A stretch of DNA of 64,000 bases from positions 32,001-96,000 of IMG/VR virus record IMGVR_UViG_3300042305_001986; one strand, given 5' to 3'. Positions 1 to 64,000 of the stretch are shown one piece after another (the first letter of the stretch is position 1; the number at the start of each line of letters is the position of its first letter). The DNA is from a virus. The notes beneath the pieces are model-generated. The model was not told the DNA's origin and searched no databases. It saw only the letters and a list, made by a program, of their open reading frames with translations. Made by a program: the position numbers and the translations under genes.

Positions 1-1
1 C

Positions 2-232
2 GAAAAGTCAGATTTGAATACAAACGAAATAAAGTTGGGATATGCTCTTGTTGAATTATTAAAAAACTATGAGAGAGTTTTTTTGGGTAATGATAACAAC
101 AAATTCAATAAAAATGTTATACTCCTTTCAATAAGAGAAATGACAAATATGTCAACCAAGGAAGTGAGGAGTTCAATCAAAAAATACCGTCATCTATACT
201 ATGAATTTTTAAATAAATTAAATTCTGAATAA
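2..232 (+). CDS. C-terminal part of a phage protein (5' truncated by window edge)
   Basis: Frame is open from the window start; ends ...FNKNVILLSIREMTNMSTKEVR...; function not assignable. Confidence 0.7.
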   Translation, partial: EKSDLNTNEIKLGYALVELLKNYERVFLGNDNNKFNKNVILLSIREMTNMSTKEVRSSIKKYRHLYYEFLNKLNSE

Positions 233-240
233 TTATAGAT

Positions 241-612
241 ATGACAAAACCACGCAGAAAAGAAATCAAATTATCTAAAGATTCAATCTTGGGTTTGATG
301 CAGGAAATTTACAACGAGTTGGTTGAACAAAGAAATACCGCAGTGAGACTTCAAAACAAGATGGCATCCATGATGAAGGATCCTGAAGATTTGACGGTAT
401 TAGGTCCTATTATCAAAGAACAACAAAAAATAATAAATGATACCATTGAGAAAAAATTAAGTTTGTCAAAACTTCAATCTCAGATTTGGGAAAAATCTAA
501 TAACCAAAGTGAAGAAAATTTCAGTTTGAGTGAAATTGATGATGATGTTCTTCAAAATTTGATCGGAAAAGACATTGACAAACTTGATGATGGTAAATAT
601 CATCTTAAGTAA
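241..612 (+). CDS. hypothetical coiled-coil protein
   Basis: 123-aa ORF, overlaps the next gene (TAATG). Confidence 0.75.
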   Translation: MTKPRRKEIKLSKDSILGLMQEIYNELVEQRNTAVRLQNKMASMMKDPEDLTVLGPIIKEQQKIINDTIEKKLSLSKLQSQIWEKSNNQSEENFSLSEIDDDVLQNLIGKDIDKLDDGKYHLK

Positions 613-2549
613 TGGCTCTTGATTTAAATAGTGAATTTAGTGAGATCCAACAAAAGATCAAGAGTGGTCAGACCTACAAAAAGATATCCAAACAAATAAA
701 GGATATTGAAAAAAAGGCTGGAGATGCTGAGACTGCGAGTAATAAATTTTTCTCAGAAACATTAAATTCAGCTAAAGATAAGGCAACACAAAAATTTAAC
801 TCATCTCAAGTAAAAAATCAGTATGATCAATTATTAGATTTAGTAAGAAATCCTGAAACTGGTAATGAAACAATAGATATTTTACTAAAGGCAATGCTAA
901 ACGCTTCTAGAGAAGTTAAAAATCAACTCCCTACCCTTCTCACAGATTCTACAATCAAAGCCTTAGGATGTGATCAAGAACAACAGTATGTTCCCAACGA
1001 AAAAATATACATCAAACTTGATTCGATTGATCTTTTAGATTATTTGAAGTATTCTCCCGACAATAATAAAACCAAAATATTATACGAAAAAGATCCACTT
1101 TCTGTTCAAAATAATCCATTCTCTATGAACAGAGAATTATATAATCGGACTTTAAGTAATCAAAGTTATTCTGAACAATATGGTCAGTTTTATAGAGGAA
1201 ATTCGGGACAAGATCTTTTTGATATCAAGTATGTTACTCAAGATCTAAATACCGGTAATTTTGGTGATTTTTACGAAATAACACTTCAACCAAAACTTAA
1301 TTCACCTACTACCGTTTCTGACTTTTTAGTGGATTACTATCAAAGTGTGACAATATTTGAATTTTCAGATATCTCTAAAAATATTATGAATTTACTTACG
1401 GGTAGTGTTGATATGTCTTTGGATGTAGGTCAAAAAAAGTTGGAGGATATCTCGGTTTCGTTAAAAATAATACAAAGAATTTTGGGACTTTGTTTTGATA
1501 ATACTCAAGAAATTGAGGTGGGTGGAACATCAAAAGTGTCTGTCTTAGAAGAAATTGATGACTCATTTTTTGAGTTATCTGAATTTGAACTACGAGATGT
1601 TGAAAATGAGGTAAATAATGTTATAAATCGAGTTTCAGAATTTGAGGGATGTGATAGTATCAAATTACCTGTAGACTACAATCAAATTATTAATAATGTC
1701 TCTAAAATATGGGAAAATCCGTCAAACAAAACGGACGATCAACTACAAGAGGAGCTTGTAGAATACATAAAGGAAACTTCACAAAATCCTGAATGGTCAC
1801 CAACTCTTCCAACAATTGATTTCAATACGGTTTTAAATTTAGAAGTATTAAAGCAACTTCCTAAAACAATAGTTATGTCTTTGATCAGTCCAAAAATCTT
1901 ATTACCGATCTTCATAATGTTTAAAGCTTTAAAACAAAACTTCGTTGATTTGGTTGAAGATTTCCAAAGTTTCTTGAAACATATGAGGAATATTATGGTA
2001 ACTCTGATTGCTGAAATTCAAGCCAAGTTCAAGGAAGTTTTGGTTGACATCATAAAAAAACAGATCTACAAGATCATAGTATCTTTAAACAAAGATATTA
2101 GTGAAAAAACAAAAAGTACTTATATACTGATAGTTACAAAATTACTTTCAATAGCATTTGTTTTGGTAAATTTAATTCGTGACTATAAAAGATGTCGAAG
2201 TATAGTGGATGAATTATTAACTTTATTGAGGTTATTGGGTCCCAAGTTAAAAATACCACTTCCCGCATTGGCATTTTCTTCCTTATTGGAAGGTTTTTCT
2301 ACAGTAAGAGCATTCAACAATCACGTTGAAACTTTAGATAAACTGGGTTTTCCCACTGGTGATTTACCTGACGGATCTCCCAATTTGGGATTAATTTCCA
2401 ATTTCTCTTTGATTTCGGCATATAAAAAGGAGTTAGATGAAAATTCTAAACTTCAGATTTCAACAGTGGATCTCGGAAGTCAACAACCCTTAATTCCTTT
2501 GGCAGGACCATTTTTGGGACCTGGCGTAATGTATGGTAAATTAACATGA
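612..2549 (+). CDS. hypothetical protein, probably virion/baseplate region
   Basis: 645-aa ORF in a coupled operon upstream of the spike-like gene. Confidence 0.7.
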   Translation: MALDLNSEFSEIQQKIKSGQTYKKISKQIKDIEKKAGDAETASNKFFSETLNSAKDKATQKFNSSQVKNQYDQLLDLVRNPETGNETIDILLKAMLNASREVKNQLPTLLTDSTIKALGCDQEQQYVPNEKIYIKLDSIDLLDYLKYSPDNNKTKILYEKDPLSVQNNPFSMNRELYNRTLSNQSYSEQYGQFYRGNSGQDLFDIKYVTQDLNTGNFGDFYEITLQPKLNSPTTVSDFLVDYYQSVTIFEFSDISKNIMNLLTGSVDMSLDVGQKKLEDISVSLKIIQRILGLCFDNTQEIEVGGTSKVSVLEEIDDSFFELSEFELRDVENEVNNVINRVSEFEGCDSIKLPVDYNQIINNVSKIWENPSNKTDDQLQEELVEYIKETSQNPEWSPTLPTIDFNTVLNLEVLKQLPKTIVMSLISPKILLPIFIMFKALKQNFVDLVEDFQSFLKHMRNIMVTLIAEIQAKFKEVLVDIIKKQIYKIIVSLNKDISEKTKSTYILIVTKLLSIAFVLVNLIRDYKRCRSIVDELLTLLRLLGPKLKIPLPALAFSSLLEGFSTVRAFNNHVETLDKLGFPTGDLPDGSPNLGLISNFSLISAYKKELDENSKLQISTVDLGSQQPLIPLAGPFLGPGVMYGKLT

Positions 2550-2758
2550 TTACAGAAAATGAACAAAAATTTATCAAACAGGTAATTTCTGATTTTGATA
2601 ATACACCAAACAAAAAAATCACAGAGGTTTTGGATATCCTCCGTAGAGATTTTGACGACTCAAAAAAAATCATCGAAAGAGTTTCAGAGCATATGAAAAT
2701 AACTGAAACTGTTTATAATGAACTTTTGGTAAAATATAAAAATAGAACAAATTCATAA
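2546..2758 (+). CDS. hypothetical protein
   Basis: 70-aa ORF, ATGA overlap with the upstream gene. Confidence 0.7.
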   Translation: MITENEQKFIKQVISDFDNTPNKKITEVLDILRRDFDDSKKIIERVSEHMKITETVYNELLVKYKNRTNS

Positions 2759-2761
2759 CGA

Positions 2762-4306
2762 ATGATTGATGCAAGTAGTTCGAGTACAAAGATAATTCAT
2801 CCTGGTGTATGTATATCGGTTGATGACCCTTTGGTCATTGGTAGAATTCGTGCCCATCCGTCCACACGATATATCAATGATATTGTCAAAGCAAGTTTTC
2901 CAAATGAAGTGTTCGATATACCAGGTGATATCCCATCTAAATATTTTTGGACAAAAAGAGATCCATTTGTTTTTAACTCACTTATTCCTTACTTTTTTAG
3001 ACAAGTCCCTCGTGTTGGTGAGTATGTTCATATCATTTATTCAAATCCAAGTTTTCAGGATGATAAGAACAAATTTTATGTTCAAGGTCCGATTTCATCA
3101 CCTACTCTTCAATACAAAGATGTTGCTGCAAATGCAGAACAATTGTTAACTTTGGGTGATAGAGTAAAATCTATGCCCAACCTTAAAAATTCTGACGGTT
3201 CATATAAAAACCCCAAAACCCAATCTATTTTCCCTGACCCTAATGACGTGGCAATTTTGGGAAGATACAACACGGACATAATATTAAAGGATGAAGATGT
3301 TATATTGAGGGCTGGAAAAGCAAAATCTATTGGTTTAAAGAATGCCAACGGATCAACATTTCCTTATGAGAACCCAAGAAGATCTTTTATTCAATTAAGT
3401 AACTTAGAAACTACGACTTCAGAAAAAACAATCAAGAAAGTTTTTAAAGCCGAGCAAACAGATGCTAATTTAACATACTTGGTTGAATGGGATATAATAA
3501 ATCTTAATAGTGGTGCTAATTTTACGGGTTCAATTTATTTTTATAGAATTGATGCTGGTCAAAATACAAAAACAAAAGATGTTTTACCTGACACCGTTAT
3601 TGAAGGAAAAACTTTAGCTTATAAAGAAGATTTTCAGGGTTTGTCTATGAGTGCAGCAACTGAATTTATCAATACCACAATGGCTAAGTTTAAAAATTCT
3701 ACCCTTACCATTTCCCCCTCTTTAGGGAATGTTTTTCCTTTTTATTATAGACCTAGTCAAAATGTTTTAAATACCACAACTCAAACCTCAGATCCCCTTT
3801 CTTTGGTCAATGCGTTGTCTTTTCAAAGTCAGATAGGTTTATCTTTGAGTTCAACAGAATCATCAGGTTTTGGGGGGTTCGGTTTAATCTTCTCGAAAGA
3901 TAAAAAAGGTAATCCAATTCAAATTAAACAGATTAATTTGGAGGACAGTAAAACCTCATCCGATAATTCTACAGTTCAAATATTTGGTGCAGATAAATTC
4001 TACTTTATATCACATCAATCTACAATACCCGGAAAAAAGAAAATCAATTTAGAAGGAACCAATTATGGAGTTTCGGGTGATTTTATAAATGAAAATGTTA
4101 TTGAAAACGTTTCATCTATGGTCAGAGGTGAGGAGTTATTAGAGTTATTGAATTATATCATTCAGTATTTGATAACTCACGTTCACTCATATCATGGATT
4201 ACCACCAGTACCAACCACAACAAACGGATCAACAACAACTGAATTGATGAAAAAGATGATGGACGCTTACCAAAAAGTTTTGAGTCAAAACTTTAAGTTG
4301 AATTGA
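2762..4306 (+). CDS. baseplate central spike/hub protein (gp5/VgrG-like)
   Basis: N-terminal GVCISVDDPLVIGRIRA fits the gp5/Vgr OB-fold start; C-terminal THVHSYHG is a spike-tip-like HxH motif. Confidence 0.6.
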   Translation: MIDASSSSTKIIHPGVCISVDDPLVIGRIRAHPSTRYINDIVKASFPNEVFDIPGDIPSKYFWTKRDPFVFNSLIPYFFRQVPRVGEYVHIIYSNPSFQDDKNKFYVQGPISSPTLQYKDVAANAEQLLTLGDRVKSMPNLKNSDGSYKNPKTQSIFPDPNDVAILGRYNTDIILKDEDVILRAGKAKSIGLKNANGSTFPYENPRRSFIQLSNLETTTSEKTIKKVFKAEQTDANLTYLVEWDIINLNSGANFTGSIYFYRIDAGQNTKTKDVLPDTVIEGKTLAYKEDFQGLSMSAATEFINTTMAKFKNSTLTISPSLGNVFPFYYRPSQNVLNTTTQTSDPLSLVNALSFQSQIGLSLSSTESSGFGGFGLIFSKDKKGNPIQIKQINLEDSKTSSDNSTVQIFGADKFYFISHQSTIPGKKKINLEGTNYGVSGDFINENVIENVSSMVRGEELLELLNYIIQYLITHVHSYHGLPPVPTTTNGSTTTELMKKMMDAYQKVLSQNFKLN

Positions 4307-4328
4307 TATTTATAGATAAAATATCAAT

Positions 4329-5828
4329 ATGTCTGACCATCGTTCGTATTTTAGTAGAAACAATACCATAGTTTTTAATTCTGAGGTAAACACGGGGAGA
4401 AACCCTGTTACAGAATTATTTTTTGGATCAAACTTTCCAGCCATAGGAACAAAATCTTTCTCAAGATTTATTTTTGATCTTGATTTAGAACCCCTCCAAC
4501 AGAAAATTACTGAAGGATATCTTAATTTATCCTGTAATACAAATATCACTCACGAATTAAGAATGACCAATTCCTCGGCCTTTGAGGATCTATTGAATGA
4601 AACGAATAGTGATGGTAGAAGAAGGTCAACTTCATTTGATTTGATTCTTTTTAGAATACCAAAATCGGGTGGTGCAACAGGAACAACACAGAGTTGGGAT
4701 GAAGGTGTTGGATATGATTTCAACGAAACCTCAGTAGATAATGTTGACAGTCAATATTATAGAAACATTATTGAAACTGATAAATCCTATTCATTGAGAC
4801 CATCAAATTACTTTGACAGACAACTTATTTACGATTGGAGCACAAACGGAATTTATATAAATGACAATAGTGGAACAAGTGGTAAGGTCAATTATTCTGC
4901 ACTCACCATTGTAGATACACAACATTTTGAGTTTGGTGATGAGGACATTTCATTTGACATGACGAGTGAAATTAACTCTATTTTAAACGGATCTTTAACC
5001 AATAATGTAGGGTGGGGTATTGCTTATGTACCACAAGTAGAAAACTTAACAGGTTTGAGTGAATCATATTTTGTAGGATTCTTCACAAGACACACTCAAA
5101 CATTTTATGAACCCTACCTTTACTCCACATGGAATGATGTAATCGATGATTCAAGAACCAATTTCACCGAAGGTACATCCAATGATCTTTATCTCTACAT
5201 ATCAAGGAACGGATCTCCAATAAATTTGGATTCAAGTCCTACGGTGGACATCTTGGATCCAAACGGAGATGAAATTGCGGGATTGACAGGTATTTCAACC
5301 TGTAGAGTTAGTAAAGGGATATATAAGGTTTCAGTACCTGCCATTACGGGGGGAAGTTTGAATTGTTTATATACCGATAGATGGAAAAATCTTGTGTTAA
5401 ATAGTGTTGCTTTATCCAATATTGATAATGAATTTGAACTCAAATCATATAGTGATAGTTTACAATATGACACCTCATTACCCGACACTCAAGAGTACGG
5501 ATTTACATTCTATGGAATTCAATACGCTGAGAAAATATTGAACACCGATCAAAGAAAAATATCGGTTATACCTAAAAAAGCATATACAAAGTCACATATT
5601 GTGGAAGATATTGATGTTCAATATAGAATATATGTAAAGGAGGGTCAAACAGAGGTTCAAGTTACAGATTGGACTGAACTTAATAGAACCCCACAAGAAT
5701 ACTTCTTCATATTAGATCTAAAAGACAAGATTCCAAATGAATATTTTATTGATTTACAACTAAATCAAAATAACAATGTTGTCACATACAAAAACGAAAT
5801 AAATTTCCAAGTCGTAAATAAAAAATGA
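4329..5828 (+). CDS. putative virion structural protein
   Basis: 499-aa beta-rich ORF preceded by the TATTTAT late-type motif. Confidence 0.6.
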   Translation: MSDHRSYFSRNNTIVFNSEVNTGRNPVTELFFGSNFPAIGTKSFSRFIFDLDLEPLQQKITEGYLNLSCNTNITHELRMTNSSAFEDLLNETNSDGRRRSTSFDLILFRIPKSGGATGTTQSWDEGVGYDFNETSVDNVDSQYYRNIIETDKSYSLRPSNYFDRQLIYDWSTNGIYINDNSGTSGKVNYSALTIVDTQHFEFGDEDISFDMTSEINSILNGSLTNNVGWGIAYVPQVENLTGLSESYFVGFFTRHTQTFYEPYLYSTWNDVIDDSRTNFTEGTSNDLYLYISRNGSPINLDSSPTVDILDPNGDEIAGLTGISTCRVSKGIYKVSVPAITGGSLNCLYTDRWKNLVLNSVALSNIDNEFELKSYSDSLQYDTSLPDTQEYGFTFYGIQYAEKILNTDQRKISVIPKKAYTKSHIVEDIDVQYRIYVKEGQTEVQVTDWTELNRTPQEYFFILDLKDKIPNEYFIDLQLNQNNNVVTYKNEINFQVVNKK

Positions 5829-6079
5829 GTAAAATTATTTTAAATAATGAAGATATGAAAGAAATCTTGAGAAGATTCCTTATTGAAGCTTACATTACCG
5901 AGAAGAAGAAAAAATCAAATAAGTTATGTTCTCGTGGTATATCAGCAGCTAAAGCAAAATATGATGTATATCCAAGTGCATATGCTAATGGATATGCGGT
6001 TCAAGTGTGTAAAGGAAGGATGCCAGGTCTTGATGGTAAGAAAAGATGTTCAGGATCCTACTGTAAAGGTAAAAAATAA
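5825..6079 (+). CDS. small basic Cys-containing phage protein
   Basis: AKAKYDVYPSAYANG motif; N-terminal 'EILRRFLIEA' leader. Confidence 0.65.
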   Translation: MSKIILNNEDMKEILRRFLIEAYITEKKKKSNKLCSRGISAAKAKYDVYPSAYANGYAVQVCKGRMPGLDGKKRCSGSYCKGKK

Positions 6080-6096
6080 CCCCTTATTATTATTTA

Positions 6097-6115
6097 CTTA
6101 ACTTTCTCTTAACAA
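6097..6115 (+). promoter_or_regulatory. Pho-box-like direct repeat (CTTAAC-N5-CTTAAC, 11-bp period)
   Basis: cttaac at 6097 and 6108, about 60-75 nt upstream of the T9SS/TBDR operon. Confidence 0.5.
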
Positions 6116-6172
6116 CCTTCTTTTGACCTATTGTAATTATAGACGTATAATTTACAATAAATTTAAAAAAAG

Positions 6173-7765
6173 ATGATTATGAGAAAACAAATTTTGCTGA
6201 CCCTGTCACTATTTATGGGTCTTTTGACAACTAATGCTCAAGAATGGACTTGGGATTATGTAAACTACAGAGGTGCCTTCCCTGTAACTGACAACACAAC
6301 AGCAACTGATTGGACTTATGGATGGACAAATTGGGATCCACAAAACACAGAATACCCAACCCCGTCTATGATCCTTTCTTCAGATATTACGGTAAATACA
6401 ACCATCGGAGGTGTTGTTGAACTCCAAAACAAAGTATATGTCAAGAATGGTGCGGTTTTGACAATTCAACCAGGAACAATTATCAGAGGAGACGCATCCA
6501 CACAAGCAACTTTGATTGTAACAAAAGGTTCAAAAATTATTGCACAAGGGACACAAGACCAACCCATCGTTTTTACATCCAATCAACCTGTGGGTGAGAG
6601 AGCTGAGGGTGATTGGGGAGGATTAGTTATTTTGGGTAATGCGATCAACAATCAACCTGGCGGTATTGCAAATATTGAAGGTATTCCAGCCTCTTTGGAT
6701 ACTGAATACGGTGGAACTGATGATAATGACAACTCAGGTATATTAGAATATGTTAGAGTAGAATTTTGTGGTATCGCTCTTGAACCAAACAAAGAAATCA
6801 ACGGAATTACCTTTGGTTCTGTAGGTTCAGGAACTTATGTGAATAATCTTCAAGTATCTTATTCAGGTGATGATTCATTTGAATGGTTCGGTGGAACTGT
6901 AAATTGCAAACACCTCATCGCTTATAGTGGTATTGATGATGATTTTGATACCGACTTTGGTTACAGAGGAAAAGTTCAATTTGTTTTGTCCATCAGAAAC
7001 AAATATATGTATGATGCAGTCGGTGACTCCAACGCATTTGAATCAGACAACGATGGTCAAGGATCTGCTAATGAACCCCTAACCTCACCTGTTTTTTCTA
7101 ATGTAACTTTGGTTGGGCCGTTTGGTGATGATATCACCGATGACCTTCCAAACGGAGAAACTTTTGAGAAGGCTTTTAGATTAAGAAGAAACACTTCAAC
7201 TTCTGTATTCAACTCTTTGGTTACAGGTTGGGAAAAAGGTGTTTCTATTGAGGGCACTTCAACCCAAGTCAATGTAACAAACGGAGATTTGGTTTTTGCT
7301 AACAATATTTTGGCAGATCTTCCTGTTGGTTCAAATTGTGTTTCAGGAACGGAAGATTTTTACAATTCATTCTTTGGTGTAAACAACAACGACTCAACAA
7401 CAACAATTGAACAAATTGATTGGGTTAATTTGTTTGTTGATTTGGGTTTGACTCCTGATGCTAGACTTAGCGAAAGCAATTCACCAGCTTTGGGAGCGGA
7501 TTTCACACATCCACTTTTATCTAACCCTGTTGTGATCGGTGTTGAAGATGAACCCACATCCAACTTCACAATTTACCCCAACCCAACATCTGACTTTTTG
7601 AATGTTGTTTCACCAAATAGAACTCCTATCTTCGTGATGAATCAGGTGGGTCAAAGAGTTTATGAGGATTATGCACCAACCACAATCAATCTTTCAAACT
7701 TTGAAGATGGAATTTATTTCATTCAAACATCCAACGATGTTCAGAAGTTTGTAATACAAAAGTAA
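6173..7765 (+). CDS. secreted beta-helix-like protein with T9SS type A C-terminal sorting domain
   Basis: Signal peptide; GDWGGLVILGNA, GDDSFEWFGG and DDDFDTDFGY motifs; C-terminal IYPNPT...GIYFIQ...KFVIQK CTD. Confidence 0.85.
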   Translation: MIMRKQILLTLSLFMGLLTTNAQEWTWDYVNYRGAFPVTDNTTATDWTYGWTNWDPQNTEYPTPSMILSSDITVNTTIGGVVELQNKVYVKNGAVLTIQPGTIIRGDASTQATLIVTKGSKIIAQGTQDQPIVFTSNQPVGERAEGDWGGLVILGNAINNQPGGIANIEGIPASLDTEYGGTDDNDNSGILEYVRVEFCGIALEPNKEINGITFGSVGSGTYVNNLQVSYSGDDSFEWFGGTVNCKHLIAYSGIDDDFDTDFGYRGKVQFVLSIRNKYMYDAVGDSNAFESDNDGQGSANEPLTSPVFSNVTLVGPFGDDITDDLPNGETFEKAFRLRRNTSTSVFNSLVTGWEKGVSIEGTSTQVNVTNGDLVFANNILADLPVGSNCVSGTEDFYNSFFGVNNNDSTTTIEQIDWVNLFVDLGLTPDARLSESNSPALGADFTHPLLSNPVVIGVEDEPTSNFTIYPNPTSDFLNVVSPNRTPIFVMNQVGQRVYEDYAPTTINLSNFEDGIYFIQTSNDVQKFVIQK

Positions 7766-7766
7766 A

Positions 7767-10550
7767 ATGAAATACTTCAACTTATTTATATTTTTATTCT
7801 TACCTTTTTGTTTATTTTCACAATATAATTTATCTGGCACGGTCAACGACTCTCAATCACGGGAGTCGTTGATTGGTGCAACGGTATATATTGAGGAATT
7901 AGGTAAAGGAACGATGAGTGACCTTGATGGAAACTTCTCAATTCAAAATATTCCTTCAGGGGTTTATAATGTTAGATTCAGTTTTATCGGTTATGACACT
8001 TCGGTTCAAAGTATAAATATGGTTGGAAAAAGTGGGGTTGTTGATGTATCTCTCAACCCCGTCTTTTTGGAAATAGGTGAGGCTACAGTTGTTGCTCAAG
8101 CGAATCAACAATCAACAACACAGATGATTGCTTTACAAAAAAGATCAGCATCAGTTATTGATGGTGTTTCTTCGGAGGTTTTCAGTAAAACACCCGACGC
8201 TAAAGCATCCGATGTATTCAAAAGAGTGGGGGGTGTAACGATACAAGAAAATAAATTTGTGATTATCAGAGGTTTAAACGATAGATATAACTTCGCTTAT
8301 ATCAACGGAACTCCTCTTCCTTCAACCGAATCAGATAGAAGAGCATTTTCATTTGATTTGTTTCCTTCCAATATGATTGACAACTTGTATGTTAATAAAT
8401 CGTCTTCACCTGATCTCTCTGGTGAATTCTCAGGTGGTTTAATTAACATCAATACAACAGATCCGAAGGAAGTGACATATCAGAATTTTCAGATCGGAAC
8501 ATCATTCAATACGATGACCACCTTCCAAGACTTTGGAACTTACAGAGGGAGTCCGATGGATCCAATTGGGTTGGGATCGGAATTTAGATGTTTACCCGAC
8601 AATATTCCAAACACTTCTGAGTTTGTAAATTTATCCAAACAAGAAAGGTCCGAACTTGCATCGTTGATTCAAACCGATTGGTCAACATATTCAAGAAAAG
8701 CACCTGTATCTTCTACTTTTCAATATTCAGTAGGAAAAAATTATTCATTTGGAAGTAGAACCCTTCTTTTAAGTGGAGCTTATAATTATTCAAGTCAGTT
8801 CAATACTACCACTACAACAAGAAGAGATTTTGAAGAACAAAGTTTGGAAGTTGTTCAAAAGATGGAACTTAATGATTCAGTTTTTGTTCACAATATTGCA
8901 AACAGTGGTCTTCTTAATTTTTCTTTGTTATTAAATCCTAACAATACCATAAAATTAAAGAACTTTTACACCATAAATTCTGAAGATAGAGTCAATGTAA
9001 GACAAGGTGTAAGGGAAATGGATAATGACCCAAGACAATGGGAAAAATCCACAAATTTTTGGTACACACAAAATAACTTTTTATCACAACAGTTAATTGG
9101 AACTCACAACATCATAAATTCAAAGTTGAATTGGAATTTGAGTTACAACAATGTTAAAAGAGATATTCCAAACTTAAGAAGAATAGTTTATCGAAAATAT
9201 TCTTTGAATGAAGATGATTCAAATACACAATATACCGCAGTTATACAATCAAATGGAACTATTCCCACCGCTGCGGGAAATATGTTTTGGTCTTATTCAG
9301 ATGAAGATCTATATTCAGGAAAATTAGATTGGTCAAGAAATATAACACTCGGTTCATTTGAAAATGAAGTGAAGATAGGAGGGATATATCAACACAGAGA
9401 TAGAAATTTTATCTCCCGTAACTTAGGTTATTCACAATACAAACCACAAAACGGTTATTTTGATAGTTCATTACTTCTATTGGATCCAAGTCAGATTTTT
9501 TCACAAGAAAATATGGGACTATTGGATAATGGGATGGGTGGATTCAAATTAGATGAATCAACCAACGTGGATGATAGTTATAACGCAAACTCCACATTAG
9601 GGGTGGGATATACATCATTTGATACAAAATATAGATCATTCAGATTTATATATGGGTTAAGAGTTGAAAATTACAATCAAAACTTTTTCTACACAGAATT
9701 TGGTTCAAATAAACCAATTCATATCAATAGTAATATAACTGACTTCTTACCTTCATTTAATTTTGTTTATACAATAAATGACAAGACCCAACTCAGGTCG
9801 TCCCTATATTCAAGTGTTTCAAGACCTGAATTTAGAGAACTTGCACCCTTCACCTTCTACAACTTTATTCAAGATAATATTATAACAGGAAATCCATATT
9901 TGGAGAGAACCAAAATAAATAACCAAGAAGTAAGGTTTGAGTTTTATCCCGATCTAAATGATATTTTTTCTATTTCAATATTCAACAAAAACCTGACCAA
10001 TCCAATTGAATTGATTAATAGAACTGGTGTTTCAGGAGCACCAGAGATTTATTATTCAAATGTTCAAAGTGCGTTTATCAGAGGTATTGAATTTGAAGGT
10101 AAAATAAATCTGATTGACAATCTAAATCTTACATCCAATGTTTCATTGGTTCAATCTGAAGTTGATTTGAATGGATTTGAAGGATCTGAAAATGGAAGAC
10201 CACTACAAGGTCAATCACCTTATGTTTATAACTTCGGTTTGTTATATAACACACAAAATAATTGGAATATTTCCGCAAGTTACAATATGGTTGGTCCGAG
10301 AATCTTCATCGTCGGAAATATTCAAGAACCATCGGTTTGGGAAAATGGAAGAAATTTGATTGATCTTCAGGTTTCCAAAAAATTCGGAAATGTTGAAATG
10401 AAGTTTAATGTTAGAGATTTACTCTCACAAGATTTGGTAATGTTCCAAGATCTTAACGGTAATGAAAAATTGGATGAGGGGGACAACAGATGGCAAGAAA
10501 CAAGGATGGGGTCAAATGTCAACTTTAGTTTGAAATATAATTTCAACTGA
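7767..10550 (+). CDS. TonB-dependent outer membrane receptor
   Basis: Signal peptide; CarboxypepD_reg-like N-domain (LIGATVYI..GTMSDLDGNFSI); plug IIRGLNDRYN; SRPEFRELAPF; barrel-type C-terminus LKYNFN. Confidence 0.92.
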   Translation: MKYFNLFIFLFLPFCLFSQYNLSGTVNDSQSRESLIGATVYIEELGKGTMSDLDGNFSIQNIPSGVYNVRFSFIGYDTSVQSINMVGKSGVVDVSLNPVFLEIGEATVVAQANQQSTTQMIALQKRSASVIDGVSSEVFSKTPDAKASDVFKRVGGVTIQENKFVIIRGLNDRYNFAYINGTPLPSTESDRRAFSFDLFPSNMIDNLYVNKSSSPDLSGEFSGGLININTTDPKEVTYQNFQIGTSFNTMTTFQDFGTYRGSPMDPIGLGSEFRCLPDNIPNTSEFVNLSKQERSELASLIQTDWSTYSRKAPVSSTFQYSVGKNYSFGSRTLLLSGAYNYSSQFNTTTTTRRDFEEQSLEVVQKMELNDSVFVHNIANSGLLNFSLLLNPNNTIKLKNFYTINSEDRVNVRQGVREMDNDPRQWEKSTNFWYTQNNFLSQQLIGTHNIINSKLNWNLSYNNVKRDIPNLRRIVYRKYSLNEDDSNTQYTAVIQSNGTIPTAAGNMFWSYSDEDLYSGKLDWSRNITLGSFENEVKIGGIYQHRDRNFISRNLGYSQYKPQNGYFDSSLLLLDPSQIFSQENMGLLDNGMGGFKLDESTNVDDSYNANSTLGVGYTSFDTKYRSFRFIYGLRVENYNQNFFYTEFGSNKPIHINSNITDFLPSFNFVYTINDKTQLRSSLYSSVSRPEFRELAPFTFYNFIQDNIITGNPYLERTKINNQEVRFEFYPDLNDIFSISIFNKNLTNPIELINRTGVSGAPEIYYSNVQSAFIRGIEFEGKINLIDNLNLTSNVSLVQSEVDLNGFEGSENGRPLQGQSPYVYNFGLLYNTQNNWNISASYNMVGPRIFIVGNIQEPSVWENGRNLIDLQVSKKFGNVEMKFNVRDLLSQDLVMFQDLNGNEKLDEGDNRWQETRMGSNVNFSLKYNFN

Positions 10551-10597
10551 TGTAAATATTACAGATTTTTGTGTATTTATTGACAAATCCCATAACA

Positions 10598-10774
10598 ATG
10601 AATTATCGGACCTATGAACTAATTAAGGAAGGAAAAGTTATTAACCAAACAGAGGCTCAATCTGCGGATTCAGCATTAGATTATTTTAATTTATTTCACG
10701 AAGATCTAATGTCTTCATCACACTACCAAATCAAATTTCGTAAATCTTCACAATCAAATCATTTGAACCTTTGA
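10598..10774 (+). CDS. small hypothetical protein
   Basis: ATG at 10598 downstream of TATTTAT; 58 aa. Confidence 0.55.
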   Translation: MNYRTYELIKEGKVINQTEAQSADSALDYFNLFHEDLMSSSHYQIKFRKSSQSNHLNL

Positions 10775-11000
10775 TAATTCGGTGATAACTTTCTTTGGGG
10801 ATGTTCAATACATCCCCTTTTTTCATTTCTGTTGGTAGTTGATCTTCAAATTGAAAATACCACCCGTCAGACTCCAATATCTCCACGATACGGTCGTTTC
10901 TATCACGATGCCATACCAGTTCATCACTCTCAACATTTTCTTTGAAAACACGAGTGATTATACTGTCATTTACTTCTTCCTGATAAGGATTTACCACCAT
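10731..11000 (-). CDS. small cupin-like phage protein
   Basis: ELVWHRD...IPKESYHRIIKG cupin-like His motifs; probable start at 11000 overlaps the upstream stop. Confidence 0.7.
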   Translation of the reverse strand: MVVNPYQEEVNDSIITRVFKENVESDELVWHRDRNDRIVEILESDGWYFQFEDQLPTEMKKGDVLNIPKESYHRIIKGSNDLIVKIYEI

Positions 11001-11893
11001 GTTCCACCACCACTTAATCCTAAAGACTTTGCATATCTTGGTAAACGACAAGCCCAATAAGATGCAGTTGTTTTGTCTTTGGTTGTATGACACTTGTGTC
11101 TTGCAGCAAATGATCTCTTAGCCGCAGGATCTTTTAATTTAACGGCCAAAGATCCACCACCTCCGGCTGCACCAAAGGAAACTTTTTTTACATTACCCGT
11201 CTTTGGATCTTTTACATAAACCTTGAACTTTTTTCCACCACTACCACCTCTCATAGGTTTATTTAATTGAACCTTTTTTCCCTGATATTCAGCTTCATAC
11301 AACATCGGGACATCCAAAGGAACCAATTCCCCTTCATAAAGTTCAAACAATCCGATATCAGTATTTTTGATTAACCATCTGTCCACTTGATTGGTGAAGT
11401 TTTCATAACCTAAACTTCTTGCCTCTCTAAATAAAGAGAAATATTTGTCAGATCCCATCCTAAAAACATTTTCGTGAATTGAAATATTATTATCTATATG
11501 ATATTTCATTTCTTCACTCAAAACAATCTTATTTTCGTTGAGAGTTTTCCACTCAAAAATTGGCTTTTTATCCATAACTGATTCTTTTTTGTATCCTTTT
11601 ATTTGAATTCTTGTTGGTTTTTGTCCCTTCCCTGATTGAGGATCTTTCTTTTCTTTTGCTCTTTTTCTTGCACAAGCGGATTTCTTTTCTTCTTCACTCA
11701 TTTTGGAAGCCACAGATCTAGCCCTACATACAGGATAACCTTTTGTTTCACCCTCATCTCTTCCACAGGGGGGATGACCACCACCTTCCTTTTTTTTACA
11801 TATATTTACCCACGGACCTTGTGGTTGTTTTGATCCTTTAGATTTTTTCTTTTTACCAAACCAAACCGCTAAATCTTCTTTTAACTGAGACAT
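10991..11893 (-). CDS. basic multi-domain phage protein (possible head-internal protein)
   Basis: WFG..GPWVNIC..CGR domain and C-terminal AEYQGKKVQLNKP..KVYVKDPKTGNVKKVSFG..ARHKC..YWAC domain; TATTTAT upstream. Confidence 0.75.
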   Translation of the reverse strand: MSQLKEDLAVWFGKKKKSKGSKQPQGPWVNICKKKEGGGHPPCGRDEGETKGYPVCRARSVASKMSEEEKKSACARKRAKEKKDPQSGKGQKPTRIQIKGYKKESVMDKKPIFEWKTLNENKIVLSEEMKYHIDNNISIHENVFRMGSDKYFSLFREARSLGYENFTNQVDRWLIKNTDIGLFELYEGELVPLDVPMLYEAEYQGKKVQLNKPMRGGSGGKKFKVYVKDPKTGNVKKVSFGAAGGGGSLAVKLKDPAAKRSFAARHKCHTTKDKTTASYWACRLPRYAKSLGLSGGGTWW

Positions 11894-11936
11894 CTTTTTT
11901 ATTGATAAATATAACGAAAAATTGTATTTTTTACCT

Positions 11937-12161
11937 ATGGAAAATCAAGAAGAACAAAAACCACTCGGTATTTTATTCAATACTCTGAATTATTACACAA
12001 TTGATGATTTGAATAAGTTTATAGATAATCTTACTGTTGAACAATCCATGTTCTGTTTGATGTGGTGCTGTGAATACGCACAGGGGAAGGGTATTCTGAG
12101 TTTGGAAGAGGCTGAAATTATAAGTAAATCTATAAGAAAAATCAGAAATTCTGAGGAATAA
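11937..12161 (+). CDS. hypothetical protein
   Basis: 74-aa ORF convergent with MCP. Confidence 0.65.
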   Translation: MENQEEQKPLGILFNTLNYYTIDDLNKFIDNLTVEQSMFCLMWCCEYAQGKGILSLEEAEIISKSIRKIRNSEE

Positions 12162-12191
12162 AAAAAGGGAACCGAAGTTCCCTTTTTCTTT
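12160..12191. terminator. bidirectional intrinsic terminator
   Basis: A-tract, gggaac-cgaa-gttccc, T-tract between convergent genes. Confidence 0.85.
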
Positions 12192-12205
12192 GTGTTATGA
12201 ATTAA

Positions 12206-14059
12206 TTATCTCAATTCTCTAAGGTCAAATGTTCTAACACCATCAACTGTGATTCTACCATAGAATCTGTTGTTCACCATCTTCTTAGCGTATCTAGTCA
12301 TGATACCCTTGATTGGGGTGAAGTTGAATGGGTTATACATAGTTGGTGTCAACTGAAGTGGTACGTATGGTGCGTAAACGTAACCTGTGTCAAGTAATGA
12401 CGTTCCCTTGTGACCAATCAAGATTTGGTTTGGTGGGAAGTATGGGTCACGGTAAACCTGGTATCTACCAGACAATGTACCAACTCTTTCAATACCCATG
12501 TTGTATTGATCCTGTTCAGGAGCTGCGTTTGAAACGTGGAAGTATTCCAAGTCATCAAAAATAGCTGAAACTTCGGACGAAACAACGATCCAGTTAGCAC
12601 CACCTCTCAATGTTGATTTGTGGATTTGTGCAGAAAGTTGGTTGATCGCAGTGATCAATGTTTGGTTCCAATCCTTCTGTGTGTACTGTGTCAATGGGTT
12701 AGCGGTTGTACCTCTCTTCCAACCGTTGTAGTCCCATCTCAACTGCCACGCTGCACCTTTTCTCAAGTCTCTCAAGATTTCTCTATCGATTTCAGCTGCG
12801 ACTTGTTCTGACAACAACGCTGTCAATTCAGCCTCAGCGTCAATGTTGTGGAAAGCGGCAACGTCTTGAGCGAGTTCAGGTGACCATTGTGCTCTCAACT
12901 TTCTTTCGGTTACAGAAACGGTAACTGATTCAAGATCAAATGAAACTTCACCAATCTTATCTTCAAATTCCAATTCCTGATAAACTCTGAAAGTACATTC
13001 AAATTGAGATCCTGCGGTTGCAGTACCTGCAACGGTCAAAGTGAGACCCGAGTAACCATCCAATGATGCCGCTCCGATAGCACATGGTTGTTGTAGATCA
13101 ACTTCCAAGTAGATCAATCCTGTAGCGTCACAGAGGTTGTCGTACGCACCACCGTTTCCAGGGTAAGAACCACTGTAGAAGGTTGTTGATTGTTGTGATC
13201 CGTATTGAACAATACCCTTACCATACTTCTGAGTAACAACTCTGAAAAGAAGATCACCAGATCCCATACCTGAGAACGCACCTGTTGATTTTGCATTGAC
13301 TCTCAAGTCAGAAAGGAAAGATTCGTTGTCCATTTCTTGACCATCAGGTCCGATCAATTTACCAGCACCTGCTGAAGAGAAACCTGACATAACAATCAAA
13401 GCTTTTCTGTAAACAGGACCTCCGTCCGCACCTGTTGCAGCAACTTGTCCACCTGTCAAAGTGTAAGCCCCTGGTATTAATGTACCGTTAGACCAAACAA
13501 CAGTTGTTGCGTTTTTAGTGATCGCGGAGAACGCTCCTTTTGAATAATCAAAAAGACCAGGAGGATCTAAAGCTGCCTCATTACCTTCGTAGAATCTATC
13601 GTAAAGGTTTTTTTGGTTGTTATTGTAACCAGCACTTGATTCTGCTTGAGTTGGTCCGTCAACAGCACCGATAGGTCCGTAGTGAATACCACCTCCATCA
13701 GCATTAGTTCCACCAACCTCATAAGCCTGAATCTTAGGTACGAAGTAGAAAAGTTTACCGATTGGTAAGTTCATCGCCTGAACAGAAACGATATCATTAG
13801 CCAAAAGTTTTGAGAAAACTCTTCTGATGATAGGGAATACAACAGTTTCGAATGAACCTGAAGAATCTGTTGATGCCGCTTCGTTAATTAAGTGAGATGC
13901 TTGGTTCTCATAAAGTTGAGCCATGTTTTCTTTTAGGTGTCCGCCCAATCCTTCCAAGAAACCAAGTTTGTCCCATTTGTTTATAGTGTCTTCTTTGATA
14001 ACTTTAAGGTGCTTAAGACCAATGTTACCAACTAAACCACTTTCTAATAATGCTCCCAT
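12206..14059 (-). CDS. gp23: major capsid protein (T4 gp23-like)
   Basis: VSVQAMNLPIGKLFY, RKLRAQWSPELAQD, ELTALLSEQVAAEIDREIL, GYVYAPYVPL, GIMTRYA motifs. Confidence 0.97.
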   Translation of the reverse strand: MGALLESGLVGNIGLKHLKVIKEDTINKWDKLGFLEGLGGHLKENMAQLYENQASHLINEAASTDSSGSFETVVFPIIRRVFSKLLANDIVSVQAMNLPIGKLFYFVPKIQAYEVGGTNADGGGIHYGPIGAVDGPTQAESSAGYNNNQKNLYDRFYEGNEAALDPPGLFDYSKGAFSAITKNATTVVWSNGTLIPGAYTLTGGQVAATGADGGPVYRKALIVMSGFSSAGAGKLIGPDGQEMDNESFLSDLRVNAKSTGAFSGMGSGDLLFRVVTQKYGKGIVQYGSQQSTTFYSGSYPGNGGAYDNLCDATGLIYLEVDLQQPCAIGAASLDGYSGLTLTVAGTATAGSQFECTFRVYQELEFEDKIGEVSFDLESVTVSVTERKLRAQWSPELAQDVAAFHNIDAEAELTALLSEQVAAEIDREILRDLRKGAAWQLRWDYNGWKRGTTANPLTQYTQKDWNQTLITAINQLSAQIHKSTLRGGANWIVVSSEVSAIFDDLEYFHVSNAAPEQDQYNMGIERVGTLSGRYQVYRDPYFPPNQILIGHKGTSLLDTGYVYAPYVPLQLTPTMYNPFNFTPIKGIMTRYAKKMVNNRFYGRITVDGVRTFDLRELR

Positions 14060-14079
14060 GTTAAATTTTTTTGTTTAGT

Positions 14080-15327
14080 TTATTTGTTTATTTTACTCAT
14101 CAAATCTTTCATTCTCAAGAACTGAGCGTTCTCGTATGTTTTAGATTCAACTAAGTTTGTTGAACCTTTTTGTGGTGTTTTTTGAACTTTGTTTACCACA
14201 GATTCGGTTACAACATTTGTAGAGGAAACCAATTCATTCTTAATTGACTTATAGAGATTTTTTGATTCCTTTAATGTCTCTACGTTGTCAAATCTTTTAA
14301 GAATATTGATCTTCTCCTGTTTGGTTGTAGAATGTTCAGTGAACAATCTGGTAGCGTAAGCTAAATTCGAGTTGAAAATCGCAACCTCGTTCAATTTAGT
14401 TCTGAAAAGATCGAGAGCCTTTTTGTACTCTTCATTCTTTTCTTTGAGTTGACTTATTTGTTTCTTATAAGATTCTACCTCTAAATGACGAGGTGCTGCT
14501 TTTGGTTTTGGTAAACCTTTTCTTCCAAAAGCTCTTCCATTACCCAAGGTTCTAGCTGCTTCCTTGGCTTCTTCTTTGTGTGCCTCACCTTCGTGAGCCT
14601 CTTCGTATGTTTCTTCTAACTCAACTTCTTCCTCTTCTTCTTCGTCTTCTTCTTCGTCAAATTCAATTTCGTACATCACTTCTTCTTCATCCATGTCTTC
14701 CATTTCAGAAACTTCCATGTCCTCCATTTCAGAAACATCCATTTCTTCTTCAGATTCATCCATGTCTTCCATTTCGTCAAGGTCCATCATTTCTTCCAAT
14801 TCGTGATCTTCACCTTCCAATTGAATTTCATATTCTACATCTGCATTTTCATCTTTCAAGTGAATTTCGTCATCTTCCTTTTGGACGATAACTCCATCTT
14901 GGTCACCCATCAATTTGAAAACCTTTACGAGTTCTTCATCACTCATGTTTGTGATGTCGATTAAATCTTCGTCTTCCATTTCATCTTCAAAATCCATTTC
15001 GAGTTCTTCGTCATCCATAGATTCCAAATCCTCGTCTCCGAATTCTGCAGGAAGGTCAACGTCCATTTCCTCTTCATCATCAAGGTCGAGTTCAACTTCT
15101 TCTTCTCCCTCATCCCCCATCTCGGTGTCGAGTTCAAGATCAAGTTCATCTTCCTCTTCCTGTTCTTTAACCTCTTCAGTGTCACCACCTAAAGATTCTT
15201 TTACTAAAGACTTGATTTCTTCCTTCATAACTGAAGCAAGTATTCCTTTTGTGTTTTTTGCAATAGACTCTTCTAAGTTCTTCAACTGTAAGAGTGTATC
15301 GTCTAATAGAATTTCTTTTTTGTTCAT
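14080..15327 (-). CDS. prohead scaffold/core protein (gp22-like)
   Basis: Extremely acidic, coiled-coil C-terminus, directly upstream of MCP, many LxE/IxE sites. Confidence 0.8.
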   Translation of the reverse strand: MNKKEILLDDTLLQLKNLEESIAKNTKGILASVMKEEIKSLVKESLGGDTEEVKEQEEEDELDLELDTEMGDEGEEEVELDLDDEEEMDVDLPAEFGDEDLESMDDEELEMDFEDEMEDEDLIDITNMSDEELVKVFKLMGDQDGVIVQKEDDEIHLKDENADVEYEIQLEGEDHELEEMMDLDEMEDMDESEEEMDVSEMEDMEVSEMEDMDEEEVMYEIEFDEEEDEEEEEEVELEETYEEAHEGEAHKEEAKEAARTLGNGRAFGRKGLPKPKAAPRHLEVESYKKQISQLKEKNEEYKKALDLFRTKLNEVAIFNSNLAYATRLFTEHSTTKQEKINILKRFDNVETLKESKNLYKSIKNELVSSTNVVTESVVNKVQKTPQKGSTNLVESKTYENAQFLRMKDLMSKINK

Positions 15328-15413
15328 TTTCTATTTAAGTAGATTTATTTTTCTTAATAAATATACCTATCTATAGAAAAATTTAATTTTTTTTGTATAT
15401 TGATAAAATTAAA

Positions 15414-15448
15414 TAAAAAAAGGGGTCATTTGACCCCTCTTTTATTTT
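15414..15448 (-). terminator. intrinsic terminator
   Basis: aggggtca-tt-tgacccct inverted repeat flanked by A/T tracts. Confidence 0.7.
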
Positions 15449-15654
15449 TCAATTACTTCGTTGATTTTACTTTCAATTACACTTGTGATTCTCCAATCTT
15501 CAGTGTACCTTTCAAAAATCTTTGTAACTTTTGCTTCAACATCGGTTACACTAAAACCCCTCACCAATTTCTCTTCTCTTGTTTTTTTGGTTTTACCAGT
15601 TTGAATATCTACTGTTTCAAATTGGATTTTTGCAATGAAATATTTTTCGTCCAT
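15442..15654 (-). CDS. DUF4494-like protein
   Basis: YFIAKIQFE...KTREEKLVRGFSVTDVEAKV pattern resembles the Bacteroidota DUF4494 family. Confidence 0.65.
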   Translation of the reverse strand: MDEKYFIAKIQFETVDIQTGKTKKTREEKLVRGFSVTDVEAKVTKIFERYTEDWRITSVIESKINEVIEK

Positions 15655-15664
15655 AATTAATTAT

Positions 15665-16393
15665 TTATCTTCCTAAAAAATCGGAAAGTTTGTTCATTAA
15701 ATCAAGAGACTTACCCAATCCTTTTTCAGATTCTGGTTTTCTTAAATTTCTTTCTTCTTCTATGTTTTCCTCAAAGTTGAATTTATCTTCAGGTTTGTCA
15801 AAAAGATATGCTCCTGGTGTGGATGGTGAACTAACTAAATCAAAACAGATTAACTCAAAGTCGTCTTGTACTTCATTTTGTTCTCCCTTCTTTTTTAAAG
15901 TCCCCACCCCTCTTGAAGATATACCCATCGTACATCCTTGTCTCATAAGGTTTGCTGCGATGTCACCAGGTGTAGAAACAATACCTGTTTCGTGAAACGC
16001 TGGTGAGGTTAGAAGTCTTAATTTACCCATCAAGGTATTTCCGTCCCACCATACATCATCAATAATGTGTGAAACTCTTTCCAAATCTACAATAGATGAT
16101 TCGGGGTGATTCAATTCTGAAAGGGAAGTTCCCTTTTGAATCATTCTCTTATAATTTTCTGCTTCTCTTTTTAATATTTTTTCGGGATATAATCTTCCGT
16201 TTCTATTTGGAGTATCAAACTTTTGAAGAACAGCATAGAATATAAATGGTCTGGAATGATCTCTCATTGACTTGGATTCCATGATAACCTTTTCGTTTTC
16301 AGGATGATTTGGTGAGATATATCCCGCGTCATGCTCTACCAAAATACCTTTACCGGTTTCGTGAGCCTCAAGTACTCTTAGTTGTTCTTTCAT
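15665..16393 (-). CDS. gp21: prohead core protease (T4 gp21-like, peptidase U9)
   Basis: NRNGRLYP, SELNHP, GISSRGVG, FDLVSSPSTPGA. Confidence 0.95.
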   Translation of the reverse strand: MKEQLRVLEAHETGKGILVEHDAGYISPNHPENEKVIMESKSMRDHSRPFIFYAVLQKFDTPNRNGRLYPEKILKREAENYKRMIQKGTSLSELNHPESSIVDLERVSHIIDDVWWDGNTLMGKLRLLTSPAFHETGIVSTPGDIAANLMRQGCTMGISSRGVGTLKKKGEQNEVQDDFELICFDLVSSPSTPGAYLFDKPEDKFNFEENIEEERNLRKPESEKGLGKSLDLMNKLSDFLGR

Positions 16394-17213
16394 TTTTTTT
16401 ACTAGATAAATATGTTGTAATATAATTATTAATGTCTTTTGAGACTTTTCTTATCGAGTTTTCGTCAACTAATGAACCGAATTCAACCTCAATAGAGACA
16501 GTAAAACGTATTAAATAAAACATTCCGTTGTCCCAAGCAAGCTGTGTTGAATTGTCAACTTCACCATTTTCGATTAACTCTTTTGTGTCCTCAGCCAATT
16601 GAGAAATCATTTTGGTGACATTTAAAATATATCCATTTCCATCTTCACGAACACCCGATCCATCGGGGTATCCCAAATAATCACTGATTGTCTGAAATAT
16701 TTTGGAATTTATTTTATCTTTTATTGAAATTTTAATTGCTGTTTCTATGAATATACAAATTATAGATTTTTCATAATCCGAAAAATTCTTAATATTTTTT
16801 TTGTTTTCAGAAGATATTACATCATTCCAATAATCATAACAATCTATGTCCCAAAACCCTTGTGTTAACCATCTATCTTCTTTTGTCTCACGATCAAAGA
16901 ATATCTCAAAATCTCTTAACTTATCAATACGATAGAAATATTCATCACCATCCTTTGATAAACCCCTACTATGATCATCCAACACTTCGAATATAAGTTC
17001 ATTAAGTTCCTGATCACCGACAGATGTAACATATTTTAATGTTGATGCTGGATATTGGTGATATAGATCAAGTAAAATAGAGGTAGGAATTGAATCACCA
17101 CTCGATTTAATTTTTTTATAAAAAACTTCAATATTACCACCGAAAAAAGCCTCGATAAATTCTACGAGACTTTTATCGGTTTCTTGTGATAACTCAATAA
17201 ATTTTTCAATCAT
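16368..17213 (-). CDS. hypothetical protein
   Basis: 281-aa ORF with its own TATTTAT motif. Confidence 0.65.
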   Translation of the reverse strand: MIEKFIELSQETDKSLVEFIEAFFGGNIEVFYKKIKSSGDSIPTSILLDLYHQYPASTLKYVTSVGDQELNELIFEVLDDHSRGLSKDGDEYFYRIDKLRDFEIFFDRETKEDRWLTQGFWDIDCYDYWNDVISSENKKNIKNFSDYEKSIICIFIETAIKISIKDKINSKIFQTISDYLGYPDGSGVREDGNGYILNVTKMISQLAEDTKELIENGEVDNSTQLAWDNGMFYLIRFTVSIEVEFGSLVDENSIRKVSKDINNYITTYLSSKKNERTTKST

Positions 17214-17228
17214 ATAAATAAATATAAT

Positions 17229-17681
17229 TTACACCAACAATTTTACGGGTGTTTCCATCTTTGAAAGATGAAATGAAAAATACCTGTTGGATTTAAAACT
17301 ATTTTTTGTAATATATTTACAGATTGTTGTTAATGATTTTTTTAATTGTTCTGATTTGAAATCAATATATTCATCCAAAAATAATGTGATTTCCAAATTC
17401 ATAAAACTCCTCTTCCCTTCCTGAATTCCTGAGGTTCTAAGATCCAAATCGACGATTGTTCTTCCGTTGAATATATTCAGATCTATTGAATCCAATAATT
17501 TGTGTTTAATGTCCCTTCTTAATGTATTGACCACCGATGACCACGATTCAAGATCCGTTATTGGCTCCACCCACGCCTGAATGACCAAATAAATTGATTT
17601 CATAGATTTAAAATCTACCGTTCCATAATTTATTTTGAAATCTTTAAATCCATTAATCTTAATTGATTTTCCCTTCTTCAT
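17229..17681 (-). CDS. hypothetical phage protein
   Basis: 150-aa ORF within the head module. Confidence 0.75.
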   Translation of the reverse strand: MKKGKSIKINGFKDFKINYGTVDFKSMKSIYLVIQAWVEPITDLESWSSVVNTLRRDIKHKLLDSIDLNIFNGRTIVDLDLRTSGIQEGKRSFMNLEITLFLDEYIDFKSEQLKKSLTTICKYITKNSFKSNRYFSFHLSKMETPVKLLV

Positions 17682-17791
17682 AAAATTCCTTCATATGTAA
17701 AAACGTTTATTTTTCGAAAAACATAATAAAAATAAGGGTTATTGTCAAAATTTCGTAAATTCGTTTGTATTTATCGTTACAAATACAACTT

Positions 17792-17977
17792 ATGATAATA
17801 GTAGAGGTAAATAAAAAAAATATAGAGGCCGCTCTGAAAACTTATAAATATAAAGTTTATAAGACCCAAGTTCACAAAAAACTGTGGGAAAATAAAGAAT
17901 ATATTAAAGATTCAGTGAAAAACAGAGAAAAGATGAATAAGGCCATCTATGTAAACGACAAGTTTAAGAAAGATTAA
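17792..17977 (+). CDS. rpsU: ribosomal protein bS21 homologue
   Basis: MIIVEVNKKNIEAALKTYKYKV..KEYIKDSVKNREKMNKAIY matches the bS21 pattern; 61 aa, basic. Confidence 0.85.
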   Translation: MIIVEVNKKNIEAALKTYKYKVYKTQVHKKLWENKEYIKDSVKNREKMNKAIYVNDKFKKD

Positions 17978-18645
17978 ACTATCTCGTTCAAGAATTTCCT
18001 GAGTTCAAACAATGAACGGTGGGATTTATCATAGGACCCCAACTTTGATTTCAACTGATCCAATTTATCTTCTTCTATAGTATTTTTCTCAAATACAGAA
18101 ACAATTTCAGATTTAGTTTCCTCAATTAAGTTTGTCAAATCACCTTCAGTTAATTCCTTCATTTCTTTGAGTAATGAAAGTTCTTCCTCTGAAAGACTTT
18201 CTAAGATTGGTTTGATTTTGGAATTTGCAATATCCACTTGCATAGATAAAGGAAGATAAATGGTTTCGTTTACCTCATCTTTTTTTTGAAGATTTTCCAA
18301 CAAAGAAAGTTTTGTCTGAACCTTTTTTTCTATGTTTGTTGAAAAGATCAAATTATCAATAGATTCGTAGTTATTGAATCCCTCAGACAAATACTTTTGA
18401 ATATCTTTTCTTTTATATAATTCTTTTAATCTATCAATAGATTCATTAAGGAACATTTCACTGAATTCCTTGTCATATCCTTTTTTGAATGACAATTCAT
18501 AATAGATATTTGTCGCCTCTTTCAAGTTCTTATTTTTTAAGACGTGATTCTTAAATTTGGTAAATGAACTTTTGAAGGTTCCTTTTTTATAACCTTCCAC
18601 CAATTCATTTTCGAGTTGGGTGATATAACTTCCTAATGTTTTCAT
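17974..18645 (-). CDS. hypothetical protein (head module)
   Basis: 223-aa helical ORF downstream of portal. Confidence 0.7.
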   Translation of the reverse strand: MKTLGSYITQLENELVEGYKKGTFKSSFTKFKNHVLKNKNLKEATNIYYELSFKKGYDKEFSEMFLNESIDRLKELYKRKDIQKYLSEGFNNYESIDNLIFSTNIEKKVQTKLSLLENLQKKDEVNETIYLPLSMQVDIANSKIKPILESLSEEELSLLKEMKELTEGDLTNLIEETKSEIVSVFEKNTIEEDKLDQLKSKLGSYDKSHRSLFELRKFLNEIV

Positions 18646-18657
18646 ACTAAATAAATA

Positions 18658-20535
18658 TTATGATTTTAGTAACTCGTTCAATTTTTGATCAATCTCCTCT
18701 AAAGATTTTTTAGCTTTGTTAATGTTTAGTTCAACAACACCGTTTAACATACTATCTTCAAGGATTAAATTCTCATCTCTTTCCTTGGATTCGGGAGTTA
18801 CTTCTGCGGTGGGAGTTTCTGTTTCAGCACCACCTGTTTCAGCACCACCTGTTTCAGATGCGGGTTCGGGTGTTGTGGTTCCGCCACCTAAATCACCAAA
18901 ACCACTTAAATCAGGACTTGTTGTTTCTCCACCACCGGGTGTTGTTGCCTCACCAGCACCCGCTTCACCTTCCTCCTTTGGTTTTCCATTACCGTATAAC
19001 TTGTCAATATTGTCAAATATACCTGTTTTAGTAATTACATTCGGAGTTTCCTCAAGTTCCTTAGCTACAGCTTTTTCAATTCTTTGTTGTTGAATATCCA
19101 ACTTAATTTCTTCATCACTGAATCCAAGAATGTGTTTCTTAGCCCAAGAAGCAGATACCGCTTGAATACCATTTCCAGGATCAGTAACCGCGTCTCTGTA
19201 AAGTGCAATTTTAGATTGAAGTTGTTCAATCTTCAACATATCCTGTTGTGTTGATGGGTTTGTTAGACCCAAAGTGAAGTTATTAAGTTCGTCCTCAAAT
19301 CCCAAGATATATAGATGAATAATCGCGATTTTATTCAATTCTTGAATCATCGCTTGTTGAATTCTATTAATGGTTCTTGAGAATCTAATATCCAAAAGAG
19401 AAAGATTCTTACCATCACCAACCACTTCTTCAAAACCAAGGAATGCTTTTGGTATTCTCAAAGCAGTTAACAATTTCTTTTGAATATATTCAATATCCGC
19501 AATTTCACTCAGATTTTGAGCACCCGGTAAAGTATCAATTGGATTTGGTGCGTTTGGATCACGAACAGGAATAAAATAATCTTGGTCTACAGCCATCTGA
19601 TTATATCTCATATCAACATTACCATTCTTGGGATCCACAATTTGGTCTCTCTTGAATTTGTTGGCAACTCTCTGTACATACGCTTCCACATCTTTGTCAT
19701 CCATATTTCCAACAAAAACTTTAAAAACCCTTCTTTCAGGTGCTCTTGATGTTCTATAGATCAACATCGCATCTTCAGACAAAAGAAGTTGTTTCCAAAC
19801 CCTTCTTGCTTTTTCTAACATAGAAGTTCCATAAGGTAATTTTGAGTCGTCACCCAAAAGTCTAAAGTGAGCAACCTCCCACGTATTGAATTCTATATTT
19901 TTATTTTTCCATGTGAAAGTCAAGTGAGTGTTTTCAACACCGGTATTCATTGCAACGGTATTAACAACCATACCCCTCTCAAATCTTTCGATTTCAATAT
20001 TTGGTAGTTGTTGTGCTCCGACAACACCTTGTTCAGGATCAATCTTTAAGTAGAGAAAATTATCACCATACTTACAAGTGTTTCTTGTCCACATAGGTAA
20101 GTTGGTGTTGATGTCCAACTTGTTATTGAACAAGTCGGCCAAAATACTTTTGATTCTATTAGATTCTGAATATATTTGAAGAATAAATCCATTTTCGTTC
20201 GGAGTGGTTGATTCCTCGGCATAAATGTCCAACGCTGCGGATATTTCGGGTGTAAACTCCATAGATTCATAGTCATAATATGAAGCCAACCTTGTTGGTT
20301 CATAATATACGGCTTGTGTGTAAAGATTGTTTTCAACCTTTGACCATTGGTTTGCCAAATACAAACTCTGTTGAGCTTGAAGTTTTTCCTTCTCGTATTC
20401 CCCTTTGGATTTGGTTCTTAAAATTTCTTTTTTATCAAACCTATATTGAGGAACTTGTTGATCCAATGTGGAATCTGGTCCAAAGACCCTTGAAAGTCGT
20501 TGCCAAATTGTATATTGTTGATTAGTTTGTGCCAT
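18658..20535 (-). CDS. gp20: portal protein (T4 gp20-like)
   Basis: PEISAALDIYAEE, EDAMLIYRTSRAPERRVF, DYFIPVR, IDTLPGAQNL, KKLLTALRIP. Confidence 0.97.
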   Translation of the reverse strand: MAQTNQQYTIWQRLSRVFGPDSTLDQQVPQYRFDKKEILRTKSKGEYEKEKLQAQQSLYLANQWSKVENNLYTQAVYYEPTRLASYYDYESMEFTPEISAALDIYAEESTTPNENGFILQIYSESNRIKSILADLFNNKLDINTNLPMWTRNTCKYGDNFLYLKIDPEQGVVGAQQLPNIEIERFERGMVVNTVAMNTGVENTHLTFTWKNKNIEFNTWEVAHFRLLGDDSKLPYGTSMLEKARRVWKQLLLSEDAMLIYRTSRAPERRVFKVFVGNMDDKDVEAYVQRVANKFKRDQIVDPKNGNVDMRYNQMAVDQDYFIPVRDPNAPNPIDTLPGAQNLSEIADIEYIQKKLLTALRIPKAFLGFEEVVGDGKNLSLLDIRFSRTINRIQQAMIQELNKIAIIHLYILGFEDELNNFTLGLTNPSTQQDMLKIEQLQSKIALYRDAVTDPGNGIQAVSASWAKKHILGFSDEEIKLDIQQQRIEKAVAKELEETPNVITKTGIFDNIDKLYGNGKPKEEGEAGAGEATTPGGGETTSPDLSGFGDLGGGTTTPEPASETGGAETGGAETETPTAEVTPESKERDENLILEDSMLNGVVELNINKAKKSLEEIDQKLNELLKS

Positions 20536-20575
20536 AGTAATTAAAATAGTAGTTTTTTCAATAAATACAATATTA

Positions 20576-22345
20576 TTATCTTCTCATTCCTCCGAAGAGC
20601 CATAAATATTTCTCTACGTCTTTCTGATTGTAACTTCGATTGGAATCGTTATTTGTTTGACCATAATACGATGGAACACTCGGATTCATAAAGTCAGTTT
20701 TATATTTTACACTTTCATTTACCGTCCAAGAATCAATCATTGCTTTTGCTTGTTCGGTAACCTTTGTGAGTTTGGAAAAACTACTTTCACCAACATATAA
20801 AGCCATAGCAACAGACATAATCAAGTCGTCATGTTGTCCTTTGATATGGTCGGGTCTTCCGTTTATGTAAACAAACGTCAGTAATTCATTATATAATCTT
20901 GATGATCTTATCTTAAACCCGTGTCTAATATATTCTTCAAAAGTTGCAATAATCTGAACCCTTTTGTTGTTAAAATTAATTCCCGGTATTTTCTCTTGTG
21001 CTTTTGGATCATATTTCCATATATCAGTTGATACTTGACCATCAATATAAAGGTTTTTATACCCCAACTCTTGCATCTTCCTTGCAGTTGATACACCCAT
21101 ACCACCCGTAATGTCAATAACCACAAATGCGTTGTATCTTTGTGCCCATTTTAAGGCAATTTCAGCGGCAATATCAGGTGGAACTTTGTCCAAAAATTCA
21201 ACAACCTGTTCTCTTGTATCAAAATCAACTATATTAAAGGTTGTAAAGTCCTCTGAATCACCTCTTGACACATCCACACCCATAATATATTTGTGATCCA
21301 ATATTGGATCCTCCCAAACCCATAACGCCCCTCCCATCATCTTGTCTTTGGGTTCTTTAATATCATTTTTCTTGATTTTTTCCATAGTTCCAGAGTCAAT
21401 GACATTGTCACCCGAACCAAGAAAGTTACACTCCAATTCTTGAGACACCTTTCTTCTATCGTATTTCAACTTCTTAACCATAGTTTCAAACCAAGAAGAA
21501 CAAGGTTTATAACCTTCATTGATTTTTTGAATAACAAATTCAAGATCCAAATCCCAACCCGCACCATCCAACCTAATTACGTGTTCCTCTTCAGAATATT
21601 CTTCTTTATTTAACAAATAATGAACTATATCTTTGGTTTTTACTAAATAAAGGTCTTTGGTATATCTTGGATCTCTATACCAATACATTTCAGATATTTT
21701 GAAATCATTCATACCCCGTAAAGCTTGATCGTAAATTGAATAATAAATTTGATCAAATCCGTTGGGGGTTGAAATAACTATAACTTTACCACCCGTTGAG
21801 AGTGAGGCCATACAAGCCGCCCAGAAATCATCATCAGCTTCAATATATGCCGCCTCGTCGAATACAAGAATAGTTGGGGTATAACCTCTCAATGCGTCTT
21901 TTGATGTTGCAACCGCTTTTACTTCACAACCATTTGTCAATCTGAAGTGACGTTGGGAGTTTTTTTCCGATGAAAAACTAACGCCAAACCAATCGGGCCA
22001 TTGCTCTTGGAACGATCTGATCTTATCTGCCATACCGACGGCAGTATCAAGTTTGTTTGCGATGATCAATATCTTTTCAGGTTTTCCCTTCGGAGCCGTG
22101 ATCAACTTTTTGGAAATCCAAGCTGCGGTGACAGTGGAAACTCCCGCCTGTCTATATTTTAATGCAATATTTTCCTCAAATTTTTCGAAATCCTCAATCA
22201 ATTTCACTTGGTCAGGAAACAACTTCAGGGGTACGAACCCCTGAACTGTTTGATCATAAGTTTTCAAATATGTTTTTAAGGCATATTCAGGACTTTTGAC
22301 ACATTTGGCATATTCTAATAATACCTGTTCTCTTGTTAAACCCAT
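20576..22345 (-). CDS. terL: terminase large subunit (T4 gp17-like)
   Basis: LKYRQAGVST Walker A, ILVFDEAA Walker B, ISTPNG, MGVDVSRG nuclease motif, HDDLIMS. Confidence 0.97.
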   Translation of the reverse strand: MGLTREQVLLEYAKCVKSPEYALKTYLKTYDQTVQGFVPLKLFPDQVKLIEDFEKFEENIALKYRQAGVSTVTAAWISKKLITAPKGKPEKILIIANKLDTAVGMADKIRSFQEQWPDWFGVSFSSEKNSQRHFRLTNGCEVKAVATSKDALRGYTPTILVFDEAAYIEADDDFWAACMASLSTGGKVIVISTPNGFDQIYYSIYDQALRGMNDFKISEMYWYRDPRYTKDLYLVKTKDIVHYLLNKEEYSEEEHVIRLDGAGWDLDLEFVIQKINEGYKPCSSWFETMVKKLKYDRRKVSQELECNFLGSGDNVIDSGTMEKIKKNDIKEPKDKMMGGALWVWEDPILDHKYIMGVDVSRGDSEDFTTFNIVDFDTREQVVEFLDKVPPDIAAEIALKWAQRYNAFVVIDITGGMGVSTARKMQELGYKNLYIDGQVSTDIWKYDPKAQEKIPGINFNNKRVQIIATFEEYIRHGFKIRSSRLYNELLTFVYINGRPDHIKGQHDDLIMSVAMALYVGESSFSKLTKVTEQAKAMIDSWTVNESVKYKTDFMNPSVPSYYGQTNNDSNRSYNQKDVEKYLWLFGGMRR

Positions 22346-22348
22346 CCA

Positions 22349-23638
22349 TTAATTTAAACTTATTCCGAGATTAGAGAGGAAATTATCCAAGTCTTCATCA
22401 TCATCTTCTGAACCCATAGCATCTTCATATTCTTGATCTTTAAGTTCCTGAATTATCTCTTTTACCATTTTGTCTACAATTTGCTTACCTTTTGGTGTTT
22501 CTGCGAGAATTTCTTTCATAGTCTTGAAAAACTCGTCAGTACTCAGAGAGGCAATTCTCGATTTGAGATAGAACTGAATGATTTTCTTGTCTTCGTCAAA
22601 TAGTTCATCAGGATATGCATTTACCAATTTTTCATAAATGATCGGTCCGACTCTCATATCCCAAATTTCATCTGGTAAAGTGTCTGCAACCCCCATAACC
22701 ATTTCTGCCGATCTTGGATCGTCAGGTAAACCCTGAGTCATAACCAAATCGTTCACACCTTTAAGTAATTCATGAATTAAAAGTGGAAACCATGTGGCCT
22801 GTGCTTTTACGGTTGGAGGATCTGTAGTTTCGTCAACTTCCTCTTTACCCATCATTCCTTCACCACTACCTGCCATATTCAACATTTGTTGGTTAGGCAT
22901 AATCCAATATAGATAGTCAGCATATGACATTATAACACCATATAATCTTACCAAATCAGGATTCAATCTATCTAATTCTGGAACTACAAGTTGATACATG
23001 TAGTGACCTTTTTTTGCACCACCCTGAATCAACGCATTTAAAATTCTTCTTTTTGCGGTTTCCGCGTTAAAATTCTCCATAGAATTCATAAATGACATAA
23101 AGTCATCTTGAAAATCTTCTTCTTCGTCCTCTTCACCTCCGAATTGTTTTTCAATTTCATCCTCATCGTACTCTTCTGGTTTAGAACTCATACCTTGTTT
23201 TGAAATTTCACCGGGACTAACTAAGTCCGCTTCAAAATTTACTTGATCTGTAATACCGGTCTCCTTCTTTACTAAATCAATTGCTAAATTTTCCAAATAT
23301 TCTTTGTGACTAGATTGAATCTGTAGAATTCTATTCGATGCACCCATAACCAAAGTCTGTAACTGCATCATACCATTCATTCCCGATAAATTTCTTACAC
23401 CTGTAAGACGTTTCAAGTTTTCGATAACATCCTTAAATCTTTTACTCGCAATAATTTGTTCGAAAGAATCAGGTATTCCATCGTTATTTTTATCGGGAAG
23501 TGCGGGATTTTTACTATAAGGTGTTTCCCCCCTGTTAAAAAGATCTTCCAAAGAAGGATCCATTCTTTCAGGACCATCATATCTTATCGGAGCCTCTAAT
23601 AAAGCCTTTCTTACTGTATTTTTTAAATCCTGTCTCAT
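22349..23638 (-). CDS. hypothetical phage protein (head region)
   Basis: 429 aa; N-terminal VRKALLEA leader; acidic. Confidence 0.75.
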   Translation of the reverse strand: MRQDLKNTVRKALLEAPIRYDGPERMDPSLEDLFNRGETPYSKNPALPDKNNDGIPDSFEQIIASKRFKDVIENLKRLTGVRNLSGMNGMMQLQTLVMGASNRILQIQSSHKEYLENLAIDLVKKETGITDQVNFEADLVSPGEISKQGMSSKPEEYDEDEIEKQFGGEEDEEEDFQDDFMSFMNSMENFNAETAKRRILNALIQGGAKKGHYMYQLVVPELDRLNPDLVRLYGVIMSYADYLYWIMPNQQMLNMAGSGEGMMGKEEVDETTDPPTVKAQATWFPLLIHELLKGVNDLVMTQGLPDDPRSAEMVMGVADTLPDEIWDMRVGPIIYEKLVNAYPDELFDEDKKIIQFYLKSRIASLSTDEFFKTMKEILAETPKGKQIVDKMVKEIIQELKDQEYEDAMGSEDDDEDLDNFLSNLGISLN

Positions 23639-24627
23639 TATTTCTCCGCCTTTGGTTTTGGTTTATGCTTTGGTTGAAATGGAGTTTTTCTTTCAGGTTT
23701 GGATGGTGCGACATCTGGTTTAACAGGCGCCGGTTTTGTAAATGGTTCAGATTCAAAAATTTCTGAATAACTCATCCAATCAGGTAATTCTTTTCCTGCC
23801 TTTGGTTTTGGTTTGTGTTTTGGTTGGAAAGGTGTTTTTCTTTCAGGTCTCGACGGAACAACACCAGGTTCCTTTACAGGTGCGGGTTTTGTTAAAGGTG
23901 CTTCATTAACTAATTTAACTAAGTCACCTTTGGTAATACTCGCAGGAATATGTTTTTTAACAATTTTCATTACACTTTCCTCCAAAGATTTGAGATTATC
24001 TTCTTTCACTTTTTCGGGTAGTTTTTTGAAGTTAGTGTGTTGAGCAAATTCGTCAGCCATATTACACCATTTATTTCTTTCTTTTTTACTTAATGATTCA
24101 TCGTTACATTTGGCAAAAAAGTATTTTTGTTGTGATTTGCTTTGAAATTTTTCTTCAATTTCACCCTTTTCACCATTTGATTTTTTTGATTTAATGATGT
24201 CTAACATAAGATCAATTTCTTCATCAGATAACTCATTCATCATTGATCTATTATTGTCCGAATCATCATCCATACCATCAGGTGCCATGTCGTCAGCATC
24301 ATGTGGTCCTTGTTGACCTGTATAATCTTGTCTTGTGAGAGCAGTCAAATCATCCTGATTTTCTTTCATTTCACCCTCACCCGAAACAACAGTCAAAGAT
24401 CCATCTTGACCTGGAACAACTTCACCATTATTCACAGCCAATCCTGTTCCTTTATTTTTCATAGCTTCAACTTCCCCTTTTGTATAAGTTGTTTTTTTCA
24501 CAACAGAAGTTTGAGCTTCATTCAATATTTTTTTTGCCAAAATATTTCTTTGGTTTTCACTTAAAGAACGAATTGTTTTGATTGAAAAACCTTCATCAAG
24601 TAAGACTTTGATATTTTTTTTGTTCAT
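23638..24627 (-). CDS. hypothetical protein with duplicated Pro/Lys-rich C-terminal motif
   Basis: TKPAPVK..PS.PERKTPFQPKHKPKPKA occurs twice. Confidence 0.75.
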   Translation of the reverse strand: MNKKNIKVLLDEGFSIKTIRSLSENQRNILAKKILNEAQTSVVKKTTYTKGEVEAMKNKGTGLAVNNGEVVPGQDGSLTVVSGEGEMKENQDDLTALTRQDYTGQQGPHDADDMAPDGMDDDSDNNRSMMNELSDEEIDLMLDIIKSKKSNGEKGEIEEKFQSKSQQKYFFAKCNDESLSKKERNKWCNMADEFAQHTNFKKLPEKVKEDNLKSLEESVMKIVKKHIPASITKGDLVKLVNEAPLTKPAPVKEPGVVPSRPERKTPFQPKHKPKPKAGKELPDWMSYSEIFESEPFTKPAPVKPDVAPSKPERKTPFQPKHKPKPKAEK

Positions 24628-25019
24628 GGTGTTTGTAATATTTTTTCCTCTGAAAGAACTATATCTCTTTCGTAAAATTTATCCTTTATTATAGAAATAT
24701 CATCTCCAAATCTAAAGACCAATCTTTGGTTTCCTTCATATCCCGAATCTTCAGATTCCCAAGCCAAAGAAATGACACCATCAACGGCATCGTACATATT
24801 GAAGTAATCAGAATTACGAACAAGTTCCAACTTGATGTCGGAACTGCTCAGTTTTAAAACACAATGAATGAACTCCAATAGGGGAGGAAATGGTCTCCCT
24901 GAGGCGGGACTTACATCCCAATCTTCACCGTAGACCTCTTCGTTTTTTGAGAAAATAAATTCGTATGTGTTATTTCCTTTATAGTCAGGTCCAAGTTCAT
25001 TCACATAAACGAGTTTCAT
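24624..25019 (-). CDS. hypothetical protein
   Basis: 131 aa, ATGA-coupled. Confidence 0.75.
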   Translation of the reverse strand: MKLVYVNELGPDYKGNNTYEFIFSKNEEVYGEDWDVSPASGRPFPPLLEFIHCVLKLSSSDIKLELVRNSDYFNMYDAVDGVISLAWESEDSGYEGNQRLVFRFGDDISIIKDKFYERDIVLSEEKILQTP

Positions 25020-26260
25020 TCCAAAAATCCTTTTTGATTAATTTTGAATTCTTCACCATTAATCTTGACAACGATATTTTTCTTGTTTGTTCTTCCGATT
25101 AACTCAACCTCTTTGAATTCCTTGATGATTTTTTTGGAAGCAACTTCTTGTTCATATGTTGTAGCCATTTTGTTGACTGACTCAATCATAAGTTGTTTCT
25201 TTTTTTCGTTTTTGATTTTGGTTTCCTGAATAACGGATTCACTCAAGTATTTGTTAATAGTTTTTTCAACCTTCGATTCTGCAAATATTGAATCCATAAT
25301 CTTATCTAAGTCACTTTTTGGTTTCTCCATCATATAATCACCGCCCTCACCTAGCTCCTCTGTTTTTTCAGGAGATTCTGGTGTTTCTTCAGTACCCATT
25401 TCCATATCTAATTCCATATCCATTCCACCCCCATCTTCATCCGCGGTAACGTCAACAGATGTATCCTCCAAACCATAATCAATTTCACCCTCCAATCTTT
25501 CAATAACTTCATCTTTATCTTCTTCTTTGAATTTTTCTAAATCCATCGCCGAAAGAATCGAATTAATAACATATTTCATATTCGAAGAGTCCAACCCTTG
25601 GGTAGAATCCAATTCTCTTAATTTTTGAGAGAGTTTGCCTGTAATTTTTTGAATTGTTTTGAAGTCGGTTCCTTCTTCACCTGATGGTGTTTCCATTCCC
25701 ATGTCAGGAGTTTTCTCTGTACCGGCGTCCATACCTAAATCGAAATCTAATTCGGATCCTGTGTCAGATCCTGCATCCATAGATGGTTCTGCCGGCATCT
25801 CCAAGTCAGTTTGAGCTTCTAATCCTGCGTCCATGCCAAGATCTGCAGATGGTTCATCATATGTTGGTTCAGGTGCGGATTTGGGTGTTTTTAAAACAAA
25901 TTTCTTTTGTTCACCAAAAAGATTTGTTTCTTCATTCACACCTTGAGTATAGTTAACCTCACGAGCCAACAAATTCAATCTCTTAAGTGCTTGAGAATAC
26001 GAATTATAATATCGTCTATTCTTCATAGGCTCAATGTATTCCTCAACACCTTCGTTGATAGATTTTTTTATAATATATCCAAGCTTTTCTTTGGCTATGA
26101 CATACTTTACACCATCACTTAATGTTTTGGAATATTCCACGCTAGATACTTCGTTAACTACCTGCTTTGGAACTTCTTTATATCTTGCGATCTCCAAGAT
26201 TCTTCTGATTTTTTCATCCCCTTGAAGTCTTTCGCTTCCTAATGGTCTCAAATCTGACAT
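25016..26260 (-). CDS. acidic hypothetical protein, probable prohead core/internal protein
   Basis: 414 aa; long acidic low-complexity tracts; multiple LxE/IxE sites. Confidence 0.7.
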   Translation of the reverse strand: MSDLRPLGSERLQGDEKIRRILEIARYKEVPKQVVNEVSSVEYSKTLSDGVKYVIAKEKLGYIIKKSINEGVEEYIEPMKNRRYYNSYSQALKRLNLLAREVNYTQGVNEETNLFGEQKKFVLKTPKSAPEPTYDEPSADLGMDAGLEAQTDLEMPAEPSMDAGSDTGSELDFDLGMDAGTEKTPDMGMETPSGEEGTDFKTIQKITGKLSQKLRELDSTQGLDSSNMKYVINSILSAMDLEKFKEEDKDEVIERLEGEIDYGLEDTSVDVTADEDGGGMDMELDMEMGTEETPESPEKTEELGEGGDYMMEKPKSDLDKIMDSIFAESKVEKTINKYLSESVIQETKIKNEKKKQLMIESVNKMATTYEQEVASKKIIKEFKEVELIGRTNKKNIVVKINGEEFKINQKGFLE

Positions 26261-26285
26261 TTGTATTTTTTGTTAATTTTTAATT

Positions 26286-26471
26286 TTATGAATTTAACCC
26301 TCGAAAACCTCCAAGAGTAACGGCGTTACATTGATATGCAATTTCTGTTGTATTATCTCCCTCTGTCCATAATGGAGTAGGAATTGAGTAGAAAGGAGCT
26401 GCGTCATTTCTTGCCACACTTATTCTGTTTACGTTAGCGTAGTTTGATTGAGTACAAGCGGTTATTGCCAT
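26286..26471 (-). CDS. small hypothetical (late) protein
   Basis: 61 aa, TATTTAT upstream. Confidence 0.6.
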   Translation of the reverse strand: MAITACTQSNYANVNRISVARNDAAPFYSIPTPLWTEGDNTTEIAYQCNAVTLGGFRGLNS

Positions 26472-26509
26472 TATAGTTTTTTATAAATAAATATAGAGAT
26501 AAATACAAA

Positions 26510-27268
26510 TTATCTTTTTTTCCTACTATGTGATTCTAAAGAAAGTGTTTTGTCTATAATTTTATTTTTAGCATCAAATAGTTTTTGAATATATCCAGCC
26601 CTCCTCATATATTTAAAAACGAGGTTTTCATATGATTTTTCCCCACCTTTGAGTAATCCTGCGGATCTATATTTTTTCAATTTATCTTTAAAATTATCCA
26701 ATATTTCTATAGCTTTTTTGGGTTCCTCGTCATTTAAATTCAAAAATACGTCATCAAATTGTGAAATAACATTCTTAATTTTTCTCTTTAAAATATCTTT
26801 GTCAATCTGTGTTTCTTCTTTTTTGGGTATTTCAACCCAATCATTATGTAAGATACTGTATACACCAGAAGAATGATGAGGCTCCAATATATCTTGGATA
26901 TAAACTTCCACATCATGTCCATAAATTGTAATATCATGAGTGCTGTTAAATAATGTTTTTTTGAGATTAAAATATTCTTTATATAATTCTTCGTTTCCTT
27001 CCAATTGTTTAAAATCTAAAATAAAATGTAAATCAACATCTGATAAATCAGACCAGTTGAAATTTGCTAAGGATCCTGTCATTGTGATATCAGACAAAAA
27101 TATATCAAGATCTAAATATTCAAAAAACTCTTCACTAATTTTCATGAGTTGTTTTTTGATATTTTCTTTCAAAGTTGAATTATCAGGTGTTTGAGGATTG
27201 TCCCAAAACTTGGGATTCAACTCATCCTTATATAACAAGGTGTCAACAACCTGATTAATTGAATTCAT
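26510..27268 (-). CDS. pol-beta superfamily nucleotidyltransferase
   Basis: TGSLANFNWSDLSDVDLH (GS..DxD) and VEVYIQD. Confidence 0.8.
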   Translation of the reverse strand: MNSINQVVDTLLYKDELNPKFWDNPQTPDNSTLKENIKKQLMKISEEFFEYLDLDIFLSDITMTGSLANFNWSDLSDVDLHFILDFKQLEGNEELYKEYFNLKKTLFNSTHDITIYGHDVEVYIQDILEPHHSSGVYSILHNDWVEIPKKEETQIDKDILKRKIKNVISQFDDVFLNLNDEEPKKAIEILDNFKDKLKKYRSAGLLKGGEKSYENLVFKYMRRAGYIQKLFDAKNKIIDKTLSLESHSRKKR

Positions 27269-27507
27269 TTTTTAGTATATTTGAAAGTTTTGGCGATTTC
27301 TTTATTAAAAAACGATCCTTGTGATTCTGCCATTCTAAATTTTGTATAAATTTGATGTGGAACCTCTTCATAAGAATACACCAATCCATTTTTAAATGTC
27401 ACCTCAAGGTTTTGAGTTTTGGTGTCATAAATTGTTTGATTGATGTTTGAGGATTCAATCTCATTTAAAATCCTTGTTCCTTCTATTTTTTCAGATATTA
27501 TTGCCAT
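27265..27507 (-). CDS. KTSC domain protein
   Basis: SSNI....YD.....LEVTFKNG.VYSY.EVP..IY..F..AESQGSFFN.EI. Confidence 0.88.
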   Translation of the reverse strand: MAIISEKIEGTRILNEIESSNINQTIYDTKTQNLEVTFKNGLVYSYEEVPHQIYTKFRMAESQGSFFNKEIAKTFKYTKK

Positions 27508-27793
27508 TTTTGAAAGGTATTTCTTCTTCTATTATATTGAATTTTGAATAAATATGCTCAAAAAATTTGTTATCGGAAATATCAAACCCATTATTTTGGA
27601 TAATATTTTTAAAATTTAAAATTTCGTCCTGAATTTTGTTCAGTTGATTTCTTAATACTTCAGTATTATCTGACTCGGATGTCAGATCCACACCTTTCTC
27701 ACAAAGGTCATTAAACAAAGTCCTGAAGTTTCTATATTCGGAAAGAAGGACCGAGTCGTCCGTTGTAGAAGATAAATAATCGTTAATATTCAT
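27491..27793 (-). CDS. hypothetical protein
   Basis: 100 aa, TATTTAT upstream. Confidence 0.6.
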   Translation of the reverse strand: MNINDYLSSTTDDSVLLSEYRNFRTLFNDLCEKGVDLTSESDNTEVLRNQLNKIQDEILNFKNIIQNNGFDISDNKFFEHIYSKFNIIEEEIPFKNGNNI

Positions 27794-27816
27794 GATTATA
27801 AATATATCAAGAATTA

Positions 27817-27842
27817 AAAACCCCTCCGTGAGGGAGGGGTTT
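27817..27842 (-). terminator. intrinsic terminator
   Basis: aaaacccctcc-gtgag-ggaggggttt hairpin. Confidence 0.75.
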
Positions 27843-27847
27843 CAATT

Positions 27848-28285
27848 TTACGATTTCAACTTTTTTATTTCATCCCTATATTTTATCGCCGATTCGAAAT
27901 CTTGTTTGGTTACAGAATTATTCAATTTTGTTTCTAACTCTTTGATTTTTTCTTTGTTGGATTCAATAGATTTTATTTTATCCCTCAACTTAGCCGCGGT
28001 TTCATAATCTTGTTTTTCAACAGCACTTTCAAGTTGTTTTTTGAGATCCCATCTTTCACCTGAAGGTTTACTGTTATCATCAGATGTTTTATATATTGTA
28101 GTCACCTGAAATGATCCGTCTTCTGATACAAATGATTCTTTGGTCCAAGATCCATTTTCATCATCTCCCGATTCCACGTTCCTTTTACCTCTGATCATAT
28201 AAGGTGAAGTAAATGAACCGAAATCTTCAAACAAAGAATCAAATTCAGAAAACAAATTGTTAAAGTTAATTTTTTTACGTAACAT
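27848..28285 (-). CDS. tandem UVR (UvrB/UvrC) motif protein
   Basis: Two UVR motifs: LESAVEKQDYETAAKLRDKI and LNNSVTKQDFESAIKYRDEI. Confidence 0.85.
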   Translation of the reverse strand: MLRKKINFNNLFSEFDSLFEDFGSFTSPYMIRGKRNVESGDDENGSWTKESFVSEDGSFQVTTIYKTSDDNSKPSGERWDLKKQLESAVEKQDYETAAKLRDKIKSIESNKEKIKELETKLNNSVTKQDFESAIKYRDEIKKLKS

Positions 28286-28354
28286 TTTATTATTTTTTTA
28301 TTAGTTTATTTCTGAAAATCACTACTTATCAAATTTGTGCCAAACTTCACAAAC

Positions 28355-28397
28355 TGACAAAATGTCATACAAATAAAAAAAACCTGACAAAATTACA
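28355..28397. promoter_or_regulatory. TGACA-N3-TGTCA palindrome plus a degenerate copy in the divergent UVR/clpC intergenic region
   Basis: tgacaaaatgtca at 28355-28367; tgacaaaattaca at 28385-28397. Confidence 0.45.
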
Positions 28398-28443
28398 AAT
28401 ATTGATTTTTTCATGAAAAACATATATTCTTAAAATAAAAAAA

Positions 28444-30462
28444 ATGATTGAAGATATCGACCCAAGCGAATCCAAAAAGGAAAGAAAACCAAAACAAAAT
28501 CCAAACTCAAAAACCCCTGTATTAGATAATTTCTCAAGAGATTTATCCAAACTTGCGGAAGTTGGAGCCTTGGATCCTGTTGTAGGAAGAGATGAAGAAA
28601 TTTTACGGATTGCACAAATTCTTTCAAGAAGAAAGAAAAACAATCCAATTATAATTGGTGAGCCCGGTTGTGGTAAAACCGCCATAGTTGAGGGTCTTGC
28701 TCAAAAGATTTTTGAAGGGGATTGTCCAAGAAACTTATGTGACAAAAGAATCGTTTCTTTGGATATGACATCCATAGTTGCAGGAACAAAATACAGAGGA
28801 CAATTTGAAGAGAGATTAAAGGTGATCTTGGAGGAACTTCAGGAAACCAAAGAAGTTATCGTATTCATCGACGAGATACATAACATCGTGGGCGCGGGAA
28901 ATAGTTCGGGATCTTTGGATGCTTCCAATATCTTTAAACCTGCTTTAGCTCGTGGTGAAATTCAATGTATAGGAGCTACGACATTAGATGAATATAGACA
29001 AAATATTGAAAAAGACGGAGCGTTAGAAAGGAGATTCCAAAAGGTTGTTGTTGAACCACCATCAGTGAAAGAAACGATTCAGATTCTCATGAATATCAAA
29101 GACAAATATGAGGATTTCCATAAAGTAATATATCACGATGACGCAATAACCGCCTGTGTTCGTTTGGCGGACAGATATATTACAAATAGAGAATTTCCTG
29201 ATAAGGCAATTGATATTTTGGATGAACTTGGTGCTAGAAGTCAGGTAACAACAAAACTTCCCGAGTCCATTGAAAAATTAAAAGAAGAAGCTGCGGATAT
29301 CAAAAAACTAAAACTTGAAGTGGTTAAGGCTCAAAGATATGAAGAAGCCGCAAATTTGAGGGATAGAGAGAAAAAAGTCTTGAAAGAACTTGAAGACCAA
29401 AAGAACAAGTTTGAAAAAGAACAAAACACAATAAGAAAAGAGATATCTGAAGATATGGTATATGATGTCGTTGCATCAATCACCAAGATACCAGTATCAA
29501 AATTATCGGCTGATGATGTTGACGCTCTGATAAACTTGGAAAATAATCTCAACGAAAAGGTGATTGGTCAACATGATGCGGTTGAAAAGATTTCAAAAGC
29601 AATCAGAAGAAACCGTCTTGGAATCAAAGACCCAAACAGACCGATTGGTTCATTCATTTTCTTGGGGTCTACAGGGGTTGGAAAAACATATCTAGCAAAA
29701 CAACTTGCAAAACAAGTTTTTGGTGATGCAAATTCTTTGATCAGGGTTGATATGAGTGAATTCCAAGAAAAACATTCTCTCAGTAGATTGATTGGATCAC
29801 CACCGGGTTATGTCGGATACAATGAAGGTGGACAACTAACAGAACAAGTTAAAAATAAACCATATTCTGTTATTTTGTTTGATGAAGTTGAAAAGGCTAA
29901 CAAAGACATATTCTCTTTGATGTTACAAATCTTGGATGACGGATACATCACCGACTCCACAGGACGGCACATCAACTTCAAGAATACTTTGATCATTATG
30001 ACTTCCAACTTGGGTGTTAAAAAATTGATGGAATTTGGAACAGGTGTTGGTTTCAATACAGCATCAAGAGCTGCAAACACAGAGGAAATAAAAAGGGATA
30101 TTCTAAAAAAAGAAGTCAAAAATTACTTTTCACCTGAGTTTTTGAATCGTGTCGATGAGATCGTTCTCTTTAATTCTCTAAATGAAAACGACATTCACAA
30201 AATTATTGAGATCGAGTTTGTTCAACTCAAAGATAGATTAGATGAACTTGGTTATTACATCAACTTCGATGATAGTATATACAAACATATCTCAAAAATT
30301 GGATATGATGAGGAATTCGGAGCACGACCCCTAAAAAGAGCAATACAAGAACAGATTGAAGATTTTATATCCGAAAATGTGTTAAGGAAAAATATAGTTC
30401 TTGATAAAAAATACGAACTATATATGAAAGAGGACAAAGTGACCTTAAGAAAAAAGAGATAA
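28444..30462 (+). CDS. clpC: ClpC-type AAA+ unfoldase lacking the N-terminal Clp repeat domain
   Basis: [14 protein letters not shown] (D1); UVR M-domain [11 protein letters not shown]; [16 protein letters not shown] (D2); VGF ClpP-docking-type loop. Confidence 0.92.
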
Positions 30463-30494
30463 AAAAAAGTGGGAGAAATCCCACTTTTTTCTTT
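30462..30494. terminator. bidirectional intrinsic terminator
   Basis: aaaaaaagtggga-gaaa-tcccacttttttt. Confidence 0.85.
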
Positions 30495-31278
30495 AGATCC
30501 TTTCACATCCTAACTTATCGTAGATTTCAATACCTGTATTAACAGCATTCTCGACTTCCTCAACAATGATATATTCATTAGGTGTATGATACCTGTGATA
30601 ACCACAAGATAGATTAATCATGTTGATGTGAGGGAATAATTCCTTAAGGGCCTTCACATCAGTATAAGGATGTTTTTGTAACTTGAATTCAGGATTGAAT
30701 GTTTCACTTAAGACGGGTTCCATACGAGTAAAGAATTCAGAGTTACGGTCAAACAATTGGACACCTGAACAATATTCACTCACCATATAGTTCGAAGGAG
30801 CGTCAAACTGAACCACATATCCGACATCGGAGAAAAAGTAATTATCCGCTTCAGAGGATCCGATACATCCGACTTCTTCGGACACAAAAAAGGCAATCTT
30901 GACGTTATCCAAAGATTCGAGTAACTTCAAACACACATAAATACCACACTTGTCATCACCACCAATACCGACATGTTGATCATTAAACATGGAGTACCCC
31001 TGCAAAGCAAGTTTCATCTCTCCATTATCATTTGGTAACATCTTTTCTACAACTCGGATAGGGGTCATAGAATGTACAGTATCGAGGTGGGATACAAAAC
31101 AAGGATAATATTCTGCAATACCTTTGGTTACATAGATATTTGATAAATCATCCGTGTAAAATTCATATCCTCTGCTATACAAAAAATCCGTGATGAAACT
31201 CACCATCAGATCTTCTTGATAAGTTTTAGATGGGACACTGAGTAGTGTTTTGAAAAAATCTAAATCTTGTTGTTTCAT
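30493..31278 (-). CDS. M20/M28-clan zinc peptidase
   Basis: SHLDTVH, GGDDKCG, SEEVGCIGS, QFD, GYHRYHT ligand motifs. Confidence 0.85.
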   Translation of the reverse strand: MKQQDLDFFKTLLSVPSKTYQEDLMVSFITDFLYSRGYEFYTDDLSNIYVTKGIAEYYPCFVSHLDTVHSMTPIRVVEKMLPNDNGEMKLALQGYSMFNDQHVGIGGDDKCGIYVCLKLLESLDNVKIAFFVSEEVGCIGSSEADNYFFSDVGYVVQFDAPSNYMVSEYCSGVQLFDRNSEFFTRMEPVLSETFNPEFKLQKHPYTDVKALKELFPHINMINLSCGYHRYHTPNEYIIVEEVENAVNTGIEIYDKLGCERI

Positions 31279-31339
31279 TATACAAATATATCAAAAAAAA
31301 TCTATTTATTAACAAACTTGTAGAATATTTTTTTGAAAA

Positions 31340-31384
31340 TTTGATTTTATCTAAAAAGAATATGTATATTTGTAGTGTTCTTTG
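31340..31384 (+). promoter_or_regulatory. Bacteroidota-type promoter (-33 TTTG, -7 TAnnTTTG) followed by boxA-like GTTCTTTG
   Basis: tttg 31340, tatatttg 31365-31372, gttctttg 31377-31384. Confidence 0.7.
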
Positions 31385-31391
31385 ATATTAT

Positions 31392-31781
31392 GGGGGCGAT
31401 TTTGGATTTGACCGGTATGGTCAGGCACAGAGTGCACGTAGTGAGATGAGATCTATCACTTTAATCTACGGTTTCAAAAACAACTGGCGAAACTTTCGCA
31501 AAACTTCAGTCTATTGGTTTGATCCAAACTGAAGAGGTTTACGCAGCCTAAGGCTCCGAAAACCTACGGGTCGGTCAGGACATATACCTATGAACAGAAG
31601 TCCACTGAAGGTTGGTTACCTTAATAACCAAAGGTTGTAGTACATCTTAAAGTATTACCACCGTGGCTGAACGGTGTGAGAATTCAGATATTTCGGATTA
31701 TTGTGAATTAATAATGACCTAAACGTGTAGTACTCTCTGTTTGAGATACTAGGGACGGCGGTTCGAGTCCGCCCGCCTTCA
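31392..31781 (+). ncRNA. ssrA: tmRNA; tag (A)GETFAKLQSIGLIQTEEVYAA at 31486-31551
   Basis: 5' GGGGGCG..GGATTTGAC; 3' GACGGCGG-TTCGAGT-CCGCC-CGCCTTC-A with G3.U70; resume context AACT|GGC; tag ends AA-stop. Confidence 0.93.
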
Positions 31782-31804
31782 CTAAATAAACTTAATTTTC
31801 AAAA

Positions 31805-32125
31805 ATGAAAAAAATTCTTTACATTCTCCTGTCAGTAACATTCTTAACTTCTTGCGTCGGAATTAAAAACACCGTAAATCGAGCACGTGTTGAAAAAGGT
31901 GAATCTTTTATCAAGTACGGTGTTGATGGACACCCTGATGGGATTGAGGTTTTAAAAGGAAGTGAATGTTTAAAGACAGATGCAGAGATTCGTCGATTTA
32001 ACAGAAAATGGGAGAAACAAGAACGTCGACTTGAAAAAGAAAAAAACAAAGAACTGAATAAAATAAAAAGAAAAATAAAAAGAGTAACTAGACAAACCAC
32101 AAGACAATTCAAAAAATCGGAATAA
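31805..32125 (+). CDS. lipoprotein (paralogue A)
   Basis: Lipobox LTSC; paralogous to 32950..33279. Confidence 0.8.
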   Translation: MKKILYILLSVTFLTSCVGIKNTVNRARVEKGESFIKYGVDGHPDGIEVLKGSECLKTDAEIRRFNRKWEKQERRLEKEKNKELNKIKRKIKRVTRQTTRQFKKSE

Positions 32126-32195
32126 CAAGTAACTGTATTGTCAAACATTAATTTTATTATTTTGATGACTGTAAGTTCCTTCATTTATTTAAAAT

Positions 32196-32720
32196 ATGAA
32201 AAATTTAATCTGCCTTTTTTTTCTGTTGACACCAATATGTGTCTTTTCTCAATCTCAATCAGATATTGATTCTGTAAATTACTACTTCAATATTTTACTC
32301 AATCATGATAGAGACAGTATTCGCCTTCATCAGAGGTCTGATTTAAATAAAGTTACTATTGAGACAGATGTCACGAAATTTATTAATCCCCTTGAACACC
32401 TGGATAGATGTGTTGATGATCTTATGTACACAGGAAGTTACTTTCCTCACACAACAACAAATATTGAAAACTTTTTAGCAACATATAGTCCTTATGATTT
32501 TTCAAGTCAGTATGTTGACCCGAAACAGATTGCTTATGAATTTTTTACTCGTTGGAAAAACTCACCAAAAGGTCACTATTATGTCATGATAAGTGATAAA
32601 AAATGGTCCAAACGAGATGATTGGGATTATCAAACTTTTATCGTACTATATAAAATGAAATATGATCCTGCAGCAAGAAACAAATGGGTCTTATGCGCGA
32701 CTTTTACTGTGTTCGAATAA
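32196..32720 (+). CDS. secreted CAP/SCP-like protein
   Basis: Signal peptide; EN...WKNSPKGHY motif. Confidence 0.65.
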   Translation: MKNLICLFFLLTPICVFSQSQSDIDSVNYYFNILLNHDRDSIRLHQRSDLNKVTIETDVTKFINPLEHLDRCVDDLMYTGSYFPHTTTNIENFLATYSPYDFSSQYVDPKQIAYEFFTRWKNSPKGHYYVMISDKKWSKRDDWDYQTFIVLYKMKYDPAARNKWVLCATFTVFE

Positions 32721-32949
32721 ATCAACCTAATTACCAATGAGCCGTACACATTTCGTATTTACCAAAAAATAAATTAGGTACATGTATATTCTATTCAATC
32801 GAGTCTATTTTTTGATTTCTTCTCTTTGAATGAGTAATGGAATAATTTTGGGTTTATTACTGAATCTATAAATTTTTTGATTGTCAACGTCTTGATTTGG
32901 AATAGTAGATAATATTCACTATATTTGTGAAACGAATGAACTCATAAAA

Positions 32950-33279
32950 ATGAAAAAATTAGTTTACATCCTCCTGTCGGTAACAATCTTAACGTCTTGT
33001 GTTGGTGTTAAAAACACCGTAAATCGATCACGTGTTGATGAAGGAGAATCTTTCATCAAGTATGGTGTTGATGGGTATCCTGATGGGGTTGAGGTTTTTA
33101 AAGGAAGTGAATGTTTGATGACTGACGCAGAAATTCGTAGATTCAATAATCAGTGGGAAAGACAAGAGCGTAAAGCACGTAAACAATCCAAAAAAGAAGA
33201 AAAAGTTTTTTTGAAAGAACTTCATAGAATTACTGAGGAAACTCACAAAAATTTTTTAGAGACTTGTTGCGATGATTGA
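32950..33279 (+). CDS. lipoprotein (paralogue B)
   Basis: Lipobox LTSC; host-type promoter tatatttg at 32920 with tttg at 32896. Confidence 0.8.
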   Translation: MKKLVYILLSVTILTSCVGVKNTVNRSRVDEGESFIKYGVDGYPDGVEVFKGSECLMTDAEIRRFNNQWERQERKARKQSKKEEKVFLKELHRITEETHKNFLETCCDD

Positions 33280-33291
33280 ATGATGAAGTTA

Positions 33292-34974
33292 TTATTTACT
33301 ACCTATATAAGTAACTTTAATAAGTGAATTACTATCAACGAAAGTATATCCATTGACTCTTTCATTATCAGGAATTACACCCTCAATTTTTCCGCTGAAT
33401 GTTATTTCTGCTTTTTGTCTACCTTGTTTAAAAAAGTAATATCCTCTAAATGGACCTTCAGTTATTTGTATTATCTCTCTATCTTTACCCTCACCATATA
33501 AGGTACTTAAGACATTCAAAAATTTGTCCTTCCTTTGTTCATTAACTTTGATTTCTTTATACCTAACATTTGTTTTGAGTTCTTGTCCGGGTTTTATAAC
33601 ATACATTTCTGAAACTCTATCAACACCTAATTTAACACTATAACCTTCTTCACTGTTATTCTTAACATTAAGTAGTAATATACTTCCTTCTAATTTATTA
33701 CCAATTACTTTCATGACTGATTTATCTGAAACAATATCGAACAATACGGGATTAGGGAATATTACGGTACTTTCTGTATTTTCAACTTTTTCCACAAAGT
33801 CTTGTTTTTCTTCACTCCTATAATTTTCATACCCTTCCACACCACCATATCTAGATACCATTTTCTCCGTATCGACAAGTTTATCCATTTCCTCTTTAGT
33901 TGCGGTGTAATTTTGAATTACATTACCACATTTATCCATTACTGCTAAAATTTTATTTTCTTTATTACCTCTATCAGCCTTTGGATTGACACATTGGTGA
34001 TAAAGTATTTCTCCCTTTTTATTAGATAATTTGACTTCTTGTGTACTAGTATGACAATTATTTGACATACATTTAGTAAATAAAACCAATCGTTCATTAT
34101 CTTGGAAGTAATAACCTTTCATTATTTGTTCTACTAAGTCAGGTGTGACTTTTAGTTTAGCAACTCTATCTCCACCCACATCTTTTCCTGAACCATTATT
34201 TAAATCAGCCACACCTATCAAAGTTTCATTTATGAATACTTGAAACTTAGCCTCATCACATGAATGTCCCCCTCGACAAGGAAATTTACTGTCATACTTT
34301 TTATAATAACTTACATCAATCTCAAAATCAATCAAACATGTATCTTCATATACATCTTCGGTTTTTATTGACTCCACACTGATATCGAATTTTATATATT
34401 GATCCTCTTTATATTTCGGGTCATTTGCGTTTTTTCGATCTTCTTCTTTAGTTCTATCGTACTTATGTTTTTGTGTACCTAACTCTACGTTTGTTTTAGG
34501 TTGAGGGATTATCGGTTTTGTTTTGATAATGCCATTTGTCACATAACTATCAAATATCTCATTGAGATAATTAACTAAGGTCTGTGCTCTTGCTTTTGCT
34601 AATGCGCCCGGTTCCATTCTACAACGATCAGTATATTCTTTTGGTGGACATTTTTCTCTATCATAATTAGTAACCGCCGATTCACCAACCTCGAGGTTTA
34701 TGGTTACTTTAGCGTTTGGATTTTCTTTTAAAAATCGGGCTATATTTTCTAAACCAGTTTTAATTTTTTCTTGAGACTCTGGAGATAAAGAGGTAAATTT
34801 ATACTTACCTTGTTCAAAATTATTAGATCCTACGTCTATTTTTAAACTTTCTGTTGAGGTTTTTGTACTTACTTTAGTTTGTTCTTTACTTCCGAATGAG
34901 GGTTGTTGTTGCTCTGAAATCAAACCCATCATTTCTTTAATTCTACTGATTTCAACAATAATATCCTTTTTCAT
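33292..34974 (-). CDS. probable virion-internal protein with OmpA-C-like (peptidoglycan-binding-like) domain
   Basis: EISRIKEMMGLISEQ leader; FLKENPNAKVTI..GES...LAKARAQTLVNYL pattern; TATTTAT upstream. Confidence 0.6.
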   Translation of the reverse strand: MKKDIIVEISRIKEMMGLISEQQQPSFGSKEQTKVSTKTSTESLKIDVGSNNFEQGKYKFTSLSPESQEKIKTGLENIARFLKENPNAKVTINLEVGESAVTNYDREKCPPKEYTDRCRMEPGALAKARAQTLVNYLNEIFDSYVTNGIIKTKPIIPQPKTNVELGTQKHKYDRTKEEDRKNANDPKYKEDQYIKFDISVESIKTEDVYEDTCLIDFEIDVSYYKKYDSKFPCRGGHSCDEAKFQVFINETLIGVADLNNGSGKDVGGDRVAKLKVTPDLVEQIMKGYYFQDNERLVLFTKCMSNNCHTSTQEVKLSNKKGEILYHQCVNPKADRGNKENKILAVMDKCGNVIQNYTATKEEMDKLVDTEKMVSRYGGVEGYENYRSEEKQDFVEKVENTESTVIFPNPVLFDIVSDKSVMKVIGNKLEGSILLLNVKNNSEEGYSVKLGVDRVSEMYVIKPGQELKTNVRYKEIKVNEQRKDKFLNVLSTLYGEGKDREIIQITEGPFRGYYFFKQGRQKAEITFSGKIEGVIPDNERVNGYTFVDSNSLIKVTYIGSK

Positions 34975-35045
34975 ACTGAATTTTCTCAATAAATAGTTGT
35001 ATAATTATAAAAACGGTTGTATATTCGTAAAAATTTTGATAACAC

Positions 35046-35636
35046 ATGAAATTTTTGACCCTCATCCCTCTTTTGTTCTTCTCGTTATCGATGAAATCCC
35101 AAATCACAGGTATGACTCCAAAGATCTACACCTGTTTTGAATTAGAGGGGAAAGACACGATTATTGTTCCTTGTGAAGAACATCCTCACATCATCTCAAA
35201 TACCCGTAACTTGGATCCTAATAAAACTAATATCGATTCACTCTGTCATCAAATGAGTTTGAATTTTCATAACCACTTGAACAAAGTAAGGAGAGATTTG
35301 AATTTGAGTACATTATCTTATGATTCTTCTATGTTTATCCTCTTAACTCATCCTCACAACTTATGGCAAGTTAAAAATGCAAAAGTTTCACATAGTGAAG
35401 GTAACTTAACATTATCTGAAAGATTTGAATATTACGGATACAACGGTATTGGAGAATGTGTGGCATACAATTTTAGATTTGATGAAACCCAAGAAAGTAT
35501 GTTTCTAACTCAATATCGGGATAGTCCTTCTCATTGGAAAATTCTTACCGATCCAAAATACAATTATATTTCAATCTCCACCCTTTATGATCAAGATAAA
35601 AGAAGGTTTTACTCAACTGTAAATGTTAGAAAATGA
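35046..35636 (+). CDS. secreted CAP/SCP-domain protein
   Basis: Signal peptide; LNKVRR, VSH, GECVA, DSPSHWKIL. Confidence 0.8.
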   Translation: MKFLTLIPLLFFSLSMKSQITGMTPKIYTCFELEGKDTIIVPCEEHPHIISNTRNLDPNKTNIDSLCHQMSLNFHNHLNKVRRDLNLSTLSYDSSMFILLTHPHNLWQVKNAKVSHSEGNLTLSERFEYYGYNGIGECVAYNFRFDETQESMFLTQYRDSPSHWKILTDPKYNYISISTLYDQDKRRFYSTVNVRK

Positions 35637-36157
35637 AAAAGTTATTTTTGTTAATGATTACTTGTGTTAACACCGCGTTTTCACAAGATGTTAGTTTAAT
35701 TGAAAAAGAATTACTTCGACTTATCCAAGAAGAAAGGACAAAGGCGGGTTTAAATGAGGTTATTCATTTAGATATTTTGGATAGAACCGCAGATATTCAA
35801 TCCGCTTATCTGTCAACTCTTAGTTATATTGGTGATGTAACCCATTCACATCCCAATAAATCGTTGGAAGAACCTGAACAACGGTACATGAGTTTGAGAA
35901 AATATAATGATTATACTCTTATTTTTGAAAATATCACAGTTTTCACATACCGAGCATCTGAAGGTGAACTATTAACCGCCTTACGTGCTCATAATAATTT
36001 TATGAAGTCGAAAGGTCACGCTCTTCGTGTGATGGATGATCCAACCTGTATTTTTACCAAAGATAGATTACCTTATAATTACGGACACAGTATTGTATAC
36101 GACAAAAAAAATAACTGGATTATCGTGGTTCAAGTATTTCAAATTAGTTTTAAATAA
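35633..36157 (+). CDS. secreted CAP/SCP-domain protein (copy 1)
   Basis: Signal peptide; IQEERTKAGL, THSH, FENI, FMKSKGH. Confidence 0.8.
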   Translation: MKKLFLLMITCVNTAFSQDVSLIEKELLRLIQEERTKAGLNEVIHLDILDRTADIQSAYLSTLSYIGDVTHSHPNKSLEEPEQRYMSLRKYNDYTLIFENITVFTYRASEGELLTALRAHNNFMKSKGHALRVMDDPTCIFTKDRLPYNYGHSIVYDKKNNWIIVVQVFQISFK

Positions 36158-36216
36158 TTTAGATGTATTTCCAAAAACACTTGGAATGTCATTATCTATT
36201 ATTAGGTGTGAAATCC

Positions 36217-36255
36217 TTAATAAAAGACAAAATAAGAATCTTGTAGAATAACCAT
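36217..36255 (-). pseudogene. orphan 3' remnant of an OmpA-like gene
   Basis: Encodes MVILQDSYFVFY*, similar to MIRLSKSYFVFY near the end of 36893..38146. Confidence 0.55.
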
Positions 36256-36318
36256 TTCAATATCCACTCCTTATGACAAAGAACAAAGAAGGTTTTACTC
36301 AACTGTAAATGTTAGAAG

Positions 36319-36849
36319 ATGAAAAAGTTACTTCTGTTGATGATTACTTGTGTTCACACTGCGTTTTCACAAGATGTTAGTTTAATTGAAAAAGAATTAC
36401 TTCGACTTATCCAAGAAGAAAGGACAAAGGCGGGTTTGAATGAGGTTATTCATTTAGATATCTTGGATAGAACCGCTGAGATTCAATCAACTTACTTGGC
36501 CACTCTTAGTAATATTGGTGATGTTACCCATTCACATCCCAATAAATCGTTGGAAGAACCTGATCAACGTTACTTGAGTTTGAAAAGAGGGGATATTTCT
36601 ACTTCTATTTTTGAAAATATTACAGTTTTTACGTATCGTCCAAGTGAAGGTGAACTATTAACCGCCTTACGTGCCCATAATAATTTTATGAAGTCGAAAG
36701 GTCACTCACTAATTGTAATGAATGACCTAACTTGCGTCTTTTCTGAAAATAAACCAGAATATAATTACGGACATAGTATTATTTTTGACAAAAAAAATAA
36801 TTGGATTATTGTAGTACAAATATTCCAAGGTAGATATGAAAGATGTTGA
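36319..36849 (+). CDS. secreted CAP/SCP-domain protein (copy 2)
   Basis: Highly similar to 35633..36157; the duplicated unit includes the last ~65 nt of the upstream CAP gene. Confidence 0.8.
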   Translation: MKKLLLLMITCVHTAFSQDVSLIEKELLRLIQEERTKAGLNEVIHLDILDRTAEIQSTYLATLSNIGDVTHSHPNKSLEEPDQRYLSLKRGDISTSIFENITVFTYRPSEGELLTALRAHNNFMKSKGHSLIVMNDLTCVFSENKPEYNYGHSIIFDKKNNWIIVVQIFQGRYERC

Positions 36850-36892
36850 AATCTTACTCCAATCCTTAGAAATCTATCAGTGTTAAAAAATT

Positions 36893-38146
36893 TTATCTTG
36901 CTCGATAATTAGGTTGATCGTCGGGGATATAGAAAACAAAATAACTTTTCGATAATCTAATCATTTTTATTTGTTTTCCATCAACTACATGAACTTCTAT
37001 AGCGTCATCACCACCATATCTTGTATTTTGAGTTGTCATTGGACCTACCCAATAAAAATCTCTTGGTACATTATTAAAATCAGGAGCATATTGATTTTTT
37101 GGTTCTATGGTACCAACTAAATTGTTACCTACATAAAACTTATCTTCACTTATCGAAGCTTTCATTTGACCACTCAACTTTGGTATATTTAAACTTTTTG
37201 CCAATTCATAGGAAATGAACGTACCTTCATTACCTCTCTTATCGTAGACCAAATAACCGTCAATAAATTCTCTACGACCTTCCTTGAATAATTCAACCTT
37301 GACACTTTGATTCTTCGGAAGGGTTCCAACCTCTGATTTTTTCGTTGCTTCGTCATCTGAAGGCAGTGGCCGATTAACCACCAAAACTTCAGCGTTTGGA
37401 TTGAGAACAATTGTTCTAAATTCTTCACCTCTTCTATTTGGTTGTCCATAATAATTTATACCCGGTAAAACATTAATCTTTAAGTCAAAACCGGTAGCTT
37501 CTTTGATTTTTTCTATTAATACTTTAGCATATTCATTAGCTCTATTATCTGCCAAATATTGGTTCATCTTTTTAGGATCTGTTTCACCATTATACGGTTT
37601 TGGATCAGGATGATCTAAAGAACTGTAACCCTGTGGGACCTTCAGTGTTGGTGTGGCAGAGTCTGCGCTTCCCTGTATCGTTACATTAGTTAATTTATTA
37701 CCTCCACCCATTTTTATATATTCAGTGAATAATTTAACAATTTGTTTAAATTTATCAAGTGCCTCAGGATACTTATCAAAGTATGGTTTAACCATATTAT
37801 CCGCATATGGTAAATCACCACCTTGAAGTGTAAATTTTTCTAAAGTCATTTCCTCTGAAGGTTCCGTAATTTTTTCTGTGGAATCTTTTTTTACCTGAGA
37901 GTTATAAACATATTCTCGAACAACAAATCCCTCTTCACCAACATAATACGCAAGAGGTTTGCCGTCCAAAACGGAAAAGTTCAAAGTACCACTATCTCTA
38001 TTCTTCCAACTGTAAGGGAGATCCTTTTTTCTTCTTCTATATTTTTTAACTTTCCTTTGACCGACCACATCACCAGGAGTTTGTTCATTTACAAACCCCA
38101 TCATCTCTCTAATACGATATATTTCGGATAAAACTTTCCTTTCCAT
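36893..38146 (-). CDS. probable virion-internal protein with OmpA-C-like domain
   Basis: EIYRIREMMGFVNEQ leader; VTIQGSADS...NQYLADNRA pattern; TATTTAT upstream. Confidence 0.6.
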   Translation of the reverse strand: MERKVLSEIYRIREMMGFVNEQTPGDVVGQRKVKKYRRRKKDLPYSWKNRDSGTLNFSVLDGKPLAYYVGEEGFVVREYVYNSQVKKDSTEKITEPSEEMTLEKFTLQGGDLPYADNMVKPYFDKYPEALDKFKQIVKLFTEYIKMGGGNKLTNVTIQGSADSATPTLKVPQGYSSLDHPDPKPYNGETDPKKMNQYLADNRANEYAKVLIEKIKEATGFDLKINVLPGINYYGQPNRRGEEFRTIVLNPNAEVLVVNRPLPSDDEATKKSEVGTLPKNQSVKVELFKEGRREFIDGYLVYDKRGNEGTFISYELAKSLNIPKLSGQMKASISEDKFYVGNNLVGTIEPKNQYAPDFNNVPRDFYWVGPMTTQNTRYGGDDAIEVHVVDGKQIKMIRLSKSYFVFYIPDDQPNYRAR

Positions 38147-38238
38147 ATGATTTTTCTTAATAAATACCTATGCGTTTCGAAAAAAATTTGGTTTATTGAA
38201 AAACAATTCATATATTTGTGTTCTGAAAAAACAACAAC

Positions 38239-38661
38239 ATGAAAAAGGTATTCAACTTGGGTGTTGGCAACACGATCAAAATGAACCGCAAGTTCGGAAT
38301 GCAGATCAAGGAAAAATATGGATTGACCTTTTTTCCCCGAGTTGTGGATGTGGTTGGATTGGTTGACCTTGACAAAACCAACATGAACTTGGTGATCAAG
38401 CTCACCAAAGAAAATGGAAAGGTTTGCCGTTGTTGCGGGGCAACCCTCAAGACACCAATGTCACAACTCACCAGCATCGGACCGGTATGTTCCAAACACT
38501 TGGGAGTGAAGTTCCCAACCACACAGAACCAAGTTGAATCGTTCCGTCAAGAAATTGAAAACAAGATCGAATCTCTTGGTGAATTTGAAATCAAAATCCC
38601 GAAGAGTCAGATTGACAAATGGGAAGGGGATGCATCGATGCTCGTCAATGTTCTCGTTTAA
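38239..38661 (+). CDS. DUF6011-like zinc-finger protein
   Basis: CRCCGATLKTPMSQLTSIGPVC; host-type promoter tatatttg 38211 / tttg 38187. Confidence 0.7.
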   Translation: MKKVFNLGVGNTIKMNRKFGMQIKEKYGLTFFPRVVDVVGLVDLDKTNMNLVIKLTKENGKVCRCCGATLKTPMSQLTSIGPVCSKHLGVKFPTTQNQVESFRQEIENKIESLGEFEIKIPKSQIDKWEGDASMLVNVLV

Positions 38662-39095
38662 AAATTGAAAAACTTGTTGAGTTTTTTCAGAGTATAATAT
38701 GAGGGAACCCATCCGTTGAAATTAAAATCCGGATCTACCTGTTCCCTCATATTTTCTTCAAATTCTTTGGCTTCGATATTATTCTTATATGTAATACCTG
38801 AGACATATTGAATTATATCTTTTGGATGATATCCGCTCAACATACCAAAGACAACGGTCATGGGTTCACTTCCAAAAATGGATTCAAATCCTTCATCGGG
38901 AAACTTACTTAAAATAAAGGGCAACAATTCATTCATTTCTTCACAAGCATCCTCATCATCCTCATCCAAACAGTTAATAAAAACATTCCAAAGATATTGA
39001 TCATCATACGGATGAAAATCATATACATATGAAACATTTGTTCCATATTTTTTGTCAAATTCAACCGATGGTTTTTCGTTTAGATAAAATTTCAT
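38658..39095 (-). CDS. hypothetical protein
   Basis: 145 aa; start lies in a 14-bp tandem repeat. Confidence 0.65.
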   Translation of the reverse strand: MKFYLNEKPSVEFDKKYGTNVSYVYDFHPYDDQYLWNVFINCLDEDDEDACEEMNELLPFILSKFPDEGFESIFGSEPMTVVFGMLSGYHPKDIIQYVSGITYKNNIEAKEFEENMREQVDPDFNFNGWVPSYYTLKKLNKFFNF

Positions 39096-39118
39096 AGATA
39101 AAATTTCATAGATAAAAT
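39081..39118. repeat. 14-bp tandem repeat (tagataaaatttca) x2.7
   Basis: Copies at 39081, 39095 and a partial copy at 39109. Confidence 0.85.
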
Positions 39119-39272
39119 GAATACTTTTTATAAATACCTTGAGAATTATAAATCACAGAATTGGTTTATCAAAACGTTAACTTTGATGGTTTTTTTTCTT
39201 CCTGGAGGTTTGTTGCTTCTTGGAGGAATTATATTAATCGATAACTTAATTAAGAATTTTAGAAGTTCATGA
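39117..39272 (+). CDS. small membrane protein (51 aa, not in ORF track)
   Basis: MNTFYKYLENYKSQNWFIKTLTLMVFFLPGGLLLLGGIILIDNLIKNFRSS. Confidence 0.5.
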   Translation: MNTFYKYLENYKSQNWFIKTLTLMVFFLPGGLLLLGGIILIDNLIKNFRSS

Positions 39273-39301
39273 ATATTTATTAATATAAAACAAAAAAGCC
39301 C

Positions 39302-39535
39302 ATGAACACAGAAAAATTTAAATCAGTTGTAAGACACGCTCTCACAGCTATCGGTACCTTATTGGTATTCTTTGGATTGAACAGTTATGTTCCTTTGGTT
39401 GATTATCTAACGGAGAACTTGGACGGAACAGTCCAAGCTATCGAAGTCCTTGTCGGTTTTGTATTGGTCGTCTTTGGTTTCTTGAGAAACAAAGACCGGT
39501 TCCAACTGTCGAATAAGGAAGAACAAAACGGTTAA
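39302..39535 (+). CDS. small two-TM membrane protein, holin-like
   Basis: Two hydrophobic helices, charged C-terminus, late TATTTAT motif. Confidence 0.55.
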   Translation: MNTEKFKSVVRHALTAIGTLLVFFGLNSYVPLVDYLTENLDGTVQAIEVLVGFVLVVFGFLRNKDRFQLSNKEEQNG

Positions 39536-39544
39536 ACACCTGAA

Positions 39545-39575
39545 GCCCTCCACCAAAAAGTGGAGGGTTTTTTTT
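39545..39575 (+). terminator. intrinsic terminator
   Basis: ccctccac-caaaaa-gtggaggg-tttttttt. Confidence 0.85.
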
Positions 39576-39620
39576 GATTATAAAATTAAAATAAACTATA
39601 ATTCATTTAAAATTTTAATT

Positions 39621-40115
39621 ATGGAAGCTGTTTTGGTTTTAAACGCAGATTATACACCCATCAATACAACAACTTTAACGAGGGGATTCGTCTTGGTACA
39701 TAAAGGAAAGGCTGAAATTTTGAAAGGAGGAGAAAAACCCATCGCAACTTCGATCGGAAATTTTATCAGACCGTTGATCATTCGTCTTTTGCATTATGTA
39801 AGTTTTAGACCCGTGAAATCACGTATCTCAAGACACAAGATATACAAAAGAGATAATCATGAATGTGTTTATTGTGGAACCAAAAATGATCTATCCATCG
39901 ATCACGTAATTCCAAAATCAAGGGGAGGAGGGAATACTTGGGCAAATCTTGTGACTTGTTGCAAGAAATGTAATTCAAGGAAGGGGAATAGAACTCCTGA
40001 AGAAGCAAATATGAAATTTGTAAAAAAGGTTGAAGTACCCAAAACTTTCTGTGGGATCTTTACAGTTGAAGCAGAAAAAATGTATAATGAGTTTATGACA
40101 AGTTTCTCTTATTGA
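39621..40115 (+). CDS. HNH endonuclease (HNH_5/McrA-like)
   Basis: VLVLNADY; RDNHECVYCG..SIDHVIPKSRGG.NTWANLVTCC..CN..KGNRTP. Confidence 0.9.
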   Translation: MEAVLVLNADYTPINTTTLTRGFVLVHKGKAEILKGGEKPIATSIGNFIRPLIIRLLHYVSFRPVKSRISRHKIYKRDNHECVYCGTKNDLSIDHVIPKSRGGGNTWANLVTCCKKCNSRKGNRTPEEANMKFVKKVEVPKTFCGIFTVEAEKMYNEFMTSFSY

Positions 40116-40159
40116 TTTTTTTAGAATAATTCATATATTTATAATCAGAATTTAAAACA

Positions 40160-40243
40160 ATGCTCAACAAAAAAGGACATATCAAAGGATTTAACGGCTG
40201 TGATTGGCAGCAGGAACCACCATGTCCATTTGTTCGGGTATAA
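40160..40243 (+). CDS. putative attenuator leader peptide MLNKKGHIKGFNGCDWQQEPPCPFVRV (27 aa)
   Basis: ATG in A-rich context after TATTTAT (40136-40142); 3' end overlaps the antiterminator arm. Confidence 0.7.
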   Translation: MLNKKGHIKGFNGCDWQQEPPCPFVRV

Positions 40244-40297
40244 AAAGTATATTTTTAAAAAAAATGTAACCCGAACAACAAAAGTTCGGGTTTTTTG
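40230..40297 (+). terminator. terminator/antiterminator switch upstream of the tRNA array
   Basis: Terminator aacccgaac(40268-76)/gttcgggtt(40284-92) plus T tract; ttgttcgggt (40230-39) is the perfect complement of acccgaacaa (40269-78). Confidence 0.8.
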
Positions 40298-40300
40298 TTG

Positions 40301-40320
40301 TATATTTGTGTTGTTCTTTG
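40301..40320 (+). promoter_or_regulatory. TAnnTTTG element plus boxA-like GTTCTTTG
   Basis: tatatttg 40301-08, gttctttg 40313-20; no clear -33 TTTG. Confidence 0.6.
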
Positions 40321-40339
40321 ATATATGAGGAAAAAAAAA

Positions 40340-40411
40340 GCAATGGTAGCTCAATGGTAGAGTTCCAGTCTTCCAAACTGGATGTTGTGGGTTCGAATCC
40401 CATCCATTGCT
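40340..40411 (+). tRNA. tRNA-Gly(TCC)
   Basis: Cloverleaf; anticodon loop CTTCCAA; TTCGAAT T-loop. Confidence 0.95.
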
Positions 40412-40418
40412 CAAAAAT

Positions 40419-40519
40419 AGTCAGGTAGTGGATATGTAAGCGGGCTCAAGCTCGGTAAGTCGAAAAGGTATGATCCTCTTTACGAGGCCACATTGCAGGT
40501 TCGAATCCTGTCCTGACTT
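40419..40519 (+). ncRNA. tRNA-like RNA (acceptor stem + T arm, non-canonical middle)
   Basis: AGTCAGG/CCTGACT stem; GCAGG-TTCGAAT-CCTGT; no canonical D or anticodon arm. Confidence 0.7.
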
Positions 40520-40525
40520 CAAAAT

Positions 40526-40601
40526 GCGTCAGTAACTCAATTGGTAGAGTGGTTATCTCCAAAGTAACAAGTTGTGGGTTCGAGTCCTACCTGACGTGCC
40601 A
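40526..40601 (+). tRNA. tRNA-Trp(CCA)
   Basis: Cloverleaf, loop CTCCAAA, encoded CCA end. Confidence 0.95.
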
Positions 40602-40605
40602 ATAA

Positions 40606-40676
40606 GGTCGGATGTCCGAGTGGTTAGGTGAATCTCTGCAAAAGATTTAACACTGGTTCGAATCCAGTTCCGACCT
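40606..40676 (+). tRNA. tRNA-Cys(GCA)
   Basis: Loop CTGCAAA, U73. Confidence 0.95.
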
Positions 40677-40680
40677 CTAC

Positions 40681-40751
40681 TTCTCCATAGTATAATGGTA
40701 AAACAACGGATTTTGGTTCCGTGGTTTTAGGTTCGAGTCCTGATGGGGAAA
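40681..40751 (+). tRNA. tRNA-Gln(TTG)
   Basis: Loop TTTTGGT, U1-A72. Confidence 0.92.
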
Positions 40752-40766
40752 CAATGTTATATATTA

Positions 40767-40858
40767 GGTGTGGGCATGACCACAAATAAACAAAGGCGGG
40801 TTGGTTTCCCAACTTCGGAGAAATTCGGAGAGTCTGAGTTCGATTCTCACCCACACTC
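40767..40858 (+). ncRNA. tRNA-like RNA / degenerate tRNA
   Basis: GTGTGGG/CCCACAC stem; TGAG-TTCGATT-CTCA T arm; internal hairpin GGGTTGG-TTTC-CCAACTT; no D arm. Confidence 0.55.
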
Positions 40859-40881
40859 TAATATATAATTAATTATAAAAT

Positions 40882-40953
40882 GGCCCATTCGTCTAAAAGT
40901 AAGGACATTTGGTTTTCATCCAAAAAATCTCGGAGCGTTACCGGGATGGGCTA
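40882..40953 (+). tRNA. tRNA-Glu(TTC)
   Basis: Loop TTTTCAT; atypical T-loop AGCGTTA. Confidence 0.88.
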
Positions 40954-40961
40954 CTAATAAA

Positions 40962-41033
40962 GGTCTATTGGTGAAGTGGCTATCATACCTGCCTGTCACG
41001 CAGGAGTAGAGGGGTCGGAACCCTCATAGACCG
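40962..41033 (+). tRNA. tRNA-Asp(GTC)
   Basis: Loop CTGTCAC, G73; atypical T-loop GTCGGAA. Confidence 0.9.
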
Positions 41034-41052
41034 CATTTGTTTTATTAACTCC

Positions 41053-41093
41053 ACCGAAAAACCCACAAATCTTTAGTTTGTGGGATAAAAGGT
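41053..41093. mobile_element. hairpin resembling an orphan IS200/IS605-family end
   Basis: cccacaaa-tctttag-tttgtggg-at; CTTTAG loop and GTGGGAT flank; no U tract. Confidence 0.35.
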
Positions 41094-41131
41094 TTGATTA
41101 AACATTTCTTAATTTAGGAATATTTATTTAC

Positions 41132-42403
41132 GTGAGAGAGCAAATACGCAAAATTCTAAAAGAATTATTTTCAGGTGACGGTTCCGTAACCTTTAGTTTT
41201 CGTGATATGAAGGCTTTTAAACCAACATACACTAATGCTCCGTGGAGGGTATACTTTAATGGTTTAAAAATAAAAGATGGTCAATATTCACATGGTGAAA
41301 ATACATATATAGATTTGATTGGAAATGATGTTGAGTTGAGAGGTATTAATCCTATAGATTTTATGAGTGATGGAAAATCGGGTTACGTTGACCTTTACAA
41401 ACTTGAAGAAATAAAACCTGATATTCGTGAAATTTTGTTCGGTAGTAAGGATAGTGGAAAAGTAAAATCAGGTGTCGGTCCTGTAACCTTTAGTTTTCGT
41501 GATATGAAAGCTTATAAACCAACATACGGTCCGTGGAGGGTATACTTTAATAACTTAGAAACCAAAAAAGGCCAATATTCACATGGTAAAAATACATATA
41601 TAGATTTGATTGGAAATGATGTTGAGTTGAGAGGTATTAATCCTACAGATTTTAATTTTACGGAAGATGGAAAATCGGGTTACGTTAAGCTTTACAAACT
41701 TGAAGAAATAAAACCTGATATTCGTGAAATTTTGTTCGGTAGTAGGAATAGTGGAGAAGTAAATTCAACTTTAATTAGGAGTGCGTTAAAAAAGGCGTTT
41801 CCAAATAATTGGAAAGAACGAGATGAAATATATAGCGCAGGTATTAGAGATATAAATACAATAGGTGAAAGAACGGGTAAGGGCGAGTCATGGTCAATTA
41901 TGAATTATTTTGATACAAAAAAAGAAGTACAAAAAAAAATATCACAAAAATGGAATAATGAAGGTGAAGGAGATTTAGAGGAATGGTTAGTTGATGTATT
42001 TAAAAACGACAACAATTTTATGAAAGAGTTATTGGATATCCAATGGAGGTCAATAGAAAATGGTTATAATACTGAGATATATGCCTCAGAAGTAATTTCT
42101 AATCATATACCAGGTAATCTTGAGTTGTTCCCTCCTGGTTCTATAATTGACCGATACGGTTCAATAGACATGATTATTGGGGGTCAGAGTTTTCAAATAA
42201 AACCTTTATCTGGTCTCCTCGTAAAAGACGGTAAATATTTTGTTAAAACTTATGGTATGAAGAAGGACTATAAAAGTAAAAAAATTGATTATATTGTTTA
42301 TGCAAAAATAGGTGGTAAGGTATATGTTTTCCCTAATAAAAACTATGAAGTAGGTGGTGGAGGTAGTGAAGTGACACATTTTGAAAAACCTACAATCTAT
42401 TAA
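41132..42403 (+). CDS. protein with two ~100-aa tandem repeats and a C-terminal PD-(D/E)XK-like domain
   Basis: IRKILKE leader; IDRYGSIDMII....FQIKP motif; TATTTAT upstream. Confidence 0.65.
   Translation: MREQIRKILKELFSGDGSVTFSFRDMKAFKPTYTNAPWRVYFNGLKIKDGQYSHGENTYIDLIGNDVELRGINPIDFMSDGKSGYVDLYKLEEIKPDIREILFGSKDSGKVKSGVGPVTFSFRDMKAYKPTYGPWRVYFNNLETKKGQYSHGKNTYIDLIGNDVELRGINPTDFNFTEDGKSGYVKLYKLEEIKPDIREILFGSRNSGEVNSTLIRSALKKAFPNNWKERDEIYSAGIRDINTIGERTGKGESWSIMNYFDTKKEVQKKISQKWNNEGEGDLEEWLVDVFKNDNNFMKELLDIQWRSIENGYNTEIYASEVISNHIPGNLELFPPGSIIDRYGSIDMIIGGQSFQIKPLSGLLVKDGKYFVKTYGMKKDYKSKKIDYIVYAKIGGKVYVFPNKNYEVGGGGSEVTHFEKPTIY
41171..41764 (+). repeat. ~297-bp intragenic tandem duplication
   Basis: Units start at 41171 and 41468 (VTFSFRDMKA...KPDIREILFGS). 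Confidence 0.9.
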
Positions 42404-42507
42404 CACCTTCAGTTAAAGATTAATTTACGTAGATCGAAAAAAGTCACATCAAAATTTGGAAAGATCAATCTCTTGCCATACCTTTGTGGTGTTAAAACAA
42501 ACACACC

Positions 42508-42828
42508 ATGAAAAACGTCATCTCCAACCCCCAAAAACGGATCGGCCGTGTAACCAACAACTTCGACTACGAAACCGTAGCGAAGGTCGTAAAGGCTCTG
42601 AACCGTGAGGCGATGTATACTTCTTGGTTGGAAGTGTCACCCGACTCTTTCAACGTCCAAACACTCAAGGACTATACCACCGTCGTGATGAACCAAGCAT
42701 TCACTTCCTACGAACAGGAAGGAGTGACCAACTTCGGGATGGGTGGGTTCATTGTGGACATCCGAAACCACGAAGACAAGGTAAACGTAAACGTGGCTTA
42801 CGTGATTGATGAGATGGACGCCTACTAA
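42508..42828 (+). CDS. hypothetical early protein
   Basis: Host-type promoter tacctttg 42479 / tttg 42455; higher GC than flanks. Confidence 0.75.
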   Translation: MKNVISNPQKRIGRVTNNFDYETVAKVVKALNREAMYTSWLEVSPDSFNVQTLKDYTTVVMNQAFTSYEQEGVTNFGMGGFIVDIRNHEDKVNVNVAYVIDEMDAY

Positions 42829-42969
42829 TAGTAGGCTCCTCTCCCCTCCCCAAAAATATAGAATAGAGGGAGGGGTTGAAACTTCAGAAGATTTGTTGTA
42901 TGTTTTGGGTGTTCTTTGAAATATTGAAATAGGTATACAAAAAATGGTAGACGAATATATTTATATATT

Positions 42970-43623
42970 ATGAAACCATATGTATATAAAATAACGGGTA
43001 AAAATAACACCTATTACTATGGTGTAAGATGGAATTACTTCGGTAGTCCTGAAGACGACTTATTAGTAAAGTATTTTACATCATCCGATTACATAAAAGA
43101 AATTATGAGTAAAAATGGTGTTGATTTCTTTTCAGGAGAAATAATTAAAATTCTGAACACGAGAGAAGAGGCATTACAATTAGAATATGAATTAATTAAA
43201 AAGTCAATAAATGATGACTTATGTCTTAACCGTGCAATTGGTAAATGCACTATTTGGGACGAATTTTTATTAAAAAAACTTTCTAACTCGATGCAACATA
43301 GGTGGGAGGACCCTAATTATAGATCAAAAATCGTAGAATCAAAAAAAGGCGAGAAAAATCCAAATTATATGAAACCATCTTGGAGAAATGTAAATAGTGA
43401 TGTCCAATCATGGATGAAGTCTTTTCAAATATTTGACGATTACATCAATGAAAGTTGGGATTTCACTAAATATGGATTCGGAAGACTTATGTTACAAAAA
43501 AGATATGATATCTCTCAAGGGACCTCAAGATGTCTTATTAAAAAAATAAAAAATGGTTGGTCCCCATATAATGATATTGATTTTATAGATTTTTATAGAG
43601 AAAACACGTCCATGGCCGGATGA
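42970..43623 (+). CDS. GIY-YIG (Seg-like) homing endonuclease-like protein
   Basis: PYVYKI....YYYGVR, YFTSS, EALQLEYELI, NUMOD3-like KKGEKNPNY. Confidence 0.75.
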   Translation: MKPYVYKITGKNNTYYYGVRWNYFGSPEDDLLVKYFTSSDYIKEIMSKNGVDFFSGEIIKILNTREEALQLEYELIKKSINDDLCLNRAIGKCTIWDEFLLKKLSNSMQHRWEDPNYRSKIVESKKGEKNPNYMKPSWRNVNSDVQSWMKSFQIFDDYINESWDFTKYGFGRLMLQKRYDISQGTSRCLIKKIKNGWSPYNDIDFIDFYRENTSMAG

Positions 43624-43699
43624 TGAAATTGGTATACATGTTTGACTTAAAATCAAATGGACCGAAGGGTCCGTGCGGGTTCGAGCCCCGCTCCGGCTA
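43614..43699 (+). tRNA. tRNA-Leu(TAA)
   Basis: Loop CTTAAAA, long variable arm. Confidence 0.95.
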
Positions 43700-43717
43700 C
43701 CGCAACAATTAAAACAA

Positions 43718-44278
43718 ATGAAAGTAATTTTTATGGATCACGATGGTGTGATCTGTTTGGAATCTGAATGGGGTTCAAGATTCGATAAACAAAAGAAATA
43801 TGATCCACGCCCCACCATCAAAGAAATCCCAATCTTGGATAGGTTTGACAACTTCAATCATAGTTGTGTTGAATGTCTAAATCAGGTCATCAGAGACACC
43901 GATTGTGAGATTGTAATTTCTTCTGATTGGAGAACTTGGGCAACTTTGGAAGAAATCGGTGAATATTATGAAAGTCAGGGGATCATCAAAAAACCAATCG
44001 GTTTTACCCCTTTCATCGATCGAAGTGAAGTTCCACCTGAGTTCGAATTCAAGATGGGTCTTGGGTTAAACCAAACCCGAGTTTTGGAAATCAGAAAATG
44101 GTTGAACAACCATCCTCACGTCGTATCATGGGTCGCAATCGATGATATGAGACTTGGAGAACAGGGGTGGGGTTTGGAACATTTTGTTTTGTCAACAGAT
44201 CACAAAAATGGAATTTGTAATTCCGAAGTTAAAACCTTATTGATCGAATATTTGAATCAACCGGTTCTTATATTGTGA
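43718..44278 (+). CDS. HAD-family phosphatase (RNA-repair-type HAD)
   Basis: VIFMDHDGVI, IVISSDWR, EIRKWL, WVAIDD. Confidence 0.85.
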   Translation: MKVIFMDHDGVICLESEWGSRFDKQKKYDPRPTIKEIPILDRFDNFNHSCVECLNQVIRDTDCEIVISSDWRTWATLEEIGEYYESQGIIKKPIGFTPFIDRSEVPPEFEFKMGLGLNQTRVLEIRKWLNNHPHVVSWVAIDDMRLGEQGWGLEHFVLSTDHKNGICNSEVKTLLIEYLNQPVLIL

Positions 44279-44287
44279 CAATAAGTT

Positions 44288-44375
44288 GGAAGGTTACCCA
44301 AGTTGGTGAAGGGGTTTGTTTGCTAAACAAATAGGGCGAGGAATCGTCGCGTGGGTTCGAGCCCCACACCTTCCA
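44288..44375 (+). tRNA. tRNA-Ser(GCT)
   Basis: Loop TTGCTAA, long variable arm. Confidence 0.93.
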
Positions 44376-44390
44376 CAAAAAAATAATGTT

Positions 44391-44990
44391 ATGATCAAAG
44401 TACTCGGAAATATTCCAACCTCTGAATTTGGACTTGCTTGTTCGGGAGGGGTTGACTCTATGGCCGTTTTGGATTTTTTGAGAAGATCAAATTATAATCC
44501 ACACGTCCTTTATTTCAATCACAATACAGAACACGGTGATGATGCTGAAAAGTTTATCACCAAATATTGTGAGGAAAACGGTTTGAGTTTGTTTGTTGGA
44601 AGGACAGATCAAAAACCAAAATCCAACAAGGAAAAGATGTGGTCTGATTTGAGGTATGAGTTTTTTCGATCATTTGATTTTCCAATCGTAACGTGTCACC
44701 ATTTGGATGATTGTGTTGAAACATATATTTTCACTATGACGAGGGGATTTCAATCGGTCATCCCTTATCGTAAGGAGAATGTTATTCGTCCTTTTCTTTT
44801 GACTGAAAAGTCTGAGTTCGAAAGTTGGTGTAAAAGGAAAAACGTACCTTTTATTCAAGACGAATCAAATAACTCGGTGGAATATTCAAGAAATAGAATC
44901 AGACATAATATTATTCCCGAACTTCTAAAGGTCAACCCCGGTCTTAAAACTGTTGTGAAAAAAATGATCAAAAAAGATTTGGTGAATTGA
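44391..44990 (+). CDS. tilS: tRNA(Ile)-lysidine synthetase (catalytic domain only)
   Basis: SGGVDS PP-loop, HHLDDCVET, IRPFL, DESN...YSRNRIRH. Confidence 0.92.
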   Translation: MIKVLGNIPTSEFGLACSGGVDSMAVLDFLRRSNYNPHVLYFNHNTEHGDDAEKFITKYCEENGLSLFVGRTDQKPKSNKEKMWSDLRYEFFRSFDFPIVTCHHLDDCVETYIFTMTRGFQSVIPYRKENVIRPFLLTEKSEFESWCKRKNVPFIQDESNNSVEYSRNRIRHNIIPELLKVNPGLKTVVKKMIKKDLVN

Positions 44991-45021
44991 GAAATATGTA
45001 ATATCTTTGTGGTGTTCTTTG
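44978..45021 (+). promoter_or_regulatory. host-type promoter plus boxA-like element
   Basis: tttg 44978, tatctttg 45002-09, gttctttg 45014-21. Confidence 0.7.
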
Positions 45022-45041
45022 AAATGTCGGAATAATAAAAC

Positions 45042-45115
45042 CCTCCCATAGCTCAATCGGTTAGAGCGTCGGACTCATAATCCGCAGGTTCTTGGTTCAA
45101 GTCCAAGTGGGAGGA
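45042..45115 (+). tRNA. tRNA-Ile2(CAT) (lysidine substrate; elongator Met not excluded)
   Basis: Loop CTCATAA; C4-G69/C5-G68; directly downstream of tilS. Confidence 0.85.
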
Positions 45116-45190
45116 CTATTTGACTCTATATCTCAATTGGTAGATTATTACCTTCCAAGATTGAGAATTCAAATTTGTCTCCTTCTTACA

Positions 45191-45281
45191 GGTCGAAAGT
45201 TCTTCACCTACAGGCTTGTTGGGCCTTTCCTCTTCTGTGAAAGAGGCTTGTTGGGCCCTTCCTGGCGTGTTGAACTCGACC
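45191..45281 (+). ncRNA. pseudo-symmetric structured RNA candidate
   Basis: ggtcga/tcgacc, agttc/gaact, cagg/cctg and cctctt/aagagg stems with a 14-nt direct repeat. Confidence 0.55.
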
Positions 45282-45286
45282 CTTTT

Positions 45287-45360
45287 TCTCCCTTAGCTCA
45301 GTCGGTTAGAGCGGTTGACTGTTAATCAATAGGTCCTTGGTTCAAGCCCAAGAGGGAGAG
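45287..45360 (+). tRNA. tRNA-Asn(GTT)
   Basis: Loop CTGTTAA, U1-A72, G73. Confidence 0.95.
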
Positions 45361-45387
45361 CAAAAAATAAAAATTATCTAAATCACT

Positions 45388-45591
45388 ATGAAAAAACTAA
45401 TCAACATCACAGGATTTGCGTCACTCACACTCTTCATCCTGTCATTTATTGTATTTTTAACTTGTATCCTTTGGGATGTGCCACTCGACGGTACCCTACT
45501 TCACGACCTAATCAGATACTCTCTAGTGGGTGGGTTGACCCTTAGTTACATTTGTTTTTTCATGTTTGTTTATCGAGAGTTTAAAGACTAA
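45388..45591 (+). CDS. small two-TM membrane protein
   Basis: 67 aa, hydrophobic. Confidence 0.65.
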   Translation: MKKLINITGFASLTLFILSFIVFLTCILWDVPLDGTLLHDLIRYSLVGGLTLSYICFFMFVYREFKD

Positions 45592-45597
45592 AAACAC

Positions 45598-45695
45598 AGT
45601 CAGGTGGCGGAATTGGTTAGACGCACTCCTCAAATAAGATGTGTATAGGCTACGCGCTAATCCTATACGTACAGGTTCGAGTCCTGTCCTGACTA
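45598..45695 (+). ncRNA. tRNA-like RNA with unpaired anticodon region
   Basis: AGTCAGG/CCTGACT stem; Leu-like D arm; GTATAGG/CCTATAC extra arm; ACAGG-TTCGAGT-CCTGT. Confidence 0.7.
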
Positions 45696-45711
45696 CTAAA
45701 ATAATAAACTA

Positions 45712-46422
45712 ATGAAAACAATCTTTATCGGAGACATTCATGGTCGAGACATATGGAAAAAAATCGTAGAAAGTGAAAAAGCTGATCGGGTTCTTTTCAT
45801 CGGGGATTATTTTGACAGTTTCGACATTGGATCAGCAGAACAACAATATAATTTCAAGGAAATTATTGAGTTCAAAGAAAAAGGTGAATGTGAGGTCATT
45901 ATGTTGATTGGTAATCATGATTTCCATTATATTAACACTTACGAAGTGTATAGTGGATTTCAACGGAGTGCAGGACCAGCAATTCAACTTCTCATTAAAG
46001 AAAACCTACACCACTTTCAAATGTGTTATGAGATGGATAATATTTTGTGTTCACATGCGGGTATTGGTTATGATTGGTTGGTAAATCAAAATAGATACAA
46101 GGAAGGAGAACCTATCTCTAACTTTGTAAATGAAATTTGGAAATACAAACCACGAAATTTTGAGTTCAACGGAATATTTGATCCAACAGGTGATGATATC
46201 ATGCAAACACCGATTTGGATTCGTCCAAGAAGTTTGATGTCGGGAAATAAAAATACTTTTTTAAATGATCAATATATTCAAGTTGTAGGTCATACAGAAG
46301 TTAAAGAAATGCCAATGAAATTGATGTTGAAAAATAAATTATTTCTAATTGATGCTTTGCCCGTTGGTAATTACTTGATCTACGAGGAAAATTATTTTAT
46401 GATTGGTGTTGTAAATGGGTAG
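45712..46422 (+). CDS. calcineurin-like metallophosphoesterase
   Basis: GDIHG, GDYFD, GNHD, SHAG, GHT. Confidence 0.92.
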   Translation: MKTIFIGDIHGRDIWKKIVESEKADRVLFIGDYFDSFDIGSAEQQYNFKEIIEFKEKGECEVIMLIGNHDFHYINTYEVYSGFQRSAGPAIQLLIKENLHHFQMCYEMDNILCSHAGIGYDWLVNQNRYKEGEPISNFVNEIWKYKPRNFEFNGIFDPTGDDIMQTPIWIRPRSLMSGNKNTFLNDQYIQVVGHTEVKEMPMKLMLKNKLFLIDALPVGNYLIYEENYFMIGVVNG

Positions 46423-46530
46423 GTTTGTCCGTGGTAACGGTCTGATGGGGGAAACCCTGTCAGACTTCCTGAACTAAAATCCATCACAAGGTCCCTCTCT
46501 TGGGTGGGGTAATGGGGGAAAAAACGGTCA
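46421..46530 (+). ncRNA. structured GC-rich intergenic RNA candidate
   Basis: ccgt-ggta-acgg and gtctgatgggg-gaaa-ccctgtcagac hairpins. Confidence 0.4.
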
Positions 46531-46534
46531 TTTT

Positions 46535-46614
46535 GGGGGTATCGCATAGTGGCAATTGCGGCTGACTGTAAATCAGCTCCTAACGGTTCGGTGGTTCGAG
46601 TCCATCTACCCCCA
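46535..46614 (+). tRNA. tRNA-Tyr(GTA)
   Basis: Loop CTGTAAA, variable arm, A73. Confidence 0.95.
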
Positions 46615-46624
46615 CAAGTTATAT

Positions 46625-46699
46625 CGGGATATAGCGTAGTCCGGTCATCGCGCCTGCTTTGGGAGCAGGAGGTCCCAAGTTCGAATCTTGGTATCCCGA
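46625..46699 (+). tRNA. tRNA-Pro(TGG)
   Basis: C1-G72, loop TTTGGGA. Confidence 0.95.
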
Positions 46700-46737
46700 C
46701 AAGGAAGAGTTCTTTGACATTAAAAAAAATTAAAAAA

Positions 46738-47103
46738 ATGACAATAGAATTATTAAATTTCGTGGGGGGTATGATACTATCAGGTTTTATTGGTTTGATA
46801 GTGTTTTTAGTTTCCGTGAACAAAAAAATCAAATTGTTGCAAGAAAAACAACAAGAAATAGATGACATAAGAGAACAAATGTCATACGATCATTCCAACT
46901 ATGCTCGTGATCGTGAAATGATGGATAGACGTGTTTCAGAAGTTGTTGATGACTTGTCTCGTGAGCTTGACTTATCAAAAGATCACCTTCACAGACGAAT
47001 CGATGAAGTTGAGATGAACTTTAATCGTGATTTGGACAGTAGATTAGATAAACTAGAAAACCGATTGACTAATCGTTATGGGTCAATCATAATGGGTGAA
47101 TAA
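46738..47103 (+). CDS. membrane-anchored coiled-coil protein
   Basis: N-terminal TM helix followed by heptad-rich region. Confidence 0.75.
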   Translation: MTIELLNFVGGMILSGFIGLIVFLVSVNKKIKLLQEKQQEIDDIREQMSYDHSNYARDREMMDRRVSEVVDDLSRELDLSKDHLHRRIDEVEMNFNRDLDSRLDKLENRLTNRYGSIIMGE

Positions 47104-47193
47104 ATAAATAAACAAAAGAACTCTTCCTTTTCTTTAAAATATTTGGTAATTCGGTGAATTGGTTGTATATTAGTTTCACTAAAGAAAACCGAT

Positions 47194-47478
47194 ATGGAAA
47201 ACCTTTTTGATTTCTACTCTGTTGAGATTTGTTCTCCTCGCAAACGATCTATCTACAATGCGTTGGGTAAGAAAGTGAGTTATTCCGATGGTCTTAAAAG
47301 TCGTAAGGTTCTAGATAACTCTGTTTTTCCGAAATATGAATATTCATATAATGTAGGTTTCTCTTCTATCATGAATTCTTCACCCGAAGAAGCTTCTGCA
47401 AAGGCAGATGAGATTGCAAACAAATATCGGAATATTGAAGATGTCCGAGTATTGATCAAATACCATTGTCGGGATTGA
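47194..47478 (+). CDS. hypothetical protein
   Basis: 94-aa ORF. Confidence 0.65.
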   Translation: MENLFDFYSVEICSPRKRSIYNALGKKVSYSDGLKSRKVLDNSVFPKYEYSYNVGFSSIMNSSPEEASAKADEIANKYRNIEDVRVLIKYHCRD

Positions 47479-47504
47479 TATAAATAATAAATAAATGAAA
47501 TTAA

Positions 47505-48170
47505 ATGAATATAAAACTAGTTCACATTCTAACTGAAATTGAGTCAACAAGAGAAAAAAATTCAATTTTATCTTTGTCACCGTTGGGTAATTTGGGGATT
47601 GAGTATAAACAACAAATAAATCCGAGATATCTTGGAGAGGATTGGAAGATAAGACCTGCAATTACTCAATCAGAACATACAAATCATGGTCCTGGTCATT
47701 ATGGAGCTTATCAATCATTCAAGCAAGCATTCTTGGATAATTTCACAGATGATTTGGACGCATTGATCGTGTGTGAATGTGATTGCGTTCTTACCTGTTC
47801 ACCTGAGGAATTTGTTGAAAAAGTAAAAGAAGGTATAGAATTTTCGGAAAAACATAATTTGTCACACTTTTCACTTGGATCTAATTATTGTAACGGTTTT
47901 TTACAATCGTCTTTCAAAGAAGTTTATGATGAATCAAGTTTCTATGTAACTGACAAAATTATTATGGCCCATTGTTTGGTCTTTCCAAAAAAAACCAAGA
48001 GAGTTTTGTTCGAATCATTAGAAAAATTCTCGTGGGATACACCAGATATTTGGTTCAATGAAATTTTTTGGAGGAACGGATTGAATCGATTCGGAATCCT
48101 GAAAGAAAAAGTAACAATACAACATGAAGGTATGTCTTTGATTGATAATCATTGGAAACATAGTCAATAA
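47505..48170 (+). CDS. glycosyltransferase, GT25-like
   Basis: GHYGAYQSF, LIVCECDCV, MAHCLVF, DIWF motifs. Confidence 0.55.
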   Translation: MNIKLVHILTEIESTREKNSILSLSPLGNLGIEYKQQINPRYLGEDWKIRPAITQSEHTNHGPGHYGAYQSFKQAFLDNFTDDLDALIVCECDCVLTCSPEEFVEKVKEGIEFSEKHNLSHFSLGSNYCNGFLQSSFKEVYDESSFYVTDKIIMAHCLVFPKKTKRVLFESLEKFSWDTPDIWFNEIFWRNGLNRFGILKEKVTIQHEGMSLIDNHWKHSQ

Positions 48171-48178
48171 TCAAAAAT

Positions 48179-48251
48179 GACCTCTTAGCTCAGTTGGTAG
48201 AGCAATACACTTTTAATGTATGGGCCGGCGGTTCGAGCCCGCCAGGGGTCA
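48179..48251 (+). tRNA. tRNA-Lys(TTT)
   Basis: Loop CTTTTAA. Confidence 0.95.
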
Positions 48252-48311
48252 CTTTTTTTTTCAAAATAATTTGTCTATTAAATTTTTTCCACATATATTT
48301 TTATAAAAAAA

Positions 48312-48899
48312 ATGCAAAGTTATAGAGTTCTTGTTAGTGGTTGGGAGAATCACTTTCGTACATTCGGGTTAGATAAATCTGATATTGAAACAATCAAAGA
48401 TATTTTGATGAAAAACGACACAGATAATATTGTGTCAGTTTATGAAGAAATTGAAACCATGCTCAGTCTTGCTGGTATGGAACTTATGGATATTTCACGA
48501 CCACATTTCAATCTTGAAAATCTTTGGTTCAAAGTTGAAGATTCCGATAATAATGTGGTTTGTGAATTTATCGGAACTGAAATCAACAATCATGAGGAAT
48601 TTCAGGATGAAGAAGATTTGTCAGAAACTTTCGATATTATGATGGATGAAGAATTCGAAAATGTTATGTTGTTTGTTGACGAATATAAGGGAGGTCTTTT
48701 TGAATTGAATATCGAATCCGATACAATTCCACAACCATCGGATTTTTCATTTGTAAGCGGATCAGTGGTTGCACCAAATTTCGAGATTGATTTTATCTCC
48801 AAAATCTTCTTTAAGGGGGAAATTTGTGCACCTCAATACACGTTGGACAACGATCATAAGGGATCCTCTGTGTATATGGTAAATGGTGATATTCTTTAA
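48312..48899 (+). CDS. acidic hypothetical protein
   Basis: 195-aa ORF. Confidence 0.7.
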   Translation: MQSYRVLVSGWENHFRTFGLDKSDIETIKDILMKNDTDNIVSVYEEIETMLSLAGMELMDISRPHFNLENLWFKVEDSDNNVVCEFIGTEINNHEEFQDEEDLSETFDIMMDEEFENVMLFVDEYKGGLFELNIESDTIPQPSDFSFVSGSVVAPNFEIDFISKIFFKGEICAPQYTLDNDHKGSSVYMVNGDIL

Positions 48900-48951
48900 T
48901 ATCGAAGTTTGACATTTTCCAAAATCGAATTATATTTTAATAACCAAATGA

Positions 48952-49689
48952 ATGAAAACCATGATTGAGAATCAAACACCATATCTTGGAAAGGTAAAAT
49001 TCAGGTTCCAAAAATCTCCGAATTATATCGGGAAGAGTATCCTGAACCAAGTTCATTTGGATCTCGGATTTGTTAAGTTGGTTAGTAGGGTTTTTCCCGA
49101 AAAGGACAAGAATGGATGGATTCCGGACATTAACAAAATTTATAAGATTAACAGATTTACCGGCGGATACATCAGGAAATATTCTTGGTCTCACTCGGGA
49201 GAAACCTTTAACATTCCAAACTCATTTGTTTCTAAAGATGGAACTTTGATCGGAGATCTAAGGACAGGTTGGTCGTATTATCAAAACAATTTAAAAGTTT
49301 GTGATGATTTTCCAAAAGGTGTTGCGATCAAATACGATGATGTTGAAAAAACAACTCATTATGCATCTCTAAAATATGGAACACCAAAAATAGTTGGATA
49401 TGTAACTTCAACACATAGGGGTGAATCATTATTCAAAATCGGTGATAGATACTTTGAATCCGACTATATTCCAAACATCCAAGATTATGATGAAAATGAA
49501 TGGAATAAATACAATTCCGAATTTATTCAATCTATAAAAAACGCAAAAGATTCCAACGAAAGAAAAAAGATTGAAGAAGGTGGAATCAGAAATTTCATAC
49601 CATTTTCAAGGTTAGGAAAAAAAAAGATCAAGACATTGTCTGAAGCAAAACAATCAGCAATAAATCTGTATACATATCTTTCGTCATGA
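48952..49689 (+). CDS. hypothetical protein
   Basis: 245-aa ORF. Confidence 0.7.
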   Translation: MKTMIENQTPYLGKVKFRFQKSPNYIGKSILNQVHLDLGFVKLVSRVFPEKDKNGWIPDINKIYKINRFTGGYIRKYSWSHSGETFNIPNSFVSKDGTLIGDLRTGWSYYQNNLKVCDDFPKGVAIKYDDVEKTTHYASLKYGTPKIVGYVTSTHRGESLFKIGDRYFESDYIPNIQDYDENEWNKYNSEFIQSIKNAKDSNERKKIEEGGIRNFIPFSRLGKKKIKTLSEAKQSAINLYTYLSS

Positions 49690-49940
49690 CCAAGACTGCC
49701 GGAAATATTATAGTGGAGGAAATCAGAATTGGTGACATTCATTATGAATATGATGGCCCAATTGGCATCAAATGTCAAGTAATCGAAGTTCCAACACAAG
49801 ATCAAAACGGAAATTGGACGTGGGTAAGTAAAAATTTAAAATCAGGTAAATTAATTCATTTTTTTGTTAGTGAACAGTATCCACAATTTTCACCGAAGCT
49901 TTATGATTATAATGCTTATGATGTAAAAGAATGGATATAA
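49686..49940 (+). CDS. hypothetical protein
   Basis: 84 aa, ATGA overlap. Confidence 0.65.
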   Translation: MTKTAGNIIVEEIRIGDIHYEYDGPIGIKCQVIEVPTQDQNGNWTWVSKNLKSGKLIHFFVSEQYPQFSPKLYDYNAYDVKEWI

Positions 49941-50022
49941 AAAATTTTATCAGAAAAATAAGAATTCTTTGGTTGAAATTTCAAAGGGAAACTTATTGGA
50001 ATAAAGTCAACAAAAATTGGAG

Positions 50023-50415
50023 ATGATTAAACCACCAACCAAGATTGAGATTAAAGAATCCCTCGGTAAAGGGTGGGGTGTCTTTGCAACTGAAGACATC
50101 GAAGAAGGTGAAATAATTGAAGAATGTTTAGTCCTGACCTTACCTATTCAAAAGGGTGAGGTCAGTTCTTTGTTTTTGGACTATCGTTTCAATTATCCAC
50201 AACAAGGTGAATGGACAGAACAAGTATTAGGGATGGGATATGCATCCTACTATAACCACTCAAATAACGCAAATGCTTATTGGAGGGATCATCCGACTCT
50301 CAAAGCGTTTCAATTCATCTCAAATAGGAAAATATTTAAATATGAAGAAATTTTTGTATATTATGGTGATGATAGTTATTGGGGTGATGGAAGAACTCAC
50401 GTAAATATTCTTTAA
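50023..50415 (+). CDS. SET-domain protein (putative lysine methyltransferase)
   Basis: GKGWGVFATEDIEEGEII, YYNHSNNAN, EEIFVYYG. Confidence 0.88.
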   Translation: MIKPPTKIEIKESLGKGWGVFATEDIEEGEIIEECLVLTLPIQKGEVSSLFLDYRFNYPQQGEWTEQVLGMGYASYYNHSNNANAYWRDHPTLKAFQFISNRKIFKYEEIFVYYGDDSYWGDGRTHVNIL

Positions 50416-50458
50416 TTCTAATAACTCATTATATTTATATAAAAATAGAATTTTATTA

Positions 50459-51349
50459 ATGAAAATTAATGGTGTAACACTTACAGGTGGATCTTCAGGA
50501 ACATCAGGTTCGAGCGGAACATCAGGTTCGAGCGGAACATCAGGTTCGAGCGGAACATCAGGTTCGAGCGGAACATCAGGTTCGAGCGGAACATCAGGTT
50601 CGAGCGGAACATCAGGAGTTGCAGGTGGTGTTAGATATAATTTCACCGCAACCACAACCGATACAGATCCAGGTAATGGTCTTGTGTCTTACAATAACGC
50701 AACAATTGCTTCTGTTACATTCTTGTATATTGATAACGTAGACCAGTTAGGTAATACTCAGACTGCGTGGTTCAATACATGGGATGACAGTACAACCACA
50801 GCAACTAGAGGTGTTGTAACTCTATATAGTCGAGACACAGGGACAGTAGTGAATCAATTTCAAGTTACGAGTACTGTTACAGTTGCTAGTGGATATTATA
50901 AAATTCCTGTGTCTTATATAAGTGGAACTTTACCTACTAATAATGCCGCTTTAGCTATAGACTTTAGTCGAACAGGTAATTCAGGTTCTTCAGGAACATC
51001 AGGTTCTTCAGGAACATCAGGTTCTTCAGGGATTAACGCGTTTCCTGTGGTCAGTTACACTGCAACTTCTGTGACTTTGGGAACGGCAGATGCAAGTGAT
51101 TATCTTAGGATGAATAATGCCAGTGCAATAACCGCGTCAATACCACCTCAATCTTCAGTCACTTGGGCCAATGACACCGAAATTATTATTGAACAAGCGG
51201 GAGCTGGTAAGGTAACACTTAGTGGAGGTTCAGGTGTAACATTAAATTATAGTTCTTTGAGTGCTCAAACTAGAACTCAATATTCAGTTATTGGTTTAAA
51301 AAGAGTAAGTCAAAATGTTTGGACAATATTCGGAGATTTAACAACATGA
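50459..51349 (+). CDS. tail-fibre/virion fibre-like protein with GTSGSS repeats
   Basis: Two (GTSGSS)n tracts, beta-rich domains, C-terminal WTIFGDL; TATTTAT upstream. Confidence 0.65.
   Translation: MKINGVTLTGGSSGTSGSSGTSGSSGTSGSSGTSGSSGTSGSSGTSGSSGTSGVAGGVRYNFTATTTDTDPGNGLVSYNNATIASVTFLYIDNVDQLGNTQTAWFNTWDDSTTTATRGVVTLYSRDTGTVVNQFQVTSTVTVASGYYKIPVSYISGTLPTNNAALAIDFSRTGNSGSSGTSGSSGTSGSSGINAFPVVSYTATSVTLGTADASDYLRMNNASAITASIPPQSSVTWANDTEIIIEQAGAGKVTLSGGSGVTLNYSSLSAQTRTQYSVIGLKRVSQNVWTIFGDLTT
50498..50616 (+). repeat. 18-bp perfect tandem repeat ggaacatcaggttcgagc x6.6
   Basis: Coding repeat; a second tract with different codons at ~50981-51030. Confidence 0.95.
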
Positions 51350-51852
51350 GAACATTTTTTTATTTTTTAGATACCGGACAAATAGGTGACATTCGAGAAG
51401 GTAGGTACATGGTTGACGGTTTGCCAGGTTGGTTACCTGATAATATTGTCGAAATTGAGTATTGTGAAGACAATACTCCGATATTTGATCACAATTTACA
51501 AACAATAGAAACAAATGAACTATTGGACTTGAATCAAAAAAAATTCTTTGTAACACATTCAGTCAGAGATCTAACACCTCAAGAAATAGAAGATAGAAAA
51601 CCAAAATATAATGATTGCACACCTAGACAATTTAGGTTGGGGTTGTTAGACTACGGAATTGACCCTGATACGATTACTAACATGATTAGTCAAGTACCTG
51701 ACTTGGACGAAAGAAAAAGAATTCTAATAACTTGGGAATATGCCGTTCTCATAGAAAAAAATAACCCGTTGATTGTCAATTTTGCTCAATTGTTGGGTGT
51801 CGATCAGTCAGGTATCGATGAAATATTTAGATTAGCAAATCAATATAATTAA
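51346..51852 (+). CDS. tail fibre assembly/chaperone-like protein
   Basis: TPRQFRLGL...ITWEYA...PLI...LG...IDEIF pattern; coupled to the fibre gene. Confidence 0.55.
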   Translation: MRTFFYFLDTGQIGDIREGRYMVDGLPGWLPDNIVEIEYCEDNTPIFDHNLQTIETNELLDLNQKKFFVTHSVRDLTPQEIEDRKPKYNDCTPRQFRLGLLDYGIDPDTITNMISQVPDLDERKRILITWEYAVLIEKNNPLIVNFAQLLGVDQSGIDEIFRLANQYN

Positions 51853-51854
51853 AT

Positions 51855-52622
51855 ATGCCAAGTTCTATTTTTTCTGTTATACCAAAATTAAAAGGGGCAT
51901 TTACTCCTTATAATTGGAGTGCTTACAATAGTAATATGGAATGGAGAATTGACTTAACAAGTAGTGCATCGTATGTGGGAACCGGGACTTCGGTGACATC
52001 TTTAGGTCCTGGTGGTGGAACATGGACAGTTCAGGGAGATCCTCCATTTCAACAAGCAGGTTATGTAAAATATTTTAATCTTGATGGTTCAAGTGATGCT
52101 TATTATAGTAATACAAATTATACTTACAGCTCCACATTCACATATTGGGTTTGGGGTGCTTGGGTTTGGCATGATACAACTGCAACACTGGTAAAAAGGG
52201 AAATCTTTGGGATAGAAGATTCCTCAACAGATTTAATACAATTTACAGTTAATAGATCCGCTGGTGGTGTCTATAATATAATGGCATATATGAATAACGA
52301 ATCAACTCAAATCCCTTTTAATACATCAATAAATCCTGATACTTGGAATTTTTTATGTTTTGAACACAACATGTCAACAAATGCCGTTACACTGTATAAA
52401 AATGGAGTTTCAGCATCGACTATTACGAGTCAACCAGTCATCAACGTTGCGCTTGAAAGATACGTCATAGGAGCATCGAATGGATCTGGAACTGCAGGAA
52501 CGGGTAATTTTTGGTTAGGAAGAATACCCGAAGCATTTCTTTGGAGATCTACAACTAATACAGATAGAGCTGCAATGATCTCGGCGATTTATAACGGAAC
52601 AAAAGGTCGTTACGGTTTATAG
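51855..52622 (+). CDS. LamG/concanavalin A-like domain virion protein
   Basis: FNLDGSSD, TWNFLC, LYKNGV, FWLGRI motifs. Confidence 0.75.
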   Translation: MPSSIFSVIPKLKGAFTPYNWSAYNSNMEWRIDLTSSASYVGTGTSVTSLGPGGGTWTVQGDPPFQQAGYVKYFNLDGSSDAYYSNTNYTYSSTFTYWVWGAWVWHDTTATLVKREIFGIEDSSTDLIQFTVNRSAGGVYNIMAYMNNESTQIPFNTSINPDTWNFLCFEHNMSTNAVTLYKNGVSASTITSQPVINVALERYVIGASNGSGTAGTGNFWLGRIPEAFLWRSTTNTDRAAMISAIYNGTKGRYGL

Positions 52623-52642
52623 AATAAATATCATTTTATAGT

Positions 52643-53029
52643 ATGGATAGAGTTTTATTTTTAGTAAGAGGTGTACCGGGTGCTGGTAAAAGTACCCTTG
52701 CACCTTTTTTAACATCTAAACACATCGAAGCGGATATGTATTTCACAATCAATGGTGAGTATAATTTTGACTCATCAAAACTGATCTATGCACACAAATG
52801 GTGTCAAGATACATGTGAAGACATGATGAAGTGGTCCGAACCTAAGATTGTCGTTTCAAACACCTTCTCTACAGAGTGGGAAATGAATGTATACTATGAA
52901 TTGGCAGAAAAGTACGGATATAAGGTATTCAGTGTAATTGTTGAAAATAGACACGGAAATAGTTCGGTTCACAATCCACCTGACGATGTTGTAGAAAAGA
53001 TGAGAAATAGATTTGAGATAAAAATTTGA
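52643..53029 (+). CDS. P-loop kinase (AAA_33, polynucleotide-kinase-like)
   Basis: RGVPGAGKST, EADMYF, AHKWCQ, VVSNTF, HNPP. Confidence 0.85.
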   Translation: MDRVLFLVRGVPGAGKSTLAPFLTSKHIEADMYFTINGEYNFDSSKLIYAHKWCQDTCEDMMKWSEPKIVVSNTFSTEWEMNVYYELAEKYGYKVFSVIVENRHGNSSVHNPPDDVVEKMRNRFEIKI

Positions 53030-53037
53030 TCTCAAAA

Positions 53038-53081
53038 TTTGGAAAATTGAAAAATATGATATATCTTTGTGGTGTTCTTTG
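53038..53081 (+). promoter_or_regulatory. host-type promoter plus boxA-like element
   Basis: tttg 53038, tatctttg 53062-69, gttctttg 53074-81. Confidence 0.7.
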
Positions 53082-53097
53082 AATGAGGAAATAAATC

Positions 53098-53234
53098 GAT
53101 TGGTTGATGACCATCACCGAAATCTAGTAAGACATCTGTTGATGTTGTGAACGAAAGTAAGCGGTCATCGTAGAACCAACATCAGACCTGACGAGGAACC
53201 TGATGAGAGTTATTATAGGAGGAGACGAACCTCC
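53098..53234 (+). ncRNA. structured RNA candidate upstream of tRNA-Thr
   Basis: tggtt/aacca, gatgacc/ggtcatc, gacatc/gatgtt nested stems. Confidence 0.5.
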
Positions 53235-53241
53235 AAAAAAA

Positions 53242-53324
53242 GCCAGTGTCGCATAGTGGTCGATTGCACCTGATTTGTACTCAGGATCTGAAAAGACTCG
53301 GGGGTTCGAATCCCTCTACTGGCT
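53242..53324 (+). tRNA. tRNA-Thr(TGT) with long variable arm
   Basis: CCTGA-TTTGTAC-TCAGG; variable arm TCT-GAAA-AGA; G1-C72/C2-G71. Confidence 0.85.
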
Positions 53325-53334
53325 CTTTTAACTC

Positions 53335-53409
53335 GCCGGTGTGGCGGAATAGGTATACGCACATATTTTAGGTGTATGATAATTGTAGGTTCGAGTCCTA
53401 TCACCGGTA
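53335..53409 (+). tRNA. tRNA-Leu(TAG) with short variable region
   Basis: CATAT-TTTAGGT-GTATG; Leu-type D arm, A73; variable region only 6 nt. Confidence 0.82.
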
Positions 53410-53493
53410 CAAAAAGACACACATATAACAATTGTTTTTTATGTGTATGTCATTTTTTCAGTCGGATGATATTTATATTAAAAACAACTTAAT

Positions 53494-54258
53494 ATGAATA
53501 ATACTGAAAAAAAAATTTATGATAACCTCTCGCTGATAAAAAAAATGATTAGTGAAAATGATACTAAAGCAAACATATGTAGATTTTTGAATGTTAAACC
53601 TTCTACCCTTGAAAAGTATCTAAAAAAATATAATTTAAATTATTCAGGTAATCCCTCAAGAAAAGGATTACCTCATTATGAACAAAGAACTTCATATAAG
53701 GAATACACTGAAAATGGAAAGAGTATTTCATCATCACAACTACGTTTGAAATTAATAGAACAAGGTGTTAAAGAATCAAAATGTGAAATATGTCATTTAC
53801 ACAAATGGATGGGGAAAAACATACCTTTAGAATTACATCACATTGACAATAATCATTACAATAATAAATTGGAAAATTTGATGATATTATGTCCTAATTG
53901 TCATATGTTAATACATGATTACAATAACAAAATAAAAGAACCCAAAAAATTAAATCTGAAGAATAAAGAAACCAAAATAGATCAGATTTGTAAATTTTGT
54001 AGTGAAAAATTCAATGGAAGAAAACAACAAAAATATTGTTCAATTGAATGTAAAAATCAATCATCTAAAAAAAATATACCAAACAAAGAAATATTATTGG
54101 GAATAATAAATGAACTTAAATCTTATGTACAGGTTGGTAAGTTTTTTTCTGTCAGTGATAATACAATTAGAAAATGGTGTGAAAAATATCAAATTAATTT
54201 AACATGTGGAACGGAGAGTATGAAGATTAAAAAAGGAGTCATCTCTGACTCCTTCTAA
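53494..54258 (+). CDS. HNH homing endonuclease with HTH domains
   Basis: CEIC...W....IPLELHHIDNNHYNNKLENLMILCPNCH; zinc ribbon; C-terminal VSDNTIRKW HTH. Confidence 0.88.
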   Translation: MNNTEKKIYDNLSLIKKMISENDTKANICRFLNVKPSTLEKYLKKYNLNYSGNPSRKGLPHYEQRTSYKEYTENGKSISSSQLRLKLIEQGVKESKCEICHLHKWMGKNIPLELHHIDNNHYNNKLENLMILCPNCHMLIHDYNNKIKEPKKLNLKNKETKIDQICKFCSEKFNGRKQQKYCSIECKNQSSKKNIPNKEILLGIINELKSYVQVGKFFSVSDNTIRKWCEKYQINLTCGTESMKIKKGVISDSF

Positions 54259-54325
54259 ACCAAGGTATTTTATCTCCTTTTTATTGATTGGTTTATGATG
54301 TGAGGTGGTTAGTCTCACAACACGA

Positions 54326-55342
54326 TTAAGATACCAACTTGTTTTTGATATCGTCAAATGTCTTCTGTGTGTTCTTTAACAAATCACCATATTGAGGACA
54401 AATCTTATTTGTCAACTGTTGTTTGACCTTTGATTTGAATTCATCCTTTTTTATGTTGTCAATTATTTCAGATCTTAATAGATCTTCAATATCTTTTGGA
54501 ACACCAACGACATCAAATTTTTCATCTACCATTCCTTTGACCATTGCTTCATACATCATCTCAACAACTTTATTACAATCTGTAAATAAAGCTGGTACAG
54601 AATCATTTTCTAAATCTTCAATACTTGTTTCCAAACTCTTTTTGAATAGTTCACTTTCATTTGGTAACTTCTTCATCAACCACCCTTTGTAAGAATCTTT
54701 GATTTTTGGTATGAAAGTCGGATCATCATCATATAAAGATTTCATCAATTCTACCAATCCTTCTTTGATAAGAACGGAACTGTAATTCTGTTTTTTCAAA
54801 TAACTAACTTCGGATATTAGATTTGATGCCGTCCAAGTCTTTTTGGATTCTGAAAGAATATTAAATCTTTTGGATATGATATTCTTATCATTTTCTTTTT
54901 TTTGGAATTCTTCTTTTAAAATGTTTTTCATTGTTTTATTTTTAGATTCAGATGTCTGTTTTACAGAATTTTGAATTCTTTTGAACGCCATTTGAGTTTT
55001 ACTTGCGTCTTTTATGAAACTCGTAAAACTGTCCTTATTCCAAGTCGTATTATTTGTTAATTCAGTATCACCTTCAATATTTTTTATTAATTTGATTTCA
55101 TTTTTTGACTGATTGGTAGTTAAATAAATATTTTTATCTTTTTCGGATTGATAAAACTTAATACCTTCTCTTTCGTCAACTAAAAAATCAGGTACTATAC
55201 CAAAAGAATCTGATATATTTTTTAAACTAGCTTGATCTTTAATATCTTTAAGAGAAGTATCGTTTGAGAACTCAACATACTCTGATGGTGCCTGACCATC
55301 AACATCAGGACCTTGTTCAATAATTATTTTTTTAAAATTCAT
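54326..55342 (-). CDS. hypothetical protein (probable virion-internal)
   Basis: FKKIIIEQ leader; in an operon with two leader-bearing proteins. Confidence 0.7.
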   Translation of the reverse strand: MNFKKIIIEQGPDVDGQAPSEYVEFSNDTSLKDIKDQASLKNISDSFGIVPDFLVDEREGIKFYQSEKDKNIYLTTNQSKNEIKLIKNIEGDTELTNNTTWNKDSFTSFIKDASKTQMAFKRIQNSVKQTSESKNKTMKNILKEEFQKKENDKNIISKRFNILSESKKTWTASNLISEVSYLKKQNYSSVLIKEGLVELMKSLYDDDPTFIPKIKDSYKGWLMKKLPNESELFKKSLETSIEDLENDSVPALFTDCNKVVEMMYEAMVKGMVDEKFDVVGVPKDIEDLLRSEIIDNIKKDEFKSKVKQQLTNKICPQYGDLLKNTQKTFDDIKNKLVS

Positions 55343-55350
55343 TTTAAAAA

Positions 55351-57255
55351 TTACATGTTTTCATTTATGTCATACCAAGAACCATTAGTATAAACTCTCC
55401 AAACACCATCTGATGTCTTTTTTATCGGATATTCTTTATTTCCCCAATAAATATTTTCACCATCTCTTATTAATTGATTTTCTTTTTCATCATTCATAAC
55501 ATCTAATAAATCTTGAGGGAATTCTTCTTGGGTACTTGTTTCATTTTCTCTTGGAGATCCATCAGGTTCTCTTTGAGGCGCTTGTTCACCTTCTTGAGGT
55601 AGACCTACTTCACCTTCAATCTTTTCGACTTCGCTAGTTTCTAAACCACATATTTTATAAATACCTTCTTCTATTCCCTCAATCGTACCTCTATCTAATG
55701 AGCTAAGTATTAAAGCAACTAAAGAGTTTTGAAAAGTTCCGAGACCACCTGGTAATAAGTTAAGAATATTTCCTAACCCCGCTTCCATATAAACTGAGTT
55801 CATTCTTTCAACGAAATCATCAATAAGTACGGTTAGAAAATTTACGATTACACTTTCTGTATTTTCTCCTTCTCTACTTATTTCAAGTTCATACGCTTCA
55901 GGTGCAAAAATATTATAAACTCCCTTAACACTAGGTTCTAAGATCCACCAAGTGGAAACAATTGTGGACATAGCCGCCTGTCCTATTATTATACCTACAT
56001 TCATAGCAAAAAACGTTGCAAACGCAAATTCCGCAAATGTTTTTTTATCCGATCTACCTCTCATTTGCACTATTCTTCTCACCCACGCACCCCATGAATC
56101 AAATTGAGCAGTAAGTAAAAACTGTGTAACTGAATTGTTCCATCTAAGTAAAGAACTGAATCTACCTCCAACAATTTCCTTAAGATCATTAGTAAATTTA
56201 GCACCTGTATTCTTAAAATTATTTATTAATCTTTGATCTCCGTTATGAATTTCTTTCCAAGCACCAAAATAATCTCCTTCACTTTTTTCTAATTTTTCAA
56301 TAATTTCCTCAGGTATGTTATACTCTCTTAATATAGTTGAAGCATCTTTTTTACTTGTAGCGATAAGAACATTTATTTCTCTATTAAAACTTAAAGCATA
56401 TGCGTTAGTTAGTTCTTTTACTTTTTTATCTATTGTTTCTGGTGTATTACTAGCGTCTTTTAATATTTTTTGAAAACTTTGATAAAAACCATTGGTTAAA
56501 GATTCTATGTTTTTAATTGTAGTGTCACTTCCTTGAAACAAAACTTTAAATAAATCGTCAAAAAAAACGGTTGCTTTATCTTTAGTAATTATTCTATTAA
56601 GAGTGGCGATCTCAGTATCACTTAAGATCTTACCCGCAACATTAGAAATTTTTGGTGGGATCGTTGCCGCAAATTTACCTTGTTGTTTTAGGTTAATGTT
56701 ATTTGATATCTTATCTCTCAAAATTTGTTTTAATGTGTAATCATCCTCTGTAAAAATACTATCTAATACTTCATCAATAGATTTATCCTCATCATTCATC
56801 ATTTTTATTATAGCATTTAAAACTTGATCTTCGGTTTTAAAAGGTGAGTTTTGGACATTATAAATTGATTCTATAAATTTCTTGTAAATTTCATCCGTAG
56901 ATCCTTCACTTTTTTTAATTATCTGCGCTAAAATATATTGAGTACTTTTTGGAAACCCTTTTAAAATATCTTTAAAATTTGTACTATCTACAGTTCCATT
57001 ATTTACACCTTCAACTAAGGACTGTAGTTCTTCTATTTCTTTTTTAGGATACAGAACCCCGTCTATAACATAAGCATCTTCTTTAGTATTAAAAGTTGCA
57101 ATATCAACTTGATCCGACATTTTTTTAAGGACAGTATCCCAAAGAAATCCCAAACTCTCTCTGATTGGATTAGCAATTGACTCTTTTATCAAATTTCTTC
57201 TAACACCCATCAATGTATGAATTCTGTTAATTTCAGTTATTAATGTATTTTCCAT
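55351..57255 (-). CDS. probable virion-internal/ejection protein with hydrophobic helices
   Basis: EINRIHTLMG leader; hydrophobic FAEFAFATFFAMNVGIIIG...WWIL segment. Confidence 0.6.
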   Translation of the reverse strand: MENTLITEINRIHTLMGVRRNLIKESIANPIRESLGFLWDTVLKKMSDQVDIATFNTKEDAYVIDGVLYPKKEIEELQSLVEGVNNGTVDSTNFKDILKGFPKSTQYILAQIIKKSEGSTDEIYKKFIESIYNVQNSPFKTEDQVLNAIIKMMNDEDKSIDEVLDSIFTEDDYTLKQILRDKISNNINLKQQGKFAATIPPKISNVAGKILSDTEIATLNRIITKDKATVFFDDLFKVLFQGSDTTIKNIESLTNGFYQSFQKILKDASNTPETIDKKVKELTNAYALSFNREINVLIATSKKDASTILREYNIPEEIIEKLEKSEGDYFGAWKEIHNGDQRLINNFKNTGAKFTNDLKEIVGGRFSSLLRWNNSVTQFLLTAQFDSWGAWVRRIVQMRGRSDKKTFAEFAFATFFAMNVGIIIGQAAMSTIVSTWWILEPSVKGVYNIFAPEAYELEISREGENTESVIVNFLTVLIDDFVERMNSVYMEAGLGNILNLLPGGLGTFQNSLVALILSSLDRGTIEGIEEGIYKICGLETSEVEKIEGEVGLPQEGEQAPQREPDGSPRENETSTQEEFPQDLLDVMNDEKENQLIRDGENIYWGNKEYPIKKTSDGVWRVYTNGSWYDINENM

Positions 57256-57278
57256 ATTCTATTTTATCTATAATTATA

Positions 57279-58853
57279 TCAGTTTTTTAGTTTGACATAC
57301 GCATCAAGAGTTTGAGGATGAAAGGTTAATGTATCCCAAGGTTCATCACCTATCTCTGAAAGTAGTTTCCAACCATCATTAACATCAAAATTATTATTCA
57401 AGATCTCTACTTCAACATCAGGGGATTGTGTTTCTACCATTGGTACAAAATCACCTCCATTAGATTCAACAGCGTATTTTGATAACAATTGAACGAAATT
57501 TTTAGCAGCACCCTCCGTACTAATAAGTTCTATATTCCGAGGGTTTTTGACTAAATTATACATAAGGTCTATTGTGGTTTTAACCTTATCTTTTTCTAAT
57601 TGGAATACATTATACGCAAATTCAATCTGTGAATCTTCAGAAATATTTTTATTTATAAAATCAATTTTATTTTTCTCATATTCTGATTCTTCTTCGCCTA
57701 TTATAGATACCAAATAAAAATATAGTAAAACACTCGCTCCGACAGTTTTCAACTCTTTACCCGTCATTCTATTCCAAAATTTTATTTCTCTAAATTTGGA
57801 TATATCGGTCTTCATTTGTTGAATAATCTCTTCTTTCAGTTCGTCCTTAATTTGATTACTAATTTCTTTACCAATTAACTCAGATGATTCATCATTCTTC
57901 AAAAATGCGGATAAAAGATTTTTTTCTTCATCTGATAACTTACCCCAAAATTCTATGTATTCATCAACTGATGACGTTTGTTTTAAACCTGACTCTGCAA
58001 ATTTTCTACTTAAACTTTCACTTGTTAAAGCATTAAATCCTTTGATTGTTTTTGAAAACTTAATAAGAGGTAAAAGACTAAAAACAACACTAAAAATTCC
58101 ACTTGTTGTTTTGTTGGTTTGGAATTCTCTAACAGCAACAGGTAAACCAACTGCTAATTCAATCGCTAATTCTAGTAAAACACTTGTTGTGAATCCTAAT
58201 CCCGCTACTGGTATTAACATTCCAGCAGCAATTGCCACTGAAACTTGAACCGCAACACCCCAATCATCTACAAATCTTTCATAATCAGTTCTTTTTGATT
58301 CCCACTCAGGTTGTATATATTGAATACCGTCTTTTGTAAAATAACCAATAAACCTCCACTTACTACCTGGAAAGTCTTTTTTTCGTAATCTAGTTTTATA
58401 TATGTTTCCTTTTGAGGTGAAGGATGCTACTGTTCCAGGTGGTAAAACGTCCGTAATATAATTTTTGAAATCTTCATCTTTATACTCAGTTTTTACTCTT
58501 TCTAATAATTTGATTATATTATTTTCATTCCTCCATTCAATTGTTGAACCAGCGGGTATGTACATACCTACTATCTTTGAGGTTTCAGGTTGTGTAACAG
58601 GATATACGCAATAACCATCAATTAAACCTGATTCACTACCACCATACTTAGGTGGTGGTTCCATTGCCTTATCAGGGTATTTACAATATTGAGGATATGT
58701 AAGTCGTTCAGTTTTGTTTGGTAATTGAACATTAACTCTTGTGGCGTCTTGACGGACTTGAGTATCATTGGTTTGTTCCGTTAGAGGTTTAGAAGTTATA
58801 AAGTTGTTCAAAAATTTAATTCTTTGAATTTCTTTTGAAAGATTCGACGACAT
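57279..58853 (-). CDS. probable virion-internal/ejection protein with hydrophobic hairpin
   Basis: EIQRIKFL leader; VAVQVSVAIAAGMLIPVAGLG...GIFSVVFSLLPLI; TATTTAT upstream. Confidence 0.6.
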   Translation of the reverse strand: MSSNLSKEIQRIKFLNNFITSKPLTEQTNDTQVRQDATRVNVQLPNKTERLTYPQYCKYPDKAMEPPPKYGGSESGLIDGYCVYPVTQPETSKIVGMYIPAGSTIEWRNENNIIKLLERVKTEYKDEDFKNYITDVLPPGTVASFTSKGNIYKTRLRKKDFPGSKWRFIGYFTKDGIQYIQPEWESKRTDYERFVDDWGVAVQVSVAIAAGMLIPVAGLGFTTSVLLELAIELAVGLPVAVREFQTNKTTSGIFSVVFSLLPLIKFSKTIKGFNALTSESLSRKFAESGLKQTSSVDEYIEFWGKLSDEEKNLLSAFLKNDESSELIGKEISNQIKDELKEEIIQQMKTDISKFREIKFWNRMTGKELKTVGASVLLYFYLVSIIGEEESEYEKNKIDFINKNISEDSQIEFAYNVFQLEKDKVKTTIDLMYNLVKNPRNIELISTEGAAKNFVQLLSKYAVESNGGDFVPMVETQSPDVEVEILNNNFDVNDGWKLLSEIGDEPWDTLTFHPQTLDAYVKLKN

Positions 58854-58930
58854 AAGAATGTTTTCAATATAAATATCATAAAAAAATCTATTTTTTTTGA
58901 ATTTTAAAAAATATATAGTATATTTGTGGT

Positions 58931-59281
58931 ATGAATAATCTAAATCTCATCGGATCAACAGTTAGATTAATTAATTCTAATGAGGTTAAAAAAATTTCTG
59001 ACTATGAAACAATCTTAGATAAAGAGATTTTTTACATGACGGATAATACTTCTTATTGTAAAGATCAACTCATATTTATTGATGAGTTTGAATCTACTCT
59101 TCATGACATCTCACAATATATTATCAATACTGATCAAGATGTTTTAGGAATCAATGATGTTGCGGAAAGATTCGTAAAAGTACTGTCACCATATTCAACC
59201 AAAATTACCCAAGTTAAAGAAACTAAACCCAAAAAATCAATTGTTACAAAATTTTTTGATTTTTGGAAAAGTCTTTGGTAA
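58931..59281 (+). CDS. hypothetical early protein
   Basis: Host-type tatatttg at 58919. Confidence 0.65.
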   Translation: MNNLNLIGSTVRLINSNEVKKISDYETILDKEIFYMTDNTSYCKDQLIFIDEFESTLHDISQYIINTDQDVLGINDVAERFVKVLSPYSTKITQVKETKPKKSIVTKFFDFWKSLW

Positions 59282-59282
59282 T

Positions 59283-61370
59283 TTATACAAACTGATCCTT
59301 ACCTCTCTTAAATGCGTCCTCTACGATCATAACTATTTGATTTTGAACGTCGGAGTTTCTGAGAAGATCAACCATATTACCATTTCTATCTGTGACAGAT
59401 ATTGTTCCACTGACATTAACATTAATGTCTTTCACTGCCATCGTCTGTTCAATTTTCTGAACAGAAGTGGATACGTTATTATATAGATTATCTAAAACAG
59501 AGGATTGTTTTTCAATTATTGATGGTAGGTTGTTTGCAGGTTCGTAATTAGATTGTGATTTCGTACCAAACAAATCTGTACCTCCTATGATTATATCATC
59601 TTTGGAAAAAGAAATTGGTTCTTGATTTGGTCTTAATATAAAATCTTGTTCTTCGGGATCTTTACCCTCCATAGTTTTAGTACCAGGTGCCGTGTCCTGA
59701 GTTTCAGTACCTGGTTTATTATTAATGTCTATATCCGCAATTGTTTTGGCGGCATTTTCCAATGCCGTAACAAAACTCTCAACTGCAGTTTTTGAAATTC
59801 CTACCTTATCTGCAAAATCTATTGCGTTTTTAGCTAGTGAATCAGTTGTGGTGTTTATAAGACCTTTTACTTCTTTATCATCTACTTTACCATCTTCAAA
59901 TATCTTTCCGATTTCCGTTGCGGTATCTGAGAGTGTTTGTTTAACATCATTAACCGACTCTTTGAGACCTTGAATTACATCTTGAACAGGTTGAGTATCA
60001 AATGCACCTGCACCTAATTTGAGAAGAGCTTCTTTGCTTGTCAACGTATCCAAACTATCCCTTAAAGATATTAATGATTTTGTATTTTCTTTTAATACAT
60101 CTTGGGGATCCATACTCTCTTCAGCCTGTTGTTCTCTCAACTTATCCATCGCCTGAGTTATTCCCGCTTCATCAGTTAGTTGTATTTCTCTCACCTCATC
60201 ACCTTCTTTCAATTTAACAACCATTTCACCTTTCTCATTAATCTCACTCATATTAGCAATGAATTGTTTGTCCTCATCGGACATCCCTGCCAAACCACTA
60301 AACTCAATCTCCTCCATCGCCATCATTTGTTTTCTCGAATTGATGGCCGCATCTGTCAATTCTCCGAAATCAAGACCCAAAAGTCTTGCTTGTTCTTTTA
60401 ATTTTTGTCTTGCTTGTGATGGAATTTCGAGTTGACCTGTTTCTTCGTTTACGGTTGCGGCAGCACTAGCAAGATCAACTAAAGAATCTTGGATCGCACC
60501 AACATCATTCAAACTGTTATACATAAGTGCAAAAGGATCACCCAACTCTCCGATATCACCACCCAAAGTTGCAAGTTCCGCAGCAAGTTCAACTGCTTTT
60601 TCTGGTCCACCATCTAAAATTGTATCCGCAAGATTAACAGACTGTTGAATATCAAATCTTAAAGCTTGAGCTTTGGCCACCATTTTAGCTAAACCATTAA
60701 CACCCTTATCAAAACCGTATTGATTTACAAGTTTGATACTTTGACCTATCGAATTAATAAATGTATTTACATTTAGTCCTAAATTCTGAGCTTGAACTGT
60801 CAACGATTCAATACTTTCTAACGCTGTTGAGGTACCCATCCCTAAATCAGACATTTCTGCTACCATCTTTCCGATTTCTTCAGTACCAACTCCCGCCGCC
60901 TTTGCTAAAACACCCATTCTAGTTACTTCAGTGGATGTCAAAAGATTCATTTTTCCCATCTCCGAAGTAAATCCTTCAATACCTTTAGCCGCTTCGTCTA
61001 TAGAAATACCCAATTCGAATAATTCAACGTTTGCGTCTATTAATGTCGATTGAATTGCGTCAGAAAAATATCTTGTTTGACCAAAACCTCTCACCATATC
61101 GGTGGTGGTATCTTCAACATCCATTATGGTCTTACTAAAAAGAAAAGCCAAAGCTTTACCGGCTCCGATTTCTTGGGCCAATGAAGCAAAACCTGTTCCC
61201 AAAAATCCAACCGAAGTTGCCATTTTTCCCAATATATCACCCATACCTCCCAAATCAGGAATAAGACCGGCAATCTTATCCTTAGCGTTGGTAATATGAC
61301 CTTCTAGTTCACCTGCAGATTCGGCACCTGATCTTATTGCGTCATCTAAATCTTCTGCTAAACTTGGCAT
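59283..61370 (-). CDS. tape-measure-like protein
   Basis: Ala/Gly-rich helical 695-aa ORF; C-terminal DFILRP..DDIIIGGT motif. Confidence 0.6.
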   Translation of the reverse strand: MPSLAEDLDDAIRSGAESAGELEGHITNAKDKIAGLIPDLGGMGDILGKMATSVGFLGTGFASLAQEIGAGKALAFLFSKTIMDVEDTTTDMVRGFGQTRYFSDAIQSTLIDANVELFELGISIDEAAKGIEGFTSEMGKMNLLTSTEVTRMGVLAKAAGVGTEEIGKMVAEMSDLGMGTSTALESIESLTVQAQNLGLNVNTFINSIGQSIKLVNQYGFDKGVNGLAKMVAKAQALRFDIQQSVNLADTILDGGPEKAVELAAELATLGGDIGELGDPFALMYNSLNDVGAIQDSLVDLASAAATVNEETGQLEIPSQARQKLKEQARLLGLDFGELTDAAINSRKQMMAMEEIEFSGLAGMSDEDKQFIANMSEINEKGEMVVKLKEGDEVREIQLTDEAGITQAMDKLREQQAEESMDPQDVLKENTKSLISLRDSLDTLTSKEALLKLGAGAFDTQPVQDVIQGLKESVNDVKQTLSDTATEIGKIFEDGKVDDKEVKGLINTTTDSLAKNAIDFADKVGISKTAVESFVTALENAAKTIADIDINNKPGTETQDTAPGTKTMEGKDPEEQDFILRPNQEPISFSKDDIIIGGTDLFGTKSQSNYEPANNLPSIIEKQSSVLDNLYNNVSTSVQKIEQTMAVKDINVNVSGTISVTDRNGNMVDLLRNSDVQNQIVMIVEDAFKRGKDQFV

Positions 61371-61636
61371 TAGTAAAGACTATTTGCTTTTCCTCTCGTT
61401 AATCCTGACTCCCATTTATAGTTGGGGTCATTCATATATGTTTTTCCGAAGTTTCTTCCACTCGCCCATACAGGAACTGATGGTGCTCCACCACCTGAAC
61501 TTGCCGCCGGTGCGGACGCAGCTGAATCTTCTTGTTCACCAAGTTCTTCAGTGGATTCGGTATCACCACTGAATTCAACTTCTTCAAGATCCATTAATTC
61601 TTTAATTCTTGAAATTTCTTCTCTTAAAATTTTCAT
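61370..61636 (-). CDS. small probable head-internal protein
   Basis: MKILREEISRIKELM leader; WESGLTRGKAN tail; TATTTAT upstream. Confidence 0.7.
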   Translation of the reverse strand: MKILREEISRIKELMDLEEVEFSGDTESTEELGEQEDSAASAPAASSGGGAPSVPVWASGRNFGKTYMNDPNYKWESGLTRGKANSLY

Positions 61637-61667
61637 CTTACCAGATAAATACTTATATTTGTGGATT

Positions 61668-62150
61668 ATGAAAAAAGTTCTATTTCTCCTCAGTAGTGTT
61701 CTCACTGGTTGTTTGGTTTATGAACAACCTTCCTATCCTTCTTTGGACGGAACTTACGTAGTTACCTGTGTGACTATTGAATGTGATGAACTTGATATTT
61801 TTGAAGAACATTGTGAAAATACAACCGTTTTCACACAACTACCATCCACACCTTTGGATACATTGAAAATCAACAAGACAAAGATTCATATTTCGGGTAA
61901 TGAAATTTATATGAAGGACTACCTATTCAATGGTCAAGTTGAATGGTCTGAAAATTATCCATTGAGAATCAATCAAGATCTAATCACAGGTGCTTGGTCA
62001 CACTTAAGCATTCTTTATCCCGGTAGAGAACCAAGAACTTACAGAATTACGGAAGATGGTCTTGAGTATTTAATTTTGGGTTTTACTCAAGAACTCAGTT
62101 CATCGGCAACTTATAACTACATCCTTACATTTCAGAGACAAGGACCTTAA
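61668..62150 (+). CDS. lipoprotein
   Basis: MKKVLFLLSSVLTGC lipobox; tatatttg at 61654. Confidence 0.75.
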   Translation: MKKVLFLLSSVLTGCLVYEQPSYPSLDGTYVVTCVTIECDELDIFEEHCENTTVFTQLPSTPLDTLKINKTKIHISGNEIYMKDYLFNGQVEWSENYPLRINQDLITGAWSHLSILYPGREPRTYRITEDGLEYLILGFTQELSSSATYNYILTFQRQGP

Positions 62151-62629
62151 TCCTTGAGGATATCTCTGATTCTTTGAAGGTTTTGGAGGAATTTCTCTGG
62201 GTTATTATATGCCCACTCTTTGATGCTTTCAGGTAATTCCTCCTCCTTTATTATTATTTCTATTTTTCTTTTGCCATAACTCTCAGATAACGTGTCGTCC
62301 GTTTGAAGAACGTCACCAAAAATGTTGAACAAGTGTCTCTTGAGTTTTGGTAATTGCGCCACAAAACTAACCTGATATCCATGTTCATCCGCCCATTCTT
62401 TTAATTTTTGTGTATCCAAAGTTGACTTCTCAGATAGACCAACAGAACCCCTGAGTTTTTCAGGTTTGGTGTTGATTCTAATAATTTTTAAAGAAGGTGT
62501 AATATAAATCTCTATTTTATCCAATTGCAAACCCAAAAACCTCTCTTTGGTGAGGGTAATCTTTCCGATAAGTTTTTTCAACTTATCCAAATAATCTTCT
62601 CTTTCGGGTTGATCTGAGTATGGTTTCAT
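62147..62629 (-). CDS. hypothetical protein
   Basis: 160 aa, TATTTAT upstream. Confidence 0.7.
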   Translation of the reverse strand: MKPYSDQPEREDYLDKLKKLIGKITLTKERFLGLQLDKIEIYITPSLKIIRINTKPEKLRGSVGLSEKSTLDTQKLKEWADEHGYQVSFVAQLPKLKRHLFNIFGDVLQTDDTLSESYGKRKIEIIIKEEELPESIKEWAYNNPEKFLQNLQRIRDILKD

Positions 62630-62640
62630 ACCAATAAATA

Positions 62641-62955
62641 TCAGAAAAATGTTTTTTCAGGTAGTTTTTTTGGATTAATTGTGTAATATTCATTTAGAAA
62701 TGAAATCAATTCTTCCTCATCTAACATGATCCAATCTTCAGATTCTTCATCGTCTAATTCATCGGCATATTCTTCAGATTCAAACACAAAATCTTCTATC
62801 TCATCACCAATTTCTATACCATATTCGTTTAGTAAAGAAAATTCAAAGGTATCAACTCTACTTTCATCATCAGAATCTGAAGTCAACCTGAATGTGATTT
62901 CAACAGTTTTTAGTTGTTCATTCACTTCATAATGGTATATTTCTAAAATTTCCAT
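62641..62955 (-). CDS. acidic hypothetical protein
   Basis: 104 aa. Confidence 0.7.
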   Translation of the reverse strand: MEILEIYHYEVNEQLKTVEITFRLTSDSDDESRVDTFEFSLLNEYGIEIGDEIEDFVFESEEYADELDDEESEDWIMLDEEELISFLNEYYTINPKKLPEKTFF

Positions 62956-63054
62956 ATGATTAATTAAATTCTTATTTATTTTTATATAAAAGAAATATCT
63001 TTGTTTTTATGAAAAACCAAATTTTAAACTAAATTAGTAGTAAAATATTCAAAA

Positions 63055-63675
63055 ATGACAATAAAAGAAACCACCATGACCAATGTTTTTCTAATAAAAG
63101 AGAACATTTATGAAGATGAACGAGGTAAATTTTTACAAATTTGGGACGAAATATCATATTCGGATAAGAAAAATATAATCAAATTCACTCAAAATACTGA
63201 TGAGTCTTTAATAACAACATATTTTGTTCAAGACAATATTTCCTACTCGAAAGAAGGGGTTTTCAGGGGATTACACTACCAAGTTGGGGATTGGTCACAG
63301 TCGAAGCTAGTTAGGGTCTTAAAAGGTCGAGTAATTGATTTTGTGGTTGATCTAAGGGAAGACTCGGATACATTCGGTAAGTTTGAATATTTTGACCTTG
63401 ATGATAAAAATGGTTTTTCATTATTTATACCTCCTTACTTCGCACACGGATTTTTATCTTTGGAGGACGACACAATTTTTCACTACAAGTGTGGAAATCT
63501 TTATAAAAAAGAAAATGAGGGTTCAATTACCCCCTTTGATGAAATTATTAGACATGTATCTGATAATAAAACAACAATCAAAGAAGTGTTTGATTTATTT
63601 TTACAAAATACTGATCTTATTTTATCTCAAAAAGATTTAGAATCACCAAAATTTATGGATAGAAGGATCAATTAA
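63055..63675 (+). CDS. rmlC: dTDP-4-dehydrorhamnose 3,5-epimerase
   Basis: DERG.F, QDNISYS..GVFRGLHYQ, QSKLVRV..G.VID.VVDLR, FAHGF, YKC, LSQKD. Confidence 0.93.
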   Translation: MTIKETTMTNVFLIKENIYEDERGKFLQIWDEISYSDKKNIIKFTQNTDESLITTYFVQDNISYSKEGVFRGLHYQVGDWSQSKLVRVLKGRVIDFVVDLREDSDTFGKFEYFDLDDKNGFSLFIPPYFAHGFLSLEDDTIFHYKCGNLYKKENEGSITPFDEIIRHVSDNKTTIKEVFDLFLQNTDLILSQKDLESPKFMDRRIN

Positions 63676-64000
63676 AAAGAAGAATAACATTTTTGAATAA
63701 GTTTTTTTGTGGTTGGGTTCATATCTTGTATCTTATCCTTGATGAGGGGTATCATCTCTGCCGTAATTTTACCGTTTACTGGTACACCCAAATCTTCTTG
63801 TAATTCTTTTATTGCTTCTTCAGTTTTAGGACCGATTTTAGGGGTATCTACCTCATCGCCCAACTTTCTAAGTCCATATTTTGTGTTCTTCAAAAAACAT
63901 TTCAGTGTTTTGATTGGATCTCCAGTACTCTCTTTATCGATAGTTTCATTTGAGGTTGGTTTTGGAGACAAACTCAAGTTCACATAATCTTCAGGGTTCA
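63672..64000 (-). CDS. protein with peptidoglycan-binding (PG_binding_1-like) domain, start outside the window
   Basis: IGPKTEEAIKELQEDLGVPVNG; frame open to the window edge. Confidence 0.65.
   Translation of the reverse strand, partial: NPEDYVNLSLSPKPTSNETIDKESTGDPIKTLKCFLKNTKYGLRKLGDEVDTPKIGPKTEEAIKELQEDLGVPVNGKITAEMIPLIKDKIQDMNPTTKKLIQKCYSSF

Follow-up and report, generated by a model that had tools for sequence, protein, structure and literature searches.

The control of amino-acid operons by leader-peptide attenuation is textbook knowledge. The standard attenuators trpL, hisL, pheL and leuL share one logic and precede amino-acid biosynthesis operons, and the leaders of ilvGMEDA, with Ile, Leu and Val codons, and of thr, with Thr and Ile codons, are multivalent attenuators of enterobacterial amino-acid operons. 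The pheM leader attenuator regulates genes of the translation apparatus, those of phenylalanyl-tRNA synthetase (pheST), through the decoding of its Phe codons. Antitermination by boxA and Nus factors at rrn operons is likewise an established system of E. coli. In the literature, no report was found of leader-peptide attenuation controlling tRNA genes, or of leaders in which a complete tRNA array is spelled out. Here we describe what is probably such a case, a multivalent leader-peptide transcription attenuator ahead of a phage tRNA array, in a window of 64,000 nucleotides (positions 32,001 to 96,000 of IMG/VR record IMGVR_UViG_3300042305_001986).

The phage module resembles the ilvGMEDA and thr leaders in its short leader with clustered codons for several amino acids and in its overlapping terminator and antiterminator, and also in its predicted behaviour, in which a stalled ribosome leads to read-through and a finishing ribosome or untranslated RNA leads to termination. 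The enterobacterial leaders control biosynthetic enzymes, whereas the phage module precedes tRNAs and would sense the roster of its own array; it shows no sequence or Rfam family kinship to them, is phage-borne and belongs to a Bacteroidota-type host. A search for Rfam leader families, among them Thr_leader, His_leader and Trp_leader, returned none at the gathering threshold, the only hit being Thr_leader at 17-19 bits against a threshold of 55 (E about 1-2). pheM, trpL, hisL, pheL and leuL differ from the phage module in sensing a single amino acid and in being chromosomal, and pheM acts on a synthetase, whereas the phage module would act on a set of tRNA genes. The tRNA-Phe genes of E. coli were considered as a candidate for tRNA genes with a leader attenuator and rejected, as pheV of K-12 lacks a leader ORF and its tRNA is preceded immediately by a plain promoter.

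T-box riboswitches are similar in that tRNA status is sensed by a terminator/antiterminator switch before translation-related genes, but they are untranslated and bind uncharged tRNA directly, whereas the signal in the phage module is tied to the frame of an ORF. The likeness to rrn boxA concerns an accessory part of the module only: the element GTTCTTTGA follows phage stable-RNA promoters, and metagenome-assembled genomes (MAGs) of Flavobacteriales carry it in the rRNA operon leader. The trn operon (L-array) of Anabaena sp. PCC 7120 has been reported to be induced under translational stress (PMC8421152, PMC10272220), and is comparable as an extra tRNA array whose expression goes up when translation is impaired. 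The words attenuat-, leader and terminator are absent from the main text of PMC8421152, and PMC3082878 mentions a tRNA operon just in passing.

Leader, terminator and tRNA array in the window

All features of the module lie on the plus strand. A leader ORF of 27 sense codons followed by TAA (40160-40243; predicted product MLNKKGHIKGFNGCDWQQEPPCPFVRV) is preceded, 18 nt 5′ of its ATG, by a promoter-like -7 box, TATATTTA (P1, 40134-40141), and followed by an intrinsic terminator (40268-40297) that consists of arm 2 (40268-40278), a loop, arm 3 (40284-40292) and a T-run. The array behind it comprises tRNA genes for Gly(tcc), Trp(cca), Cys(gca), Gln(ttg), Glu(ttc) and Asp(gtc) (40340-41034; ARAGORN and Rfam). 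The initial annotation had reported the ORF, a 10-nt complementary arm, the terminator and six tRNAs, and all of these were recovered at the same positions by sequence, ARAGORN, Rfam and folding. Its count of six holds for the recognisable tRNAs and needs qualification for the array as a whole, as two gaps hold further structured RNAs. The first gap (40413-40525) contains a tRNA-like RNA (40419-40519) with an acceptor stem and T arm and without an anticodon arm; it scored 24.4 bits with the Rfam tRNA model, under the 29-bit threshold, and ARAGORN made no call in this gap, including with the intron and low-threshold options. The second gap (40753-40881) is predicted to fold into another structured, tRNA-sized RNA (-40.9 kcal/mol, z -5.8, matched by 0 of 200 shuffles), for which neither ARAGORN nor Rfam gave a tRNA call. 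Thus, the six tRNAs are the recognisable ones among eight RNAs.

Codons 13-19 of the leader (40196-40216; GGC TGT GAT TGG CAG CAG GAA) form a sensor run, GCDWQQE, whose amino acids (G, C, D, W, Q and E) are, as originally claimed, exactly those of the six downstream tRNAs and no others. In simulations with the amino-acid frequencies of long ORFs, at least seven consecutive residues from this set occur within 26 residues with P = 1.1e-3, and the chance of the window's run is about 2e-5 once the presence of all six identities is required. The match in codons is looser and counts against the reading to that extent: Gly(UCC) is not the Watson-Crick partner of GGC, and Gln(UUG) reads CAG by wobble only. 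The EPP motif of the leader had also been put forward as a possible polyproline stall site; close relatives read EPS and EPL, and on these sequences it is no part of the device.

The second element that ties the ORF to the terminator is arm 1, the predicted 5′ arm of an antiterminator, which lies within codons 24-27 (40230-40239). Its sequence, ttgttcgggt, is the exact 10-nt complement of acccgaacaa (40269-40278) in the left arm of the terminator, so that arm 2 can pair with either arm 1 or arm 3. The terminator hairpin (40268-40292) has nine pairs, five of them G-C, and a 7-nt loop, is followed by the T-run and has a predicted energy of -13.1 kcal/mol; the antiterminator hairpin (40230-40278) reaches -16.7 kcal/mol (z -5.5), a value matched by 0 of 200 shuffles. 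In minimum free energy folds of the naked RNA, the 5′ part of the ORF (region 0, 40160-40180) is predicted to pair with the arm-1 region as an anti-antiterminator.

The leader was then folded with a ribosome placed at each codon, in a crude model that masks all RNA 5′ of the ribosome and takes its downstream edge to be 12 nt. The naked RNA formed the terminator, a ribosome with its A-site at codons 1-19 gave the antiterminator (codon 16 excepted), and a ribosome at codons 20-28, codon 28 being the stop, gave the terminator again. The three states predicted for an attenuator therefore all appear for the window. As the antiterminator forms up to codon 19 and the terminator from codon 20, the boundary of the switch lies directly after GCDWQQE, and codons 13-19 are the last seven at which a masking ribosome still permits the antiterminator.

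As in described attenuators, a short ORF thus lies between a promoter (P1, presumed active) and an intrinsic terminator, its regulatory codons fit the genes behind it, and the terminator and antiterminator are mutually exclusive, with the arm masked by the ribosome that would allow termination. The terminator is not the only route to the genes in the window, which has a further promoter box, P2, described below.

Leaders and arrays in related phages

The phage is uncultured and came from a lake. A blastn search with 39600-41200 against GenBank phages returned short tRNA matches only and no relative, and tblastn with the HNH protein found no cultured close relative, the best matches being cyanophages and actinophages at 39-46% identity. 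Most of the window was present in 18 DNA sequencing runs from lake or fresh water, and 6% of its words were present in two RNA runs. The contigs from the RNA runs, three each, comprised pieces of relatives over 39845-40051 and 39927-40175 together with cross-matching tRNA fragments; those of relatives end at 40175 or sit in the HNH gene, and are uninformative on transcript starts, ends and read-through. DNA contigs from two other samples span the leader and show no differences. The leader ORF is also kept in three close relative contigs, in which the variable leader codons comprise two synonymous and three non-synonymous changes, with zero in codons 11-20, a distribution that is not significant alone. 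These leaders are too alike for selection on the leader to show from them.

More distant modules were therefore collected from 311 sources by a fixed rule, which took the first tRNA of each cluster, a terminator at most 130 nt upstream, and the longest ATG ORF of 12-60 amino acids that ended 10-50 nt before the terminator. Among 250 array starts, 42 had a terminator, and 39 of these 42 had a leader ORF. The 39 modules fell into 28 clusters at 50% leader identity and stand before different arrays, with 1 to 17 different amino acids, in related uncultured phages. Two looser pattern scans of viral contigs returned unrelated DNA only and zero new modules. A 51-aa CDS of the cultured Flavobacterium phage immuto, which ends 24 nt before tRNA-Ser, was examined and rejected as such a module, as it lacks a terminator.

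The composition of the leaders was compared with the amino acids of their own arrays, as the initial annotation had proposed, and the two were found to co-vary. Over the 28 clusters, 385 of 815 leader residues belonged to the set of the leader's own array against 275.3 expected, and the mean z was 1.84, compared with -0.02 ± 0.23 when arrays were permuted, a match that 0 of 20,000 permutations reached; the result was unchanged under a 300-nt gap rule (1.65) and under stricter clustering (24 and 21 clusters). The match was stronger when only the middle part of each leader was counted (250 of 451 residues in the set against 153). Conversely, 175 of 190 array identities were found in their own leader, against 137.9 ± 6.4 in permutations with a maximum of 161 (Mantel-Haenszel chi2 58). 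The signal was confined to the frame of the ORF, where residues of the set made up 47.2%, compared with 32.8% and 27.2% for the two alternative frames. The fraction was highest 9-15 codons before the stop (0.50-0.75), falling to background over the last eight codons.

The match also held within genomes and at the level of codons. On contigs with two or three modules, a leader's own array was the better match in 12 of 14 comparisons, with a mean z of 2.31 for own and -0.87 for swapped arrays. Of the Arg, Leu and Ser codons in the leaders, 38 of 54 lay in the box read by the array anticodon, where 31.4 were expected (z 2.05); with the last six codons removed, 32 of 42 did so, where 24.2 were expected (z 2.74). 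In a test restricted to five related pairs, the leader whose array had an extra tRNA contained more of that residue nine times, an equal number eight times and fewer four times, a difference that is not significant (p = 0.13).

The antiterminator arm followed its terminator in the same way, and the compensatory pairing proposed in the initial annotation was observed through unrelated sequences. The longest Watson-Crick run between the 3′ end of the ORF and the left arm of its own terminator averaged 6.43, against 4.07 ± 0.21 in permutations, 0 of 20,000 of which reached the observed mean, and runs of at least 7 bp were found in 17 of 28 own pairs compared with 1.1% of 700 unrelated pairs. From cluster to cluster, the sequences that pair are very unlike (e.g. 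GAGGTGGG, TCCGAAGG, TCCCGAGG and GGAGATG), and arm 1 ends mostly 2-15 nt before the stop codon. In folds of the clusters, a ribosome at the stop gave the terminator in 28 of 28, and a stall in the middle of the run abolished it in 18 of 28. The remaining 10 kept the terminator in the stall model, and five of the 28 clusters fitted their array poorly (z of 0 or below). As N- and C-terminal motifs are shared, the 28 clusters are not fully independent. Taken together, the clusters and the folds support, by comparison, the original interpretation of the locus as an attenuator of the trp/his type.

Promoter boxes, boxA and competing readings

The motif of P1 (TATATTTATA, at most one mismatch) is over-represented in the window, with 44 occurrences against 15.5 expected, and real genes have it 5-20 nt upstream of their ATGs. 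A P1-like TAnnTTT[G/A] lies within 60 nt upstream of the leader ATG in 23 of 28 clusters. At one related locus (L064), a 1.24-kb insertion parts the module from the HNH gene; P1 stays with the module there, and the module goes with the array rather than with the upstream gene.

A second promoter box lies 3′ of the terminator. The initial annotation had cautioned that a TAnnTTTG element at this position might drive the array independently, and such a box, TATATTTG (P2, 40301-40308), is indeed present, together with a boxA-like element, GTTCTTTGA, 4 nt after it (40313-40321). The 26-nt block of P2 recurs with 92% identity ahead of the phage tmRNA at 31363-31388, the box itself being identical to the tmRNA promoter box, and in relatives the block is found ahead of both tRNA arrays and tmRNA genes. 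P2 is thus a putative promoter of stable RNAs, and as it stands between the terminator and the array, the array of the window does not depend on the switch, which counts against the attenuator reading; with P2 and boxA in this position, the attenuator could add to transcription of the array and could not fully gate it.

The boxA reading of GTTCTTTGA is supported by two MAGs of Flavobacteriales that show this 9-mer at rRNA operons. In one (L433), which has a complete operon, the 16S gene spans 781-2299 and the 23S gene begins at 2701; the 9-mer occurs in the leader at 488 and 677 and in the 16S-23S spacer at 2632 (three matches against 0.04 expected); in the other (L434), two copies lie upstream of 16S. 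The motif is thus placed as an rrn-type boxA would be, in both rRNA leader and spacer, and by analogy with E. coli it may bind NusB/S10. The combined pattern TAnnTTTG-N4-GTTCTTTGA had at least 121 matches in bacterial genomes; among the matches listed, none had a 16S start within 900 nt, three precede tmRNA and one precedes tRNA-Gln.

The presence of P2 raises the question of what the switch does. It could be real and sense these codons while its output is something other than extra tRNA transcription, with the array driven essentially by P2; read-through might then interfere with P2 or time it, or a short RNA or peptide might be the product. In favour of this reading, P2 and boxA stand between terminator and array, in the same form as at tmRNA, both in the window and in 17 of the 28 clusters. 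However, 11 of 28 clusters have no TAnnTTTG box between the terminator and the first tRNA: in seven, a mere 14-24 nt without a promoter box separate the two, and in four more, boxA alone lies between. Read-through is therefore the sole visible entry to those arrays. As matching of leader to array would also be purposeless unless tRNA output is the target, we consider a purely P2-driven array unlikely.

Much less probable is an ordinary gene end followed by a promoter, in which the terminator insulates the array from upstream transcription, the tRNAs are transcribed from P2, and chance accounts for the small ORF and its composition. Points in its favour are the small size of the ORF and its lack of annotation, the fact that promoters commonly follow terminators, and P2, which is clearly a shared stable-RNA promoter. 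Chance would nevertheless have to account for a run expected at about 2e-5, for such an ORF at 39 of 42 terminators before arrays, for frame-specific matching that 0 of 20,000 permutations reached and for an arm that covaries with the terminator; moreover, the upstream genes at L064 are divergent, and there is therefore nothing there to terminate. Least probable of all is an untranslated sensor of the T-box style that reads tRNAs directly through the run as specifier triplets, since, although the triplets of the run are complementary to the array anticodons and alternative terminator/antiterminator folds are known in T-boxes, no T-box or riboswitch appeared in Rfam scans (the window at gathering threshold; 40100-41150 at E up to 10), an ATG followed by an open frame and by a stop at arm 1 is present in all modules, and the signal keeps to the ORF frame and ends eight codons before the stop, as a ribosome footprint predicts.

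Proposed mechanism and its meaning

The preferred reading, the multivalent attenuator, builds on the anatomy, the predicted folds, conservation, the matching of leader to array and the covariation of the arms, from which we infer promoter activity, leader translation, stalling and read-through. Transcripts from P1, starting at about 40134-40150, would bear the 27-codon leader, in which codons 13-19 demand the six amino acids of the array. With fast decoding, the ribosome would reach the stop and cover arm 1, arms 2 and 3 would form the terminator, and the transcript would stop at about 40297. If cognate aminoacyl-tRNA is scarce and the ribosome is delayed at any point up to codon 19, free arm 1 would pair with arm 2 and block the terminator, and RNA polymerase would continue past boxA into the tRNA genes. 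In untranslated RNA, arm 1 would fold onto the start of the ORF, leading to termination. The net effect would be negative feedback, with more tRNA transcription when the pool of those tRNAs, from host and phage together, limits translation. P2 and boxA, 3′ of the terminator, would provide expression that is independent of the attenuator, which would modulate the array and not fully gate it.

The trigger may be the action of anticodon nucleases or plain feedback on tRNA supply. A more elaborate version is possible, though we hold it tentatively: phage tRNA arrays of this clade would be run by a two-step gate, in which the roster leader polls every tRNA of the array and boxA then provides a termination-resistant polymerase, and the circuit would act as a counter-defence homeostat. 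If host anticodon nucleases or degradation took away particular tRNAs in the course of infection, stalling in the leader would turn on just the set that replaces them.

The window copy is a clean example of the module, as its sensor run ends at the last codon that permits the antiterminator. If the proposed mechanism is correct, leader composition would be a sequence signature that reveals the functional grouping of phage tRNA genes, and the module would offer synthetic biology a compact, programmable device for sensing individual tRNA pools. For the phages themselves, it would mean that large phages gauge how much decoding the infected cell can sustain and replenish particular tRNAs as the need arises, which would bear on why phages carry tRNAs, whether to match codon usage or to replace host tRNAs that have been degraded or cleaved.

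Organization of the module in the window and in close relatives

The parent IMG/VR virus record is 118.5 kb long, with a completeness estimate of 39%, and was found nearly whole in 18 DNA runs from lake or freshwater. Downstream of an HNH-endonuclease gene (39621-40115), the window carries a promoter-like box, TATATTTA (40134-40141), a leader ORF of 27 codons (40160-40243), an A/U-rich spacer, and a terminator hairpin with its T-run (40268-40297), followed by a TAnnTTTG box (P2, 40301-40308), the boxA-like element GTTCTTTGA (40313-40321), and a tRNA array starting at 40340 and composed of Gly(tcc), Trp(cca), Cys(gca), Gln(ttg), Glu(ttc), and Asp(gtc). Leader codons 13-19 read GCDWQQE, and 10 bases within the last four sense codons (40230-40239, termed arm 1) are the exact complement of the terminator left arm. 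The initial annotation had read this arrangement as a tRNA-sensing attenuator whose leader spells the amino acids of the array behind it, and the ORF, the GCDWQQE run, the terminator, the 10-base complement, and the six tRNAs were all confirmed. The competing hairpin has a predicted energy of -16.7 kcal/mol (z -5.5) versus -13.1 kcal/mol for the terminator. For this single leader, the chance of a run of at least seven residues from a six-member set is 1.1e-3, falling to about 2e-5 when all six amino acids are required.

The remaining nine tRNAs in the window (41132-53500) lie alone or two at a time among ORFs of roughly 200 aa, and several are preceded by their own TAnnTTTG-GTTCTTTGA blocks. 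A rule-based scan found no leader-terminator module at these nine, and the first array would be the only attenuator-gated one in the whole record. Three structured tRNA-sized RNAs, none called as a tRNA by ARAGORN, were also observed: one at 40419-40519 that has the acceptor stem and T arm yet lacks the anticodon arm (Rfam tRNA, 24.4 bits), one at 40753-40881 in the array region, and one at 45598-45695 near the arrays (37.4 bits). Separately, TATATTTATA with up to one mismatch occurs at 44 window sites versus 15.5 expected (e.g. 40134, 42956, 50430, and 53468), 5-20 nt ahead of start codons, and is probably a phage promoter class in which A replaces the final G of TAnnTTTG.

Among 69 related loci retrieved with the HNH protein, only four were at least 90% identical, and three of these four carry the same module. 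In one of these three, L064, 1.24 kb of minus-strand genes is inserted between the HNH gene and the module (3500-4755; two ORFs on the minus strand with many GGTTGAGGTTGAG-type repeats). The left border of the module there lies just before the TATATTTA box, indicating that the promoter box, leader, and terminator move with the array rather than serve the upstream gene. The fourth relative, L066 (90% identical), has a different array without such a leader or terminator; in the same place (3493-3900) it has an ORF of 84 codons, again the promoter-boxA block, and tRNAs for Tyr, Ser, Gly, Ile, Asn, and Met. Compared with the window leader, the three copies differ at five codons (two synonymous, K5T, P21S/L, and P23S). 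GCDWQQE is identical in all three, which carries little weight since the sequences are too alike (column identity 96%). The P21S/L and P23S changes mean that EPP, suggested earlier as a polyproline stall site, is not conserved even among these close relatives. Neither blastn of the locus against GenBank phages nor tblastn with the HNH protein found a cultured relative. In a related phage, L046, ARAGORN called a tRNA with anticodon CTA on the minus strand of the locus, about 5.1 kb downstream of its promoter block and beside tRNA-Cys; this amber-reading tRNA, labelled Pyl, may be a suppressor tRNA.

Correspondence between leaders and arrays

Modules were scanned by fixed rules in 311 sources (310 loci and the window). 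An array start was the first tRNA of a cluster, at least 450 nt from any previous tRNA, and a module required a terminator-like hairpin in the 130 nt upstream of it, together with an ATG ORF of 12-60 aa, the longest available, whose end fell 10-50 nt short of the hairpin. The scan yielded 250 distinct array starts. A terminator of this kind was absent from 208, many of their loci being unrelated DNA drawn in by loose patterns; 39 of the 42 with a terminator also had a leader ORF. The 39 modules formed 28 clusters at 50% leader identity, with quite different arrays behind them; N- and C-terminal motifs are common to clusters, and thus independent origins are fewer than 28. For example, FAAFAAEEDD precedes Phe-Glu-Asp-Ala, TTADRTEAE precedes Glu-Ala-Asp-Arg-Thr, and TPGTEGDTP precedes Glu-Thr-Met-Gly-Asp-Ala-Pro; LLRRL, from a leader containing nine Leu and four Arg, stands ahead of Leu-Arg-Leu.

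For the comparison, an array was taken to end at the first gap exceeding 700 nt, the start Met was left out, and expected in-set residues were calculated from the long ORFs in the loci concerned. Across the 28 clusters, 385 of 815 leader residues belonged to the leader's own array versus 275.3 expected (mean z 1.84, against -0.02 +/- 0.23 with arrays shuffled among leaders). The proposal that leader composition tracks array content in relatives was thereby borne out, as 0 of 20,000 permutations reached the observed match. The mean z was 1.65 under a 300-nt gap rule, and single-linkage clustering at 35% or 30% identity (24 or 21 clusters) left the result unchanged. The leader middle alone had 250 of 451 residues in the set (153 expected), and 175 of 190 array identities were found in their own leader versus 137.9 +/- 6.4 when shuffled. 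The excess was confined to the ORF frame (47.2% versus 32.8% and 27.2% in the other frames), peaked 9-15 codons before the stop, and dropped to background over the final eight codons, where the arm is encoded. Where a contig carried two or three modules, the leader matched its own array more closely than the adjacent array in 12 of 14 comparisons. Arg, Leu, and Ser codons fell in the box read by an array anticodon in 38 of 54 cases versus 31.4 expected (z 2.05), or 32 of 42 versus 24.2 (z 2.74) without the last six codons. Fits were poor (z <=0) in five of the 28 clusters, and a test on five related pairs with differing arrays did not reach significance: the leader with the additional tRNA behind it held more of the matching residue in 9 cases, as many in 8, and fewer in 4 (p = 0.13).

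Arm pairing and predicted folding states

The longest Watson-Crick run between the last 33 nt of the ORF and the terminator left arm averaged 6.43 with the own terminator versus 4.07 +/- 0.21 with those of other modules (0/20,000 permutations). Runs of at least 7 bp were found in 17 of 28 own pairs, but in 1.1% of 700 pairs chosen to have no 7-mer in common between their left arms. This pairing persists through unrelated sequences and therefore represents covariation, the compensatory change anticipated for the antiterminator.

Each leader was then folded with all RNA as far as 12 nt beyond the A-site codon treated as covered by the ribosome. The terminator was predicted in all 28 clusters with the ribosome at the stop, lost in 18 with the ribosome mid-run, and predicted in 21 for naked RNA. 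In the window, the full antiterminator was predicted for A-site codons 1-19, except codon 16, where two folds lie 0.4 kcal/mol apart, and the terminator for codons 20-28, in agreement with the two states proposed. The sensor run would thus be the last seven codons at which a stalled ribosome still prevents termination. Naked window RNA is predicted to terminate because the ORF start pairs with the arm 1 region. These predicted folds would follow the same three-state logic as the trp and his attenuators.

By functional class the element would be a leader-peptide attenuator, and it belongs to no described sequence family. Rfam at threshold returned nothing in the window beyond tRNA and tmRNA, and at E up to 10 gave weak Thr_leader matches (17-19 bits versus 55) and no T-box. 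Leader-peptide control of tRNA genes was not found in the literature, although subscription journals and old scans were thinly covered and absence is unproven. The nearest published case found is the Anabaena trn operon, which translational stress induces by way of promoter repeats (PMC8421152) and which has the repressor TrcR (PMC10272220); the main text of the former contains none of the terms attenuat-, leader, and terminator. Taken together, the leader-array match, the arm covariation, and the predicted folds support the attenuator interpretation by comparison and prediction throughout, and the module is likely a working leader-peptide attenuator for its tRNA array. Its trigger might be host anticodon nucleases, breakdown of host tRNA, or plain feedback on the tRNA output of the phage itself.

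Predicted read-through and probable independent transcription of the array

The block at 40299-40324 is repeated, with 92% identity, directly ahead of the phage tmRNA gene, which agrees with the earlier caveat that the TAnnTTTG element may drive the array independently. An exact-pattern scan of viral contigs for this block gave 60 stretches, 50 of them distinct. Among the distinct ones, ARAGORN placed a tRNA no more than 100 nt downstream in 12 and a tmRNA at a distance of 27-28 nt in eight. GTTCTTTGA, located in the window at 31377, 40313, 42911, 45014, 46709, and 53074, sits 4 nt past TAnnTTTG ahead of phage tmRNA and tRNA genes. In a Flavobacteriales MAG (L433), it occurs at 488, 677, and 2632 (three matches versus 0.04 expected), placing this 9-mer 293 and 104 nt upstream of 16S and, in the 16S-tRNA-tRNA-23S spacer, 69 nt upstream of 23S; a second Flavobacteriales MAG has it twice before 16S, the contig ending inside the 16S gene. 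Such leader-plus-spacer placement is the classical layout of rrn boxA. The cultured Flavobacterium phage immuto carries GTTCTTTGAAAT directly 3′ of a tRNA gene (L432, 8083-8100), and the boxA-like element is thus not limited to the uncultured clade. The window array would therefore have its own promoter, with GTTCTTTGA as a probable Nus-factor loading site, and the sequence context suggests that the phage borrows the host rrn boxA antitermination signal for its own stable RNAs.

In seven of the 28 clusters 14-24 nt separate the T-run and the first tRNA, and this gap holds no promoter box; in four further clusters the boxA-like element alone intervenes; with no promoter box in these 11 clusters, array transcription has to pass the switch. 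The other 17, including the window, have a TAnnTTTG box between the terminator and the first tRNA. We conclude that in the window the switch would add a demand-dependent component to basal P2-driven expression.
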